From Candidatus Latescibacterota bacterium (GTDB taxonomy: Bacteria; Latescibacterota; UBA2968; UBA8231), in the NCBI GenBank assembly GCA_965206595.1, contig OZ242214.1, positions 4,128,001 through 4,192,000 of the forward strand: a stretch of DNA of 64,000 nt, read 5' to 3'. Positions within the stretch are counted from its first letter, which is position 1. Each line of letters begins with the position of its first letter. This document shows, in pieces, positions 1 through 64,000 of this stretch. The position numbers and the translations under genes were made by a program. Under the pieces are notes generated by a model that had not been told where the DNA came from, ran no database searches, and was given only the letters and a program-made list of their open reading frames with translations.

Positions 1-347
1 TGCCGCTCGAGGGTGCGCTCGGCCGCGGCGGGATCGCCGGCGAGATTGAGGTAGGCGACCATGTAGGAAGGCCGCTCCGCCTGCGTCGCCTCGACCTGGG
101 CGGACACCCACTCGGTCTCCGAGACCGTGTCCACCGCGGCCCCCCCCTCCATCTGGCCGACCACGGTTTCGACGTGGATCCGGGAAACCAGGTTCAGCCG
201 CGGCGGCAGGGTGGCGGCGTCGGCGTCGTAGTCCGCGGCCCGGTAGGCCCGCAGCAGCTCTTCGGCTTCGGGACCGAGGTTCGGGTTGGGGCGGTCGTCG
301 AGGTCCCACATGTGGAAGTGGGGATCGCACAGCGGCAGGGTATTCAT
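1..347 (-). CDS. Amidohydrolase_2 family protein (sugar-lactonase-like); 5' part only, runs off the window start
   Basis: Manual translation from ATG at 347 (RBS GAGGAG upstream): MNTLPLCDPHFHMWDLDDRPNPNLG...IHVET...ETEWV. The DxHxHxWD metal motif is typical. Absent from the ORF track because it is truncated. Confidence 0.8.
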   Translation of the reverse strand, partial: MNTLPLCDPHFHMWDLDDRPNPNLGPEAEELLRAYRAADYDADAATLPPRLNLVSRIHVETVVGQMEGGAAVDTVSETEWVSAQVEATQAERPSYMVAYLNLAGDPAAAERTLER

Positions 348-415
348 GGCTCTCCTCGTTCGCGTGTTTTCCGCAGCCGGGTTTCAAGGGGCAACGCGGG
401 GTGATCCGCGGCAAC

Positions 416-1546
416 CTACTCGATCACCTCGACGGTCATGTCCTCGATCGCGTTCCAGTCGAGGTCGACCCCGAGACCGGGGGCTTCCGGCATCTCGACG
501 TAACCGTCGGACATGCGCAGGGGGTTCCTGATCGCCGGGTTGGTGTGGCTTTCGAACGGAGGGTGCACCTCGAGCAGGGAACCGTTCTCGATGGCGCCGT
601 TGACGTTGATCGACGAGAACCCCCACATGTGGCCGTGTGCGGACACGTGCAGGGTGGCTCCGAAGGCGAAGGTGAGCTGGGCGAGCTTGAGCATCTCGGT
701 GATTCCCCCCATGTCGATCGCCGGCTTGAGGGCGTCGACCGCCCCCATGGACAGCATCTGCGCGTAGCTGTGCAGCTGGTGGGGGAAGTACTCGCCGGCG
801 ACGACGGGGATCTCCAGGGCGTCTCGCACCTGCTTGTACCCGCTGAAGTCATGGTCGCGCAGCGGTTCCTCGAACCAGGTGAATTCGTGCTCCTCAAGGG
901 CTCTTCCGACCCGGATCGCTTCCTTGACGTCGTAGTAGCCGACGGCGTCGTGCATCAGGTGGAAGTCCGGACCCACGGCATCCCGCAGTTCCCCGGCGAG
1001 CTCGGTCATGAACCTGGGACCGGCGTAGCAGTGGTCCTTGCTTCCGAGGTACCCCTCTTCCTTGACCCGCAGGGCGAAATCGAGGAAGTGGTCCTTCCTC
1101 AGCCCCTCCGGGCCCAGGGTGCCGGACTGGGTCCGGTACGCCGGCACCTTGTCGCGGCAGGCCCCGAGCAGGCGCCAGACCGGCAGGCCGTGCCGCTTGC
1201 CGGCGATGTCCCAGAGGGCGGTGTCGATGGCGCCGCGCAGCTTCTTCGGCGGCCAGGTGAGGCGCTCGAACATCAGCAGGTCGTGCCACAGCCGCTCGCG
1301 CCCGAGGGCGTCGCGGCCGACCAGGTGGTCGGGGAAGCGGGTGGTGATTATGCGCGCGGTCTCCGCGTCGATCTCGTTGCACCAGCCCTCGATGCCGTCC
1401 TCGGTGAGGATCCGGAGCAGGCCGTCGCCGGTGCCGGAGTGCGGATCGTCGAGCATATGTACCTTGAGGGCGGTGATCGGAAGCGGGTCGTAGCCCTCGC
1501 GTTCTACCGGCTGCCAGGGGCCGGCGCTGCGGTTGTCGGTTACCAT
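416..1546 (-). CDS. Mandelate racemase/muconate-lactonizing (enolase superfamily) enzyme, probable acid-sugar dehydratase
   Basis: AIDTALWDIAGK..GLPVWRLLG capping motif; metal ligands in LMHD, WFEEP and AGE; C-terminal PEAPGLGVDLD. Confidence 0.9.
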   Translation of the reverse strand: MVTDNRSAGPWQPVEREGYDPLPITALKVHMLDDPHSGTGDGLLRILTEDGIEGWCNEIDAETARIITTRFPDHLVGRDALGRERLWHDLLMFERLTWPPKKLRGAIDTALWDIAGKRHGLPVWRLLGACRDKVPAYRTQSGTLGPEGLRKDHFLDFALRVKEEGYLGSKDHCYAGPRFMTELAGELRDAVGPDFHLMHDAVGYYDVKEAIRVGRALEEHEFTWFEEPLRDHDFSGYKQVRDALEIPVVAGEYFPHQLHSYAQMLSMGAVDALKPAIDMGGITEMLKLAQLTFAFGATLHVSAHGHMWGFSSINVNGAIENGSLLEVHPPFESHTNPAIRNPLRMSDGYVEMPEAPGLGVDLDWNAIEDMTVEVIE

Positions 1547-1668
1547 TGCAAAACCTCCCTCGGGGAGCTTGGCGGGATCGTGGCAGAAGGGATATACTCA
1601 GGAAAACGCCAATCGGCCGCGCCCGGGAGGGGCGTCCGGCCGCGGACATCGGAACAAGTGAGACGACC

Positions 1669-2442
1669 ATGACCACGACGCTGCCGGCGACATTCCGGAC
1701 CAACGAAGCCTGTGCCGCCGAGCGGGACCTGCGCGTCCAGCTCGCCGCGGCCTACCGGATTTTCGACCACCTCGGCTGGTGCGAGCTGATCTACGGCCAC
1801 ATCTCCATGCGGGTGCCGGGGCTGGAGCACCACTTCCTCATCAACCCGTACGGCCTGCGCTACGACGAGATCACCGCCTCCGGCCTGGTGAAGATCGATC
1901 TCGACGGCAACCTCGTCGAGCCTTCCGAGTACTCCTTCAATCCGGCCGGCTTCGTCATTCACAGCGCCATCCACGAGCACCGGGAAGACGCGCATTGCGT
2001 CATGCACACCCACACCCGCGCCGGCATGGCGGTCGCCGCGCTGGAGTGCGGTCTGCTTCCGGTCAGCATGAACGGGATGAGCTTTCACGGGAACCTCGCC
2101 TACCACGACTTCGAGGGCTCCATGCTCCTGCTCGAGGAGCGGGAGAAGCTGGCCGGCGACCTCGGCAGCGCCGACGCCCTCATCCTGCGCAACCACGGTC
2201 TGCTGTCGGTCGGTCGCACCATCGCCGAGGCCTTCCTCTACCTGTACCGCCTCGAAAGCGCCTGCCGGGTCCAGCTCGACGCCATGGCCTGCGGCCGGCT
2301 GCAGTACCCGCCGCAGGAAGCGGTCGAGCGCTCGGCCCGGCAGATGCGGGAGTTCGCGCGCTGCGCCGCCGACACCGGCCAGCTGGAGTTCGACGCGCTG
2401 GTGCGCCTGGTCGAAGAGAAGGACCCCTCGTTCCGCGGCTAG
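1669..2442 (+). CDS. Class II aldolase/adducin family protein
   Basis: LAAAYR, GHISMR, FLINPYG, IHSAIH, HTHT and LRNHG motifs; start placed at ATG 1669. Confidence 0.9.
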   Translation: MTTTLPATFRTNEACAAERDLRVQLAAAYRIFDHLGWCELIYGHISMRVPGLEHHFLINPYGLRYDEITASGLVKIDLDGNLVEPSEYSFNPAGFVIHSAIHEHREDAHCVMHTHTRAGMAVAALECGLLPVSMNGMSFHGNLAYHDFEGSMLLLEEREKLAGDLGSADALILRNHGLLSVGRTIAEAFLYLYRLESACRVQLDAMACGRLQYPPQEAVERSARQMREFARCAADTGQLEFDALVRLVEEKDPSFRG

Positions 2443-2461
2443 GTGCCCTGCCCCAGGTACG

Positions 2462-2583
2462 CAAGCGTACGAACGCGGGCACCGAAACCCCGGACCCGCG
2501 AGGCGCAGCGTCGTACGGAGTGAGTACGGCGAGCGAAGGCGACGCACCGAGACGGGCGGAAGTCACCCGAAAACTGCGCGCGA
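2462..2583. repeat. Structured intergenic repeat (REP/MITE-like), copy A; related to 27931-28030 in inverted orientation
   Basis: GTACGGCGAGCGAA (2524-2537) matches the reverse complement of 27955-27968 exactly. Flanking GCG.ACGAACG.G.GC.CC and TGCGCGCG motifs are also shared. Confidence 0.5.
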
Positions 2584-2596
2584 AGGCAATCAGGTT

Positions 2597-3259
2597 CTAC
2601 CGTTTGCGCGCCAGCGTCAGGCCGTCCCCGATCGACAGCAGCGACACGTCGACGCGCTCGTCGCGGTGGAGGGCGGCGTTGAGCTCGCGGATGGCCACCG
2701 TATCCTCGTCCACTTCCTCCGGGCGCGCGGGCCGGCCGTTCCAGAGCACGTTGTCGATCAGGATCAGTCCTCCCGGGCGCAGCAACTCGAGGCAGCTCTC
2801 GTAGTACGAACCGTAGTTGACCTTGTCGGCATCGATGAAGGCGAGGTCGTAGCTGCCCGAGGCGCCGGCGTCGAGAAGGGCGGACAAGGTATCGGCCGCC
2901 GGCCCCAGTCGCAGGTCGATCTTGCCGGCCACCCCCGCTTCCTGCCAGTAGCGGCGCGCCGTCGACGTGTACTCCTCGCTTACATCGCAGGCGGTCAGCC
3001 TGCCGGATTCGGGAAGGGCCTGCGCCATGACGAGGGCGCTGTACCCGGTGAAGGACCCGATTTCCAGGATTCGCCTGGCCCCCGTCAGCTTTACGAGCAA
3101 GGCCATGAACTGCCCCTGGTCGGGCGAGATCTGCATCATCCCGCCCGGCATCGCCGCGGTCTCCTCGCGGAGGCGGGCAAGCAGCGGAGTGTCGCGCAGC
3201 GAGTTGGCGAGGATGTAATCGTAGAGCGCGGCGTCTATGTAGTTGTTGCGGCTGCTCAT
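2597..3259 (-). CDS. SAM-dependent O-methyltransferase (caffeoyl-CoA OMT/COMT family)
   Basis: ILEIGSFTGYS, FIDADK and LIDNVLWNG motifs. Confidence 0.92.
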   Translation of the reverse strand: MSSRNNYIDAALYDYILANSLRDTPLLARLREETAAMPGGMMQISPDQGQFMALLVKLTGARRILEIGSFTGYSALVMAQALPESGRLTACDVSEEYTSTARRYWQEAGVAGKIDLRLGPAADTLSALLDAGASGSYDLAFIDADKVNYGSYYESCLELLRPGGLILIDNVLWNGRPARPEEVDEDTVAIRELNAALHRDERVDVSLLSIGDGLTLARKR

Positions 3260-3309
3260 TCCTGCTGCCTTATTTGGTCATTCAACTTTTCGAGGAGCAA
3301 GACATAGAC

Positions 3310-3750
3310 GTGCAACGCTGGATGATCCTGTCATTCCCCATGGCTGTCCTGTTGGGATGCAGCGGGATAGGTGGCCCTGATTACGAACCGTTCGTCGATT
3401 CCTACGTCATTGAGGAAAAAATCAGCGATGAATCGTATCGAGTCTATCGGTTCGATTTGCCGACGAGCGGCAGGGATTTTTCCTTGAGTGGATGGTTCAA
3501 AGTGACCTCCGGGGGGAGTCACGACATCAACGCGTACGTAGTGGACGCAACGGAATTCACCAATTTCCGCAGTGGAAACAATTTTTATCCCCTGTATTCA
3601 CGAAATAGAGTCACCACCGGCCGGTTCGACAATATCCCTCTGTCGCGAGAACGCGGTCCCTTCTATTTCATCTTGAGCAACAGATTTTCTTTGTTCACTG
3701 ACAAGTGGGTTGAAGGCGAAGTTACCTTGCAATACGAGCGGAAAATCTGA
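3310..3750 (+). CDS. Hypothetical lipoprotein, visibly AT-richer than its neighbours
   Basis: GTG start after GAGGAG; hydrophobic leader ending LLG-C; beta-rich mature part. Confidence 0.65.
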   Translation: MQRWMILSFPMAVLLGCSGIGGPDYEPFVDSYVIEEKISDESYRVYRFDLPTSGRDFSLSGWFKVTSGGSHDINAYVVDATEFTNFRSGNNFYPLYSRNRVTTGRFDNIPLSRERGPFYFILSNRFSLFTDKWVEGEVTLQYERKI

Positions 3751-3842
3751 CACCGGCAGCCTCGGGCTGGCTCTGATTGCTTACTGTTCCCAAGCAGCCG
3801 CTAAAAGCCCGGACAAAAAAAGCGATGGAGGCCGCCGGCCGA

Positions 3843-4835
3843 TCACTCCTCGGCGGTGATCTGGTCGTAGAACTTGATGATGTCCCCCCTGTCCTCCGAC
3901 TGGTTGAAGGCCATGCCGGAACGCGGGTGCTCGTTGAGCATTCCCGTAAGCATGTAGGGGTAGTCGTATCCCCACAGCAGCTTGGAGCGCAGCGGCTCGA
4001 TGTGTTCCTGGATGCACTTGAGGATGGGGCGGAGGCGGTACTTCGGGTTGTGGAGAAAGCCGATCAGCAGCTCCATCTGGCAGTTGCCGGCGCCGCGGCC
4101 GAGCCCGGCGACACTGGCGTCGAGCATGTTGGCCCCCTTGACGATCGCCTGCACCGTGTTGGCGAAGGCGAGCTGCTGGTTGTTGTGGCAGTGGATGCCG
4201 ATCTCCTTGCCCGAATCCCTGGTGAAACCGAGGAACTTGCCCATCAGGAATTCGATCTGCTCCCCGTACATCGAACCGAAGCTGTCGACGACGTAGATGC
4301 TGCCGACCGGGGATTCCATCAGCAGGGCAAGGGCCTCGTCCATCTCGTTTTCCTGGACCGTCGACGCCGCCATCAGGTTGAGGGTGGTCTCGTACCCCTT
4401 GTCGTAGGCGTCCCGGATCATGTCCAGCGCCAGCGGTATCTGGTGGATGTAGGTGGCGATGCGGATCATGTCGAGGACGCTCTGGTCGCTCGGCAGGATA
4501 TCCTCCTTGTAATCGCTCTTCTCGGCGTCCGCCATGGCGCACAGCTTGAGGCCGGTGTCGTTGTCGCCGACGATGCGGCGGATGTCCTCTTCGCGGCTGT
4601 GGCGCCAGGGTCCGAACTCGCCCGGCGGGAACTGTTCGCGGGAGTTGATGTAGCCGATCTCCATGTAGTCGACCCCGGCCTCGACGCAGGCGGTGTACAC
4701 GCCGCGGACCACTTCGTCCTCGAACTGGCTGTCGTTCATCAGGCCTCCGTCCCGGATCGTGCAGTCCAGAACGCGGATCTCTTCCCGGTAGGAGATCCAC
4801 TCGGCTACAGGCTGGTGCTGTTCGTTTTCACTCAT
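3843..4835 (-). CDS. HMGL-like (DRE-TIM) aldolase, 4-hydroxy-2-oxovalerate aldolase-like
   Basis: LDCTIRDGG, HCHNNQQLA and GLGRGAGNC motifs. Confidence 0.88.
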   Translation of the reverse strand: MSENEQHQPVAEWISYREEIRVLDCTIRDGGLMNDSQFEDEVVRGVYTACVEAGVDYMEIGYINSREQFPPGEFGPWRHSREEDIRRIVGDNDTGLKLCAMADAEKSDYKEDILPSDQSVLDMIRIATYIHQIPLALDMIRDAYDKGYETTLNLMAASTVQENEMDEALALLMESPVGSIYVVDSFGSMYGEQIEFLMGKFLGFTRDSGKEIGIHCHNNQQLAFANTVQAIVKGANMLDASVAGLGRGAGNCQMELLIGFLHNPKYRLRPILKCIQEHIEPLRSKLLWGYDYPYMLTGMLNEHPRSGMAFNQSEDRGDIIKFYDQITAEE

Positions 4836-4955
4836 CTCTCTTCCCTGAGGTCGGTTGGATTGGGACAAGTGCGTACCTAAAGCCGCACCGCTGGAAAAAA
4901 CGCGAGACAGGAAACATAAAGCAGTTTTCAGCAGGTGATCTATTTGAGAGGTGGC

Positions 4956-5399
4956 TCAGGACAACAGACCGATGCAGCACTTCTTGAACTTCTTGCCGCT
5001 CCCGCATGGGCAGGGATCGTTGCGGCCGACGTTTTCATACGGTTTGCGGTACGTCTCCCCGCGAACGGAGCCGTCATCGCGAAAGCTCTCGGCGTAGCGC
5101 CCCTCGACCTGGGACAGATAGCTCAGCCAGCGTCCTTCCTGCGGCGAATTCCCGGTGGAGGTGACGTACTCGAGAAAGGCGCCGAGCAGTTTCGGGAAGG
5201 CCTTGCGGCTCGCAAGAGGCAGGTCGAGTCTGGCTACTCTCTTCATGCCCGCCTCGAATCCCTCGACGGAAGGGTCCTCGCCGACTTCGTCGCACCAGGC
5301 GGAAAGAAACAGCTCGGCTGTGCGTTTCGATTCGGATTCGAACAGCGCGAACTGTTCCGAGGAGCAATACGGAGAGACCCAGTCGGCAAGCGCGCTCAT
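4956..5399 (-). CDS. SEC-C zinc-binding motif protein
   Basis: C-terminal [19 protein letters not shown]; start uncertain. Confidence 0.8.
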
Positions 5400-5661
5400 T
5401 CGTTGCTCCGGAGTGACTTCACTCCTCCTCCCAGTCGAGCAGGACCCCCGTCGCTTCTCCCGGTCTGTTGTAGAGCAGGTCGAAGGCAACGGCCGCATTC
5501 CGGTAAGGGAAGCGGTGCGTTCCCGGCTGCGGGATCGGAGCTTCTTCTGAGTTTTCGCCATCGCAGCCGGAGCCGGGAGCATATGGGTTTCCTGACTTTC
5601 GGCGGCCGCGGGGGGGAGCGATGGGGCCATTGGGTGGAGTTGAACGTCATGGCCGCCGATT

Positions 5662-6897
5662 TCAGAAGGTCTTCTTCAGGGCGGCGTCGATCTCGTCCTG
5701 GTAGGTGCTGAGCTCACCGCTCTCCACCTCGCTCATCTTCACCGGACGGCCCGCCACCGAAGACTCGAAGATCGCGTAGACCGCGGCGACGTCCTTCATC
5801 CCCTCGACGCCGTCGACCTCGAGCTGGCGCCCGTTCAGGATCGCATCGCCGAGCTCGAAATACTCCAGGGCAAGCAGCCTGAAGTCGATGTTTTCCCCGG
5901 TCACCTTGTCGGGGAAGAAGTGGGCTGCCAGGGGCTCGAGCTCCAGCTCCCCGGCAGAGGCCATGAGCTCTTCGTACGGGACTTCCTCCTCACCGGTCCT
6001 GACAAGGCAGGTGCTTCCCCCCCGGGTTCCGAAGCCGCGCAGGGCGCCCCCATCGCCGAAGATCATCTCGCCGCCGCAGTCCCCGTGCCCGCCGATGCCG
6101 ACCATCCAGCTTACGAAGGCCCCGCTTTCGAGACGCATGCTGGCGATGGATACGTCCTCGGCAGTGGCCGGGTACTGGGCCGCCATCGCCTCGAGGCGCT
6201 GGCGGTAGAACTCGTTCTGGACTCCGATTCCCTCCGGTTTCCTTCTCACCGGCTCGACGAGGCGCACGTCTCCGTACACCTCCTCGATGTCGCCGAGCTG
6301 GTAGCGGATCAGGTCGGTGAAGTGAACGCCGACGTCGAGGACCATGCCCCCCCGGTCCTTCAGGTGGCGCCACGGAGTGATGAACACACTGTCGCCTCCG
6401 CTCAGGTGGTGGAATGTGGCCATGTACGGGGTGCCGATCCTTCCCTCCCGCAGCAGGTGGTTGACCAGCCTCGCCGAAGGGTCGCGGCGGAAGTTCTCGG
6501 CGACCGACAGCAGACGGCCGTTGCGTTCGGCGGCTTCCATCATCGCCAGGCAACCTTTGACGGTGATCGCCATCGGCTTCTCCACCATGACGTGGAGGCC
6601 GAGGTCGAGGGACTGGCACACCACCTCTTCGTGAAAGCAGGGATCGACGACGACGTCGACGGCCTGCAGCCCGGGCACGGCTGCCGCCATCTCTTCGACG
6701 GAGGTGAAGACGGGGGGCCTGAACCCCATCATCTGTTCGACCTGCGCCGCGGCCATTTCGGCGTTGTCCCGGCTGATGTCGCACAATCCCACCAGCTCGA
6801 TGTTGGCGAATGGGGTGCTCAACAGCTCGTTCAACCCGCTCAGGTGACGGCCGCCCATGCCGCCGCAACCGATCACCGCCAGTTCAGCCTTGTCCAC
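5662..6897 (-). CDS. Gfo/Idh/MocA family oxidoreductase
   Basis: GTG start after AGGAGA; [19 protein letters not shown] and DVGVH motifs. Confidence 0.9.
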
Positions 6898-6914
6898 TGA
6901 ATTTCTCCTGTTCG

Positions 6915-7385
6915 CTATGGGTCGGTACGGCTCATTGATCCCGGCTGTGCCAGACGCGCACCCCGAGGCGGACACCGGGACTGCCGTCGGAGCGATAGCG
7001 CGGATATCCTCCGGCCGATTCGTGTCGCCGACCGCGGCGACAGCTCGATCACCCTGGACTCGTCGGCCGCCTCCCAGTCGGTGGCGGCCTTGTCCTCCCA
7101 GCTTATCCACTGGCCGCCTAGCGACTTCATGACCAGCACACCCGTTCCTGCCTCCAGGGATTTCCTCAGCCCCGCCTCCTGGCAGCGGCAGACGTAGTTG
7201 TAGATCACCAGGTCGGCGTCGGCATCCGGGTCGGGGCCGTTGGCGGCGTAGTCCTGCTGGCCTTTCGGGGAATGCTTCTCCCCGGGGGGCGGGTGCCCGA
7301 CGAACCCCTCGTAGTGGGCGAGCAACCCGCCCAGGGCGATGGTGCTCAACTCAAGGTCGGTTCTGCCGAATCGGCGGTACTCCAT
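6915..7385 (-). pseudogene. Internally deleted or degenerate aldo/keto reductase remnant
   Basis: Begins MEYRRFGRTDLELSTIALGG (AKR N-terminus), jumps to YNY...GVLVMKSLGG (mid-AKR), then loses resemblance; only about 156 codons. Confidence 0.65.
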
Positions 7386-7623
7386 CTTGCACTGCCTTTT
7401 TGGGGGTACGCAGTCGAATCGGCGCCAAATGTAGGAACTGAAGCAGGTCAATGCCGCGAAAGCCAGTCTCGGGCCAGGAGCACCGTTTCGAGGCCCCGGC
7501 CGGCGGTGCTCCAATAATCGAGAAAGGTGCGGCAGCCCGGGCGGCCGCAGCCGCAACCCGAAACTGCAGCTCTCCAACCGGTAGTAGAGAGGCAGGGCAT
7601 GTGGGATCAGGTGGTCCCCGGTC

Positions 7624-9534
7624 TCACAGCTCGGGAGGAACCTCCCAGGCTGCGTCGAAACCCCCGGCACCCTCGATGCGGAAGCGGTTCTCCGCGAGGT
7701 CGAATTCCGCGGCGACTCCGTTGGCGAACTCGGTGCGCTGCCAGGAACCTTCCCCGTCGAGGAATCGGTGCGACACCATCTCGGAAAAGGCGACGGCGCG
7801 ATGAAAGGCGCTCCAGCGGACAAGCCACTGCTGTTTGGCGCGCTGCTGCTCGCTACCCCAGTTGGCCATCGGCACGACGGGGTAGGGGAGCCAGTTGTAC
7901 GACGGGGCGGAAGCGAACATCAGCTCGTACAGACGCGGGGTGCGGTCTTTCCACCAGTCGTAGCCCTTGGCGCAGGCGCTGTACCCGCCCCCGGAGAAGC
8001 CGGCCATGAAGCAGTCGTGGAAGACAAGCTGGAACAGCGGCACCGGCCGGCCGATTGGGGCGGAGCAGCCCTGGCTGGGCTCGTTCGACAGCCGGTCGCC
8101 GGCCCAGTCGGTGAAGAAGAAGAAGTCGCACTCCCCGATCGCCCAGAAACGGGCGAGCTCGGCCCCGGGCATGAGGCCGCGGCGCCGGGTCTCGGCGAAA
8201 CAGGCGGTTTCCGCCTCGATGTTGGCGCGCCGCGTCATCCGGTGCGGCGGCGAGAAATCCTCGGGCAGGCCGGCGTGAGCGGCGAAGCCGTCGCAGTACA
8301 TCGCATCCAGCTTGAGCCCGTGGTGCTCCAGCGAGTCGAAGATCATCCCCATGCGCTCGACGGCGTCCCGGCAGCTGAGAAGCCGGCCGCGTCTGCCCTT
8401 GCCGTCGAGGGGGTACCGGTCAGGGTCGTACGCGGCCCCTTCCGGCACCTGCATTCCCGGGTTCACGAACCCCTGAACCAGGCAGCCGAGTTCGCGGAGC
8501 CGGCGCTCGAGCCGCACCAGGGTGCCCCAGCCGCCGGGAACCGGGTCCGGGTGCAGGTAGGCCTGCCAGCCTGCGGTGCAGGAGGTCGGCGTCCCTTCCT
8601 CGGGGGAGTACCCGGCGGGAGACCACTTGGGGAAGAAGAAGTTGATTCCGATTCCATCGTTGCGAAGGCGGCGCACGTCCTCGATCACGGCCTCTCCTTC
8701 GTCGGGGTTCCAGGCCGGCCAGCGGTAGAGGACGTTGCCGGCGTAGCCGCGGATCGCCGGAGTCTGCTCGGCTTTTTCCCGCAGGGGGCGCACCAGACCC
8801 TGACCCGAGGCCTGGTTGCGGAACCATTTCGCCATGCCGGTGTAATCAGTCTTTCCGGCGAACCGCAGGAGCAGCCGCCGCGGGTACGCGAGCCGGCCGA
8901 GGCTGGCCTCCCAGTTGAAGCTGATCGCCGAGAATTCACCGGGAATGTGTTCGGCGGCGACATCGCAGTCCCACCAGGTATCGACGAGGGCGCAGAGCGA
9001 CCGGTCGCCGGCGGCGAGCCCGAACAGCGGCAGAGTCCAGCGGGCTCCCACGAAGCCGCCGGGAGGGGCCGTGCCCGGCAGTTCTTCGCCACAGTCGGCA
9101 GGTATCAGGTACCCCGATCCGTGGGGCAGCAGCATCCAGCCGCCGAGTCCGACCGGCTTCTCGATCCGGTACAGGTCGCGAACGGCAAGGACCGTGCCGG
9201 CCCCTCCGAGCTGCTCCACCTGCACCAGGAGCTCTCCGGCATCGCCGTCGATGCCGAGAAAGAGGCCGACGACGACGTCGGCTCCATCGTATCCCTCCAG
9301 GCGCAGCCGCTGTCCCCGGAAGCGTCCTTCCTCCCAGGATTCGGAGGCGACGTTAGAGGCCGCGGCGAGTGGGGACTCGACACGGCCGCGGCCGTCCGCG
9401 GCTATCAGGCGGGGTGGGAGCCGGCGCGAGCTCTCCCACAGCGGTCGCCCGTCGGCCCGATGGATCGCCATCCGCAACTCGTCGTCGAGGCTGACGCGAA
9501 TGCCGCCTCCTGCCAGGGTGACTTCAGGTATCAT
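7624..9534 (-). CDS. Putative glycoside hydrolase (DUF5696/GH101/GH129-like)
   Basis: 636 aa with DYTGMAKWFR, YCDGF, PVPLFQLVFHDC and a C-terminal HRFL...QRTEFANG..F pattern, as recalled for this group. Confidence 0.6.
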   Translation of the reverse strand: MIPEVTLAGGGIRVSLDDELRMAIHRADGRPLWESSRRLPPRLIAADGRGRVESPLAAASNVASESWEEGRFRGQRLRLEGYDGADVVVGLFLGIDGDAGELLVQVEQLGGAGTVLAVRDLYRIEKPVGLGGWMLLPHGSGYLIPADCGEELPGTAPPGGFVGARWTLPLFGLAAGDRSLCALVDTWWDCDVAAEHIPGEFSAISFNWEASLGRLAYPRRLLLRFAGKTDYTGMAKWFRNQASGQGLVRPLREKAEQTPAIRGYAGNVLYRWPAWNPDEGEAVIEDVRRLRNDGIGINFFFPKWSPAGYSPEEGTPTSCTAGWQAYLHPDPVPGGWGTLVRLERRLRELGCLVQGFVNPGMQVPEGAAYDPDRYPLDGKGRRGRLLSCRDAVERMGMIFDSLEHHGLKLDAMYCDGFAAHAGLPEDFSPPHRMTRRANIEAETACFAETRRRGLMPGAELARFWAIGECDFFFFTDWAGDRLSNEPSQGCSAPIGRPVPLFQLVFHDCFMAGFSGGGYSACAKGYDWWKDRTPRLYELMFASAPSYNWLPYPVVPMANWGSEQQRAKQQWLVRWSAFHRAVAFSEMVSHRFLDGEGSWQRTEFANGVAAEFDLAENRFRIEGAGGFDAAWEVPPEL

Positions 9535-9779
9535 GAGCCAAAAATCTCACCTGCTGCCGGTATCCGTCCAGGTTTATCTCGGGGTAGCCCGCGGCAAGGC
9601 GGACTCGGCCGGTAGTTACATCCGTGAGCAGCAGCCCTTGCCGACGGTTTCCGGGTTCTGCCGTTCCCTCCCGCCTGCCTGGTCCTTACGCACCTCTTTG
9701 CACGGCAGGATCGCACACCGGTCCGAGGCCGACTTTCATGCTGCCGTCCCGCAGGGAGAATCCCGGCCGGGTTGCTGTA

Positions 9780-11036
9780 TCATGGCCCCAGGGCGGCGAT
9801 CGGTATTACGGCCACTCCGTCGTCGCGAAGGTACCCGTACCCGGAACTCACGATCACCCCGAGGGTTTGCGGCACTCCGGTCTTCTCCGCGTCCACGCGG
9901 TCCCGGAATTTCAGCAGGGCTGCTGCCGCGGCGTCGATCTGTCCGCCCCCCAGTTTGACCTCGAAGGCGCACCAGTCGCCCCGGGGGGTTTCCACTACCG
10001 CATCCACTTCGAGACCGGTGTTGTCCCGGTAGTGATACACCGAGGCGCCGCTTGCCCGGGCGTACACGGAGAGCTCGCGGTGGGCCAGCGACTCGAACAG
10101 CAGACCGAGCAGCTCGAGATCTGCCAGCAGCCGCTCGGGGGTCGCGCCGAGAGCGGCCGCGGCCAGGGACGGGTCGACGAAATGCCGCTTCGGCGCCTGG
10201 CGCAGCAGCGACCGCGAGCGCAGGTGGGGCGACCAGGACGGCTGCTCTTCGTAGACCATCAGCCGGCGCAAGGCGTCGAGGTAGCCGCTCACCGTGTCGA
10301 CGTCGAGGGGGCCGCGGTCGCCACCGGCATCCGCGGCGATGGTGCGGGCGCTGACCGGGGTCGCCAGGTTCCGCGCCAGCGAGCGCAGCACCCTGCCGAC
10401 GTTCTCGGGGTCGCGCCGGACTCCATCGGGGCGGGAGATGTCGGCGCGGCGGATCTCCTCGAGGTAGTCGCTGCGGGCGCCCTGGCATGCCGCGTCGGAA
10501 AGCCCGAGGTCGCCGGGCCAGCCTCCCCGGCACAGCTGCACCGCGGCCTCCCGCAGGGACAGGCCGGGGTTCTGGCAGCTCTCGAATCCACCCTGCAACA
10601 GGTTCTGCAGGGAGATCTCGCCCGTGGAGATACCGGTCTCCAGCAGGGTCATGGTGCGTAACCGGAGCCGGGAGATGCGCCCCGCCCCGGTATGGCGGGT
10701 GATGTCGTCCGCTGGGGCTGCCGAACCGGTCAAGATGAACTGCCCGCGTTTCGTGCCTCTGTCGACGGCCCGCCGGACGTGGTTCCACAGCCCCGGCTCG
10801 ATCTGCCATTCGTCGATCAGCCGCGGGTTGTCCCCGGCCAATACCAGGGACGGATCGACAGCCGCGGCGCTTCGCGCGTTCTCGTCGACATCGAGCAACA
10901 CCTCGCTGGCCGCAACCTCTCGGGCCATGGCGGTCTTGCCGCAGGCCCTGGGACCCTCGATCAGCACGGCGCCGGCGGACTCAAGTCGGCGGGCAAGCTC
11001 CCGGTCCCCGATTCGCGGGATATATGCGCTTTGCAT
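9780..11036 (-). CDS. AAA_14 ATPase with C-terminal DUF4143 domain
   Basis: Walker A GPRACGKT, Walker B LIDEWQ, FILTGSA, GRI, GGWP, PKRHFVDPSL, GLLFE, YRDNTGLEVDAV and FEVK (PD-(D/E)xK-like). Confidence 0.92.
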   Translation of the reverse strand: MQSAYIPRIGDRELARRLESAGAVLIEGPRACGKTAMAREVAASEVLLDVDENARSAAAVDPSLVLAGDNPRLIDEWQIEPGLWNHVRRAVDRGTKRGQFILTGSAAPADDITRHTGAGRISRLRLRTMTLLETGISTGEISLQNLLQGGFESCQNPGLSLREAAVQLCRGGWPGDLGLSDAACQGARSDYLEEIRRADISRPDGVRRDPENVGRVLRSLARNLATPVSARTIAADAGGDRGPLDVDTVSGYLDALRRLMVYEEQPSWSPHLRSRSLLRQAPKRHFVDPSLAAAALGATPERLLADLELLGLLFESLAHRELSVYARASGASVYHYRDNTGLEVDAVVETPRGDWCAFEVKLGGGQIDAAAAALLKFRDRVDAEKTGVPQTLGVIVSSGYGYLRDDGVAVIPIAALGP

Positions 11037-11076
11037 GATGACATTTCCTTTATTCGAGCAGGTCGACCTGTCAATT

Positions 11077-11172
11077 GAAACGAAAACAACCGGGCAAATG
11101 AAATAAAAACAACCGGACGAATGAAACGAAGACAACCGGACGAATGAAACGAAGACAACCGGACGAATGAAA
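11077..11172. repeat. Tandem array of four 23-bp units (consensus GAAACGAAGACAACCGGACGAAT)
   Basis: Units at 11077, 11100, 11123 and 11146. The last two are identical and the first two are degenerate. No spacers. It lies 40 bp upstream of the DUF4143 ATPase start. Confidence 0.9.
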
Positions 11173-11473
11173 ATCTACCGGGTAGGGAGGGTAATCCATG
11201 GACCCCCCGCAGCCACTTTTCCCGAAAAAAACTCCCCGGGGTCGGGGAGCAATTTTGCTTACAAATGGAACCTCTGTGAGCGGTTTACGTTCGCGGGATT
11301 CGCTTTCGCCCGAGGGTTGACAAGAAGGGCTGCCCCGGAATCGTGGCGATCTCCCGTGCCCGGGCGGCCCCATCAGTCGGAATGCCCGGGTCGCGGGTCG
11401 ATGGCCGCAACCGATCTTCCTACCTTTCCTGAAAGCCTCGTCAGGGAGCAGGACCGACCCACCGGAGACAAAC

Positions 11474-12736
11474 ATGAACCAGCTTGCCGACCAGCTGTTT
11501 GAGGAAATCAACCGCATCCCGTGCATCAATTCGCACTCCCACCTGATGCCGGAAGCGAACCGCCTCGAAGCGAATCCCGACATCCTCGAATTCTTCAGCC
11601 ACGCCTACCCCGGCGCCGACCTGCGATCGGCAGGAATGCCCGAGGAGGCGATGGATGCCGCCCTGAAGCCGGGCCGGCCGATGGGGGAGCGCTGGCAGAT
11701 CTTCGAGCCCTGGTGGAAATCGATCCGGCTCACCGGGTACTCGCAGGCGATTTCCGAGGGGATCCGCGACCTGCTCGGTTTCGACGAGCTCGGCCCCGGT
11801 ACGGTCGAGGGGATCTCAAGGGAGCTGGAGCGCCGCAACAGGCCGGGGCTGTACCGGGAGGTGCTGAAAACGCGGGCGAACATCGAGCTCTCCGTCGTCA
11901 ACATGAACGACCTGGTCGAAGTGGACCGCGAGTTCTTTCTCGGGCTGCCGCGCCTCAACCGCTTCAGCATGCTGAACTCGGCCGCCGACGTCGAGGCGAT
12001 CGAGCGGGACTACGAGGCCGACATCGGCAGTCTCGACGACCACGTCTCCCTCATCCGCCAGGTGTGCGGCGACTGGAAGGCCGCGGTGGTGGCCGGCATC
12101 AAGCTGTCGCAGTCGTATCACCGGGCCATGGATTTCACCGAGCGCAGCCGGGAGGACGCAGCCGCGGTGTACGACCGGCTCCTGCGCGGGGAGTACAGCG
12201 GACTCAATACCCCCGAAGGTGTCGTGCTGGAGGACTACCTCGTCTTCGAGTGCTGCCGCGCCGCGGCCGAGTCCGGCCTGACGATCCAGTTTCACATGGG
12301 GATGCGGGCCGGCAATTACGGCGGCATGGAGGGGTGCAGCCCGGCCGGGCTCACCGAGCTGATGCGCAGCTTTCCCGAGGCCCGCTTCGACCTCTCGCAC
12401 GCCGGCTACCCCTACCTGCGGGAAGGGGCCGTCCTCGGCAAGACCTTCCCCAACTGCTTCCTCAACATGTCCTGGATTCACATCATTTCGCCTCAGGGTT
12501 CCCGGCAGGACCTCAAGGAGTGGCTGCGCATGGTGCCGAGCAACAAGATCATCGCCTTCGGAGACGACGTAATGCACGCCGAGGTGGTGTACGGTCATCT
12601 CAAGATGGCGCGCCGGAACTTCGCCGTCGTCCTGGCCGGGATGATCGAGGAGGGCCTGCTGAGCGAGTCTCACGCGCTCGAAGTGGCGCAGGCCGCCTTC
12701 CACGACACGCCCGCGTTGGTGTACGGCGTCAAGTGA
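11474..12736 (+). CDS. Amidohydrolase-superfamily protein (uronate-isomerase-like)
   Basis: INSHSHL, IQFHMG, FDLSHAGYPY and NKIIAFGDD motifs. Confidence 0.82.
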   Translation: MNQLADQLFEEINRIPCINSHSHLMPEANRLEANPDILEFFSHAYPGADLRSAGMPEEAMDAALKPGRPMGERWQIFEPWWKSIRLTGYSQAISEGIRDLLGFDELGPGTVEGISRELERRNRPGLYREVLKTRANIELSVVNMNDLVEVDREFFLGLPRLNRFSMLNSAADVEAIERDYEADIGSLDDHVSLIRQVCGDWKAAVVAGIKLSQSYHRAMDFTERSREDAAAVYDRLLRGEYSGLNTPEGVVLEDYLVFECCRAAAESGLTIQFHMGMRAGNYGGMEGCSPAGLTELMRSFPEARFDLSHAGYPYLREGAVLGKTFPNCFLNMSWIHIISPQGSRQDLKEWLRMVPSNKIIAFGDDVMHAEVVYGHLKMARRNFAVVLAGMIEEGLLSESHALEVAQAAFHDTPALVYGVK

Positions 12737-12746
12737 GGTGGGAGCC

Positions 12747-13529
12747 ATGCCGCGCCGTCTGACGCAGGGGCAGGTCGATTCCTTCCGGCGCGACGGCTTC
12801 CTCGTCGTCGAGGACGTTCTTTCGGCCGGGGAAACCGCCCTGCTGGCGGAACGGACCGACCTGATCGCCTCGGGGAATGCCGCGCACATTCCCGATTCCA
12901 GCATCCAGCTCGAGCCGGTTTTCCGCGAGGGGAAGAGGGAGGTCTGCGACCAGGTGCTGGCGGTGCGCAAGCTCTACAACATCGCCGTGTACGACGACTT
13001 CCTGTGGGCCCACGCGACCAACGACAGGATCGTCGACATCGCCGCCGACCTGCTGGGAACCGGCGACATCAAGATGTACGCGGACCAGCTGTTCATGAAG
13101 GGGCCGGAGACCGGCAGCGCGCAGCCCTGGCACCAGGACTCCGCCTCCTGGCGCGACCTCTTCCCCATGGACCTGGTAACCGCCTGGACCGCCATCGACG
13201 CGGCGACCCGGGAGAACGGCTGCCTCGAGTTCGCCGCCGGCACCCATCGCTGGGGCATGATGAAGCGGGAGCAGCTGGCCCCGCACATCCCCCTTCTCGG
13301 GCAAGATCCCTGGCCGATCGTACCGGCCCCGCTCGAGCCGGGCAGCATCAGCTTTCACCACAGCCTCACCCTGCACCGCAGCGGCGCCAATAGTTCGGCG
13401 GCGCGCCGGCGCGGCTACGCCGTGCACTACATGCGGGCGACCACGGTAAGGGACGAGTCGGTCACCGACGCCCCCAAGGTTCCCCCCTATCGCCAGGTGC
13501 GGGGCCGCTCGTTTCCCGGCTGCGTGTAG
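12747..13529 (+). CDS. Phytanoyl-CoA dioxygenase (PhyH) family protein
   Basis: FRRDGFL, PWHQD, ENGCL..GTH, HSLTLHRSGANSS..RR. Confidence 0.92.
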   Translation: MPRRLTQGQVDSFRRDGFLVVEDVLSAGETALLAERTDLIASGNAAHIPDSSIQLEPVFREGKREVCDQVLAVRKLYNIAVYDDFLWAHATNDRIVDIAADLLGTGDIKMYADQLFMKGPETGSAQPWHQDSASWRDLFPMDLVTAWTAIDAATRENGCLEFAAGTHRWGMMKREQLAPHIPLLGQDPWPIVPAPLEPGSISFHHSLTLHRSGANSSAARRRGYAVHYMRATTVRDESVTDAPKVPPYRQVRGRSFPGCV

Positions 13530-13695
13530 GTGTCCCGTTCATATCCTGGCCATTCTTCCGCCCATCGAGTCGCAGCGGTAGACTATCGCAGACGTGCTCC
13601 ATCGAAGGGAGATCAGAAATGACGATGCCAGCAGTGTCCCGTTGTTGTCTGAAGATTTTTCCGTAAGGCATTAATTTCGTTGATGTTACAGCATT

Positions 13696-13857
13696 TGGAT
13701 CAAGCAGCACCTGCGCATCAAGGCATTCTTCGGTACCTCCGAGAACGCGGTAAAGACTCAGATCTGGATCGCCATCAGCAGGTACGTGCTCGTGGCCATC
13801 GTGAAGAAGCAGCTGCAAGTCGACCGCAGTCTCTCCGAAATCCTGCAAATTCTCACA
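13696..13857 (+). mobile_element. IS4-family transposase C-terminal relic
   Basis: Manual translation WIKQHLRIKAFFGTSENAVKTQIWIAISRYVLVAIVKKQLQVDRSLSEILQIL is the characteristic C-terminus of IS4 (DUF4372-type) transposases. No start codon or N-terminus. Confidence 0.85.
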
Positions 13858-13952
13858 GCGCCGCTGGAAACCACCGTACCCCGTCGACTTCCCCCATCCC
13901 GGGTTGCTGGAGGCGGCGATCCAGCGGCAGCAACCCTTCCCGGCGCCGTTTC

Positions 13953-14771
13953 ATGCCATTGATTCCCCTGGTCCTGTTGCCGACCGTCTTGCTGGGCTGC
14001 GGCAGTCCGGATCCGAGCGAAACGATCGACCGCCTTTCCCATCCCGACCGCCGCGTTCGCCAAGGCGCCAGTTACGACCTGTTATCGGCCGGCAGCGCCG
14101 CGGTCGAGCCTCTTGTCCTCCGCGCCGCCTCCGGCTCCGACAGCCTGCGCTACATCGCCGCGCAGATCCTCGGCCGCATCGGGGACAGGCGGGCGATCCC
14201 GTTCCTGCAGCAACTCACCCACTCCCCGAACGACTACGTGCGCCGCGAGGCCATCCTCGCCCTGGGCAGGATGGGTGATCCGGCTCCCATCACCGGTCTG
14301 GTTGCGGTCCTGGCTGGCGACTCGTCGGCCGCGGCTCGCGCCGCCGCCGCGGAAGCCATGGGAAATCTGCTCGACACGGTGGCCGTAGCCCCGCTGGTCA
14401 CCGCCCTCGACGATCCCGCTCCTGTCGTGCGGCAGAATGTGGTGGCGGCGCTGAATCGACTCTGGACTGTCGATGCCAGTGCCGCCGTTGCCCGATCGCT
14501 GGAGGATCCGGATGAAACCGTGCGCTTCATCGCGGCGCAGGCACTTGGGGCCCACCGGACGTTGCAGGCTCGGGACCTGCTGCGCTCGGCGCTCCGCGAC
14601 ACCAGCGTCTGGGTGCGCGCCGAGGCGGCGCGAGCCCTGGGGATGATCGGCGACGCCTCAGCGGTAAAGGACCTGGTGGAACTGCTCGAGCGGAACGACG
14701 GACCCGACCATCAGGCAGCGCGTCAGGCATTGCATGAATTGACCGGAACGGACTACGCAGTTGTGGAATGA
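13953..14771 (+). CDS. HEAT/PBS-lyase repeat lipoprotein
   Basis: Lipobox LLG-C; repeated VR..A..ALG..GD..AV..L units. Confidence 0.88.
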   Translation: MPLIPLVLLPTVLLGCGSPDPSETIDRLSHPDRRVRQGASYDLLSAGSAAVEPLVLRAASGSDSLRYIAAQILGRIGDRRAIPFLQQLTHSPNDYVRREAILALGRMGDPAPITGLVAVLAGDSSAAARAAAAEAMGNLLDTVAVAPLVTALDDPAPVVRQNVVAALNRLWTVDASAAVARSLEDPDETVRFIAAQALGAHRTLQARDLLRSALRDTSVWVRAEAARALGMIGDASAVKDLVELLERNDGPDHQAARQALHELTGTDYAVVE

Positions 14772-14872
14772 GGCGGTCCTGGACGCTGCCGGCGCTCGTC
14801 ATCACTATCCTCGGCCTGGCGGCCATGAGCATGTGGCCGGCCAGCCGGTCCGTCCGTTCTGGCGGGGCGCGC

Positions 14873-15125
14873 TCACCGAACCGGAGCATTCAGGCGCTTG
14901 CGGCTTTCCAGCAGGCGCGCTGTAGGTGGATGAGCGTCGATGTCCTCCCTGGTCTGCAGCAGGCGAATCGTTGCGTCCAATCTCCCCTGGTAGTGGAAGA
15001 TCAGGGCGAGATTGTAAACCACCTGCACGGTGGTGGGATCCAGGTCGAACGCCTGCCGCACCAGCTTCTCGGCCCTGTCCAGATCCCCGGTCTGCATCCT
15101 GGCCTGTCCGAGGGTGTTGGCCGAT
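14873..15125 (-). pseudogene. TPR-protein C-terminal fragment
   Basis: NTLGQARMQTGDLDRAEKLVRQAFDLDPTTVQVVYNLALIFHYQGRLD gives two TPR-like helix pairs; no credible 5' part. Confidence 0.6.
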
Positions 15126-15376
15126 CGCCTCCCCCCTGGGCGAAAGACTGCGATCGCGAATCCGGGCGGGTCGACAGCCCCACGGACCGTTGCCTTTTTG
15201 GGAGGAACAGAAAGCGAGGGCAAACCCGCTCGTTCCCGGTTGCCGCCTGCTCGAGTCCCGGCGGATTTCTACCCCCTCCAGGGTTACCCGATCGCGATGG
15301 GAATCTCCTCCTCGGTAAGGCTCTTGTCGCTCTTTTTGAACTAAATTCAGGGGGACAGGACACCAAGGGAGCCCGA

Positions 15377-16507
15377 ATGAAACAGGCGAACCGCGACACG
15401 GAACGGCTCGGCGGCGTCGACGTCCCCTCGGCCGAAAGGCTGCGGGAGATGCACGGGAGTCCGTACATCCTCCACGCCCGCGGCGGCGAGCTCAAGGAGG
15501 TGCCGGCCGAGAAAGTCCTGCTTCCCCGCGAAACCAACACAAGCCCGCAGTCCGTCGACCTCAAGCGGGCCCCGGACGGCACTCTCTACAGCCGTCGGCG
15601 GTACACTATCTGCAAGAGCACGGACAGCGGCAGGTCCTGGAGCGCCCACGGGAAAGCGGAGGGGCTCGGGCTGTTCGAACTGCTTCCCGGCGGCGTCCTC
15701 GTCGGGCTGTCGACGGAGGGGGGAGACCCGGCTCGCGTGATCGTCTGCCGGTCGGAGGACGAGGGCCGGACCATCGAAACGGTGTCGGCCATCGACAACC
15801 CGCCCGGATGCTCCGGTGGCGCCTGCTGGATCCACAGACTCCCAGACGGAACGCTGCTGGCCGGAGTCGGCCACTCCGATCACGTCTTCGAGGAGCAGGG
15901 AGACGGCAGGTTGGTGCTCATCTCCGGGAGCGGCGCCCAGTTCGCGTATCGCTCCGGCGACGAAGGCCTGACCTGGTCGCATCCGGCGCGCGTGCACGAC
16001 TGGTTCAGCGAAGGCGGGGTGACGCTGACGCCGTCGGGCAGGCTTCTGGCCGCGATCCGCTATCAGCGGCCCACCCTGCCCGGCGATCCGGCCGACCTCG
16101 AACAGCGGAACCGCGGCATGGCCGGGTGGCCGTACAAACATGTCTGCCTCGTCGATTCCGACGATGGCGGCCGCTCGTGGAAGAACCCGCGGCTGCTGGT
16201 GACCCGTTTCGGACAGACGCGGGGCCACCCGGTGGCGCTCGGGGACAATTCGGTCCTCGTCGTTCACGACACCCGCTACGGCCCGGGGCCGCCGGGCAGC
16301 AGGGGGATGGTCAGCCGCGACGGGGGCAGGACCTGGGAGGACGAGGTCTACTACCTCGACGCCACCAACTTCACCGGCAGCTACGCGGCGAGCGCCGCTC
16401 CGGAGGACGGCACCATCGTCACGGTGGCCGGCTCCAGCGAAGGCCGGACCTGGGATGACGTCAGGTACGCCACCGACTTCTACGCCATTCGCTGGACACT
16501 GCAATGA
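15377..16507 (+). CDS. BNR/Asp-box (sialidase-fold) beta-propeller protein
   Basis: Asp boxes STDSGRSW, SEDEGRT, SGDEGLTW, SDDGGRSW and SRDGGRTW; ATG 15377 after AAGGGAG. Confidence 0.85.
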   Translation: MKQANRDTERLGGVDVPSAERLREMHGSPYILHARGGELKEVPAEKVLLPRETNTSPQSVDLKRAPDGTLYSRRRYTICKSTDSGRSWSAHGKAEGLGLFELLPGGVLVGLSTEGGDPARVIVCRSEDEGRTIETVSAIDNPPGCSGGACWIHRLPDGTLLAGVGHSDHVFEEQGDGRLVLISGSGAQFAYRSGDEGLTWSHPARVHDWFSEGGVTLTPSGRLLAAIRYQRPTLPGDPADLEQRNRGMAGWPYKHVCLVDSDDGGRSWKNPRLLVTRFGQTRGHPVALGDNSVLVVHDTRYGPGPPGSRGMVSRDGGRTWEDEVYYLDATNFTGSYAASAAPEDGTIVTVAGSSEGRTWDDVRYATDFYAIRWTLQ

Positions 16508-17754
16508 GCCGGGACTTCGACTGGTTGATTCGGGGCGGGCGGGTGATCGACCCGGCCAACGGGTTGGACGGCCCCTTCGATGTGGCGGTCTCAAATGGAA
16601 GGATCGCCGCGGTCGATGCGAACCTGGACAGCGGCTCCGCCCGCAACACCTACGATGCCGGCGGCAAGCTCGTGACTCCGGGGCTCGTCGATCTGCACGC
16701 CCACACCTACGACCTGGTGACCCCCCTCGGCATCGACGCCGATCACTACTGTCTCGGACGCGGGGTCACCACGGCCGTCGACACCGGCAGCGCCGGCTGC
16801 GACACCTTTCCCGGCTTCCGGGCCTTCTCGGTGGAGCGCTTCCGCACCCGGGTTCTGGCGTTTCTCAACATATCGCGGGCCGGCCTCGCCGTCGGCGGGG
16901 CTACGGACAGGGACGCGGCCGGGGAGCTCGAGTCGGCGAAGTTCATCCATGCCGGAGATTGCGCCGCCTGCATCGAGGCGAATCGCGATCTCCTCGTCGG
17001 CGTCAAGGTGCGCCTGTCCGCCTCGATCGCCGACAACGGCCGCAACGAAGCGCTGGCGTACCGGCAAGCGCGAGAGGCGGCCGCTGCTGCCGGCACGCCG
17101 CTCATGGTCCATCACAGCTTCTCCACCGTGCCGGTGGAAGAGGCCCCCGGACACATGCGGGGCGGGGACGTGTACACCCACTGCTACCACGGGTATGAGA
17201 GCACCATCATCGATCCGGACACACACGCGATTCACCCCTCCGTCACGGAGGCTCGCGAACGCGGAGTCCTGTTCGATATCGGGCATGGAATGGGTGCGTT
17301 CAACTGGACGGTGGCCGAGATTTGTGCGGCCCGGAATTTCTGGCCCGACGCGGTCAGCACCGACATGCACAGCCTCACCTGCGAGGGGCCCGGGTACGAC
17401 CTGCCCACGGTCATGTCCAAGCTCCTTCATGTGGGGATGCCGCTCAACGAGGTGGTCCGCGCCTCCACGGTGAACGCCGCGGCCGCGATAGGCTGGCAGG
17501 ATCGCATCGGAACCCTGGGAGTCAGGCGGGAAGCGGACGTTGCGGTGCTCTCCCTGAACGAAGTGGATGCCGAGCTGGAGGACTGCCAGGGGCAGACGCG
17601 GCGGGTTTCCCGGCGCCTGATGGCCGAGGCGGTCTGGAGAGCGGGGGAGCCGGCAGCGATAACCGAGCCGGAGCAGTGGCCGCATCCCGGGAACGCGGAG
17701 AAGGCGAAGGCGGGGTGGCCGCAACTTCTGATCCGGGATGACAGCCCACCGTAG
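16504..17754 (+). CDS. Amidohydrolase/deacetylase family metallohydrolase (dihydroorotase-like)
   Basis: PGLVDLHAH, GVTTAVDTGSAG, GVKVR, LMVH, THCYH, DIGHG and STDMH motifs. Confidence 0.9.
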   Translation: MSRDFDWLIRGGRVIDPANGLDGPFDVAVSNGRIAAVDANLDSGSARNTYDAGGKLVTPGLVDLHAHTYDLVTPLGIDADHYCLGRGVTTAVDTGSAGCDTFPGFRAFSVERFRTRVLAFLNISRAGLAVGGATDRDAAGELESAKFIHAGDCAACIEANRDLLVGVKVRLSASIADNGRNEALAYRQAREAAAAAGTPLMVHHSFSTVPVEEAPGHMRGGDVYTHCYHGYESTIIDPDTHAIHPSVTEARERGVLFDIGHGMGAFNWTVAEICAARNFWPDAVSTDMHSLTCEGPGYDLPTVMSKLLHVGMPLNEVVRASTVNAAAAIGWQDRIGTLGVRREADVAVLSLNEVDAELEDCQGQTRRVSRRLMAEAVWRAGEPAAITEPEQWPHPGNAEKAKAGWPQLLIRDDSPP

Positions 17755-17777
17755 CTTTAACGCAGGGGGAAGCCGAA

Positions 17778-18593
17778 ATGTTCGATTTCCGCGGAAAGAA
17801 TGCCGTGACAACCGGGGCCGGCGGAGCGATCGGGGGCGAGATCGCCCGCGGCCTCGCGCGGGCCGGCGCCAGGGTGGCGATCTGGGACATCTCGAAGGAG
17901 GCGGCCCGGAACAAGGCCGAGGAGATAAACGGACAGTCTCCAGCGGGGGAGGTCGTGGGGGTCCAGTGCGATGCCATGTCGAAGCAGAGCGTTGCCGCGG
18001 CGCTGGAAGAAACGCTCGACCGCTTCGGAACCGTCCATCAGCTCGTCAACGGCGCCGGCGGCAGCCACCCCACCACGACCACCTCCCCCGACCTGGAGTT
18101 CTTCGACATCGACCCCGAGAACGTCAGGAAGGTGATGGATCTCAACTACCTGACCGGGGTGATCCCGTCCCAGGCAGTGGGACGGGTGTTCGCGCAGAAC
18201 CGGGAGGGAGCCGTCGTCAACATCACCTCGATCGGCGGTGGGCTGCCCCTGGGCAGGGCGCTGGCCTATTCGAACGGAAAGGCCGCGGCCGACAGCTTCA
18301 CGCGCTGGCTCGCCGTGCACATGGCGACGACCTACTCGCCGGACATCCGCGTCAACGCCATCGCTCCCGGTTTCATGATCACCAACCAGAACCGCTTCCT
18401 GCTGCTCGACGAGGAGACGCAGCAGCTGACCGAGCGGGGCGAGACCGTGGTGGAAAACGTGCCGATGGGGCGCTTCGGGGATCCGCTCGAGATCGTCGGC
18501 GCGGTGCTGTGGCTGTTGTCGGACCAGGCGTCCTTCGTCACCGGGGCGGTAATCCCGGTGGACGGCGGGTTCTCCGCCAACTGCGGGGTGTGA
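17778..18593 (+). CDS. SDR oxidoreductase, D-mannonate oxidoreductase-like
   Basis: TGAGGAIG, NGAGGSHP, YSNGK, FTRWLAVHMA, NAIAPGF and QNRFLL motifs. Confidence 0.88.
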   Translation: MFDFRGKNAVTTGAGGAIGGEIARGLARAGARVAIWDISKEAARNKAEEINGQSPAGEVVGVQCDAMSKQSVAAALEETLDRFGTVHQLVNGAGGSHPTTTTSPDLEFFDIDPENVRKVMDLNYLTGVIPSQAVGRVFAQNREGAVVNITSIGGGLPLGRALAYSNGKAAADSFTRWLAVHMATTYSPDIRVNAIAPGFMITNQNRFLLLDEETQQLTERGETVVENVPMGRFGDPLEIVGAVLWLLSDQASFVTGAVIPVDGGFSANCGV

Positions 18594-18686
18594 TGGCGGG
18601 CCTGCCTCGACGGCGGGAACCCCCGGCACGCGTTGACTGCCGGTACGCCGGAACGGAGCGCCCGAGCTGGCGCGGGCGAAACGCCG

Positions 18687-19751
18687 ATGTTGTGTGAACA
18701 GACACATATCTGGAGGAGCGGGGAGGACGGGTACCACACCTACCGCATCCCGGCGCTCGCCGTGGCAGGAGACGGGACCGTGCTGGCGATCTGCGAGGGC
18801 CGGCGGTCGTCTTCCCGCGACCAGGGGGAAATCGACCTCCTGGTGAAAACCTCGCCCGACGGCGGCAGGACCTGGAGCGACCAGCGGGTGATATGGCACG
18901 ACCCGGGGAACACGTGCGGCAACCCCTGCCCGGTAGTCGACGGCGACACCGGTGCGATCTGGCTGCTATCGACGTGGAATCGAGGCGACGACACCGAGCC
19001 GGAGATCATCGCCCGGTCGAGTCGCGACACGCGGAGGGTGTTCCTGCTCTGCTCGGAGGACAACGGCGCGACCTGGTCGGATCCGCGCGAGATTACGGCC
19101 CGGACCAAGAGTCCGGACTGGACGTGGTACGCGACCGGTCCGGGTGCCGGCATCCAACTTCGGCACCCCCCTCACACGGGACGTCTGGTCATCCCCTGCG
19201 ATCACATCGAAGCCCAGAGCGAGCAGTACCATGCTCACGTGATTTTCAGCGACGACCACGGCGCCAGGTGGCAGCTGGGCGGGCGTGCCCCGGACGACCG
19301 GGTGAACGAGTGCGAGGTGGTCGAACTCGCCGATGGTACCCTGATGCTCAACATGCGCAACTACGACCGCGCCAGAAGCTGCCGGCAGGTGGCGGTCAGC
19401 GCCGACGGCGGCCTTTCCTGGAGCGGCCAGCGTTTCGACGAGACGCTAGTAGAGCCGATCTGCCAGGCGAGCATCCGGCGTATCCCCGGCGCCGGAGGCG
19501 CTCCGGGCCCGATCCTGTTTTCCAACCCTGCCAGCGCCGAGGCGCGCGTCGAGATGACGGTGCGCGCCAGTCTCGATGAAGGGGCGAGCTGGCCCCAAGT
19601 CCGCGTTCTGCACTCCGGGCCGTCCGGGTACTCCTGCCTCGCCTCGCTGGCGGATGGAACCGCCGCCTGTCTGTACGAGAGCGGCGATCAGGTCGCGCAC
19701 CAGCGTCTGACCTTCGCGCGTTTCAACTTGCACTGGGTGGCGGGGCAATGA
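18687..19751 (+). CDS. Exo-alpha-sialidase (GH33)
   Basis: YRIP motif, GNPCP, several Asp boxes, ATGPGAGIQL, NEC, NMR and GYS. Confidence 0.9.
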   Translation: MLCEQTHIWRSGEDGYHTYRIPALAVAGDGTVLAICEGRRSSSRDQGEIDLLVKTSPDGGRTWSDQRVIWHDPGNTCGNPCPVVDGDTGAIWLLSTWNRGDDTEPEIIARSSRDTRRVFLLCSEDNGATWSDPREITARTKSPDWTWYATGPGAGIQLRHPPHTGRLVIPCDHIEAQSEQYHAHVIFSDDHGARWQLGGRAPDDRVNECEVVELADGTLMLNMRNYDRARSCRQVAVSADGGLSWSGQRFDETLVEPICQASIRRIPGAGGAPGPILFSNPASAEARVEMTVRASLDEGASWPQVRVLHSGPSGYSCLASLADGTAACLYESGDQVAHQRLTFARFNLHWVAGQ

Positions 19752-19868
19752 ATCCTGGCATCCACGATCGGGGGTTCGGTCCGCCGACAACATGAGCGAA
19801 TTCGAGAACGCGACCCCCGGGAACCGCCGAGCGCCAGCGCGGCCTCGGCCAAACGGAGAGGAGACACC

Positions 19869-20681
19869 GTGACCACACAGACCAACGGCCATGCCGATCC
19901 CGTGCCGATGACGGAGGAGCAGAAGTTCATATTCGATCTCAAGGGCTGGATCGCCATCCCCGGCGTCCTCGGCGAGGACGAGATCGAATCCGTGAAAGCC
20001 CACGTGATCGCCCTCAAGGAGGCCCCGGATTCGCTCGACCCGCTGGAGCGCTACGCCGTGGGCGGCCCCTCGCAGATCCTGCTGGATCACCCGGTCGTGG
20101 CAGGAGTGCTGCGGGAGATACTGGGCCACGACCGCAGCGAGGACTGCTACGGCTTTCGCTGCGAGAACGGCTTCAACATGGTGCGCCGGACCGACTTCAA
20201 GGGAATCGATCCGCACGGCGGCGGGGCCGGCACCGGCATGTTCGCGTACCAGTGCGTCAACCGGGGGATCTTCAGCGGCCTGACGCGCGTCGTCTGGGAG
20301 CTGAACCCGGTCGAGGAAGGGGACGGCGGCACCCTCTTCATGTCGGGCTCGCACAAGGCGAACTTCCCGATTCACGAAGACCACCGGAAGATGGACTCGC
20401 CGCTCTACGAGTCGTACGTCTGTCCCCCGGGATCGGTGGTGATCTTTTCCGAGAGCGTCTGTCACGCCGGTCCGCCCTGGACCAACGAGGAACGGCCCCG
20501 CATTGCCGTGTTCAACTGCTACAGCCGCGCCGAGTCCCAGTACCACAAGACCAACCTGCCCCTCGAGGTGATCGAGACCATGCCCCCGAAGCGGCAGACC
20601 CTGTTCCGCGGTGTCTGGGTGCACGATTTCAAGCGCGGCCAGCCGAACGACTACTTCAGCCCCGAAAACCTCGCCCTGTAG
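19869..20681 (+). CDS. PhyH-family dioxygenase, HxG variant
   Basis: FDLKGW, PHGGG in place of HxD, VVWEL, GSHK and FSESVCH. Confidence 0.85.
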   Translation: MTTQTNGHADPVPMTEEQKFIFDLKGWIAIPGVLGEDEIESVKAHVIALKEAPDSLDPLERYAVGGPSQILLDHPVVAGVLREILGHDRSEDCYGFRCENGFNMVRRTDFKGIDPHGGGAGTGMFAYQCVNRGIFSGLTRVVWELNPVEEGDGGTLFMSGSHKANFPIHEDHRKMDSPLYESYVCPPGSVVIFSESVCHAGPPWTNEERPRIAVFNCYSRAESQYHKTNLPLEVIETMPPKRQTLFRGVWVHDFKRGQPNDYFSPENLAL

Positions 20682-20683
20682 CC

Positions 20684-21874
20684 TTGGGCAACCCCAACGT
20701 CGAGCCGCTCGCACAGGACTTCGCCGTCGCCGCCCGGGTAGCGGACCACAGCCGCTTCTTCTTTCACGATCCCAACCTCGGCCGGCTCTCCGACGGCACC
20801 CTGCTGATCGCCGCCCCGCAGTGGCCGCGCCGCGGCGTGCGGGCAGGGCACGAGCTGCGCATCGCGCGCAGCGGCGACCGCGGCAGCAGCTGGCAGGAGC
20901 TCGACCCGCTGCCGTACCAGGAAGGGATCCCGTTCGAGCTCGACGGCCGCTTGCTGATGTTCGTCCAGGAGAAGAGCCACCGGGACATCCTGATCGTTGT
21001 CAGCGACGATTGCGGGGCTTCCTGGAGCGAGCCGTCGACGGTGCTGGAAGGTCCGCTGTGGAACATCTCCACGGCGCGGGTGGTTCGCGACGACCGCATC
21101 TTCTGGGCCGTCGACTGCGATCTGCCGGGGGCGGGGTACGGCGGCAAGACCATGCTGACATGCGACCGCAGCCGGCCGCCTCTCGACCCGGAGGCCTGGA
21201 GCCTGTCCAACGTCGTCGAGCCGCCCCGGGTGCCCGCGGCGCTGACGCGCAATCTCTACCCGCGGCAGATGGGCACCCCCTTGTCGCATTACTGGAGCGC
21301 TCCCTTCGTCTGGCTCGAGCCGAACACCGTCGACGTCGGCGGCCGCATCCGCGTCTTCGCGCGCACCGTCATCGACCAGTACGCCTCCGCCCACTTGGCC
21401 GCGGTCCTCGACTTCGACGAGGAGGCCGGTCGCCTGAGCTTCACGCAGCTGGCCGCGTGGCCGGGAGGGCAGTGCAAGTTCTTCATCCTTGCGGAAGAAG
21501 ACCACCGGCTCTACTGGATGCTCGGCAACCTCGTCACCAACTCCCAGGACCTGCTCGGCTGGGGGCCTCGCCTGCTCGAGTCCGGGTATCACGGCGGTCC
21601 GGGAAACGAGCGCCGCTGGCTGTTCCTCCACTACAGCATCGACTGCCTGAACTGGTTCCCGGCCGGATGCGTGGCGCGCTGGCCCGACTCGGTCCTGCGC
21701 AGCTTCATGTACCCGAGTGCGGTGATCGACGGCGACGACCTCGTCGTCCTCTCCCGCAGCACCCGGGACTCGGGGGATCAGCACGACGCGGACCTGTGCA
21801 CGATCCATCGGGTACGCGGTTTTCGATCCCTGGCGATGGACCTGCATCGGGGCGGACTGCACGAAGGGAATTAG
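20684..21874 (+). CDS. BNR/sialidase-fold protein
   Basis: SGDRGSSW, SDDCGASW, WLEPN, PGGQCKF, NERR and FMYP motifs; TTG start inferred. Confidence 0.78.
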   Translation: MGNPNVEPLAQDFAVAARVADHSRFFFHDPNLGRLSDGTLLIAAPQWPRRGVRAGHELRIARSGDRGSSWQELDPLPYQEGIPFELDGRLLMFVQEKSHRDILIVVSDDCGASWSEPSTVLEGPLWNISTARVVRDDRIFWAVDCDLPGAGYGGKTMLTCDRSRPPLDPEAWSLSNVVEPPRVPAALTRNLYPRQMGTPLSHYWSAPFVWLEPNTVDVGGRIRVFARTVIDQYASAHLAAVLDFDEEAGRLSFTQLAAWPGGQCKFFILAEEDHRLYWMLGNLVTNSQDLLGWGPRLLESGYHGGPGNERRWLFLHYSIDCLNWFPAGCVARWPDSVLRSFMYPSAVIDGDDLVVLSRSTRDSGDQHDADLCTIHRVRGFRSLAMDLHRGGLHEGN

Positions 21875-21898
21875 GGTGTCCGCGAAGACAGACCTGAA

Positions 21899-22054
21899 AT
21901 GCTACACCGGCGGCTGGAAGCGGACCGGCAGGACTGCGTCATCCACCTGCCGGAAAGACCGGGGGAGGGGGAGTACGCCGACCGCAAGCAGTTCGTGCTC
22001 GGCAAGGAGATTTCCGACGAGCTGCTGAGCGACATGTCCGTGCCGGAGCCGTGA
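21899..22054 (+). CDS. Small hypothetical ORF (51 aa) or gene remnant
   Basis: MLHRRLEADRQDCVIHLPERPGEGEYADRKQFVLGKEISDELLSDMSVPEP; host-like codon use; fills the gap before the ybaK-like gene. Confidence 0.4.
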   Translation: MLHRRLEADRQDCVIHLPERPGEGEYADRKQFVLGKEISDELLSDMSVPEP

Positions 22055-22057
22055 CGG

Positions 22058-22555
22058 ATGGCCGCCCCGGAAGCGCCGCGCACGCGCGTCATCGAGACCC
22101 TGGAGCGGCAGGGGATTCCCTACCGGCTGCTGCCCCACGGCAGGGAGGTGTTCACCGTGGAGGAGGCGGCCGCGCAGCGCGACGTGCTCATGGAGGAGAT
22201 GGTCAAGTCCATCCTGCTGCGCGACAAGAAGCGGCGCTACGCCATGGCCTGTGTGCGCGGCGACATGCGCGTCGACCCGAAGGCGGTGCGCGCCGTCCTG
22301 CCGGACGGGTACCAGCGCCTGCAGTTCGCCTCCGCCGAGGAGATCCGGGAGATTACCGGCAGCGTGCAGGGAGCGGTGGCCCCGGTCGGCCTTCCGGAAC
22401 AGGTCCCCGTGGTCTGCGACGAGATCATCGCCCGCTGCGAGCGCGTCAACCTCAGCAGCGGAGACCCGGCGATGGGCCTGGAGATGAGGGGGAGCGACCT
22501 GCTCGCCGTCAGCCGGGCCACAATCGCCGCCATCGCCGAACCTCTGGAGGAGTGA
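22058..22555 (+). CDS. YbaK/EbsC aminoacyl-tRNA deacylase family protein
   Basis: TVEEAA, VKSILL and TGSVQGAVAPVG motifs. Confidence 0.88.
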   Translation: MAAPEAPRTRVIETLERQGIPYRLLPHGREVFTVEEAAAQRDVLMEEMVKSILLRDKKRRYAMACVRGDMRVDPKAVRAVLPDGYQRLQFASAEEIREITGSVQGAVAPVGLPEQVPVVCDEIIARCERVNLSSGDPAMGLEMRGSDLLAVSRATIAAIAEPLEE

Positions 22556-22633
22556 GGCGGTTCACCACTGCATTAACCCTCACCGGAATTGCCGGCGCGC
22601 CCGGCGCCGGAAAAGGCGGGAGAAGAAGAAGAG

Positions 22634-23500
22634 ATGAACAACGGATCGAAGCCCCTGCTGTTCGAGCAGAGCAAGGTGGCGTACGTCGATGTCGACGCCC
22701 TCGACCTGCCGCGGACCAACACGGACGGTGAGGCGGTCGCGGCCCTGACCCCCGAGCAGAGGTACCTGTTCGACACCCAGGGCTGGCTGCTGGTGCCGGG
22801 CCTGCTCGGCCGGGAGGAGGTCGAGGAGATGCGGGAGTTCTGCTACCGGCTCAAGCGCGAGCCGGAATCGCTGCCGGAGCATCAGCGCTCCGCGGTGGCC
22901 GGCCCTCTCGAGCGCCTGACCGACCACCCGTTCATCGTCGGGTTCATGAACGAGTTCCTCGCTCATCCCGACCTGTCGAGCCAGGACTGTTACGGCTTCC
23001 GCATGGAGTCGACCTCCCTGTGCGTGCGCGGCAACGGCGAGGGCTCCCCGGTGCCGCACAACGGCAACGGCCTCTGGCGCATGCCGGGGGATTCCCACAA
23101 CTACCACTGCGTTCCCGGCAAGGCGAACAGCGGCCTGACCTGCGTCGTCTGGGAGCTGAACGAGGTCGAGAAGGGGAGAGGCGGCACCCTGCTGCTGTCC
23201 GGCAGTCACAAGGCGGTATTTCTCGCCCCCGAGAGCCTGCGGGATCCCGACTGCCCGCTGTGGACGACCTATGCCTGCCCGGCCGGATCGCTGCTGATCT
23301 TCGCCGAGAGCACGACCCATTCGACCTCCCCCTGGCGCAGCGCCGAGCGGGACCGCGTCGCCATCTTCAGCCGCTACAACCACGTCAACAGCAAGTGGCA
23401 CAAGTGGCAGCCCCATCCGCAGTACCTCGAGAGTCTGCCCCCCAAGCGCCGCACCCTGTTCCGGCCGATCCACGTCGAGGCCAATCTCGTGGAGCCCTGA
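22634..23500 (+). CDS. PhyH-family dioxygenase, HxG variant (paralogue of 19869-20681)
   Basis: FDTQGW, PHNGNG, VVWELN, GSHK, FAESTTH and PPKRRTLFR. Confidence 0.85.
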   Translation: MNNGSKPLLFEQSKVAYVDVDALDLPRTNTDGEAVAALTPEQRYLFDTQGWLLVPGLLGREEVEEMREFCYRLKREPESLPEHQRSAVAGPLERLTDHPFIVGFMNEFLAHPDLSSQDCYGFRMESTSLCVRGNGEGSPVPHNGNGLWRMPGDSHNYHCVPGKANSGLTCVVWELNEVEKGRGGTLLLSGSHKAVFLAPESLRDPDCPLWTTYACPAGSLLIFAESTTHSTSPWRSAERDRVAIFSRYNHVNSKWHKWQPHPQYLESLPPKRRTLFRPIHVEANLVEP

Positions 23501-23630
23501 AAGCGGATGGACCGCGGTGGCGACACCGGAAGTCTCCGGCCTGTATCGGTGCCGGTTGCAGCGACAAGTGGATGGGCATGGCGGCCCTGGAAAAGGCGGA
23601 ATCAGGTGGCAACCTCAACAACCTGGCCTT

Positions 23631-23760
23631 GGCAGCCCGTTGAAACAGTCAATCCGGGCTGTGGCCGCCCTGTCGGTCGCGAACCCTTGCGGGTCGCACG
23701 CCTTGTCTTCGACCGCCATGACTCGGCTTCCCTTACAGGGCAAATTGACAACGGGCTGTC
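23631..23760. mobile_element. MITE copy 1 (130 bp) with terminal inverted repeats
   Basis: Ends GGCAGCCCGTTG...CAACGGGCTGTC; interior homologous to 33666-33892 in inverted orientation. Confidence 0.8.
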
Positions 23761-23871
23761 AGGGTTTTTTGGAAGTCCACGGCAGTGACAGGGAAACCTG
23801 CCCGGCATACTATTGTGCGCCGGAAGGCCCCGTCGGGAAGGGCAGTACCGGCAGCGCAAAGGACACATCCT

Positions 23872-24675
23872 ATGGAACTGACCAAGGAGCAGTTGCAACA
23901 GTTCGAAGCCTTCGGGTTTCTGCATCTGAAGCAGCTTTTTTCCCACCCCGAGACCGCGGAGATCGCCGCCGCGGCCAGCGAGGTCTGGGCCGCCGAGCTC
24001 GGACGCCCGCCCCGCGATAGCGACTGCCTGTCCGTCTCCGGCGTGGTCGAGGGCCACCCGCGGCTGACCGAGCTGCTCGTCCTCGACGAGCGCCTGTACC
24101 GGCCGCTCCGGCAGCTGCTCGGCGACGGCATGATCTGGTCGGGGTCGGAGGGGAACCGGGGATTCGAGGAAGGGAGGACCTTCCACCACTGGCACGCCGA
24201 CCGGCCAGGCGAGCGCGAGCTGGGGTACCTGCGCATCAAGGTGATGATCTACCTCGACCCGATGCGCCGGGAGCAGGGCGCCTTTCGCGTGATACCGGGC
24301 TCCCACCAGCCCGGTTTCCACGAGATGCTGCAGCCGATGCAGAAGGCCCACGTCGAAGGCTCGCCCGTTTTCTTCGGGATCGACGGCGCCGACATCCTCT
24401 GCTACGCCGTCGAGACCGACCCCGGGGACGCCGTCCTGTTTTCGCAGAACCTGTTCCACGCGGTCTACGGGAAGACCGGTCCGAGGCGCTACATCGCCCT
24501 CAAGTACGCCTCGCGCCCCTCCGGCGACGCCGATCTCGCTTCGCTCTACGAGTGGTCGCCGTACGCCTTCGAGCCGCACCAGGCGTACACCGGCAGCGAC
24601 GATCCGCGCCTTCAAGGGATGGTTCGCGGCCTTCCCGACCTCGGCAAGAAGGCCGCCGTTTTCCCGTATCCATAA
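23872..24675 (+). CDS. PhyH-family dioxygenase
   Basis: FEAFGFL, WHAD, VIPGSH and FSQNLFH. Confidence 0.9.
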   Translation: MELTKEQLQQFEAFGFLHLKQLFSHPETAEIAAAASEVWAAELGRPPRDSDCLSVSGVVEGHPRLTELLVLDERLYRPLRQLLGDGMIWSGSEGNRGFEEGRTFHHWHADRPGERELGYLRIKVMIYLDPMRREQGAFRVIPGSHQPGFHEMLQPMQKAHVEGSPVFFGIDGADILCYAVETDPGDAVLFSQNLFHAVYGKTGPRRYIALKYASRPSGDADLASLYEWSPYAFEPHQAYTGSDDPRLQGMVRGLPDLGKKAAVFPYP

Positions 24676-24684
24676 GGTCCACCG

Positions 24685-25515
24685 ATGAATGCTGCAGAGC
24701 TGTACGAATTCGACCGCCAGGGGTATCTCGTCATCGAGGAGCTGCTGACCCCGGACGAAGTCGCCTCCCTGGCGGAGGCGGTCGACCTTCTGGAAGAGCA
24801 CGCCGTCGCTCACGTCGACGAGCCGCCGCGCAAGAAGAGCCCCTGGGGAGCGGAGTACCACCGCAATCCGGACATGGGGTACCACGTGCAGGGATCGAAC
24901 GCCGAGGGCAGGACGATCATCATCGAGGATTTCTGGAACGCCGACCCCGCCTTCGACCTGCTGCTCGGCCACGGGCCGACCATGAAGTACGTGCACGCGG
25001 TGGTCCAGGGGCGGCCGACGATCAACAACTCGGAGATCCGCATCCGCTACACCGGCAACCAGAGCCGCAACCACGGCAGCGGGGCCCGCGAGGGTAACGG
25101 CAAGTACCGCTACCACTTCAACAGCCACGGCATCGACTGCATGATGGTGCGCATGGTCTATTTCCTGCACGACGTCGACAACGAGCAGGGGGCTTTCTGC
25201 GTCGTTCCCGGAACCCACAAGGCGAACTTTCAGTGCCCGTACGACAACGACCCGGACGTCGAGCCGGGAGTGGTCGGCCTCGAGGTTCGCGCCGGGGACG
25301 CCGTCTTCTTCACCGAGAGCCTGCGCCACGGGGGGCTGACCAATCGCTCCCCCCAGGTGCGCAAGACCCTGCACGTGGGGTACGGCCCGCACTTCATGAT
25401 GTCGCAGAACATCGCCACCATGGACGAGCTGCCGTACATCACCGCGGCGACGAAGACCCGCCTCAGCGAGGACCAGTACAACCTGTTCCGGCCGTATCCG
25501 GAAAACGGCAGATGA
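24685..25515 (+). CDS. PhyH-family dioxygenase, HxS variant
   Basis: FDRQGYL, NHGSG, VVPGTHK and FTESLRHG. Confidence 0.87.
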   Translation: MNAAELYEFDRQGYLVIEELLTPDEVASLAEAVDLLEEHAVAHVDEPPRKKSPWGAEYHRNPDMGYHVQGSNAEGRTIIIEDFWNADPAFDLLLGHGPTMKYVHAVVQGRPTINNSEIRIRYTGNQSRNHGSGAREGNGKYRYHFNSHGIDCMMVRMVYFLHDVDNEQGAFCVVPGTHKANFQCPYDNDPDVEPGVVGLEVRAGDAVFFTESLRHGGLTNRSPQVRKTLHVGYGPHFMMSQNIATMDELPYITAATKTRLSEDQYNLFRPYPENGR

Positions 25516-25534
25516 CCACAAAGGAGGATTCGAG

Positions 25535-26275
25535 ATGAGTGCCAGCGGCAACGGAGTCCCGCCGAAGGAAGCGGGGGAAACGCGAGTCGTCTACCTCGGC
25601 GGCGATCAGCTTCACAACCACATGGGGCAGCGTCAATCGATCCAGCAGGTGCTCGGCGGGACCGGGTGGCGGCTGCTGTTCACCCAGGACGCGCGCCAGG
25701 TCACGCCCGAGGTCGTCGCCGGCACCGATCTGCTGTTGATCACGCGCTGGGGCGGCCCCATCGAGGGATGGTGCCCCGACCCCTTTCACGAGGGCTCCAT
25801 GGAGAACGACGGGTACATGAGCGCCGAGCTCGAGGAGGCGATCGTCGACAACGTCGTCAACCGCGGCATGGGGTTCATGGCCCTGCACTGCACCTGCTGG
25901 TCGCCGGACCAGGTGAAGTTCAGCGAGATGATGGGGATCGAGGGAATCATGCACGGGCCGGTGCAGGACGTCTCCATGTACAACTTCAACCCCGATCACC
26001 CGGTCAGCGCCGGGATCGAGGATTTCGTCCTGCCGGAGGACGAGAACTTCGGGGTCATCCTCAAGCACCCGGACGCGGTCCCGCTCTACGAGACCCTCGG
26101 CGCCAAGGACAAGAGGCACGACATCGCCGGCTGGGCCCTGGAGAACGGCAACGGCCGCGTCGTCGGCCTCGTCGCCGGGCACACCTACACCGCCTGGCGC
26201 CACGCCACCTACCGGAAGCTGTACTGGCGCGGTGCCCACTGGGCGCTGGGACGCGACATCCCGGAGTCCGGATGA
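25535..26275 (+). CDS. ThuA-like (class I glutamine-amidotransferase fold) domain protein
   Basis: GDQLH, GMGFMALH, HPV..GI.DF..DE and GW...G.GRVV...GH motifs. Confidence 0.8.
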   Translation: MSASGNGVPPKEAGETRVVYLGGDQLHNHMGQRQSIQQVLGGTGWRLLFTQDARQVTPEVVAGTDLLLITRWGGPIEGWCPDPFHEGSMENDGYMSAELEEAIVDNVVNRGMGFMALHCTCWSPDQVKFSEMMGIEGIMHGPVQDVSMYNFNPDHPVSAGIEDFVLPEDENFGVILKHPDAVPLYETLGAKDKRHDIAGWALENGNGRVVGLVAGHTYTAWRHATYRKLYWRGAHWALGRDIPESG

Positions 26276-26324
26276 TCCGCATCGCCGATACCGCCAATCG
26301 GTTTCACCGGGGAAAGCGGCGCCG

Positions 26325-27929
26325 GTGAGCGGCGGCGGGCAGGTCCTGTCCGCGGCGGGCCACGAGCACTTCCTCGAGCACGGGTACGTCGTCGTGCCCA
26401 ACGCCGTCTCTCCCGATACGATTTCCGCGGTGCTTCCTGAGCTGGAGGAAGACAACGGCAAAGGCCGGGACCTCCCCGGGATCCGCGCCTGCGCCAGCGA
26501 GCGCCTGATCGCCGCGGTCGCCGAGCTGTTCGGCCCCGGAAACGAACCGGTGCGCAAGACCAGCGGCCGGGACATGGTCCGCCCTTACGAACCGGAGGCG
26601 CACTGGGGCGGCCTGAGCGCTCACGTCGACGACGCCTACCCCACCCTGATGCCGAACGGCTGGGCAATCGGCTGCTTCCTCTTCCTGACCCGCGTCAGAT
26701 CCCGGGGGGGTGCCTTCATCTTTTTTCCCGGCTCTCCCTGGCGCAACCGCGGGCTGATGGAGGAGAACTGGCAGGCCGCCAAGGATGCGGTGGCGCTACC
26801 GGAGAACTCCGGGCCGCCGCGGGAATTCCTCGCCGAGCCCGGGGACGCCATCCTCTTCCACCACCTCATGGGGCACTGCGGCTCTCCCAACGTCTCGGAC
26901 CCGGAGGTGACCCGTCACGCCGTGCTGACCCGCTGGCGCCCGCAGCGGCGCATCGTCCCCGGGATGAAGCCGTTGGCCGGCATGACGACCATCGAGAAGG
27001 CGAACTCCGCCCGCTACGCCGCCCGTCGCCGGCAACGCCCGCAGCCGGAGCGAACCGGAGACGACCCCGAGACCTGCGCCGTCCTCGCCGAAGGGTTGCC
27101 CGGGTTGGGCGGTGTGGCCGCCTGCGCCCTCCTCCATCACGGGGGCGGCGTTCACCTGTTCTACGCCGCCGATCATGCGGCCGGGGTGAGCCATCTCTTC
27201 AGCCGCGACCTCGTTCGCTGGGAGCGCCGACCGGTGGCCGGAGTCGCCGCGGCGAAAGTGCGCTCCCTGCAGGTGCACCAGTACGGCCTCGACGTCATCC
27301 TCGCGGTCACCTCGCCTGAAGGCCGGGCCGTCCTGCACTCGTCGCGGGACTGCGCAGCCTGGAAGGAGATCGGTCTCGTCCACGGCTGCGAGACCGCCAC
27401 CCCGTGGTTCACCTACTTCAAGTACGCGAGCAAGCTGGCGAAGAACCACACCCTGTTCACTGTCCCCGCCGGCAGCCCGGGCGAGATCCTCTGCACCTGG
27501 GGGGAGCGCTGGGAAGAGGCCGCGGTCTGGAAGACGCAGTCGCTTGCCGCCCGCGCCCCGGAAGGCCGGCGCATCGTCGATGTCACGATCGCGGCCCAGT
27601 ACTCGGAGACCGAGTGCGCCTTCGTCGCCGACCTTCGGGATCCTGAGGGGGAGGGGACCTTGCCGCACTACGCCCTGACGCGGGATACCGCCGCCGAGGG
27701 GGTCGCCCTGAAACCGCTGCCCTTTTGCGGCGTCTCTGCCCCGCGCTCGGTGCGCGTGCTGAACAGGGCGCAGAGCTATTGGCTGGTGGGCTTCCTGGCG
27801 CGTGCTCCCGGCGGGGAGGACCGCCTGTTCTGGGGGGAAATCGACTGGTCGCTCCCCGGCCCGGCGCTGGTCCCGCTGGACAGTCCCGATTGCCTCGACG
27901 AGGCGCGCGCCATCGTGGGGATGCTGTAG
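26325..27929 (+). CDS. PhyH dioxygenase fused to an uncharacterised C-terminal beta-rich domain
   Basis: N-terminal FLEHGYV, AHVD and FHHLMGH; about 300 extra C-terminal residues including FSRDLVRW and SSRDCAAW. Confidence 0.8.
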   Translation: MSGGGQVLSAAGHEHFLEHGYVVVPNAVSPDTISAVLPELEEDNGKGRDLPGIRACASERLIAAVAELFGPGNEPVRKTSGRDMVRPYEPEAHWGGLSAHVDDAYPTLMPNGWAIGCFLFLTRVRSRGGAFIFFPGSPWRNRGLMEENWQAAKDAVALPENSGPPREFLAEPGDAILFHHLMGHCGSPNVSDPEVTRHAVLTRWRPQRRIVPGMKPLAGMTTIEKANSARYAARRRQRPQPERTGDDPETCAVLAEGLPGLGGVAACALLHHGGGVHLFYAADHAAGVSHLFSRDLVRWERRPVAGVAAAKVRSLQVHQYGLDVILAVTSPEGRAVLHSSRDCAAWKEIGLVHGCETATPWFTYFKYASKLAKNHTLFTVPAGSPGEILCTWGERWEEAAVWKTQSLAARAPEGRRIVDVTIAAQYSETECAFVADLRDPEGEGTLPHYALTRDTAAEGVALKPLPFCGVSAPRSVRVLNRAQSYWLVGFLARAPGGEDRLFWGEIDWSLPGPALVPLDSPDCLDEARAIVGML

Positions 27930-27930
27930 T

Positions 27931-28030
27931 GTTGCGCGCGCAATTCCGCGTGAATTCGCTCGCCGTACACCCCCGGTACGGTTCGCTCTGGCGCCCCGCG
28001 AGCAGGGTGCGGGGCTCTCGTTCGTCCGCA
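27931..28030. repeat. Structured intergenic repeat, copy B (see 2462-2583)
   Basis: CCGTAC-N7-GTACGG hairpin, GCCCCGC...GCGGGGC hairpin and a 14-nt identity with copy A. Confidence 0.5.
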
Positions 28031-28094
28031 TTCCTGCGCGCAGGAACAAGGTGGCGGAAATGGCCTCGCTTCAGAGCAGAACAGGTTTGAGCGG

Positions 28095-28922
28095 ATGGCG
28101 GTAGTCCTGGTCACCGGCGCCAGCGGGTTCATCGGCCGCAGCCTGGCGGCGGAACTTGCCGGGCGCCACGACGTCATTGGCATGAGCCGCAACGATCCGG
28201 GGCTCGACCTGCCGTGGGTGAAGGGGGAGTTCTTCGCCTGGGAGGACCTGCTGCGGCTCGACGGCCACGACATAGACGTCGCCGTGCACCTCGCCGCGGT
28301 GCTGGCGAACGTCCACGAGCGCGAGCAGATGCGGGTAAACGTCGAGGGCACCCGCTGCCTGATGCGCTACCTGATCGATCGCGGCTGCAGGAAGTTCGTC
28401 ACCGCCAGCTCGATCGCCGCCGTCGGTATCCAGGATACGAGGTTCCGCCCACTGCAGCTCCCGGTGCCCGACGACCATCCCTGCCTCGACCGCTCGGGAT
28501 ACGGGTTCTCCAAGTACATGATGGAAGAGGTGACCCGGTACTGCCAGCGCCAGAACGAGGAGGTCGACGTCATCAACCTGCGGCTCTCCTCAGTGGCTCC
28601 CGACGGCAGCATGCCGGAGAAGCGCACCGTCTCCCCCTTGCGGAACTGGAGCCTGGGGTCGATCACCCTCATGTGTCTGTCGGACGCCGTCCGCGCCTTC
28701 GCGCTGGCCGCCGAGGCGCCTCACCGAGCCGGCGTCCGAACCCTGAATGCCGCCTCTCCCCGGGCCTGGGTGGCCGACCCTGTGGCCGACATCCTGCGCG
28801 GATGGTGGGGAGGCGAAGTCGACGTCAGCTGCTTCGAGCAGCCGGGGCGGGAGTTCGACTCGGCGTACGACGTGACGGGGATAGAGAAGGAGCTCGGATT
28901 CGTCGCCGAGGTTACTGAGTGA
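28095..28922 (+). CDS. NAD-dependent epimerase/dehydratase
   Basis: TGASGFIG, HLAA, ASS and YGFSK motifs. Confidence 0.9.
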   Translation: MAVVLVTGASGFIGRSLAAELAGRHDVIGMSRNDPGLDLPWVKGEFFAWEDLLRLDGHDIDVAVHLAAVLANVHEREQMRVNVEGTRCLMRYLIDRGCRKFVTASSIAAVGIQDTRFRPLQLPVPDDHPCLDRSGYGFSKYMMEEVTRYCQRQNEEVDVINLRLSSVAPDGSMPEKRTVSPLRNWSLGSITLMCLSDAVRAFALAAEAPHRAGVRTLNAASPRAWVADPVADILRGWWGGEVDVSCFEQPGREFDSAYDVTGIEKELGFVAEVTE

Positions 28923-28958
28923 GCCCCAGTTCGGGGAACGACTGAGGAAAGGATCGAT

Positions 28959-29705
28959 ATGAAAGGGGTAGTTCTCGCAGGCGGCCTGGGCACACGCCTG
29001 CAGCCGTTGACGCGCATAACCAACAAGCACCTGTTGCCGGTGTACGACAGGCCGATGATCTACTACCCGATACAGATGCTCGTCGACGCCGGCATCGCCG
29101 ACATCATGGTGGTGACCGGGGGCAACGCCGCGGGGGACTTCCTCCGTCTCATACGCAACGGCGAGGACTTCGGCCTGTCGCGCATCAACTACGCCTACCA
29201 GAAAGGGGAGGGGGGGATCGCCGAAGCCCTCGGCCTCTGCCGGGAGTTCGCCGGCGACGACAAGCTGATCGTCGTCCTCGGGGACAACATCCTCGAGATG
29301 GGGATCGCCGCCGGGGTCGAGGCCTTCGCCTCCCAGGAAGCCGGCGCCCGCATCTTTCTCAAGCAGGTCGACCACCCCTGGGAGTACGGCATCGCCGAGA
29401 CCGACCGCGACCGCGTCGTACGCATCATCGAGAAACCGCAGGATCCCCCGACCGACCTCGCCGTCATCGGGGTGTACATGTATCCCCCCGACGTATTCGA
29501 CATCATCACCACCCTGGAGCCCTCGGGCCGCGGCGAACTCGAGATCACCGACGTCAACAACGCCTACATCGAGCGCGGCGAGATGCAGTTCGGGATGCTC
29601 GAAGGCTGGTGGATGGACGCCGGCGAGAACCACGAGTCGCTGTTGCAGGCCAACATGGCGGTCGCCCGGCTGGCCGGTGTCGAGATCCAGGGAGCGCTGC
29701 CTTGA
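28959..29705 (+). CDS. Glucose-1-phosphate thymidylyltransferase, short (SpsI/RmlA-like) form
   Basis: GVVLAGGLGTRLQPLT, NKHLLPVYDRPMIYYP, LGDN, EKP and SGRGELEITD. Confidence 0.88.
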   Translation: MKGVVLAGGLGTRLQPLTRITNKHLLPVYDRPMIYYPIQMLVDAGIADIMVVTGGNAAGDFLRLIRNGEDFGLSRINYAYQKGEGGIAEALGLCREFAGDDKLIVVLGDNILEMGIAAGVEAFASQEAGARIFLKQVDHPWEYGIAETDRDRVVRIIEKPQDPPTDLAVIGVYMYPPDVFDIITTLEPSGRGELEITDVNNAYIERGEMQFGMLEGWWMDAGENHESLLQANMAVARLAGVEIQGALP

Positions 29706-30373
29706 CCCTTCAGCGGGTCCCCGAGCCGGAGCTGATGTCGGTCGAGGATCAGGCGCGGGCTTACGCCGGCGCCGATTTCGAGGAGCCGCACGGCCACTTC
29801 ATCCGCCGCCTGCAGGAACGGCTTCCGGGGCTGCCGGAGCGGGGAACGGCGCTCGATCTCGGCTGCGGCCCCGCGGACATCGGCATCCGTTTCGCGCGCG
29901 CCTTTCCCGGCTGGAAGGTGCACGGCCTCGACGGTTCGGCCGCCATGCTGGCGCTCGCGCGCGAGGCGGTCGACGGCGCCGGCCTCGGGGATCGCGTCGA
30001 GCTGGTCGAAGCGCGGCTGCAGGAACGGCGCCCCCCGGCCGGGGCTTACGATCTCGTGTTCTCCAACAGCCTCCTCCACCATCTCGAAGATCCGGCGATT
30101 CTGTGGGAATCGGTCCGGGTTCACGCGGGGCCCAATGGCCGGGTGTTCGTCATGGACCTGATGCGCCCCGATAGCGAGCGTCAGCTTCAAGAGCTCGCGG
30201 CGACCTACCGCGACGAGCCGGAGGTGCTGCAACGGGATTACTGCAATTCCCTGCGCGCCGCGTACCGCCTCGATGAAGTCCGCCGGCAACTGGATGGGAG
30301 CGGCCTGTCCGGACTGCAGGCCGCGACCGCGTCCGACCGCCACCTGATGGTCTGGGGACCGGGCTCCGTCTGA
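29702..30373 (+). CDS. Class I SAM-dependent methyltransferase
   Basis: RVPEPELM, LDLGCGPAD, SNSLLHH and DLMRP; TTG start overlaps the upstream stop. Confidence 0.88.
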   Translation: MTLQRVPEPELMSVEDQARAYAGADFEEPHGHFIRRLQERLPGLPERGTALDLGCGPADIGIRFARAFPGWKVHGLDGSAAMLALAREAVDGAGLGDRVELVEARLQERRPPAGAYDLVFSNSLLHHLEDPAILWESVRVHAGPNGRVFVMDLMRPDSERQLQELAATYRDEPEVLQRDYCNSLRAAYRLDEVRRQLDGSGLSGLQAATASDRHLMVWGPGSV

Positions 30374-30418
30374 TATGGATCCTGCGGCGTCAGGGCGTAC
30401 GAATGAAAGGAAGCCTCA

Positions 30419-31264
30419 GTGAAACAGGAAGATTTCGATTTCTTCAAGGAAAACGGCTACCTCCTGCTCGAACCGTTTCTGAGCGACGAGGAGGTAGCCC
30501 GCTTTGTCGAGGTATTCGAACGGGAACGACGGGATTTCGGCCGTTTCTGGACCGAAAACGGCATCTGGCAGACCCAGTACTGCCAGTCGCTGCTGACGGC
30601 GCCCGAGTTCGATGAAGTCATCCGCCACCCCAATGCCATGGAGCCCCTCCGGGAGTTGATGGGCGGCGAAGTCTGCTTCGGGCAAATCTGCCTCAACAAC
30701 ATGGGGCCGTACGAGGGTGAGCCGGTACCCGGCATGACGTCGTGGGATGGACCCGTAGGGCGCCGCTGGCATCGCGACGGGGGGGCACGGCTCATGTGGC
30801 GGGAACATCCGCTGCGCATCGGCTATATGAGGCTGCAGCTCTACCTGACCGACGTCAGCGATACGACCCACAGCTTTGCCCTTTCGCCCGAATCGATAGA
30901 TCAGGAGATCCTGAACAAGGAAGCTCAGCTGGCACGGGGCGGAATCCGCGACCTGCAGGGCCCTGCGGGCACGGCGGTACTGTTCAACGTATCCTGCTTG
31001 CACACGGTCAGCATACGTCCGACACAGGCCGAACGAAAAACCGTGGGGATCTACTACGGTCATCGGCACCGGGAGTACCACAGCGATCATACCTATATCC
31101 CCCCCTCGCTTTGGCGGGACCACCCGGACGGGGAAGTTCGCGGATTCTACGGCCTTCTCAATGGCAAAACCCGGACCTACCTGGAGCGCACGGCCGCGCG
31201 CGGGGAGGTTTCCGCGAACGAGGCGCTGGAGATTCTGGACGATATTCCGCCGGCACGGCCATGA
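30419..31264 (+). CDS. PhyH-family dioxygenase
   Basis: FKENGYL, WHRD, LYLTDV and FNVSCLH. Confidence 0.85.
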   Translation: MKQEDFDFFKENGYLLLEPFLSDEEVARFVEVFERERRDFGRFWTENGIWQTQYCQSLLTAPEFDEVIRHPNAMEPLRELMGGEVCFGQICLNNMGPYEGEPVPGMTSWDGPVGRRWHRDGGARLMWREHPLRIGYMRLQLYLTDVSDTTHSFALSPESIDQEILNKEAQLARGGIRDLQGPAGTAVLFNVSCLHTVSIRPTQAERKTVGIYYGHRHREYHSDHTYIPPSLWRDHPDGEVRGFYGLLNGKTRTYLERTAARGEVSANEALEILDDIPPARP

Positions 31265-31372
31265 GGTCGCCGGGACGCTAACGGAGGCTTCGCCGATGAC
31301 ACCGGGCCACCACCGCCAGAGACGGCTCGGGTGGACGACTTCCTGGCCTGGAATGGCAGCTTCCAGGCAGGC

Positions 31373-32455
31373 TTACCCGTATCTGTCCCGGAGCAGGCGG
31401 GCGCCCCGGCACATGGCGGAGAGCTTGAGGAAGGCGCGGTCGAAGTTGGCGCCGTTGCCCGCGGTGGTGGCGAAGCCGCAGTCCGGATTGAGCGCGAGCC
31501 GTTCCTTGTCGACGAACCGCATCGCGGCTTCGACCCGGTGGACGACCGTCTCCGGCGTCTCCACCTCGGGACTGCCGGGTGCGATCACCCCCAGTCCCAG
31601 CAGCTTGTCGTCGGGAAAGCGTTCTAGCGGCTGCAGCTGCCGCGCCACCGGGCTGTTGAACTCCATCGCGAACCGGTCCGCCGGCATTCTCCGCACCGCG
31701 TCCATGATCAGGTCGCGTGCCTGCGGGATGTTCCGGTGCTGTTCCCCGTGCGCATGGCACAGGTGGACGCTGAGGAAGGTGCCATCGAGTCCCTTGGCGA
31801 CCTCGCCGATCGTTTCTACCGAGAGCTCCACCGCCTGCTGCAGCGAGGCGAGATTCGCTTCCAGGCCGTAGGTCTCGGGGTCGGCGAGCCGGGGCAGCAG
31901 CGGCTCGTCGAGCTGAACGGCATCGACGCCGGCCCTGGAGAGCGCAAGGATCTCGTCGCGGATAATCGGCACGCAGGCGCGGACGAAACTCTCCCGGGTC
32001 GGGTAGGTGTCTGCCGAATGCTGCGGATGCCACAGGAGGTCGGCGATCGTGCAGGGGGCCGGCAGGGGGACGATGATCCTGCGATCGGTATTGCGGCGCA
32101 GGAACTCCGCCTCGTCGCTGACGATGGGGCCGAGGGGCTGGAGCTCGTCGACTACGAAGGCATGCAGCAGCAGGGGGCCTCGCCGGGCTTTCTCGCGCCG
32201 GAAGCCGCCCACCTTGTCGGCGAACACGCGGGTGTAGTTCTCGCGGCGCCACTCTCCGTCGGAGAGGTAGTCGAGGCCGGCGCGCTCCTGCATCAGGACG
32301 GCCGACCGGACCGCGGCATCGAGCAGCTCGTCCGCCTCGGGTGCGCTGAGACGCCCGGCTATCCGGTCGGCGATGACATCCTGCACCCATCGCGGGCGGG
32401 GCAGGCTGCCGATAACCATGGTGGGGAAAAGGGTGCCCAGTGGAGGGGCGGTCAT
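31373..32455 (-). CDS. Cobalamin-independent methionine synthase II family (single-barrel MetE-like)
   Basis: IGSLPRP, SDGEWRR, QLDEP, HLC, a conserved E and PDCG. Confidence 0.88.
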   Translation of the reverse strand: MTAPPLGTLFPTMVIGSLPRPRWVQDVIADRIAGRLSAPEADELLDAAVRSAVLMQERAGLDYLSDGEWRRENYTRVFADKVGGFRREKARRGPLLLHAFVVDELQPLGPIVSDEAEFLRRNTDRRIIVPLPAPCTIADLLWHPQHSADTYPTRESFVRACVPIIRDEILALSRAGVDAVQLDEPLLPRLADPETYGLEANLASLQQAVELSVETIGEVAKGLDGTFLSVHLCHAHGEQHRNIPQARDLIMDAVRRMPADRFAMEFNSPVARQLQPLERFPDDKLLGLGVIAPGSPEVETPETVVHRVEAAMRFVDKERLALNPDCGFATTAGNGANFDRAFLKLSAMCRGARLLRDRYG

Positions 32456-32688
32456 CGGGACGGGTCTTCCAGGCGCATCTCAGTCATTCCGAGGGTCTTC
32501 AGTCATCTAATGGTGTTTCGAGGGCGATTCCAGCTGTAGCTTCGAGTTGGCTGGCCGGCGCCGGAAGCAAGGGCAGTCCGGACGGGAGTCAAGGCACTAT
32601 GACAGAGAGCCTCTCAGGAGGATGCTCTGCGTCCGGATTGTGTCACCCTGCATAGACCGGTGTCGATTCACCGGAATCAGGTCCCGAT

Positions 32689-33510
32689 ATGACAACACGA
32701 TTCACAGACGCTCACTTCGAGGAATTCAGTGCCAGAGGCTACCTGATCGTGCGCGATTTCATCTCGGAAAGGCAGCGCCGGGTTATGGCGGCAGCCCTGC
32801 GCAAGCTGCTGAAACCCTGGGATGAAATAAAGGATGATGCTTCCGAAAACCACAGCGACCATTGCTTCTTCCCCTATCCGGAACCCTGCCTGAATCGGGC
32901 CATCCTCCATCCCGAAGCCCTCGCATTTGCCAGACGTTGGCACGAGACGGACCACATCCATTACCGGCAGGGGTTGGCCATGGTGCGCTACCCAGGCTTC
33001 GAAGGTGATTCCGGAAAACCCCACATCGACAATGGGAACAACTCCCTGCTGCCAATCACCGTGTCCGACCGGCGCCACGCACAGATCGTTTTCTGGGTAT
33101 TTCCCGAAGACGTCGACGAAGACCAGGCTCCGCTCCGCCTCATCGCGACAGCCGACGGCCGGGATCTCGGCAAGGCGGAAGTGGCCGCAGTCCCTGGAGG
33201 ATCAGTCGCCATCTTTCACACCTATACCTGGCATTCAGCCAGCAATTACCTGTGGCCGGACGGCCAGCGCTATTCGTGGAGCTTCGGGTTCGGACGGGCG
33301 GACCATTACTGGGAAGGCGTCAAGCACTACACCGACCAGGGAGGCAACCCGCATTTTCGAGCCTTCATCGGGTCCCTGTCGGCGAAGGAGCGGGAGGTTT
33401 TCTGGTTTCCGCCGCCGGACCACCTCTACTACACCGGCCAGACCCTCGCCTTGCTGGAGGAGCAGTACCCGGGTTGGAATGCCCGTGGGGAGTACCGGCC
33501 GAACAGCTGA
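32689..33510 (+). CDS. PhyH-family dioxygenase
   Basis: FSARGYL, PHIDNGNN and FHTYTWHSA. Confidence 0.82.
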   Translation: MTTRFTDAHFEEFSARGYLIVRDFISERQRRVMAAALRKLLKPWDEIKDDASENHSDHCFFPYPEPCLNRAILHPEALAFARRWHETDHIHYRQGLAMVRYPGFEGDSGKPHIDNGNNSLLPITVSDRRHAQIVFWVFPEDVDEDQAPLRLIATADGRDLGKAEVAAVPGGSVAIFHTYTWHSASNYLWPDGQRYSWSFGFGRADHYWEGVKHYTDQGGNPHFRAFIGSLSAKEREVFWFPPPDHLYYTGQTLALLEEQYPGWNARGEYRPNS

Positions 33511-33665
33511 AAGTTTCTGACCGGATAATCAGGCGGCGGAGAACCGCAGGTGTCAGTGCCGGACCCGGAACGGGCGCGACCTGCTGCTCTGGGCGTCCGG
33601 CCAATCGGTAAAAAGAGATTCGGGGCACAGGGTTTCCGATCAGGGAGCCGCCCCGGACAGCGCTT

Positions 33666-33892
33666 GGCAGCCCGTCGATATAGTTGCTCTGCGGCGGTGC
33701 CGAGTCATGGCGGTCGAAGACGCGCGACCGAGTCGAATCGCAGGGAATTCGGGGAGGGGGCGCCACGCCGTATTCGGAACGCTCTCTTTAGAGCGTTTCA
33801 GGGAACGGTAAAGCCGTTCCCAACACGAACCCGCAGGGTTCGCGACCGCCAGGGCCGGTCGCAGCCCGGATGGATTTTTTCAACGGGCTGTC
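33666..33892. mobile_element. MITE copy 2 (227 bp) with an internal insertion of about 95 bp
   Basis: Ends GGCAGCCCGTCGA...TTCAACGGGCTGTC; shares GTCTTCGACCGCCATGACTCGGC and CGGTCGCGAACCCT with copy 1 (reverse strand). Confidence 0.8.
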
Positions 33893-34907
33893 AGAGCCGG
33901 CCCCAGTCGAAGACCGCTCCGAGGTACTCCTCCCGTTTCGAGGTCAGCCCTTCGTAGATGCGCTGGCAGTCCGCGGGGGAGGCGAACTGGTCGAGCAGCG
34001 GCGCAACCTGCAGCCGCCCCGCGGCGATCCAGCCGGCGATCTGCCGGTAGTTGGCTGCCAGGTCCCGGGTGCGTTCGCTCTCGTGCATCGGCCAGCGCCA
34101 CTCCAGGGAGCCGATCATGCGGATCGCCTCCAGGTGGATGCGCAGCAGCATCGGCGTGGCGTCGAAGGTCGCCGGCGCCCTCGGGCTCCCGAGCAGGATC
34201 ACTTCCCCGTACCGGGCGGTCTGGGCAACCGCCAGGTCGACGACTTCGCTGACCCCGATCGCCTCGACGACGATGCGGGCTTTGCGGCCCTGCGTCCACT
34301 CGTCGACCGCCTCGCCGAGATCGTCTACCCCGGAATTGACGGTCCGCTCGATGCCGCACTCCCGCGCTCGCCGCAAGCGGTAGTCGGACAGGTCGGCGGC
34401 CAGGACGTCGGCCCCGGCCAGCCGGAACAGCTGGGCGGCGAAGTTGCCGACCAGCCCCATCCCTATGACCATCACCGTGTCGCCGGGCTGCACCGAGGAA
34501 GAGCGCAGGGCGCTGATGCCGACCCCGGCCATGCGCGCGAAAACCATCTGCTCTCCGGGAGCGTCGCGGGGGACGGGAAGGGCGAAGCGGGCGGCGTCCG
34601 CCTTGACGACGCTGGCGTGGCTGGAAAAGCTCAGCACCCGGTCGCCGGGACGGCACATCAGGTCCTCGGAGCCGACGGCGATCACCTCGCCGAGGTTGCC
34701 GTACCCCGTCGGACGCGGGTACCTGCCGCTCTCGCCGAACGGCATCTCCTTCACCAGGCCGGTGAAACCTGCCCCCTCGGTCCCGGCGCTGACGATGGAG
34801 TACCCGGTGCGCACCAGGGCTTCGTGCGGGGCCAGGACCTCCTTGATCTCTGCGACCTGAAGCTCGATGCTGCCTGGTTCGGTAACGATGAGCTGATGCG
34901 TCTGCAA
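33891..34907 (-). CDS. MDR-family (Zn-binding-type) alcohol dehydrogenase
   Basis: SAGTE, GYGNLGEV, PGDRV and IGMGLVG; TTG start after GGAGGA. Confidence 0.87.
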   Translation of the reverse strand: MQTHQLIVTEPGSIELQVAEIKEVLAPHEALVRTGYSIVSAGTEGAGFTGLVKEMPFGESGRYPRPTGYGNLGEVIAVGSEDLMCRPGDRVLSFSSHASVVKADAARFALPVPRDAPGEQMVFARMAGVGISALRSSSVQPGDTVMVIGMGLVGNFAAQLFRLAGADVLAADLSDYRLRRARECGIERTVNSGVDDLGEAVDEWTQGRKARIVVEAIGVSEVVDLAVAQTARYGEVILLGSPRAPATFDATPMLLRIHLEAIRMIGSLEWRWPMHESERTRDLAANYRQIAGWIAAGRLQVAPLLDQFASPADCQRIYEGLTSKREEYLGAVFDWGRL

Positions 34908-35008
34908 GGGGCCATCCTCCGGAACAGTGACGTGCCCGCGGCAACTGGACATGCCCCGCGGGAGCGCATAAAGTAGGCGCTCCTTCCACCCGGAACACCA
35001 ATCGGACG

Positions 35009-35785
35009 ATGAGCTATCTCGAGCAGCTGTTTTCCCTCGAAGGGAAGCTGGCGGTCGTGACCGGCGGCAGCCGGGGCCTGGGCAGGGGCATGGCCGAGGC
35101 CCTGCTGGGAGCCGGCGCCGAGGTCATCCTGGTCGGGGCCGACGGGGATCGATTGCAGGCGGCCGTCGCCGAGCTTCGCGCCGCGGGGCTGAAAGCGGTC
35201 TCCTGCCGCTGCGACCTCCAATCCGCCGGCGAGATCGATCGCCTGTGCCGCTTTGTCGAAGAGGAACACGGCCGCCTCGACGTCCTCGTCAACGCCGCCG
35301 GCGTCACCAGCGGCTGGAACGACGTGCTCGAATACCCGGACGAGGCTTGGGAGAAGACCCTGAAGATCAACCTCGAGGCGCCGTTCAGGTTGTGCCGCGG
35401 CATGGCGCGGTTGATGGCGGAAAAGGGCGGAGCGATCGTCAACATCACCAGCTTGGCGGTTGAACGGGGCGCTCCCGACAACCCGGCGTACGGCGCCGCC
35501 AAGGGGGGGCTGCGGTCGATGACGAGATCCCTGGCGGTGAGCCTGGGCAAGTACGGAATCCGCGTAAACAACATCGGCCCCGGGTACATCCGGACCGACA
35601 TGACCAACCTCAGCTGGAACGACTCCGAGCTGCGGGAGCGGCGCCGGCAGGCGACGATCCTCAAACGCTGGGGGCAGCCGGCGGACCTCGCCGGAACCGT
35701 TCTCCTGCTGGCATCCGAGGCCGGCAGCTACATCACCGGCCAGGACATCTACGTCGACGGCGGCTGGCTGGCCAACTTCGATTGA
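35009..35785 (+). CDS. SDR oxidoreductase (gluconate 5-dehydrogenase-like)
   Basis: [25 protein letters not shown] and YVDGG motifs. Confidence 0.9.
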
Positions 35786-35790
35786 GAGCG

Positions 35791-36828
35791 ATGGCAGACA
35801 GAACAGTAGACCTGAGAAGCGACACCACGACGAGGCCGACCGCGGAGATGCGCGCCGCCATGCAGACCGCCGCGGTAGGCGACGACGCCTTCGGCGAGGA
35901 TCCCACGGTAAACCTCCTCCAGGAGAAGGCCGCCGAAAGGCTGGGGATGGAGGCTGCCCTGCTCGTGCCCTCGGGAACGATGGGGAACGGCTTGGCCCTG
36001 CTGGTCCACACCGAGCCGGGGGACACTTTCTTGAGCCACGAGCGCGGTCACGTGATGGGGAGGGTTCCGTTCCACACCGCCGCCGGCGTCGAGCCGCGCA
36101 CCTTCGCCACCGAGTTCGGGGTGATCGCCCCGTACGAGCTGACCGATCTCGTGCAAAAGGACCGTGCCGCCGCCGGCAAACCCAGCCTGCTGTGTCTCGA
36201 GAACAGCCACAACCACAGCGGCGGCTACGCCTGGCTGCCGGAGGAGGTCGCCGCGGCAGCCGGTGCCGCCCGCGATCTGGGACTGAAGGTCCACATGGAC
36301 GGGGCGCGCATGTTCAACTCCTGCGTCGCCCTCGGCATCGAGCCGCCGCAGTACGCCGGGCACGTCGATTCGGTGATGTTCTGCGTCTCCAAGGGGCTGA
36401 GCGCCCCGGTCGGCTCGCTCCTGTGCGGCAGCGGCGAATTCATCGACAAGGCGCGCAAGGTGCGCAGCAGCATCGGGGGCACGATGCGCCAGGCCGGAAC
36501 GGTGGCGGCCGCGGGAATCATCGCCCTCGACAGGATGGTCGACCGCCTCGCCGAGGATCACCTGCATGCGCGGCTGCTGTGCGAGGGGCTGGCCAGGATC
36601 GAGGGGATAGCCCCGAGGCAGCCGCCCAACCCGACCAACTTCGTGATGGTCGACGCCACGGGACTGGGATGGTCGAGCTCCGATTTCGGGGAGCGGGTCG
36701 CCGCGGAAGGAGTGCTGGCGATACAGAGGCCGCCGAACGATCTCAGGCTGGTGCTGCACCGGCACCTGGGCCCGGAGGATGTCGAGCTCGCTATCGAGGC
36801 GTTGGCCAGGGCGGCGGCCGCGGCCTGA
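35791..36828 (+). CDS. ltaE: Low-specificity L-threonine aldolase
   Basis: [36 protein letters not shown] and GGTMRQAG. Confidence 0.88.
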
Positions 36829-36910
36829 CAGGGCCGGAAAGAGCGATTTTCCTTCGGGGTCGGGGGCCCCGAACCGCAACTTCACCCGGTTTATTCAGAA
36901 CGAGGAGAGC

Positions 36911-37858
36911 ATGATACGAGTAGCTGTAATCGGCTGCGGCGGCCGCGGGCGCGGCGAGTTGGAGAACCTGTCACAGTTCGATGACGTCGAGCTGATCGCG
37001 GTCTGCGATCCGGTGGCGGAGGCGCGCGACCGGGCCGCTGAGGAGCACGGCATACAGCGCCGCCACGAGTCGATCGAGGAGATGCTGGATGCCGGCGGAA
37101 TCGACGCCGCCTGGGTGACGACGCCGGCTCATCTCAACGCTCCGTCCGCCCTCCCCTGCCTCGAGGCAGGGGTGCACACCCTGCTCGAAAAACCCCCCGG
37201 CATGCACGTCGAGGAGACGCGCCGCCTGCGCGCTGCGGCGAAGGCCTCCGGGGCCAAGGGGATGGTCGGCTGGCAGCGGCGCTTCGACCCGATGGTGGTC
37301 GAGGCGCGCCGGGCCATCCTCGAGCGCGGGCCCATCGTTCAGCTCGTCGGGGAGTTCCACAAGAGCATGGCCGGCTTCGAACGGGGCGGGCGCTTCCCGG
37401 AGATCGTGATGGAGCGGATGCTGATGGAGTCGCCAATCCACGCCATCGACCTGGTGAGGTCGCTGGCCGGATCCGACGTCGCCGAGGTGCACAGCATCGT
37501 CAAGCGGCGTTTCTCGAAGTACAACGACGTGCACGCCGCCCTGGTGCTGTTCGAGAACGGCTGCGTCGCCCACCTGAGCGCCAACTACACCACCGATGCT
37601 CGGCTCGAGCGCTACGAAATCCACGGCCGCGAAATCTCCGCCTACCTCGAGGGGATCCGCACCGGCAAGCTGGTCTGCGACGGGCAGGTGCGCGAGCTGA
37701 CCAAGGATGACGCCGAGACCCAGCGCCACAAGGACCGCCACTTCCTCGACTGCATCCGCGACGACCGTCCGGTCGGATTGCCGGGGGCGGACCTCGACGA
37801 GGCGGTCAAGACGATGGAGCTAGCCGAGGCGATCCTCGCGGGGCTGCGCCAGGACTGA
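36911..37858 (+). CDS. Gfo/Idh/MocA family oxidoreductase
   Basis: VIGCGGRG, LEKPPG, QRRF and IHAID motifs. Confidence 0.9.
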   Translation: MIRVAVIGCGGRGRGELENLSQFDDVELIAVCDPVAEARDRAAEEHGIQRRHESIEEMLDAGGIDAAWVTTPAHLNAPSALPCLEAGVHTLLEKPPGMHVEETRRLRAAAKASGAKGMVGWQRRFDPMVVEARRAILERGPIVQLVGEFHKSMAGFERGGRFPEIVMERMLMESPIHAIDLVRSLAGSDVAEVHSIVKRRFSKYNDVHAALVLFENGCVAHLSANYTTDARLERYEIHGREISAYLEGIRTGKLVCDGQVRELTKDDAETQRHKDRHFLDCIRDDRPVGLPGADLDEAVKTMELAEAILAGLRQD

Positions 37859-37869
37859 AGGGGGAGGTC

Positions 37870-37953
37870 ATGAAACTGAGCTTCCACACCTGCGGGCTGG
37901 GGTGGTACTCCCTGGAGGAGGCGATAGACCTCGCCGCCAGGACGGGGCTGTAG
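37870..37953 (+). pseudogene. Truncated sugar-phosphate isomerase/epimerase (xylose-isomerase-like TIM barrel) N-terminus
   Basis: Strong RBS GGAGG, then MKLSFHTCGLGWYSLEEAIDLAARTGL-stop; matches the typical MKL.......LEEAI..A...G start of this family. Confidence 0.6.
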
Positions 37954-37955
37954 CC

Positions 37956-38942
37956 ATGGCCGCCCGCGAGGTGCCCAAAGTCCGCTTCGGCCGCACCGAT
38001 CTTCTGGTGTCGCGGCTCTGCCAGGGGACGGCGTTCCGCACGATGGCGCGCAGCGAAGCCAACGCGAAGGGAGTCGATGTCCTGCGCTATTGCCTCGATG
38101 CGGGGGTCAACTTCTTCGATTCCGCCATCGCCTACGGGTGGGGCGGCGCCGAGAAGGCCCTCGGCAGGGCGGTCGCCGGACGCCGCGATCGGGCGGTCAT
38201 CTGCACCAAGGTTACCAGCTCGCATGCCCCGCCCTCGGAGAGCGAGCCGGGAGAGCCGGCGGCGTTCACTCCCGCCTACCTCGAAAGCCAGCTGCACGGG
38301 TCGCTGGGCCGGCTCGGGACCGACTACCTCGACCTGTTCCTCCTCCACCAGCCGGACGGGGTCACCGGCGCCGCGGATATCTGCGCGGCGATGGACGCCT
38401 TCGTGCAGGCCGGCAAGGTCCGCTACTGGGGGATCTCCAACCACTCCGCCGCGGCGGTCTCCGGGCTGCACGAAACCGCCCTGGCGGCAGGAACGAGCCC
38501 ACCCGCCGGGATCGAAGATTACTACACCGTGGCCGGCGTCGCCCTGTCGGATGACAACCAGGCGCGCACCCGCATGTTCGAGCGCGAGATGTTCCCCGTG
38601 GTCCGCGAGCTGGGCCTCGGAGTGATGACCTTCAGCCCGATGGACCAGGGGTTCCTGGCCCCGGGAAGGAAAGTCGAGCACGGCCCCCCGATGGAGAGGA
38701 TGATCGCCGAGCTCGACGCGGTCGCGGGAGAGCTGGGCGTGTCGCGGGCATCGGTCTGCGTCGCCTGGGTGCTTGCCCGCCCCGAAGTGACCAGCGTCCT
38801 CGCCGGAAGCGAAAGCGAGGAGCACGTCGACCAGGTACTGGCCGGAACCACGCTCGCCGTTCCCGCGGAGCTGATGGACCGGCTCGACGCGGCGAGCCAT
38901 CGCTTCACGAGCGAGATGGAGCAGGCGGGGGCCGAGTCCTGA
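37956..38942 (+). CDS. Aldo/keto reductase
   Basis: FGRTDLLVS, FFDSAIAYG, ICTK, SLGRLGTDYLDLFLLHQPD and GKVRYWGISN. Confidence 0.92.
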   Translation: MAAREVPKVRFGRTDLLVSRLCQGTAFRTMARSEANAKGVDVLRYCLDAGVNFFDSAIAYGWGGAEKALGRAVAGRRDRAVICTKVTSSHAPPSESEPGEPAAFTPAYLESQLHGSLGRLGTDYLDLFLLHQPDGVTGAADICAAMDAFVQAGKVRYWGISNHSAAAVSGLHETALAAGTSPPAGIEDYYTVAGVALSDDNQARTRMFEREMFPVVRELGLGVMTFSPMDQGFLAPGRKVEHGPPMERMIAELDAVAGELGVSRASVCVAWVLARPEVTSVLAGSESEEHVDQVLAGTTLAVPAELMDRLDAASHRFTSEMEQAGAES

Positions 38943-39422
38943 GAGGCTGGGTATCGCCCGCAGCGGATGTCCCTTCCATCCACATCCGCCTCGACGACAG
39001 ATCCGGGCCCTTCCGAACCGCACCCGGTTTCGGGGGAGTGGGAACAACTCGCTACGTCAAGAGGCTATTCGCATGCTGTCGACGCCGAGCTACTGACCCT
39101 GTTCCGCAGGTGGGATGGCAGGCCGGAGTGGAGTGGATTGAAGTGGATCGCATTCAAACGCTGGTCCTGGCAGGATCGTATCCCCGGAGATCGGGAGAGC
39201 CGGGCAATGCACAGAATCGTTAGGCTACATCTGCCACTGAGTTGTCCCGGTTCCCCAATCGGCTCCCAATATCCATTCTCACGGCGCTTGGCTTTCCGAA
39301 AGCGCGCGGATTCTCCGTAGGTCTGATGCCCACACAGGAGAGGATGGTCAGCGGTCGCCAAGCTGCGCTTCTGAACATGTCCCCGAAAAACTCCGCTGCA
39401 ACCCGATTAGGAATAACCTGAA

Positions 39423-39866
39423 ATGACGGCATCCGATCCCTATTCCCTGCGGATCGCCCACAAAACAGCAGCCTCGCCCGATGCGGTCTTCGCCGCCTTC
39501 ACGGATCCAGAGCAGTTGATGAACTGGTGGGGCCCTCCCGGATTCACCGCGCCGAGCGCCGAGGTCGACCTGCGGGTCGGCGGCATCTATCGCCTGGAGA
39601 TGCAGGCGCCGGACGGGGATCACATGTTCGCCAAGGGGACTTTCCGGGAAATCATCCCGCCCCGCAGGCTGGTAATGACCTGGGAGTGGGAGCAGACCAG
39701 CATGGACGGCGAGGTTTCAACAGTCACCATCGAGTTTCGCCGCAGCCGTGGGGGCACGGCGATCGACCTGCAACACGAAGGTTTCAGCTCCGAGGATGTG
39801 GGCGCCCGTCACCAGAGCGGCTGGGAAGGCTGCCTCGCCTCCCTGGACGAGCACCTGAACGGGTAG
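39423..39866 (+). CDS. SRPBCC/AHSA1 domain protein
   Basis: VFAAFTDPE..WWGP, DLRVGG.Y, P.RLVMTW and H..GW motifs. Confidence 0.9.
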   Translation: MTASDPYSLRIAHKTAASPDAVFAAFTDPEQLMNWWGPPGFTAPSAEVDLRVGGIYRLEMQAPDGDHMFAKGTFREIIPPRRLVMTWEWEQTSMDGEVSTVTIEFRRSRGGTAIDLQHEGFSSEDVGARHQSGWEGCLASLDEHLNG

Positions 39867-39946
39867 CACCGCGATCCGGAGGGGGGAGCAGTGGCCGGTA
39901 GTTCTACCGGGGGATCACCCTCAACCACCCCTGAATCGACCCAAAG

Positions 39947-40468
39947 ATGAACGATCGGCATACGGAAGCAGGGGATTCCTACACGGACGCCAAGGGCCGC
40001 AAGCGCTGGCACAGAAACGACTGGCTGGCGGAGGAGCTGGTGCGACTGCACGATTTCCTAGTAATAGGCGGGTACGAGGAAACCCACGCCGCGGTCTACA
40101 AGCGGCTTTTCTACACCATATCGCGGTACCCCGAGCCAATGGACCGGCTGCACGCCGATGGCCGCCTCGGCGAGATCCCCGACGTCGGGCCGACGATCGC
40201 GGAGCTGATCGGCGAGTACCTGCGGACCGGCACCTGCGCCAAGAAAGAGGAGTGGGCGGAGCACAGGCCTGTCACCCTCCTCGAAATCGCCGAGGTGCCG
40301 GGACTGGGTGCGAAGATGGCACGCACCCTGTATTCCGAGCACGGCATCGGCAGCCTCGATGCCCTCGAGTCCGCCCTGGCCTCGGGGAAACTGGACCGGG
40401 TCAAGGGGCTCGGGGCCAAAACCCGGGAGAAGATCGCCCGCCACGTCGCCGGGCGGCGGGCGGAATGA
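39947..40468 (+). CDS. Stand-alone helix-hairpin-helix protein resembling the N-terminal half of DNA polymerase X
   Basis: Three HhH motifs (IPDVGPTIA, VPGLGAKMA, VKGLGAKT) and GIGSLDAL; no palm or PHP domain. Confidence 0.8.
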   Translation: MNDRHTEAGDSYTDAKGRKRWHRNDWLAEELVRLHDFLVIGGYEETHAAVYKRLFYTISRYPEPMDRLHADGRLGEIPDVGPTIAELIGEYLRTGTCAKKEEWAEHRPVTLLEIAEVPGLGAKMARTLYSEHGIGSLDALESALASGKLDRVKGLGAKTREKIARHVAGRRAE

Positions 40469-40477
40469 GAAACCCCC

Positions 40478-41482
40478 TTATCGCGGGGCTGCGAACAGAA
40501 AGGACAACAGCGAGAATCGCTCCCCCGAGGTCACCGGGAGCACCTCGTGCAGAAGCGAGCTGGAAAAGAGGATGGCCGACCCGGCCCGGGGGCGATACAG
40601 GTCCGGTCCGTACTCGGGAAAGCGCAGCTCCCCCCCCTCGAAGCCGCCGTTGAGGTTGACGGTGAGCCCGAAACGGCGGTGCGCTGTCGCCGGGCTGAGG
40701 TTGTCCCGGTGGGCGTGGAAGAAGCCGCCATCAGCAGAGTCGTAGCAGACGATCTTGAACCCCTCGAAGCGGCTGGCTCGGTAGGCGAAGGCCTTCTGCA
40801 GTTCGGGGATGACGCGGCGCCCGACATGGGCGGTCAGCCGCTGCAACAGCCCGGGATCGGTGACGATGTGGTCGCGGCGCCGCTTGCGGTCCCCGGCGAC
40901 GACATCGACGCGGCGCCCCGCGAGGCTCGCCTCCACCCCGGTGGCCGCGGACCCATCATGCCGCCACTTCGAGATCAGCTCGGCGCACCAGGCCTCGTCG
41001 AGCACCCTCGGGACGATGAGCACCGGGGCCGGGGATTCGACAAGCCGCCCTTCCCGTTCGCTGCAGGCGGCAGCGAGGATCCGGGCGACCTCTTCTGCAG
41101 CACCGGCCGGGTTACCCAGGCCGAACCACCCGAGGATGCGCAGGTTCTCGTCGAGGAGGCAGACACTCGGTTTTTTCGAGGCGACCCCGTACGGCTCGCT
41201 GACCGCGGTTCCGGGCTCGGTGAAGGTGTCGAAGGAGAACTGCGTTTCCCCGCTTCCGCTGTCGCGGCCGGAAATGACCCCCAGGATCTCCACCCTGGCC
41301 GCGCACTGGCGGGTCAGGGCCGTGGCGAACGCCTCGGCCGCGGCCCCCTGTGAGGGCTCGGCAAAGATCAGCGCGCAGGGGGTGCCGCCGCCGCGGCCGT
41401 AGAACCGCACCGGGTCCCCGGAGGGGAAGGGCAGGGCGAAGTCCGGGGCGCGCAGGCCAGCCGCCAAGGGACCGCGGCTCAT
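40478..41482 (-). CDS. Redoxin-like N-terminus fused to a 2OG-Fe(II) oxygenase (prolyl-hydroxylase-like)
   Basis: APDFALP...LLDENLR; HRDN, NLN..FEGGELRFPEYG and LLHEVLPVTSGERF. Confidence 0.85.
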   Translation of the reverse strand: MSRGPLAAGLRAPDFALPFPSGDPVRFYGRGGGTPCALIFAEPSQGAAAEAFATALTRQCAARVEILGVISGRDSGSGETQFSFDTFTEPGTAVSEPYGVASKKPSVCLLDENLRILGWFGLGNPAGAAEEVARILAAACSEREGRLVESPAPVLIVPRVLDEAWCAELISKWRHDGSAATGVEASLAGRRVDVVAGDRKRRRDHIVTDPGLLQRLTAHVGRRVIPELQKAFAYRASRFEGFKIVCYDSADGGFFHAHRDNLSPATAHRRFGLTVNLNGGFEGGELRFPEYGPDLYRPRAGSAILFSSSLLHEVLPVTSGERFSLLSFLFAAPR

Positions 41483-41765
41483 CGGCGCCGACCCCGGGGA
41501 AAGGAAGCCCTCCGGGCACTGCAGGGGCCCTTAGGCGTCGGCCGCATGTGGGCTCGGTTCTCTCACGGCGACCCATGCCTTGCAGCCGGGCCGCCCGTGG
41601 AGGCGGCCTCCGTGCCGGGCAGGAAGATTCCCGGGCGCACCGTGTCCCCTGCCGCGCGCGGCAAGATGCGATGGTTTATTATTTCGACGCCGATCTGGTT
41701 GAAGGCGCTGCTGAAGATCGGATTTTCGAGCGGCATGGCATCTTCCTTGCGGTGAGCGACAAAAC

Positions 41766-42992
41766 ATGAAAGTGCCCTTTCCCCCTGGCAAGCAGATCGC
41801 CGGCATTCCACTGCTGCTGGCCGCTGTCCTTGCCGGCTGCTACACCCACTCCGGCCAGCCGGGGGACTCCGCTCCCGGGATCAGCTACCTCGACGAACGT
41901 TCGCTCGGGGGCGCCGTCGCGATGGAAGGCCATGTCGTCCTCCTTCACCTCGAAAGCCCGGAGGCGGAGCAGGCCCATCGCGGCGATACGGGAGAAATCG
42001 GTACTGACGTGATTCCCCTTGTCTTCGAGCGCCGGTCGCAGCGAACCCTGCGCATCGGAAGCTGGGCCCACCCTTCGAGCAGGGTCGAGCTGATCGATGC
42101 CTCGGGGACGGTTCTGCTCCGCGCCGGCGCGGCCTCGCCGTCAGCTACCGCCGATATTCCCCGGGGGCGCTACCGGCTGTGCGTATCCCAGGGCGAGGGA
42201 CGCCGGGGGGTAGGGACGCTGTTTATGCGGGCAGATCCCGACACGATGGTGGTTTCCAAGGACTGCCGCGGATGCCGCCTGTCCGGAGCGGATCTCGGGA
42301 GGGCGCGCCTGGCCGCCGCGGACCTGGGCGGCGCCGAACTGCGCGCCGCGAACCTCACCTCCGCCGACCTTACGGAGTCCCGGCTTTCCGGGGCCAACCT
42401 GCGGGGAGCGGTGGTCAACCGGGCGCGCCTTTCAGGGGCGGCCCTGCGGCAGACCGATCTCACGGGGGCAGACCTGATCGCCAGCGACCTGTCCGGGGCC
42501 GATCTCGGGAAGGCGGTAGCCCGCGACGCCAGCTTCGACAGCACCAGCATGGAAGAGGCCGACCTCTCAGGCGCCGACCTGACGGGGGCGACCCTGCGGG
42601 GTGCCGTGCTCAGCGGCGCGGACCTGCGCGGCGCCCGCTTCGTGGGCTCGGAGCTCGACGGGGCGGTCATGAGGTCCGCTGACCTGGGAAACGCCGACTT
42701 CGGAGGCGCGCGGCTCGTGGGGGTCGACCTGGGGGATGCTCTCATCGACAAGGTCGACTTCATCGCTGCCGATCTGCGCCGGGCCAACCTGAAGGGGGCC
42801 CGCCTGGGACGGGTCAAGCTCCGGGGTTGCAGTCTGATCGGTGCCACATGGACGGACGGGACCGTCTGCGGTCACGGATCGGAAGGGCGCTGTGTTCCGA
42901 TGTCTCCGGGAATGCTGCTGCCTGGGCTGGTCCAGTCAGTGGTGCCCGCGGATAGCGGGGGAGCCGAAGTTCCCCGGAGGTCAGGCAAGTGA
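41766..42992 (+). CDS. Pentapeptide-repeat lipoprotein
   Basis: Lipobox LAG-C; long A(D/N)LxG run bounded by CRGC and TWTDGTVC...C. Confidence 0.88.
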   Translation: MKVPFPPGKQIAGIPLLLAAVLAGCYTHSGQPGDSAPGISYLDERSLGGAVAMEGHVVLLHLESPEAEQAHRGDTGEIGTDVIPLVFERRSQRTLRIGSWAHPSSRVELIDASGTVLLRAGAASPSATADIPRGRYRLCVSQGEGRRGVGTLFMRADPDTMVVSKDCRGCRLSGADLGRARLAAADLGGAELRAANLTSADLTESRLSGANLRGAVVNRARLSGAALRQTDLTGADLIASDLSGADLGKAVARDASFDSTSMEEADLSGADLTGATLRGAVLSGADLRGARFVGSELDGAVMRSADLGNADFGGARLVGVDLGDALIDKVDFIAADLRRANLKGARLGRVKLRGCSLIGATWTDGTVCGHGSEGRCVPMSPGMLLPGLVQSVVPADSGGAEVPRRSGK

Positions 42993-43555
42993 ACGGAATT
43001 ACCGGAAGCATCGCGGCGAGCTGTCTTTCCCGCCTTCGCCGGCTGGCCCTGGCGGCCGCAGTCGGATCGTGTCTTTTTCTCACCGCCGCAGCCTCGGCGG
43101 CTCCGAAATCGCAGTTCACGCTGCCGACTCTCGACGGCGGGCAGTTCTCCCTGCAGGAGGCCCTGAAGCAGGGTCCGGTGGTTCTCGATTTCTGGGCGAC
43201 CTGGTGCAAGCCGTGCATCAAGGCGCTGCCGAAGCTGCAGAAAATCGCCGAGGAGTACCGGGAGCGCGGGGTCGGGGTTTACACCGTGAACACCGATGGG
43301 CCGCGCAACCAGCCCAAGGTGCGGCCGTTCCTGAAGCGCCACCGGCTCGAGCTGCCGGTACTCTTCGACCACACGAGGCAGGTGATGAAGCAGTTTCAGC
43401 TCTCCGTCCTTCCGGCGACGATGATCATCTCGACCGAAGGGGCAGTCGTGTACAAGCACGTGGGGTACAAACCAGGCGACGAAACCGGGCTCCGCGACAA
43501 GCTGGCGGAGCTGCTGTCAGTGCAACTCGATTCCACGGAAAGCAGGAGCGAATGA
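42989..43555 (+). CDS. TlpA/ResA-type exported disulfide reductase
   Basis: Signal peptide; DFWATWCKPC; cis-Pro loop LPAT; GTG start overlaps the upstream stop. Confidence 0.9.
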   Translation: MNGITGSIAASCLSRLRRLALAAAVGSCLFLTAAASAAPKSQFTLPTLDGGQFSLQEALKQGPVVLDFWATWCKPCIKALPKLQKIAEEYRERGVGVYTVNTDGPRNQPKVRPFLKRHRLELPVLFDHTRQVMKQFQLSVLPATMIISTEGAVVYKHVGYKPGDETGLRDKLAELLSVQLDSTESRSE

Positions 43556-44436
43556 AAACCCCGATCAGGCGTAGATGGCGGTCGGCCGGCGCGGCGATCG
43601 CGTGCGGTGCCTTTCTGATTTGCGGGCCGAACGGCGCCGAAGCCCAGGTGACCATCGGCGATATCGCCCCCGAGTTCGAGCTCGAAACAGTGGACGGTCA
43701 GTTCGTCTCGCTGAGCGACTTCCGCGACGAAAAGGTTGTCTTTCTCAATATTTTGGGGAACACCTGACCGTACTGTATCGCGGGGGCCGCGAATTCCGAA
43801 GCAATATGGCAGGACTACGGGGGCGACGGCTTCATCGCACTCGGCATCGACATCTGGAACGCCAGTCCCGCTGGCGTCCAGGCAGTATGGATCGACGACG
43901 GGCTGGCCACCTACCCGCTGCTCGTCAACGGTTCCAGTGTCGGCAGCGACTACGGCGTCGGGCAGGACCACTACTTCGTGATCGATCACGAGGGGATCGT
44001 CCGCTACCGGTCCGGCTCCGGCCCGCTCGGCGAACGCTTCGTCGACGGGGAGATCCGCGAGGCAATCGAAGCCTCTCTCGAGGACCTCGCCGACTTCCTG
44101 GAGGATGAGCAAGCGGTGGAGGAAGTGACCACGGAGGTAGCGGCGGGGCCACAGCTTCCTGCCCGGTTCGAGGTGGGGCACGTATACCCGAATCCCTTCA
44201 ATTCCGAAACCACGCTCTCGTTCACGGTGAGGGCGGCAGGATCGCTGACCCTGATGTTGTACGATCTGCGCGGCCGGGTGGTACGCGACTGGTCGGGGCA
44301 TTTCGAGGCCGGAAGGAACTCCCTGACCTGGGACGGCCGTGACCAGGACGGAAATGCTCTTGCCAGCGGGGTGTACATCGCATCGGCGCGGCAGGGGGGC
44401 AGCGCGATAGCGCGCAAGATCACCCTGCTGAAGTAG
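43552..44436 (+). CDS. Probable selenoprotein: exported AhpC/TSA-type redoxin (UxxC) with a C-terminal FlgD/T9SS-like Ig domain
   Basis: One reading frame from ATG 43552 through TGA 43765-43767 (codon 72): ...APEFELETVDGQFVSLSDFRDEKVVFLNILGNT-U-PYC...FIALGID...YPLL...YGV...YFVIDHEGIVRY...YPNPFN...YDLRGRVVR...WDGRD..G..LASGVY...KITLLK. Confidence 0.85.
43768..43794 (+). promoter_or_regulatory. Candidate bacterial SECIS hairpin
   Basis: TCGCGG-GGG-CCGCGA stem-loop (43778-43792) with a G-rich loop starting 16 nt after the TGA. Confidence 0.6.
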
Positions 44437-44471
44437 CCGGAATCCTCGGCACGACGTCCAGCGAAGGCCGC

Positions 44472-45221
44472 CTACTCCACCAGGGACTCGCGGAGGCTTG
44501 CGATCTGCAGGTCGGAAAGCCCGGCAGAGCGGGCGAACCCCTCGGCCCCTCCGTACCGGGAGTCGAGGAAGCCGAGGACCTTGAGCATGCCTGCGGGCGG
44601 GCAAAACTCCCGCTGGTAGTCGCGCCAGTCGCGAAGTTCGGCTCCGTCCTCGACCTCTGGCGGCTCCGCCTGCCAGCGTTCCCACAGGTACCTCGCAGTC
44701 AGGCCGTAGTCCGCGGCGATGGTCTCCTCAGGCACTCCTGCCATCCTGAGAAGCAGGGCGCTGATCACACCGGTGCGGTCCTTGCCCCCGGCACAGTGGT
44801 ACAGGGCGGGCAGGGCTTCGGCCTCGGCCAGAGTCGCCAGCACCTGGCCGACCTGGCGAGGACGATGCTCCAGCCAGGAGGAGTACGAGCCGAAGATCTT
44901 GTCCGCGGGGGTGCCGACGGCCATGGAATAGGGGATCGGCTCGTCGCCTACGAGGTTGTGGTGGCGGTAGGTCACCTGCCCGGAGTCGGCGAAGACGTTG
45001 GGCCGGTCCGCAAGCTCCTGGGACTGGCGCAGGTCGATGACGGTGCGCAACCCGAGCCCGAGGAGGGTCTGCTGGTCGTCGGCCGTCAGCCGGTGCATGC
45101 TGTCGGCGCGGAAGAAGGTGCGCCACCGCACCCGGCGCCCGTCCGCCGTGGGATAACCTCCTGAATCCCGGATGTTCCAGGCCCCTTCCATTTCGATTCT
45201 GCGACTGGGTTCCGCGCTCAT
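44472..45221 (-). CDS. Tyrosine/lipid phosphatase (Y_phosphatase3 family)
   Basis: NIRDSGGY, FRAD, IDLR, P-loop HCAGGKDRTG and IAADY. Confidence 0.9.
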   Translation of the reverse strand: MSAEPSRRIEMEGAWNIRDSGGYPTADGRRVRWRTFFRADSMHRLTADDQQTLLGLGLRTVIDLRQSQELADRPNVFADSGQVTYRHHNLVGDEPIPYSMAVGTPADKIFGSYSSWLEHRPRQVGQVLATLAEAEALPALYHCAGGKDRTGVISALLLRMAGVPEETIAADYGLTARYLWERWQAEPPEVEDGAELRDWRDYQREFCPPAGMLKVLGFLDSRYGGAEGFARSAGLSDLQIASLRESLVE

Positions 45222-45373
45222 TGCTCCCCCTTTCCGTGTGTGGGGTTGGTAGTTTCTACAGTACGAAAAATGGCCGGGGCCGAAGTAGCCCGCAGCGGTT
45301 TGTTCGAGATCGGTGAAGGCCTGGGGATTGAGAGCGCGGTGTTCGGGCATGCTCCGAGGTCTCCCTGCTGCCG

Positions 45374-46933
45374 CTACAGCACCCTGCTCGTCAGACGTAT
45401 CTCCACCCCTTCGAACCCTAGCACCTCGTAGCAGGTCCCCCCGGTACAGGCCAGCCCGGTGCGCCGTTTTCCCGCGAACAGGTTCGCCGTGTGGGCGTCG
45501 CGGAACAGCCAGCTCGTCCCCAGGGCCCACCAGTAGGTCACCCCCGACTCGGAGGCCCCGATCTCCAGCGGGTCGTTGGACCTCTGGAGCTGCAGCGACC
45601 AGGTCCAGGCCGGATAGCGGGTTACCTCGGCCGCGGCATGCAGGTTTTCGTAAGGGAACCGCCTGCTGCCGAAGCGGCGGTCGACGTCCTGGAACTGCAG
45701 GTCCGCGGCGACGGAGTAGCGCCTGCCCGCGGACCAGTCCCACCGGGTGCCGGCGGTAATCCGCCGCTCGTTCTGGAGTATGCGGCTGCGCGCGAAGTCG
45801 AGGAAACCCTGCCCGTGAAACGTCTCGCCGACCGGGGAATCGAGCTGCAGGAAGTACTCGCTCAGCGACTTCGCCTCCTCCCCGGGACGGGAGCCCCTGC
45901 GGGTGGCCAGGTTCCAGGCGGCGATAAGCCCGACCTGCCGCGGCAGGGCCCAGGTCAGCTCCGCCTGGATTCCGGTTTCGTCGTCAGGGAGCAAGGTGTG
46001 CGTCTGCCGGTTGAGGAGGAAGGCCTCGTGCTCCCGGATCAGGGTAGGCGGGTTGTTGATCGTGGGAAAGTTGAAGTCGTCGTAATCCTTGAGCTCCAGG
46101 CTCAGCCCCCAGGCGCCGCCGGTGAAGGTGCTGGCGAGGTAGAGCCCCCGCGCGTGCTCGCGGTCGAGGGAGAACCAGCTGTCGAGGGCCGGATCGATAC
46201 GGGCGTACTCGCCGTACAGATCGCCGTACCAATCCCGCAACCCGAGCGCTTTCAGCAGGGAACCGAAACGGACCCGGGCATGGGTGGTGGCGCCGCGCTC
46301 TTCGCCGTCGAAATCGAGCACCCCCATGCCGACCTCGAATTCCGCCCAGGGTCGGGCGCTGAAGGCCCCCCCGGAAACGCGCCCGCCGCGGCGCTCGGGG
46401 CCCTTCTGGCCGGGGGCGAGCTCGCTGTCCACCGGGCTGCCGGTGAGCAGCAGCAGGTCGACGTCTCCCCGGCGGTAGCGGACCTGGAAACCGCCGAGGT
46501 CCTGCGTGATCTGGTAGCGCCTCCGGGAGACGCGGTTTTCGGTGACGACTCCGGGAAGCTCGAAGGCGTGCAACAGCAGTCCGCTGCCGACGAGGGTGAG
46601 GTAGGTCCCCGCGATCGCCTCGAAACCTCCCTGCCGGTAGGAGAGGGAGCGCTGGGCGAGATGGAAGTAGTCGCGCCCGCCTTCGCTGGAGCGGAACGCC
46701 TCGCTGCGCAGGCTGGCGAGAAAACCTTCGGTTTCAAAGCCAAAATTCAGCTGCTGGTAGACCGTGCGCAGATCGCCGGGCTCCGACCCGGGCAGGTTGC
46801 CGAGTTGGTACTCGTGATGGGCGGTCAGCTGCGGCTGGGAAGTAGCAGGTCCCGCGGCGGCCAGCATGCCGGCCAGGAACGAACAGGCGAGTCGCCGGAG
46901 GGGGGATGGAGCTTTATCTGCTTTCTGCGGCAT
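45374..46933 (-). CDS. DUF6029-like outer-membrane protein with a C-terminal CxxxxC
   Basis: Signal peptide, alternating beta-strand pattern, GSGLLL, ELKDY, NNPPTL.REH, E.GIQ and GKRRTGLACTGGTCYEVLGFEG; family assignment from memory. Confidence 0.7.
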   Translation of the reverse strand: MPQKADKAPSPLRRLACSFLAGMLAAAGPATSQPQLTAHHEYQLGNLPGSEPGDLRTVYQQLNFGFETEGFLASLRSEAFRSSEGGRDYFHLAQRSLSYRQGGFEAIAGTYLTLVGSGLLLHAFELPGVVTENRVSRRRYQITQDLGGFQVRYRRGDVDLLLLTGSPVDSELAPGQKGPERRGGRVSGGAFSARPWAEFEVGMGVLDFDGEERGATTHARVRFGSLLKALGLRDWYGDLYGEYARIDPALDSWFSLDREHARGLYLASTFTGGAWGLSLELKDYDDFNFPTINNPPTLIREHEAFLLNRQTHTLLPDDETGIQAELTWALPRQVGLIAAWNLATRRGSRPGEEAKSLSEYFLQLDSPVGETFHGQGFLDFARSRILQNERRITAGTRWDWSAGRRYSVAADLQFQDVDRRFGSRRFPYENLHAAAEVTRYPAWTWSLQLQRSNDPLEIGASESGVTYWWALGTSWLFRDAHTANLFAGKRRTGLACTGGTCYEVLGFEGVEIRLTSRVL

Positions 46934-46980
46934 CGTAGTTTCTCGACATAAGAAGACAAGCGATTCGGCGGATAGGCTCA

Positions 46981-47766
46981 ATGGAGCGAAGCGTTTTCGA
47001 GGGACTGGATGGGAAGCAGGCGGGGCGGCGTTCGGCCAAACCGCGGTCGGCAGGCCTTACCATGGTCGTCGACTGGGGAATGGGATCGAACCGGCAGAGG
47101 GACCTGCAGGATGCCGGCGGTCCCTTCATCGATTTTGCGAAGGTGGCGGTCGGAGTTTCCCGGCTCCTTCCCGGCTCCCTGCTGCAGGGCAAGATCGACT
47201 CCTATCTCGCCGGGGACATAGAGCCGTTTCCGGGAGGACAGTACCTGGAGTATGCGGAAACGGAAGGGAAGCTCGAGCGCTATTTCGAGGCGGTCGCCGA
47301 GGCCGGTTATCGCTGGGTCGAGGTCTCCGACAACCTGCTGCCTGCCACCGCGTCCTGGAAGGAGACGACCATCCGCAGGGCCCGGGAGGAATTCGGCCTG
47401 AACGTCCTCGGGGAGGTCGGCAGGAAGGAGGGGCTCGAAAACTCCATACCCCTGTCCGACAACGCCAGGATATGCCTCGAAGCCGGGGCCCAGCTCATCC
47501 TGCTGGAGGCGGCCGAACTGCTGGCGGGCGACAGCGCCACATTGGCAGCGGTCGAGGATATCGTCGTCGCGGCCGGTCTCGAAAAGGTGATGTTCGAGCT
47601 TCCCGGTCCCTGGATCGGGGGGGTGACCGCGAGCGACGTCCATCGCATCCGGCGCGAGCTGATCGACCGCTATGGAACCGAGGTCAATTTCGGCAACGTC
47701 GCTGCCGACGACCTTATGTCGCTCGAGGCTTACCGCCGCGGCCTGGGCATCAACGCCGGCAGCTGA
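46981..47766 (+). CDS. comA: (2R)-phospho-3-sulfolactate synthase family protein
   Basis: KPR..GLTMVVDWG, IDFAK, PGG..LE, EVSD, EVGRK, FE.P, VNFGNV and LEAYRRGL. Confidence 0.88.
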   Translation: MERSVFEGLDGKQAGRRSAKPRSAGLTMVVDWGMGSNRQRDLQDAGGPFIDFAKVAVGVSRLLPGSLLQGKIDSYLAGDIEPFPGGQYLEYAETEGKLERYFEAVAEAGYRWVEVSDNLLPATASWKETTIRRAREEFGLNVLGEVGRKEGLENSIPLSDNARICLEAGAQLILLEAAELLAGDSATLAAVEDIVVAAGLEKVMFELPGPWIGGVTASDVHRIRRELIDRYGTEVNFGNVAADDLMSLEAYRRGLGINAGS

Positions 47767-47839
47767 TCGGCCGGGGGCGAACCGCAATGACACCCAGTCG
47801 ATCCGCGTCCGGGTCAGCGAACCCCGCAGGCAGCAGTTC

Positions 47840-48685
47840 ATGAGGTCGGCCACCGCCTTCGCCCCAGGCAGCATTTCCGGTCTCTTCAAGATCATCGCCG
47901 ACGCCGACCCGGAGAAGATGCACTCCCTCGGGCTCAGCTTCACCGTTGCCGAGGGGGCCGAGGTCACCGTTTCGGAAGCCTCGCGCACCGCCGTCGCCTT
48001 CAACGGAGAGGAGATCCGCTTCCCGACCGTGGCGACCCTGGCAAGGCGGCTGAGCGACCGCGATTTCCACGTCGCCGTCGAGTCGGCCCTGCCGCTGAGC
48101 TGCGGATTTGGCCTGAGCGGGGCCTCCGCCCTCGCCGCGGCGTACGCCATCGATCGCCTGCTCGGCCTCGGCATGGCCGCAGAAGAGCTGGCACTGCACG
48201 CCCACGTGGCCGAGGTGGAGAACCTGACCGGGCTCGGGGACGTCTGCGCGCAGTACCACGGCGGATGCCTGGTCAAGCTGGCCCCCGGGTCTCCGCTGGT
48301 GGCACAGCGCCTCGGAGTGGCGGAGGGGGCGCCCATCCATTTCCGGTATTTCGGGCCGATAAGCACCCGGGAGGTGCTGTCCGATCCTCACCGCCGCGCC
48401 TCGGTGAACCAGGCCGCGGACGCCGCCCTGCGGCAGCTGTCCGGGCTCACCGACCGGGACGAGGTACCCATCGCCGAATGCGTGCGCATCTCCAGGCAGT
48501 TCGCCGGGGACAGCGGCCTGATGACCGATCCCCGGGTCAGGGAGGCGGTCGCTTCGGTGGAAGCCTCGGGAGGGGCGGCCTCGATGATCATGCTCGGGCA
48601 CGCCGTCTTCAGCACCGTCCCGTTCGCAGGCTCGACCGAGACGGCGCTGGCGCTCGACCCCGCCAGGGTGCAGGACGGACCATGA
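47840..48685 (+). CDS. Archaeal-type pantoate kinase (GHMP superfamily)
   Basis: AFAPGSISGLF, GHMP loop LPLSCGFGLSGASAL, AHVAEVENLTGLGDV and ASMIMLGHAVF. Confidence 0.88.
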   Translation: MRSATAFAPGSISGLFKIIADADPEKMHSLGLSFTVAEGAEVTVSEASRTAVAFNGEEIRFPTVATLARRLSDRDFHVAVESALPLSCGFGLSGASALAAAYAIDRLLGLGMAAEELALHAHVAEVENLTGLGDVCAQYHGGCLVKLAPGSPLVAQRLGVAEGAPIHFRYFGPISTREVLSDPHRRASVNQAADAALRQLSGLTDRDEVPIAECVRISRQFAGDSGLMTDPRVREAVASVEASGGAASMIMLGHAVFSTVPFAGSTETALALDPARVQDGP

Positions 48686-49419
48686 CCGACGTTCCCGAAA
48701 CCCACCCGCGCTACGAATCGCTGCGGCTGCGGGACGCCGTTGTCGCCGGCGTCGACCGCGGGGTGACCTCGGTACACGGGCTGATCGCCCACGGCCGCGG
48801 CGAGGCGTTCGACTACCTCCTCGGGGAGCGCACCCACGATTTCGCCCGGGAAGCGGTCGCCGCGGCCGCGGCCATGCTGGCGACAGCGCAGAGGCCGGTG
48901 CTGTCCGTCAACGGCAACGCCGCGGCTCTGGTCGCGGAGCGGATGGCGGCGCTCGCTGCGGCCCTCTCCTGCCCCCTGGAGGTCAACCTGTTCCACAGAT
49001 CGCACGAGCGCGAGCGGGCCATCGAAAGGCTGCTGGTCGAAAACGGCGCCACCCGGGTGCTGCTGCCTGCAGGGGACACCTTTCTCGAGGGGATCGACTC
49101 CAACAGGCGCTACGTCCACCCGGATGGGATTCACCGGGCGGACGTGGTCTTCGTGCCCCTCGAGGATGGCGACCGCTGCCAAGTGCTGCGCGCCGCGGGC
49201 AAGGAGGTGGTGACCGTCGACCTCAACCCCCTGTCGCGCACGGCGAAGTTGGCCAGTATCTCCATAGTCGACAACGTCGTCAGGGCGATGCCCATGCTGA
49301 TCGGGGCGGTGGACGCTGCGGCCTCCGACCCGGAAGGGAGCCGGCGTCTGCTCGGTGCGTACGACAACGGCCGCGTCCTGGAGGCGGCGGAGCAATGCAT
49401 GAGGAACCGATGGGAGTGA
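48682..49419 (+). CDS. Archaeal-type 4-phosphopantoate--beta-alanine ligase (phosphopantothenate synthetase)
   Basis: VPETHPRYESL, GLIAHGRGEAFDYLLGERT, SVNGN, EVNLFHR, VPLEDGDR, DLNPLSRT and VDNVVRA. Confidence 0.92.
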   Translation: MTDVPETHPRYESLRLRDAVVAGVDRGVTSVHGLIAHGRGEAFDYLLGERTHDFAREAVAAAAAMLATAQRPVLSVNGNAAALVAERMAALAAALSCPLEVNLFHRSHERERAIERLLVENGATRVLLPAGDTFLEGIDSNRRYVHPDGIHRADVVFVPLEDGDRCQVLRAAGKEVVTVDLNPLSRTAKLASISIVDNVVRAMPMLIGAVDAAASDPEGSRRLLGAYDNGRVLEAAEQCMRNRWE

Positions 49420-49588
49420 ACTGGTTCGGGTCGTTCGGAACAGCCGGGATTCCCGTGGAATTCCTGCGGGAGGTGGCGGCCGGGGGTCGGCGGGGGATCT
49501 TTGCCGTCTCCGCGGTTCCCGGGAATCACCCCTTTCTCGAAAGTCCGGGCCCCTGTCCCCTGTTCTACCGGAAACTGGAGAAAGCCGG

Positions 49589-50575
49589 ATGAAACTGTAC
49601 CCGGACCACGAGCTTCCGACCCGCGAAGATGTGGTCGCCGCTCACCGCTTCATCGCCCCCCACCTGCCCCCGACTCCGCTGATCAAGGCCCATTCCCTGT
49701 CGCAGCGGCTCGGGTTCGACTACTACGTCAAGTGCGAGAACGTGCAGCCGGTGGGAGCCTTCAAAGTCCGCGGCGGCGTCAACCTGCTGGGGAACCTCGA
49801 CGACGGCGTCAAACGCCTCGGGGTGGTCACGGCGAGCACGGGAAACCACGGGCAGTCGATCGCCTTTGCCGGCGGCTTGTTCGGCATCCCGGTGATCATC
49901 TACGCCCCGGAGAGGAACGCCAATCCGGTGAAGATCGAGGCGATGCGCGCCCTCGGCGCGGATGTGCGGCTTTTCGGGCGGGACTTCGATGAGGCGCGCG
50001 GGGAGGTCGAGGGGGTCGCCGCGGCCGAGGGCCGGCGCTACGTCCACTCGGGCAACGAGCCGCTCCTGATCGCAGGAGTCGGCACCATCGGCCTGGAGAT
50101 CGCCGACGCCCTCCCCGGCGTCGAGGTGATCATCGCCCCGGTAGGGGGAGGCAGCGGCGCCACCGGTATCGCTCTGGCCGTCAAGCAGCAGCGGCCCGGG
50201 ACGCGCGTCATCGGCGTCCAGTCCGCCTCGGCACCTGCCTGTTGGGAGGCCTGGAAGAAAGGGCGACTGGAGGTCGAGTGCGCGATGAATACCGAGCACG
50301 AGGGCTTGGCTACACGGGTGCCGTTTGCGATGACCATGCAGCTCATGTGGGAGCTGCTCGACGATTTCGTGCTCGTCACCGACGAGGAGATCAACGCGGC
50401 GATCCGCCTGCTGGCGAGGCACACCCGGCAGTTGGCGGAGGGGGCCGGGGCCGCGGCAACGGCCGCCGCTGTCAAGCTGCAGGAGGAATTGCAGGGGAAG
50501 ACGGTTGCCGGGGTGCTGAGTGGGGGCAACCTGCCGCTGGCGCGCCTGGCCGGGCTCTTTTCCGGGGAGTCCTGA
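49589..50575 (+). CDS. Threonine/serine dehydratase family PLP enzyme without a regulatory domain
   Basis: KCEN...GAFKVRG, STGNHGQ, PVGGGSG, EGAGAA and SGGN motifs. Confidence 0.9.
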   Translation: MKLYPDHELPTREDVVAAHRFIAPHLPPTPLIKAHSLSQRLGFDYYVKCENVQPVGAFKVRGGVNLLGNLDDGVKRLGVVTASTGNHGQSIAFAGGLFGIPVIIYAPERNANPVKIEAMRALGADVRLFGRDFDEARGEVEGVAAAEGRRYVHSGNEPLLIAGVGTIGLEIADALPGVEVIIAPVGGGSGATGIALAVKQQRPGTRVIGVQSASAPACWEAWKKGRLEVECAMNTEHEGLATRVPFAMTMQLMWELLDDFVLVTDEEINAAIRLLARHTRQLAEGAGAAATAAAVKLQEELQGKTVAGVLSGGNLPLARLAGLFSGES

Positions 50576-50664
50576 GGAAGCCGGGAAGGCTCCAATCCTT
50601 CCGGTCGATTCGCGATTTCCGGATTGATCTCGACAGCTGACGTTTTTTATCGAAAGGCACCACC

Positions 50665-51702
50665 ATGACACCAGCGACAACACGCGAGCAGATACGGGCA
50701 AACCTGGCGGAAATCCCCCGCATCAGGTGGTCGCACATCCCGACGCCGCTGGAAGAGTGGAAAAGGCTGCGGAGCAGGATCGGCTGCCCGCGCCTGCTGG
50801 TGAAGCGGGACGATACCACCGGGCTGGCCTACGGAGGCAACAAGTCGCGGCACTTCGAGTTCGAGATGGCGCACGTGAGGGGCCAGGGCTTCGACACCCT
50901 GATCTGCATAAACAACTTCCACTCCAACCACGCCAGGGTCGCTGCCGCGGCATGCGTCAGGGCCGGGATCCGCTACATTCTCGTATCCGTGGGGGAGACG
51001 GAGCGCCCGCTGCAGGGGAACCTCCTGCTGGTCAAGCTGATGGGAGGGGAGATCCACCGCCTTTCCGCCGGGGAGGATTCCTCGGCCTGTGCCAAAGCCA
51101 TTGCCGCCAGGGTGCGGGGCCAGGGAGGGAATCCCTACATCCTCAACGAGGACTGGTTTCCCCAGATCATCGGGACCATCGGCTTCGTCGAGGCAGGCCT
51201 CGAGCTGATGTCCCAGCTCGCCGCGTACGGTGTCGAGCGGATTCACGTCTGGGGGCTGGTCGGCGCTTCCCTGCCGGGACTGGGTCTGCTGGCGAAGAAC
51301 CTCGGGCTCGACTGGAAAGTCTCGATGGTTCTCTACAGCCCCGGCAACGTCGACGAGGTCCGCGAGGGGATGGTGAACCGGTGCAGGCAGGCCGCGGAGT
51401 TCATGAAGCTGCCGCTTCCACTCGACCCCGAAGACGTCGAGATCGTCGACGGCTTCTCCGGACCGGCGTATGCCGCTCCGACCGATGCTGCCTTCGAGGC
51501 GATCCACCTCGTGGCCCGGACCGAGGCGGTGATCCTCGATCCCAACTACACCGGGAAGTCGATGTCGGCGCTGATCCACCGCATCAGGTCGGGTGGGTTC
51601 GCAGAAGATCGGACGCTCCTCTTCCTGCACTCGGGAGGCCTGCCGCAGGTGTTCGCCTTCAACGAGGAGCTGGCAGCCTGGAGTGGCCCGGGGGTGGACT
51701 AG
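50665..51702 (+). CDS. D-cysteine desulfhydrase/ACC deaminase/cysteate sulfo-lyase family PLP enzyme (divergent)
   Basis: PTPLE, KRDDTTGLAYGGNKSR, SNH, GNLLL, LDPNYTGK and FLHSGG. Confidence 0.85.
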   Translation: MTPATTREQIRANLAEIPRIRWSHIPTPLEEWKRLRSRIGCPRLLVKRDDTTGLAYGGNKSRHFEFEMAHVRGQGFDTLICINNFHSNHARVAAAACVRAGIRYILVSVGETERPLQGNLLLVKLMGGEIHRLSAGEDSSACAKAIAARVRGQGGNPYILNEDWFPQIIGTIGFVEAGLELMSQLAAYGVERIHVWGLVGASLPGLGLLAKNLGLDWKVSMVLYSPGNVDEVREGMVNRCRQAAEFMKLPLPLDPEDVEIVDGFSGPAYAAPTDAAFEAIHLVARTEAVILDPNYTGKSMSALIHRIRSGGFAEDRTLLFLHSGGLPQVFAFNEELAAWSGPGVD

Positions 51703-51936
51703 GTTCGGCTGTCGAGGAAGACGCCGGGCGTCCGGGGCAATCAATGGCTGGAGCCGTGATATCGTGGTCGCTTCGGCCGGATCGCGTGGGCCCCCTTGCC
51801 GCAAGTCATCGGCAAGTGAGGCAGGTGAAACCAACGCCGCCGCCGCCCCTACCCGGTTGAGGGCTGAGCGGCTGAGGACCCTGTCAAGGCAGTCAGAAAA
51901 TTCTGCAGTCAGAAGCGAACTCGCCTGAATGACCGA

Positions 51937-53892
<1,956 letters not shown>

Positions 53893-54051
53893 CCGCTGTC
53901 TCCTCTACGGGTCAACGCGATACCGATCGGTTGCCGTGGAACCGCAGCGTTTCTCGCGCCGGCAGTACCGAGCCGCTAGGTCTCAGGCGCGGCACGATCC
54001 TTGCGAATTGCGAACTGTCGAGCCCAGCAATACTCGCGAAAGGGTATTGTC

Positions 54052-54261
54052 ATGTCCGAAGATCTCACCACCCGGGACGTATTCCAGCAGGTCGACAGCC
54101 GCCTCACCCGCGTCGAGGAGGACCTGCGGCAGCTGCGAGCCGATACCAATGCCGGATTCGGCCGCTTCGACCTGCGCATGGATCAACTGCAGTGGCGGAT
54201 GGTCGGTCTTTTTGTCGTCACCTGGATCACCGTGGTCGGCTCCATCTGGTTGAAGCAGTAG
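54052..54261 (+). CDS. Small coiled-coil protein with a C-terminal membrane anchor (DUF1640/Bdr-like)
   Basis: 69 aa: heptad-like RLTRVEEDLRQLR, then WRMVGLFVVTWITVVGSIW. Confidence 0.7.
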   Translation: MSEDLTTRDVFQQVDSRLTRVEEDLRQLRADTNAGFGRFDLRMDQLQWRMVGLFVVTWITVVGSIWLKQ

Positions 54262-54262
54262 C

Positions 54263-55006
54263 TTACAGGTCCGGCGGTCTGCGGAAGTACTCCTCCACCT
54301 TCTCTCCGACCTCGTACCCGAGAATACGCCGCGCCTTGTCAACGGGATACTTCCCGTGCTCGAGGTAGCTGTTGAGGTTGAACCACTGGTAGTGGTCCTC
54401 CAGTTCTTCGACCTCGAAAGCGAGGCGGCAGGCGTTTACGAGATCTTCCCACACGATGGTGAAGGGGGGATGGGCGGCCCGTTCGCGGGGCTCCTGCGGC
54501 TTGGGCCCCAACCCGTTGAACAGGAACCAGACAGTGTCGATGCCGTACTGCCGCGCGTACGCCCGGGAGATCTCCATGCCGAGGAACTTCGTCACGCAGT
54601 AGTGTCCGGTCCCCGGAGCCGGGGGCACGTCGCCGACGCGGAAGTCGTGGTCGTACCATTGGCGCACCAGTTGCGGGCCGGTGTGCAGGACGCGCCGGAT
54701 GCCGTGCTCGACCAGGGCGCGGCTGATGTTCTCGACGCCGCGGGTGTTCACCTCCCAGCTCAGAACCGGATCGTCGCGCACGACGCACAAGTTGAAAACC
54801 GCGTCCTGTCCCTCGCAGGCGCGGCTCACCGCTTCGGGGTCGCGGATGTCGACAGTGACTACCGGGTGACCCTCCGGATGCGGGACGACGTCGGTCAGGG
54901 TCAGCTCGTACTCCTCCGACAGGCCCGGCGTGATGAAGGGGCCGATGTTGCCGCACGCGCCGAAGACGACGACTCGTTTCACCTTTCTCCTGGATGAGGC
55001 GGTCAT
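54263..55006 (-). CDS. NAD-dependent epimerase/dehydratase (uronate-dehydrogenase-like)
   Basis: VFGACGNIG, LTD, VNTRG and YCVTK motifs. Confidence 0.85.
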   Translation of the reverse strand: MTASSRRKVKRVVVFGACGNIGPFITPGLSEEYELTLTDVVPHPEGHPVVTVDIRDPEAVSRACEGQDAVFNLCVVRDDPVLSWEVNTRGVENISRALVEHGIRRVLHTGPQLVRQWYDHDFRVGDVPPAPGTGHYCVTKFLGMEISRAYARQYGIDTVWFLFNGLGPKPQEPRERAAHPPFTIVWEDLVNACRLAFEVEELEDHYQWFNLNSYLEHGKYPVDKARRILGYEVGEKVEEYFRRPPDL

Positions 55007-55737
55007 CGTCCACCCCCTTTCCAAGCCGCGGCAAAGTCGTGCTCGAACCCTTCCCGGATCGCCGCGTCGACCAGGAAACGCGGGGTGGGGGGATCGGCGC
55101 ATACGTGCAGGACCTGCCAGCGTCTCACCCAGTTGAGTTCGCCGCTGGAGTTGCGGGCAAGGGCGGTGCGCACCGCCCTTGCCGCATCCCGCGGGTCGAG
55201 CCAACCGGGGTCGGGGGCCGCGGCATCGGCATCCTTCTCGAAAGTCAGCGTACCCAGACGCAGGGAGGTGCCGGTGATGGCGTGATCGCGGGTGAACTCG
55301 CGCACGGTGAGCTCGGCGAGGTAGCGCCACATGGTCTCCCCGGAAGCCGGCGGAAACGGCTCGTGCATTTCGGTGATGTAGACGTTCCCGGGATAGCTTT
55401 CGAACAGGTCGAGGGTGCCGCAGTACACGAAGCGCCCGGCGCCGGCGGCGACCGCGGCCGCCATCAGGTCGTAGGTTCCTCGGGTGTACCAGTCGAGTTT
55501 TCCGGAATCGTCGGGGGGCGGTGTCAGCGGCAGCTCCCCGGTATGGACGACGGCGTCGATCCCGGCCATTGCCGGTTCCAGGCTGGCGGGGGCCAAGTGA
55601 TCGGCGCCTACGCATTCGCAGCCGGCAGGCGGGAGGAAGGCCTCGCTCTCCAGCAGGCGCAGATCGCCCGCGCCGGCCAGCCCGTCGACGAGGGCACGCC
55701 CAAGCGCACTCCGCGCCGAGGTGATGAGAATTTTCAC
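55003..55737 (-). CDS. Degenerate NAD(P)-binding epimerase-like protein
   Basis: KILITSARSALG, TRGTYDL and LRLG; the canonical GxxGxxG and YxxxK motifs are not intact. Confidence 0.7.
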   Translation of the reverse strand: MKILITSARSALGRALVDGLAGAGDLRLLESEAFLPPAGCECVGADHLAPASLEPAMAGIDAVVHTGELPLTPPPDDSGKLDWYTRGTYDLMAAAVAAGAGRFVYCGTLDLFESYPGNVYITEMHEPFPPASGETMWRYLAELTVREFTRDHAITGTSLRLGTLTFEKDADAAAPDPGWLDPRDAARAVRTALARNSSGELNWVRRWQVLHVCADPPTPRFLVDAAIREGFEHDFAAAWKGGGR

Positions 55738-56041
55738 GATCCTCCTCCAGTGGTTTGTGAGACGGCAGTTGATCCGGCATTGCGCATTCCCTGCCCGAAC
55801 GGCTGGCTTGTCTCCTGCCCGCGCGGTGATGAAAACAGCGGCAGTGGGTCGACCGGGTGCCAGACAGTCGTGGTTCATTGGCGTAGCCCGGCCCCGGTAG
55901 CCGCCACCATCCAGGAGCGGGCGATGCGGTTTCCCTCGCCAGCGCCGGGTGCCGGTAGCTTTCGGGGATGGCCCTGGGTCGTGATGGGTCCCTAACGTTC
56001 CCGGTGTGGATCAGGACTCGTCTTCAGAACCGTTCCTCCGG

Positions 56042-57775
56042 CTAACCGCCGCCTTCGACGACGACGACGGTGCGGTTGGCCTCGACCCCGGTCAACCGGT
56101 CTTTCAGACCGCTCGGCCACTCCACCTCGACCTCATCCACCACTTCCCGCTCTCCCAGTCCGAAGCTGACGCGCAGGTCGCTGTGAGCGAGGTAGCTGTA
56201 GCTGCCCCTTACCTCCCGGGTCAGGCGCAGATCTCCTGCGGCGATCCTGACGCGGGCGCCGATTCCGTCGCGGTTGCTGTCGCGGCCGACGGCCTTCACC
56301 CGGAGCCAGTTGTTGCGGCTGCCGAGGTCGTTGCGCAGCAGGTTGGGCGGCTGCCCGACGTTGCCGACGAGGAGGTCGACGTCCCCGTCTTCGTCGAAAT
56401 CCCCGAAGGCAGTGCCGCGGCTGACCATCGGCGCCGTGACACCTTCTCCCGCCGCGGTCGAGACATCTTTGAAACGGACCTGTCCCCGGGGATCCGGGCC
56501 CAGGTTGCGGAGCAGCTGATTTGCCTGACCGTACGATCGCGAGCGGTCGAAGCGGGTGATGTTGTCGAGGACGTGGCCGTTGGCGATGAACAGGTCGAGG
56601 AAGCCATCGTTGTCGTAGTCGAGGAAGCCGAGTCCGAACGAAAGCGGCCGCAGGGTCGGAAGCCCGATCCCGGCCGGGTAGGAGAAATGCAGGAAGGTGC
56701 CGCTCCCGAGGTTGCGGTACAGGCTGGACGGTTCCTGTTCAAAGTTGGTGACCACCAGATCGACCGAGCCGTCGCTATCGAAATCTCCGGCATCGACCCC
56801 CATTCCGGCCTCGCGCTGTCCGTCGAGGCCGTACGCCACCCCGGCGAGGCCGGCGACGTCCTCGAAGGAGCCGTCGCCCCGGTTGCGGTAGAGGAAGTTG
56901 CGCGAGCCGTCGTTGGCGACGTAGAGATCGGGCCAGCCGTCGCGGTCGTAGTCGACGGCGACGACGCCGAGCCCGCGGCCTTCGATGGAGATGGTATCGA
57001 CCATGCCGGCTTGGCTGGTGACGTCAGCGAAGGCCCCTTCCGGATCGTTGCGCAGCAGGCGATCCTCGGCCCCGGGAAACTGTCCTGGGTCTGGATAGGC
57101 GCTGATCCTGGTGCCGGCGCCCCGAGGCCGCTTTTCCGTCGACTTCAGGTAAGGGTCGAGATCTTCATCGACGGAGGCGAAATCGAAGTGCACGTAGTTG
57201 GTGATGTAGAGGTCGAGGTCCCCGTCCTTGTCGTAGTCGAAGAAAGCGCAGCCGGCGCCCCAGGCGGTGTCTCCGAGGGCGGACTCGGCGGTGACGCCGG
57301 TAAATCCAGGGCCGTTGTTCCGGAACATGGCGTTGGCGCCGAAGTTCGTCACGTAGAGATCGAGGCGGCCGTCGTTGTCGTAATCGGCGGCGGCGCAGCC
57401 CATGCCGTAGCCCCCCGGATCTTCAGCCCCTGCTGCGGCTGCCATCTCGGTGAAGCGGCCCCCCTCGTTGCGGTAGAGGGCGTTGGCCGGCTCGGAGGGA
57501 TCGCTGTATCCGGGAAGCGGCGCCCCGTTGGGGAAGTAGATGTCGAGGTCGCCGTCACCGTCGAAATCGAGGAAGGCGACTCCACCTCCCATGGTTTCGG
57601 GGAAGTACCGGCGCCCGCTGGCCCCGGTCTGATGCACGAACTCGATGCCGGCCGCGGCGGTGACGTCGGCGAAGATGGGGGAGGTGACGGGAGTTCCCAC
57701 AGGCTCCTGTTCGCCGCCGGCCGGGTTCTGCAGCATGGCGACTGTGAGGAGCAGGGGAAGAGCGGGTGGTTTCAA
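56042..57775 (-). CDS. CRTAC1/ASPIC-UnbV protein with FG-GAP repeats
   Basis: Repeated D(F/Y)DxDGxxDL, ETMGGG, AGMGVD, SRG.AFGDFD, NRDGIGARV and FGLG..V.VEWPSG; start uncertain. Confidence 0.9.
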   Translation of the reverse strand: MKPPALPLLLTVAMLQNPAGGEQEPVGTPVTSPIFADVTAAAGIEFVHQTGASGRRYFPETMGGGVAFLDFDGDGDLDIYFPNGAPLPGYSDPSEPANALYRNEGGRFTEMAAAAGAEDPGGYGMGCAAADYDNDGRLDLYVTNFGANAMFRNNGPGFTGVTAESALGDTAWGAGCAFFDYDKDGDLDLYITNYVHFDFASVDEDLDPYLKSTEKRPRGAGTRISAYPDPGQFPGAEDRLLRNDPEGAFADVTSQAGMVDTISIEGRGLGVVAVDYDRDGWPDLYVANDGSRNFLYRNRGDGSFEDVAGLAGVAYGLDGQREAGMGVDAGDFDSDGSVDLVVTNFEQEPSSLYRNLGSGTFLHFSYPAGIGLPTLRPLSFGLGFLDYDNDGFLDLFIANGHVLDNITRFDRSRSYGQANQLLRNLGPDPRGQVRFKDVSTAAGEGVTAPMVSRGTAFGDFDEDGDVDLLVGNVGQPPNLLRNDLGSRNNWLRVKAVGRDSNRDGIGARVRIAAGDLRLTREVRGSYSYLAHSDLRVSFGLGEREVVDEVEVEWPSGLKDRLTGVEANRTVVVVEGGG

Positions 57776-57809
57776 CGCCGGGGCTGGCGCGAGAAGGAGA
57801 TGGAAGGAG

Positions 57810-59519
57810 CTATACCGCCCTGTGTGCAGCCAGTTTCTCGATGTTTTCTGCGTCCACGCGGACCCTGTCCTCGTTCTCGTAGCGCAGTTCGAGCAGGAAC
57901 CCGTAGAAAGCCCGGTCCGCCTTGTCCCGCCGGACCAGGGCGCGCGCTCTCCGTTCGACCTTGGCGAAGGGTTCCGGGCCGGCACCGATGGTCGAGTCGA
58001 GGAGCTCGAAGATGGAGTAGTGGGGCCCGGCTGCCGACGCCGGATCCGTTTTCAGCAGGTTGGAGGCGGGAACGGTCAGCTCTACCGGACCCAGAAGATC
58101 CCCGACTTCAGCCCCCCTGGCCGCCTCCAGAGCCGGTCCGTACTGGCCTGTTTCGAAGGGGTGGATGTGGAACTCCCCCTTGCTGATCCGGCCCTGTCGG
58201 CGCAGGGTGTGCCGCGCCGCGAGCTCTCCCATGTCCGCCCCCTGTCTGATCTGGCCGAGAAGTGCCTCGGCCTCGGATTCGTCCGCAACCAGGATTTCGC
58301 GAATGGTAACCGACTCCAGGGGAGTGAACTTTATCGGATTCTGCTCGTAGTAGCGCCGCGCCTCGGACTCGTCGACGAGAACGTTGGCTGTCGCTTCCCG
58401 CCTCACCGCCTGCAGCAGCAGCGACTGCTCGCGGCTCTGGTACCACGACACCATCTCCTCCTCGCGGTCGATCCCGGCGACCCGCGCCGCCTCGAGAATC
58501 AGCAGGCGGGGTTCGACCACCTCCTTTGCGAACCAGTCGAGGATCCGGCGCGAATCGCCGTACCCCATCTTGATATATTCGGAAAAAACCAGGAAATCCC
58601 CGACGGTGTAGGCCCCTCCGGTGTTCTCGAACAGCACGGTTTGCCGCTCCTCATCGGTGACCCGTTGCCCGGCGAACAGCCGTTCCGCGAGGAGATCGAG
58701 GGCGGCCTCGTTGGTCCGCGCCTCGAGTTTCTGTTTCAGCTCGGCGGCCAGCTCGTTCATTCGGACAGGGATCTTCAGGCCGAACAGCTCCGGTTCGATC
58801 AACGGGCGCACGAACTCGAACTCGATATCGCGCTCCTCGGTAACCTGGTAGACCCCGTACTGATCGCCGTAGAACACCGGGCCGGAGATCTCGCCCGCTT
58901 TCAGGGGCCAGATGGCCTCCTGCAGGATGTCCGGCTTGAGCTCGTCCTTGAGAAGCATCCTGCCGCCGAACAGGTCGGTTTTTTCGAGGATGGTGCGGGC
59001 CGCCAGCTCGTCGAAATCCGCGCCCTGGCGCCAGGCGGCTGCGACCTCCTCCGCCTCTCCTTCGGTGCGCAGGACGATGCGCCGTACCCGGACTGCCCGG
59101 TCCCGCTCGGTCTCTTTCTGCAGCTCCCGGAGTTCCTCGTCGGTGTACTCGATCTTGTCGTACACCTCGATCTTCAGAAACCGTTTGATGATGCGGTCCG
59201 CCCTTTCCTTGGACAGCTTGCCGCGCAGTTGCGGATCCTGGTCGAGGCCGAGACGGCGCGCCTCCTGCAGCATCAGCTCCTTGTCGATCAAGGTCTGCAA
59301 ATAGTCGAGGTACCCGTCGGGCCCCGGCTTTTCGCTCAGGCGGTCTCCGCTCAGGCGGCTCTCGAAATCCAGCAGCTCGGCGGCCGTTATCTCCTCATCG
59401 CCGACGGTGGCGAGCACCATCTGTTCGTCGATGCCGCCGCAACCCGAAAGGGAGGCGCACAGCAGTCCCCCGAGGAGGCTCTGACGAATGAGGGTCCGTT
59501 TTTCCGCGGAGCTTTTCAA
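57810..59519 (-). CDS. PpiC/parvulin-type peptidyl-prolyl isomerase lipoprotein with two rotamase domains
   Basis: Lipobox LSG-C; VLATVG..IT; GADFDELA...GEISGPV; a second IREILV..GADMGELA..H domain. Confidence 0.85.
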   Translation of the reverse strand: MKSSAEKRTLIRQSLLGGLLCASLSGCGGIDEQMVLATVGDEEITAAELLDFESRLSGDRLSEKPGPDGYLDYLQTLIDKELMLQEARRLGLDQDPQLRGKLSKERADRIIKRFLKIEVYDKIEYTDEELRELQKETERDRAVRVRRIVLRTEGEAEEVAAAWRQGADFDELAARTILEKTDLFGGRMLLKDELKPDILQEAIWPLKAGEISGPVFYGDQYGVYQVTEERDIEFEFVRPLIEPELFGLKIPVRMNELAAELKQKLEARTNEAALDLLAERLFAGQRVTDEERQTVLFENTGGAYTVGDFLVFSEYIKMGYGDSRRILDWFAKEVVEPRLLILEAARVAGIDREEEMVSWYQSREQSLLLQAVRREATANVLVDESEARRYYEQNPIKFTPLESVTIREILVADESEAEALLGQIRQGADMGELAARHTLRRQGRISKGEFHIHPFETGQYGPALEAARGAEVGDLLGPVELTVPASNLLKTDPASAAGPHYSIFELLDSTIGAGPEPFAKVERRARALVRRDKADRAFYGFLLELRYENEDRVRVDAENIEKLAAHRAV

Positions 59520-59642
59520 AGTTGTACAGGGGCCTGACTCAGAGGCGGATTGACGGAGAGCGGACCGCGGGGGCGGATGCATCGGCGCGAAGAAGCGCCA
59601 TGTGCAGGAGAGGGTGCGAGCGAGACGGAACACACCAGCGGC

Positions 59643-62525
59643 TCAGTAGCGCGACCCGAGGCCGGCCTGGATGCTGATGAAGGTCAGGGCGTTGGTGTCG
59701 ATTCCGTGGTCATCCCCGAACTGCTCGATCCTCCTCCTGTCGACGCGCAGTCCCACCTGCATCATCAGGCTGTACCCGGCATAGGGAGCGGTGTTCGACA
59801 GCTGCACGCCAAGAGAGGTCTCGTCGAAATCCCCTGTGGGGGCCCCGTCGGCGGGACCCTCGACAGGATCCTCGTCGGCGAGGAGGTCGCGGAAAATGAA
59901 CCGCTCGAAGCCGATCTCGATCCTCGAACGCTTCATGAAGGGGATCCTCGCCATCAGCGAAACCAGTCCGCTCCAGTCGCGGCGTTCGGCCCCGGGAACG
60001 CCGACAAAGCGTTCGACGAGATAGGGGGTGTCATCCATGTAGAGTTCCTGCTTCAGGCGAGGACGCAGGTCGATGCGCCCTATCTCGACGGGGCGCTCGG
60101 CCTTGGCGACGAGACCGAAGCGGCGCGTCGTCCGCTCAACCGGCCCACCGCTGCGGTCGAGGGCGTCCTTGTTCCGCTGCCGCAGCAGCAGCCACGTCAT
60201 CTTGGTCTCGGCGTTCCAACTGGTGTTCCGCAGCCGTTCGAGACCCAGCCACAGCCGGTTGACGATCGCGTTCCGCATGCCGAGGGGATCGGCGATCTGC
60301 TGCATGAGTCCCGGCGACAGCGACGCCGTTCCCAGCACCGGCCGCCGCTGCACCCACTGGATCAGATCGTCGGGGATGTCGTCCCTGGCCACCTTGAACA
60401 GGTCGTAGAGGGTGACGGTGCCGAGCATGGGAAAGCTCTGTTCGAATGCCAGCAGCCCGTAGGCGGTGCGATTGCGCTCACCCGTCGACAGCCGGCGCAC
60501 ACGCTCGATGCCGGCGGTGAATCTCGCCTCGGGGATGATCGCGGTCCCGAGGTAGGTGTTGAACCCTCGGTGGCCGCGCTTGTACGGATAGTCCGGCTCG
60601 TCGTCGTTCTCGAAGCGGTCGCCCCAGCCGTTGTTGTTGAGGTCGAGGGCGAACAGGTACTCGGGCCGGTCGACGCTGTAGCGCAGGAACGGCTCCTCGT
60701 AGTCGGGGATGAAGTTCGGCCGGATCGGCAGGTGGTTCTGGTTGAAGTCCGGAATGAAATCGTTGTTCTCGTCGAGTCCCGGGAACACCGCCTCGTCGAT
60801 AGCGCCGAGAAGGGGCTGCGCGCCAGGGGGGCGCTCCTCCCCTACGCGGCCGTCGTCGAAACGGCGTTGCTGGTCGTTCTTGCGGTCGTTGTCGTCGTTG
60901 TCGTCGACGAAGTCGTAAACATGGCGCCCCCGCGCCTCTTCGGTATCTGCGTAGTTGACCTTGCCGAAGGTGTCGACGAAACGGGGGCTGGTGTCGTACT
61001 CGGCGTCCATTCCGAACGCCTCGGCGAAGAAATCGAAGGGGTGGAAGGACCTGCTGAGGTTGGCCATCCACCCCACCGCGGCGCGCTTTCCCTTGATCCC
61101 CGAGGTGGTGGAGTGCTTCTCATGCCGGCGGTTGGGATACTGGATGAACCGGTGGTTGACGTTCGCTTCCGCGTAGGCCCTGAAACCGGCGATGTCGTCG
61201 GCTTGCAGGGTCGCTCCGAACACCTGGGTCGCAGTCGGCAACCCGTAGTCGAACACGACCGTGCGGCGGTTGGAGTTGTCCGTGACGTTCCCTTCGGCCC
61301 GGGCAACGGTGCGGAACTGAGGGGTGGCTCCGCGCGGATCGTTGTCGGTCTGGATGTCCGAGGTCATCTCGACCTTGTAGTCGTTGCTCAGGATCATGCG
61401 CAGGCGCACCGCGTGGATGCTCTCCACCAGCTCGGCGTCGGGGATCAGCTCCTCGAGATCCGGTACGTCGGGATTCTGGTCGGAGAAGACGTACTCGATC
61501 AGGATGCGGCCGTCCTCGCCGCGGCCCTCGGCAACCCGGAAGCCGTCACGCACGACGCCCCCCTCAATGGTCGGGAGAAAGCCGATTTCGCTGCCGACCA
61601 GAACGGTGTCGATATCCCCCGACTTCGCCGCGATCTCGATGTCGGTGGAAAAGAGGATGGGGCCGTTCTCGAAGTCCCCCGGAGAATCATCGGAAATCCG
61701 CAGGATGATGCGGTTTATCCGGCTCTCGAGCTGTCCGGTGGTCAGGCTGCCGGCGAACGGGTTCTGCTGAAACCGCTCCGAGGTGATGCGGCCGTTGTGG
61801 GCGTTGACGAAGGTGCCGCCTATGCGCACCCCGTCGCCGACCGTAAGCTCCGTCCGTCCTCCTATCAAGTTGGTGAAGTTGTTGACGAAGGAGGGAGTGG
61901 CGGCCTGCCCTCCGCCGATCACGGGGGTGTTGATTCTCGACATGATCACCGTGGCGGCAACCCGGTCCGAGGCGTAATCGGCCATGATCCCGTTGAAGCG
62001 GGTCTTGCGGAAGGTCATCGGGGTCAGGGTCGCCCGCAGTTCGTTTCCGATCGCTATGGAGATGTGGTGCTGCCCCTTGGCGTCGCGGCCGAGAACGAGG
62101 TTGCCGAACATCGAGCCGTACTGTCCGGTCTTGAATATTCCCGAACCGTTGGAGACGGCGGGCTGGACCTGCCGCCAGTCGTATACCAGCCAACCCCTGG
62201 TCAGGAAGCGGCCGTACAGGTCATAGAAGTAGGCCCCCTCGAGCTGGGGGCTGAGATAGCGGAGATAGCGTTCGCGGGCGTAGTTGGTGTACTCCCACTG
62301 GCGGTAGTACTGGCTCGACAGCTCCTGGGGCAGGTGCCACTTCTGCAGCGAGGGGGAGATCGCCTCCATGCGCAGGGGAGTGCCGCTGCTGAAGTAGACG
62401 GTGCGCCCCTCTTCGCGGCGCCCCAGGCGGCTGCCGTAATCCTCCTGGGCAGCCACGCCGGCGGCTGCCAGGACGGCGGCGGCGATGGCCGCCCGCCTCA
62501 TCGCGGCATTCTTCATCGGCGCCAT
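59643..62525 (-). CDS. Large exported or outer-membrane hypothetical protein with Asp/Asn-rich Ca-binding-like motifs
   Basis: Signal peptide (..GVAA|QED); DDNDDNDR, DENNDFIPDFNQN and DLNNNGWGDRFEND; beta-strand-like C-terminal half. Confidence 0.75.
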   Translation of the reverse strand: MAPMKNAAMRRAAIAAAVLAAAGVAAQEDYGSRLGRREEGRTVYFSSGTPLRMEAISPSLQKWHLPQELSSQYYRQWEYTNYARERYLRYLSPQLEGAYFYDLYGRFLTRGWLVYDWRQVQPAVSNGSGIFKTGQYGSMFGNLVLGRDAKGQHHISIAIGNELRATLTPMTFRKTRFNGIMADYASDRVAATVIMSRINTPVIGGGQAATPSFVNNFTNLIGGRTELTVGDGVRIGGTFVNAHNGRITSERFQQNPFAGSLTTGQLESRINRIILRISDDSPGDFENGPILFSTDIEIAAKSGDIDTVLVGSEIGFLPTIEGGVVRDGFRVAEGRGEDGRILIEYVFSDQNPDVPDLEELIPDAELVESIHAVRLRMILSNDYKVEMTSDIQTDNDPRGATPQFRTVARAEGNVTDNSNRRTVVFDYGLPTATQVFGATLQADDIAGFRAYAEANVNHRFIQYPNRRHEKHSTTSGIKGKRAAVGWMANLSRSFHPFDFFAEAFGMDAEYDTSPRFVDTFGKVNYADTEEARGRHVYDFVDDNDDNDRKNDQQRRFDDGRVGEERPPGAQPLLGAIDEAVFPGLDENNDFIPDFNQNHLPIRPNFIPDYEEPFLRYSVDRPEYLFALDLNNNGWGDRFENDDEPDYPYKRGHRGFNTYLGTAIIPEARFTAGIERVRRLSTGERNRTAYGLLAFEQSFPMLGTVTLYDLFKVARDDIPDDLIQWVQRRPVLGTASLSPGLMQQIADPLGMRNAIVNRLWLGLERLRNTSWNAETKMTWLLLRQRNKDALDRSGGPVERTTRRFGLVAKAERPVEIGRIDLRPRLKQELYMDDTPYLVERFVGVPGAERRDWSGLVSLMARIPFMKRSRIEIGFERFIFRDLLADEDPVEGPADGAPTGDFDETSLGVQLSNTAPYAGYSLMMQVGLRVDRRRIEQFGDDHGIDTNALTFISIQAGLGSRY

Positions 62526-62541
62526 TGCCCTCTCGTCCCCG

Positions 62542-64000
62542 TCATTGCAGACCTGCGTACACCGTAATGAAGCTGGTCGTGAACGCCTTGACGTCCGTGT
62601 CTCTCTCGAGCCCTTCGTCGCCGAGAACGATCTGCTCCTCCCAGGTGCGGATGTAGCTGAGCCCGAACTGCGTGGTCAGCCGGTAGCCGAGATAGGATCC
62701 GGTGGTCGACCACTGCAGGGCGAGCACCAGGTTCTGCTCGTCCTCGGTGGCCCCGGTGGGACCGTCTGCGAGCAGCTCGTCTTCACCCCGCTCCAGCTCT
62801 CGGAAGAGGACGAACTCCGCCCCGGTTTCAATCAACGAGTTGCGCAGCATGGGCTGGCGGAGGAGGACGATACCGGTTCCCGCCCATTCCTTGCGCCCCT
62901 CCTCGCGGATTGTGAACGGGGTCCGCTGCAGGAACTGGCTCTTGATCTTCGGCTGTACTGTGATGTCGCCGAGCCGCAAGGTGTAGTCCGCCTTGTTGAT
63001 TATGCCGAAGAGGCGGGTGCTCTCCTCGAGGACGGGTCCCTGCTGGCGGATCCTGTAGGCGTCCCCCTGCTGCGAGTAGAACTCGAACTTGAACTTGTTG
63101 ACGAAGTTGAGCCTGTCGGAAGGCTGGTAGTCGAGCTGCAGGTAGGAGGAGGAGATCCAGGTGTCCCTGGCCGGCAGGATGTCCTGGACGATCGTCAGCG
63201 AGGTGGTCTCCAGGTGCGGGGTCATCTCGAAGCGGTCGTCGGGTATGTTGTCCTTGACCCGTTTCACCATCTCGAAGGCCCGAACCCTGGCACCGGGATA
63301 GGTGCGGTCGAAGGTGAACAGTCCGTAGGTGGCGCGGTTGCGGCGCTCCGAGGAGATGCTCTCCACCTGCAGGCGCCCCAAGGTCAGCTTGGCTTCAGGT
63401 CCGAGGAAGGAGCCCCCGTAGAGGTTGAATCCCCGCTGGTCGGTCCGGTAGGGCAGGTCGGCGCGATCGTCGTTCTCGAAGCGGTCGATCCAGTTGTTGT
63501 TGTTGAGGTCGATCCCGAACAGGAACTCCGGCCGGTCGGCGTGGTAGCGGAAAAACGGCTCGTCGTAGTCCGGCAGGCGGTTGTTCTTATTGACGTTGTC
63601 GTTCTGGTTGAAATCGGAGACGAAATCGTTGTTCTCGTCCCAGCCGGGGAAGTTGTGGGGATCCCCCGCCCCCTGGCTGAAGCGCGCCCAGTCCGGGTTG
63701 CGGTCATAGTCGTCGTTGTCGTCGACGAACTCGTAGATGTGGTTGCGCTGGTCGTCGTACTTGATCTCGCCGAGAGCGTCGACAAGGTACCCCTGCGTCG
63801 AGTATTCCGGGTCGAGATCGAAAGCCTCTCCGAAAAGGAAGTACGGGTAGGCCTTGCGGGAGAGGTTGACCATCCACGCCTGGGCGTCGCTGGCGTCGGT
63901 CGCGAACGACCGGTCGGCGTCGGCGCGGGTGGGATTCGGGTACATCCGGTAGGAGCGGCTGAGATCGAGCTCGGCGTAGGCCTCGAAGCCCCAGACCTCG
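62542..64000 (-). CDS. Paralogue of 59643-62525; 3' part only, 5' end lies beyond the window
   Basis: Shared YEFVDDNDD.DR, FPG.DENNDF..DFNQN and PDY.EPF.RY..DRPE.LF..DLNNN.W.DRFENDD..D.PY motifs. Confidence 0.8.
   Translation of the reverse strand, partial: EVWGFEAYAELDLSRSYRMYPNPTRADADRSFATDASDAQAWMVNLSRKAYPYFLFGEAFDLDPEYSTQGYLVDALGEIKYDDQRNHIYEFVDDNDDYDRNPDWARFSQGAGDPHNFPGWDENNDFVSDFNQNDNVNKNNRLPDYDEPFFRYHADRPEFLFGIDLNNNNWIDRFENDDRADLPYRTDQRGFNLYGGSFLGPEAKLTLGRLQVESISSERRNRATYGLFTFDRTYPGARVRAFEMVKRVKDNIPDDRFEMTPHLETTSLTIVQDILPARDTWISSSYLQLDYQPSDRLNFVNKFKFEFYSQQGDAYRIRQQGPVLEESTRLFGIINKADYTLRLGDITVQPKIKSQFLQRTPFTIREEGRKEWAGTGIVLLRQPMLRNSLIETGAEFVLFRELERGEDELLADGPTGATEDEQNLVLALQWSTTGSYLGYRLTTQFGLSYIRTWEEQIVLGDEGLERDTDVKAFTTSFITVYAGLQ

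Follow-up and report, generated by a model that had tools for sequence, protein, structure and literature searches.

The locus and its genes

Within the window (by which we mean the whole 64-kb stretch of DNA that was analysed), a string of forward-strand genes that opens with a pentapeptide-repeat protein and continues with a TlpA-like redoxin leads into a gene whose reading frame carries an in-frame TGA, beyond which a DUF6029 gene lies on the opposite strand. The features are as follows.

41766..42992, + strand: pentapeptide-repeat protein (Pfam Pentapeptide, 1.3e-57), first of the local string, its stop overlapping the TlpA-like start
42989..43555, + strand: TlpA/ResA-like redoxin (W-C-K-P-C) with signal peptide, translationally coupled (Pfam, NCBIfam); directly upstream in related loci L001-L008, nearby in L010
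43544..43548, + strand: Shine-Dalgarno-like AGGAG ahead of the start, read directly from the sequence
43552..44436, + strand: predicted selenoprotein gene, whole; 294 codons plus TAG, its ATG overlapping the upstream TlpA-like stop
43552..43644, + strand: putative signal peptide, residues 1-31 (basic n-region, hydrophobic core, A-E-A then Q), by inspection
43645..44115, + strand: thioredoxin-fold redoxin domain, residues 32-188, TlpA/ResA/CcmG-like (Pfam, PDB sequence matches, AlphaFold2, Foldseek)
43765..43767, + strand: in-frame TGA, predicted U72, first position of UxxC; TGA in this column at 12/12 loci, invariant in alignment A5
43774..43776, + strand: TGT, resolving Cys75 of U-P-Y-C; invariant in A5, Cys in 71/72 representatives
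43778..43792, + strand: bSECIS-like hairpin TCGCGG-GGG-CCGCGA, 6-bp stem, GGG loop, -8.0 kcal/mol; passes the published model constraints
43915..43917, + strand: CCG, Pro122 of the T-Y-P loop (cis-Pro position of thioredoxin folds); invariant in A5, Pro in 61/72 representatives
44116..44199, + strand: acidic disordered linker, residues 189-216, Glu/Asp-rich, pLDDT <50
44200..44433, + strand: C-terminal beta-sandwich tail, residues 217-294, T9SS type A sorting / FlgD-Ig-like (PF18962, PF13860, TIGR04183, model)
45374..46981, - strand: DUF6029 protein (Pfam PF19494), predicted large outer-membrane beta-barrel, likely start ATG 46930

From ATG 43552 to TAG 44436 the forward strand holds a single frame of 294 codons, broken only by the TGA at residue 72. 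The list of open reading frames divides it between a forward ORF at 42841..43767 and another in the same frame at 43978..44436, where GTG 43978 opens a stretch of 152 codons. Reading through the TGA joins the two into 294 residues in which U72, set in G-N-T-U-P-Y-C, is the sole recoded position. The ATG shares an ATGA overlap with the stop of the TlpA-like ORF, and purine-rich GGAG-like motifs precede the ATG in related loci as well. The preliminary description of this DNA had noted the split at 43767 and 43978, the single 294-residue product of read-through and the placement of TGA at the first-Cys position of a CxxC motif (T-U-P-Y-C here, W-C-K-P-C in the neighbouring TlpA-like ORF), and had named a redoxin and a FlgD/T9SS-like tail, for which Pfam AhpC-TSA, Redoxin, FlgD_ig and Por_Secre_tail all exceed their curated cut-offs; every one of its sequence observations is confirmed.

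A redoxin with a sorting-type tail

The catalytic part of the product is matched by Pfam AhpC-TSA over residues 35-152 (2.6e-14, covering positions 1-123 of a 124-position profile) and by Redoxin (2.7e-11). Sequence matches in the PDB are TlpA-like proteins, the U72 site aligning with the WCPPC and WCPYC motifs of 3kcm and 3hdc. AlphaFold2 models residues 31-180 with pLDDT means of 86-97 per ten-residue block, placing U72-P-Y-C75 at the start of helix 73-89, and Foldseek matches AhpE, ResA and CcmG at target TM-scores of 0.76-0.85. The basic, hydrophobic and A-x-A layout of the signal peptide was judged by eye; it recurs, with A-x-A/Q-type ends, throughout alignment A5, and the stretch is of low confidence in the AlphaFold2 model. 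At the other end of the protein, FlgD_ig (PF13860) matches residues 221-279 (1.3e-9, 38.3 bits, cut-off 27), Por_Secre_tail (PF18962) matches residues 211-290 of 294 (1.1e-6, 29.3 bits, cut-off 27) and NCBIfam TIGR04183 reaches 33.6 bits (cut-off 23), while the model gives six strands between residues 220 and 292 with block means of 79-88 over 221-290. By its predicted fold, UxxC dyad and Pro loop, the product is a putative TlpA-like, thioredoxin-fold oxidoreductase.

Two other assignments were considered and rejected. The active-site motif of peroxiredoxins, given as PxxxTxxC in passages of PMC13188914, is absent: counting back from U72, position -3 is Gly69 and position -7 is Leu65, and counting back from C75 they are U72 and Leu68, so that the likeness to AhpE is one of fold only. 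Nor is this a FlgD hook-capping protein, as the Ig-like domain alone matches (PF13860), there is no N-terminal FlgD domain and the FlgD equivalogs of NCBIfam, whose cut-offs are 230-383 bits, reach only 16-29. Among the NCBIfam selenoprotein models, none attains its cut-off on the window protein.

Conservation of the TGA and the fate of the family in public annotation

Twelve related loci carry the redoxin part, and all twelve have TGA in the same column. They are labelled as metagenome-assembled genomes of Latescibacterota, Gemmatimonadaceae, Planctomycetota, Calditrichia and Neomarinimicrobiota, and their products share 31-82% identity with the window protein. Orthologues are full-length in L001-L011, and the copy in L012 is frameshifted further downstream; in all 11 intact orthologues an ATG, a GGAG-like motif and a signal peptide precede the TGA. 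Six pairwise comparisons show purifying selection on either flank, with dN/dS at 0.06-0.25 over the 36 codons that precede the TGA and at 0.19-0.33 over the 72 that follow. Where homologues do without TGA, cysteine stands in its place, in 70 of 72 full-length representatives (the other two have a Tyr and a gap, and none has Trp or Gly), most often as CPFC (15), CPYC (14) or CPHC (8), and the distant homologues P0038, P0039, P0041 and P0042 likewise have Cys in this column. The shared column, the selection on either side and the cysteine of the homologues are together the reason to regard the TGA as not accidental, and they answer the question, raised with the preliminary description, of whether relatives would show Cys or TGA at this position.

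The databases tell of the same codon by what they lack. The 36 close database homologues are all short, at 162-219 residues, and none spans more than 73% of the query. Among the best 150 representatives, 30 begin only past column 72, and one 70-residue entry, an orphan N-terminal piece, matches residues 1-71. That standard annotation would break up such a gene had been foreseen, and these shortened entries bear it out; public gene calls systematically truncate and hide this family of tailed redoxins.

A minimal hairpin behind the TGA

The TCGCGG-GGG-CCGCGA hairpin reported in the preliminary description lies at 43778-43792, and its loop begins, as claimed, 16 nt past the TGA. The constraints applied to it are those of the bacterial SECIS (bSECIS) consensus, as set out in parts of PMC13188914: a loop of 3-9 nt, a stem of 4-16 bp, G in the first two loop positions, a spacing of 16-37 nt and a minimum free energy of at most -7.5 kcal/mol. 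Taken alone, the window hairpin is unremarkable and no more than chance would provide, a single-sequence fold of 61 nt (43765-43825) giving z = 0.53, with 139 of 200 shuffled sequences folding at least as well.

Its recurrence across relatives, however, is far beyond chance. A strict coding of the bSECIS model passes 11 of 13 family genes, compared with 109 of the 1301 TGA trinucleotides in the window. A narrower form, with at least six pairs, a 3-nt loop containing GG and a spacing of 16-17, occurs at 12 of the 13 family TGAs as against 40 of the 7165 TGA sites (0.56%) in the window and L001-L012, the 12 family sites being counted among those 40. Though the single-sequence fold is undistinguished, the stem shows compensatory changes among relatives: four different stem sequences keep their pairing through compensatory pairs, with the GG loop and the distance unaltered. 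In L009 and L011 pairing is kept by double changes that alter the encoded amino acids, and in L008 a GC-rich hairpin is retained amid AT-rich codons. Three Ala codons of the stem are fixed in all nine close genes; elsewhere, fixation extends to only 9 of the 74 invariant degenerate columns and to none of the three other invariant Ala columns. This stem evidence comes mostly from four independent sequence types only; L010 has no hairpin by the criteria used, and that of L012 requires one mismatch.

A covariance model of the 63-nt region, run over the window and L001-L013, recovered the 13 known sites with three weak matches (E 0.03-0.97) and no further copies of the hairpin. Its alignment was distorted by long insertions and was excluded from the pair counts; MAFFT on hairpin-centred pieces restored the codon register, and two stem registers were compared by hand and by script. 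Rfam returned nothing at gathering thresholds across the window and, around the TGA with E up to 10, only a chance snoRNA match.

The natural comparator is the bacterial SECIS, as in the element of E. coli fdhF. Like the consensus described in passages of PMC13188914, the family hairpin lies 3' of the UGA inside the coding region, with a small apical GG loop at a spacing of 16-17 nt and an energy of at most -7.5 kcal/mol. It differs from that partial description in standing at the minimal end of the range (a stem of 6-7 bp, three loop nucleotides and a spacing close to the shortest allowed), with no lower stem, no bulged base seen and no Rfam match.

How the TGA may be decoded

Taking these lines together, we put at about 85% the probability that 43552-44436 is one intact gene for a predicted selenoprotein with an export signal and a sorting tail. 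The core of the preliminary reading, a selenoprotein hidden from annotation, is upheld by the shared TGA, the Cys of its homologues, the selection on both flanks and the compensatory changes of the hairpin, and the sequence supports it in its fuller form as a probable exported UxxC redoxin that bears a T9SS/FlgD-like tail and whose gene contains a SECIS-like hairpin. Translation, coupled to that of the TlpA-like gene ahead, would begin at ATG 43552. By analogy with the SelB/SECIS mechanism of bacteria, a SelB-type factor bearing Sec-tRNA(Sec) and held by the hairpin at 43778-43792 would then act at UGA72, and selenocysteine would be inserted there in place of termination.

The machinery for this was sought with Pfam on 53 window ORFs, with ARAGORN on the window and L001-L012, and with tblastn using SelA, SelB and SelD of E. 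coli K-12 against the window and 75 loci (1.08 Mb). Neither the 64-kb window nor the 75 other loci yielded selA, selB, selD or tRNA-Sec, the outcome of tblastn being one weak GTPase-domain match in an unrelated locus, L019. Table S1 of PMC5029168, as far as it was available to us, scores Caldithrix abyssi and some SAR406 genomes as SelD+, SelA+ and SelB+, two of the loci being of related lineages, and gives no selenium trait for Gemmatimonas aurantiaca, its only cultured Gemmatimonadetes genome. Four other TGA-bridged ORF pairs in the window passed a filter on GC3, none of them in a redox-motif context; the same filter missed the TGA at 43765-43767.

The bluntest alternative is that nothing is decoded at all, a Cys codon having mutated to TGA, or having been misread in sequencing, with no full-length protein made. 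The ORF is indeed formally interrupted, and the frameshift in L012 shows that decay does occur in this family, but decay does not explain a TGA in the identical column at every one of 12 loci from diverged lineages, nor purifying selection on both sides of it, nor the starts and signal peptides conserved ahead of it, nor the truncation of 30 of the best 150 database representatives at the same point. A pseudogene or sequencing error is therefore close to refuted. It is scarcely more probable that the gene makes two products, a 71-residue exported peptide ending at the TGA and a separate protein from an internal start. Public gene calls yield exactly such pieces, and GTG 43978 would serve as the second start; internal starts, however, are not conserved, the first aligned query residue ranging from 76 to 143, and the division would fall inside the thioredoxin fold, with strand 62-68 on one side and helix 73-89 on the other, and cost it the redox centre. 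It would also leave a downstream piece that has a secretion tail yet no signal peptide. Cys forms that keep this architecture at full length are frequent (58 of the best 150).

Somewhat less remote, and still improbable, is that TGA is read here as an ordinary amino acid, whether by genome-wide reassignment to Trp or Gly or by near-cognate Cys or Trp read-through that needs no selenocysteine machinery. The searches that found no such machinery in the window and the other loci covered speak in its favour. Yet TGA is the main ordinary stop in the window, where it ends 28 of 44 Pfam-supported ORFs, the overlapping upstream gene included, and the redoxin gene itself terminates in TGA in L008, L009 and L010. 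A column that is Cys in 70 of 72 representatives, Tyr once and never Trp or Gly is a poor fit to reassignment, and a conserved hairpin at a fixed distance has no role in simple read-through.

Relation to known proteins

Among predicted selenoproteins of bacteria, no kind is more common than the UxxC redoxins. The window protein is a variant of these, and its chemistry is not in itself new: as described in parts of PMC13188914, known UxxC redoxin selenoproteins share the AhpC-TSA/Redoxin/TlpA-like fold, Sec in the first position of UxxC, homologues with Cys and an in-frame UGA followed by a small stem-loop. Those passages, with which the comparison is by description only, make no mention of a C-terminal sorting domain, of FCB-group lineages or of a neighbourhood of TlpA and DUF6029. 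The best matches in sequence and fold are periplasmic or surface thiol-disulfide oxidoreductases of the TlpA/ResA/CcmG/Etrx type (solved structures 3kcm, 3hdc, 2b1k, 3k8n, 3c71, 4hqz), exported proteins whose first CxxC cysteine aligns with U72. The known members use Cys and mostly have Trp before it, where the window protein has Thr and only L011 has Trp, and they are without the acidic linker and the beta-sandwich tail present here.

For the tail, the nearest parallel is HBP35 of Porphyromonas gingivalis, which uses Cys, not Sec. In HBP35, according to parts of PMC2907840 and PMC3120885, a conserved C-terminal domain that serves in secretion and in attachment to the surface accompanies a thioredoxin-type motif; the protein differs in binding haem and in belonging to the Bacteroidota, and the two are likened by description and not by sequence.

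Where the enzyme may act

Once made, the protein would be exported through the Sec translocon and probably serve as a selenol/thiol-disulfide oxidoreductase of the envelope, cycling through a U72-C75 selenenylsulfide, with the redox centre U72-P-Y-C75 facing the T-Y-P122 loop in the model. The tail would either take the protein through the outer membrane and onto the surface of the cell or tether it there; secretion or surface sorting of the redoxin is suggested by its domains. The preliminary description had called such a location unusual, which was too strong, in that DsbA-like, DsbG-like and thiol:disulfide interchange proteins, an outer-membrane barrel family and putative secreted proteases already figure among exported or periplasmic-type selenoproteins in passages of PMC13188914 and PMC2398784. 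What does hold is that a T9SS-type tail on a selenoprotein is apparently a new element. A search of the literature library joining selenoproteins with type IX secretion gave one unrelated paper and one on type IX secretion in these phyla nothing useful; in the portion of PMC8318568 available, these phyla appear only as bins.

Against passage to the surface stands the possibility, to which we give somewhat less than an even chance, that this is a true selenoprotein which stays in the periplasm, its tail a binding or anchoring module of FlgD-Ig type that keeps the enzyme beside TlpA. FlgD_ig outscores Por_Secre_tail in Pfam (38.3 against 29.3 bits), Pfam on the 53 ORFs of the 64-kb window detected no type IX secretion genes, and the adjacent TlpA-like partner is periplasmic by family; direct redox hand-over would need both in one compartment. 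On the other side, TIGR04183 scores above its cut-off, the domain closes the protein in the manner of type A cargo, and relatives that share the tail carry the annotation of T9SS type A sorting proteins. HBP35, in which such a tail goes with a thioredoxin motif, is a T9SS-secreted protein in the accounts given in parts of PMC2907840 and PMC3120885.

Gene order suggests what the partners of the selenoprotein might be, namely the co-transcribed periplasmic TlpA-like redoxin and the DUF6029 barrel. DUF6029 adjoins the redoxin pair in the window, in L001-L008 and in L010 (10 of 13 loci), and the pentapeptide-repeat gene is adjacent only in the closest relatives, L001 and L002. AlphaFold2 gives DUF6029 an all-beta model of more than 20 strands (pTM 0.74) which Foldseek matches to usher and porin barrels, and its C-terminal Cys pair, C495/C500, is conserved. 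A prediction of the complex between DUF6029 residues 30-518 and the tail (44164-44433), made without alignments, gave no verdict, with a score of 0.00. The most ambitious reading would have a cell-surface selenoenzyme, passed across the outer membrane by way of its type A tail after Sec export, form with the TlpA-like reductase and the DUF6029 barrel an undescribed trans-envelope redox relay, widespread in Latescibacterota/Gemmatimonadota-like and other FCB-group bacteria; we consider this unlikely as a whole, and offer it as speculation.

Implications

As annotation truncates this family, the selenoproteins and envelope redox enzymes of these phyla are under-counted in metagenome annotations. 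A minimal 6-bp, GG-loop hairpin kept over phylum-level distances is a compact natural SECIS candidate for reporter constructs, and the redoxin beside a TlpA-like gene and a barrel gives DUF6029 its first functional context. With selenocysteine on type IX-type cargo, a selenol would come to lie at the outer membrane or beyond it and, were the relay to prove true, these bacteria would carry out selenium-based thiol or peroxide chemistry outside the cell.

One frame through an internal TGA

From the ATG at 43552 to the TAG at 44434-44436 (+ strand) runs a single frame whose sole internal stop is the TGA at 43765-43767, and reading through it yields a 294-residue product in which the recoded codon is number 72 (U72, U denoting selenocysteine, Sec), in the context G-N-T-U-P-Y-C. 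The mechanical ORF list holds two pieces instead, one with its end at 43767 and the other at 43978..44436. This is the split that the preliminary description had pointed out, and the 294-aa read-through protein with redoxin and tail that it had proposed agrees with both the frame and the Pfam domains; the observation is borne out throughout. The start codon shares an ATGA with the TGA that closes the TlpA-like ORF upstream (42989..43555, +).

Features of the candidate selenoprotein gene and its product
43544-43548 (+): AGGAG upstream of ATG 43552, from sequence
43778-43792 (+): hairpin TCGCGG-GGG-CCGCGA, loop start 16 nt past the TGA
Residues 35-152: AhpC-TSA (Pfam), 2.6e-14, nearly the entire profile, above curated cut-off
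Redoxin (Pfam): 2.7e-11, above curated cut-off
Residues 221-279: FlgD_ig (Pfam), 1.3e-9, above curated cut-off
Residues 211-290: Por_Secre_tail (Pfam), 1.1e-6, above curated cut-off

TGA and cysteine at one column

A scan of genome collections matched 382 stretches, with 359 confirmed relatives and 75 loci kept, the redoxin part being present in L001-L012, from MAGs labelled Latescibacterota, Gemmatimonadaceae, Planctomycetota, Calditrichia and Neomarinimicrobiota. In-frame translation places a stop at the window's TGA column in all twelve, with recognisable protein on both sides, and the codon is TGA each time. Since the flanking motifs vary (GNT*PYC, GNT*PFC, GYS*PFC, GYG*DFC, GWN*PTC, ASW*GSC, GYN*PFC), the twelve have diverged and are not copies of one gene. 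Ahead of the TGA, the 11 intact orthologues each have an ATG accompanied by a GGAG-like motif, and their N-termini resemble signal peptides; the possible starts of the frameshifted L012 are TTG and GTG only. Six pairwise Nei-Gojobori comparisons gave dN/dS of 0.06-0.25 over the 36 codons leading up to the TGA and 0.19-0.33 over the 72 codons past it, and thus both halves are coding and constrained. Contig OZ244235.1 holds two family copies (L009, 10001-10765; L012, 10001-10824), with TGA at the Sec column in both; the frameshift in L012, ~59 codons past the TGA, reflects decay or assembly error.

Searched by word index, 5.8 billion protein clusters yielded 111 matches for the window protein. 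The 36 closest (43-89% identity) are 162-219 aa long, cover at most 73% of the query and always correspond to its C-terminal part, as the mis-annotation predicted beforehand would have it, and none of 14 close homologues in the alignment starts ahead of the column following the TGA. Four distant matches of 259-262 aa are full length and read G-N-T-C-P-H-C, G-Y-G-C-P-H-C, G-Y-A-C-P-H-C and G-Y-A-C-S-H-C at the U72 site. With HMMER, run exhaustively over 1.84 billion cluster representatives, 29 relatives come out at E<=1e-30 and 9320 at 1e-10. Among the best 150, 58 are full-length redoxin plus tail, 30 are short and begin to align at query residues 76-143, never earlier, one is a 70-residue protein covering residues 1-71, 24 contain the redoxin in a partial or different architecture and 37 match the tail only. 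Pooling these 150 with three from the cluster search gave 72 sequences (of 153) of 235-300 aa, in which the U72 column is Cys in 70, Tyr in one and a gap in one, the second Cys is present in 71, and the most frequent motifs are CPFC (15), CPYC (14) and CPHC (8). The question raised earlier, whether homologues carry Cys or TGA at this column, is answered by both: TGA in 12/12 loci and Cys in 70/72 proteins of full-length size, the classical signature of a Sec/Cys pair.

The hairpin downstream

A bacterial SECIS (bSECIS), of which the E. coli fdhF element is the paradigm, is a stem-loop 3' of the UGA, bound by SelB. The hairpin described for this site, TCGCGG-GGG-CCGCGA with its loop 16 nt past the TGA, is present, and in the window gene alone its evidence is weak. 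Folding the 61 nt that follow the TGA gave z = 0.53, 139 of 200 shuffles folding equally well or better; no Rfam match was found for it in the whole window or the region around the TGA. Constraints from the Fig. 2 legend of a 2026 review, available in part (PMC13188914), were coded without mismatches (loop 3-9 nt, stem 4-16 bp, G in the first two loop positions, spacing 16-37 nt, energy <= -7.5 kcal/mol), and they admit 109 of the 1301 TGA trinucleotides in the window, which is GC-rich.

The relatives carry the argument. The 63-column alignment around the TGA (window plus L001-L012) has no gaps. The window and L001-L008 share TCGCGG / RGG / CCGCGA (6 bp, spacing 16); L009 has TCTCGGA / GGC / TCCGAGA and L011 GTGCGGA / GGT / TCCGCAC (each 7 bp, spacing 17), L012 has GTGCGGC / GGC / GCCGGAC with one G-G mismatch, and L010 has no such hairpin at the site by alignment and bSECIS criteria. 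Counted from outside, stem pair 1 is U-A or G-C, pair 2 C-G or U-A, pair 3 G-C or U-A, and the extra inner pair A-U or C-G; these differences are double, compensating changes, and those in L009 and L011 alter the encoded amino acids as well. GG at alignment columns 33-34 is kept in 12 of 13 sequences. L008, with 42% protein identity to the window and AT-rich codons around the site, has the window's stem and the entire hairpin of L003-L007. Among 77 columns with an invariant degenerate amino acid in the nine closest genes, a single codon is used in 12, three of them Ala codons inside the stem; the codon varies in all of the remaining three invariant Ala columns. Compensating changes, kept GG and fixed Ala codons mean that the nucleotides are constrained beyond protein need, at a fixed distance from the TGA, as a putative SelB-binding element would predict. 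Under a tighter definition (6 pairs or more, a 3-nt loop with GG, spacing 16-17), 12 of 13 family sites qualify, as do 40 of 7165 TGA trinucleotides in the window and L001-L012, those 12 included. The proposed folding and covariation check thus divides: the single-sequence fold failed, and stem covariation in relatives held.

Other meanings of TGA

TGA ends 28 of 44 Pfam-supported window ORFs (TAG 13, TAA 3), including the overlapping upstream gene, the L008, L009 and L010 copies of the gene themselves terminate with TGA, and neither Trp nor Gly occupies the column in any of 72 homologues; reassignment throughout the genome is excluded. Read-through without Sec machinery is unlikely. No Sec machinery was found in the 64-kb window or the fetched loci. 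Table S1 of PMC5029168 credits Caldithrix abyssi and some SAR406 genomes with SelD, SelA and SelB and records all three as missing in Gemmatimonas aurantiaca, so relatives of the L010 and L011 lineages do have the Sec trait; in the window's own lineage it is unproven. An ARAGORN tRNA-Ser call at 53416-53514 (-), 99 nt, anticodon CGA, is probably a false positive, not tRNA-Sec: it lies inside an ABC-F ORF (51937-53892, +) whose Pfam matches extend to residue 641, and Rfam has no tRNA there. Overall, we put the probability that this is a real, conserved selenoprotein gene of known chemical kind at about 0.85-0.9.

Fold and enzyme class

Among solved structures, the sequence is closest to TlpA-like 'thioredoxin family' proteins and to CcmG/DsbE/ResA (3kcm and 3hdc, 5.9e-7); the first Cys of W-C-P-P-C and W-C-P-Y-C falls opposite U72. 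An AlphaFold2 model from a 16-sequence alignment (mean pLDDT 77.7) has 10-residue block means of 86-97 over residues 31-180 and about 80-88 in the C-terminal strands, with residues 1-29 and 189-216 below 50, and helix 73-89 starts immediately after U72. Its Foldseek neighbours are AhpE, ResA (one with a CPHC variant), CcmG, Bcp and the pneumococcal surface thioredoxin Etrx2 (target TM-scores ~0.8). A peroxiredoxin assignment was ruled out, PxxxTxxC being absent from the window protein; this absence and the T-Y-P loop Pro, invariant across the family alignment, place it with the thiol-disulfide oxidoreductases, and the putative Sec enzyme could reduce peroxides too. No NCBIfam curated selenoprotein model reached its cut-off, and TIGR04183, the type IX type A sorting domain, scored 33.6 bits (cut-off 23). 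The tail carries Y-P-N-P-F-N, S-G-V-Y and a basic extreme C-terminus, which we take to be typical type A motifs.

Genomic neighbourhood

45374-46981 (-): DUF6029 protein, predicted large outer-membrane beta-barrel

By tblastn of window neighbours against L001-L013, the TlpA-like gene lies directly upstream in L001-L008, and DUF6029 adjoins in 10 of 13 loci (the window itself, L001-L008 and L010) in convergent, divergent and co-directional arrangements; L009, L011 and L012 have neither within 10 kb, L009 and L012 being the two OZ244235.1 copies. The DUF6029 model (40-sequence alignment, pLDDT 77.5, pTM 0.74) is all-beta with >20 long strands, and its structural neighbours are usher pores, MOMP and OprD-type porins (query TM-scores about 0.4-0.55), a generic resemblance to large outer-membrane barrels. 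C495 and C500 near its C-terminus are invariant in 9 close orthologues and nearly so in 40.

The Calditrichia DUF6029 gene (L010, 8446-9934, +) is in two frames, 8542-9390 and 9455-9934, frameshifted or mis-assembled; L010 is also the one locus whose Sec gene is without the conserved hairpin. The pentapeptide-repeat protein at 41766-42992 (+) has 408 residues, an N-terminus like that of a lipoprotein and a stop overlapping the TlpA-like start. Among the relatives it is confined to the closest two, L001 and L002, which also keep a gene (40478-41482, -) just upstream of the pentapeptide/TlpA/selenoprotein string, with a 2OG-Fe(II) oxygenase C-terminal domain and an N-terminal part redoxin-like by eye, and the string at 46981-49419 (+): ComA-like phosphosulfolactate synthase, GHMP-family kinase and PF02006 phosphopantothenate/pantothenate synthetase, an archaeal-type enzyme, here in a bacterial window. 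The stretch 12738-31264 looks like a sugar or lipid modification cluster: in it a run of six or seven paralogous PhyH-type dioxygenases is interspersed with genes of the BNR/sialidase-like, ThuA, nucleotidyl-transferase, epimerase and methyltransferase kinds.

Relation to known selenoproteins

The available part of PMC13188914 tabulates several UxxC thioredoxin-fold selenoprotein families (including PF00578, PF13098, cd02966 and PF08534 types) and exported kinds (DsbA-like, DsbG-like, an outer-membrane barrel family), and that of PMC2398784 predicts putative secreted protease selenoproteins; the kind is therefore known from these sources and export alone is not unusual. Of the 'unusual location' claimed previously, what appears new is the type IX tail joined to Sec: no literature combining selenoproteins with type IX secretion was found in the library searched. 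A thioredoxin motif with a type IX tail is known in HBP35 of P. gingivalis, in the parts available of PMC2907840 and PMC3120885. The family may already be catalogued as a generic 'redoxin', and is systematically mis-annotated; for its redoxin-plus-tail architecture and its neighbourhood there seems to be no earlier description. That the three genes are associated speaks for a common role in the envelope and does not imply contact between the products, and it is reasonable to suppose, at most, that the protein would reside at the surface and act in a relay with the TlpA-like and DUF6029 proteins.
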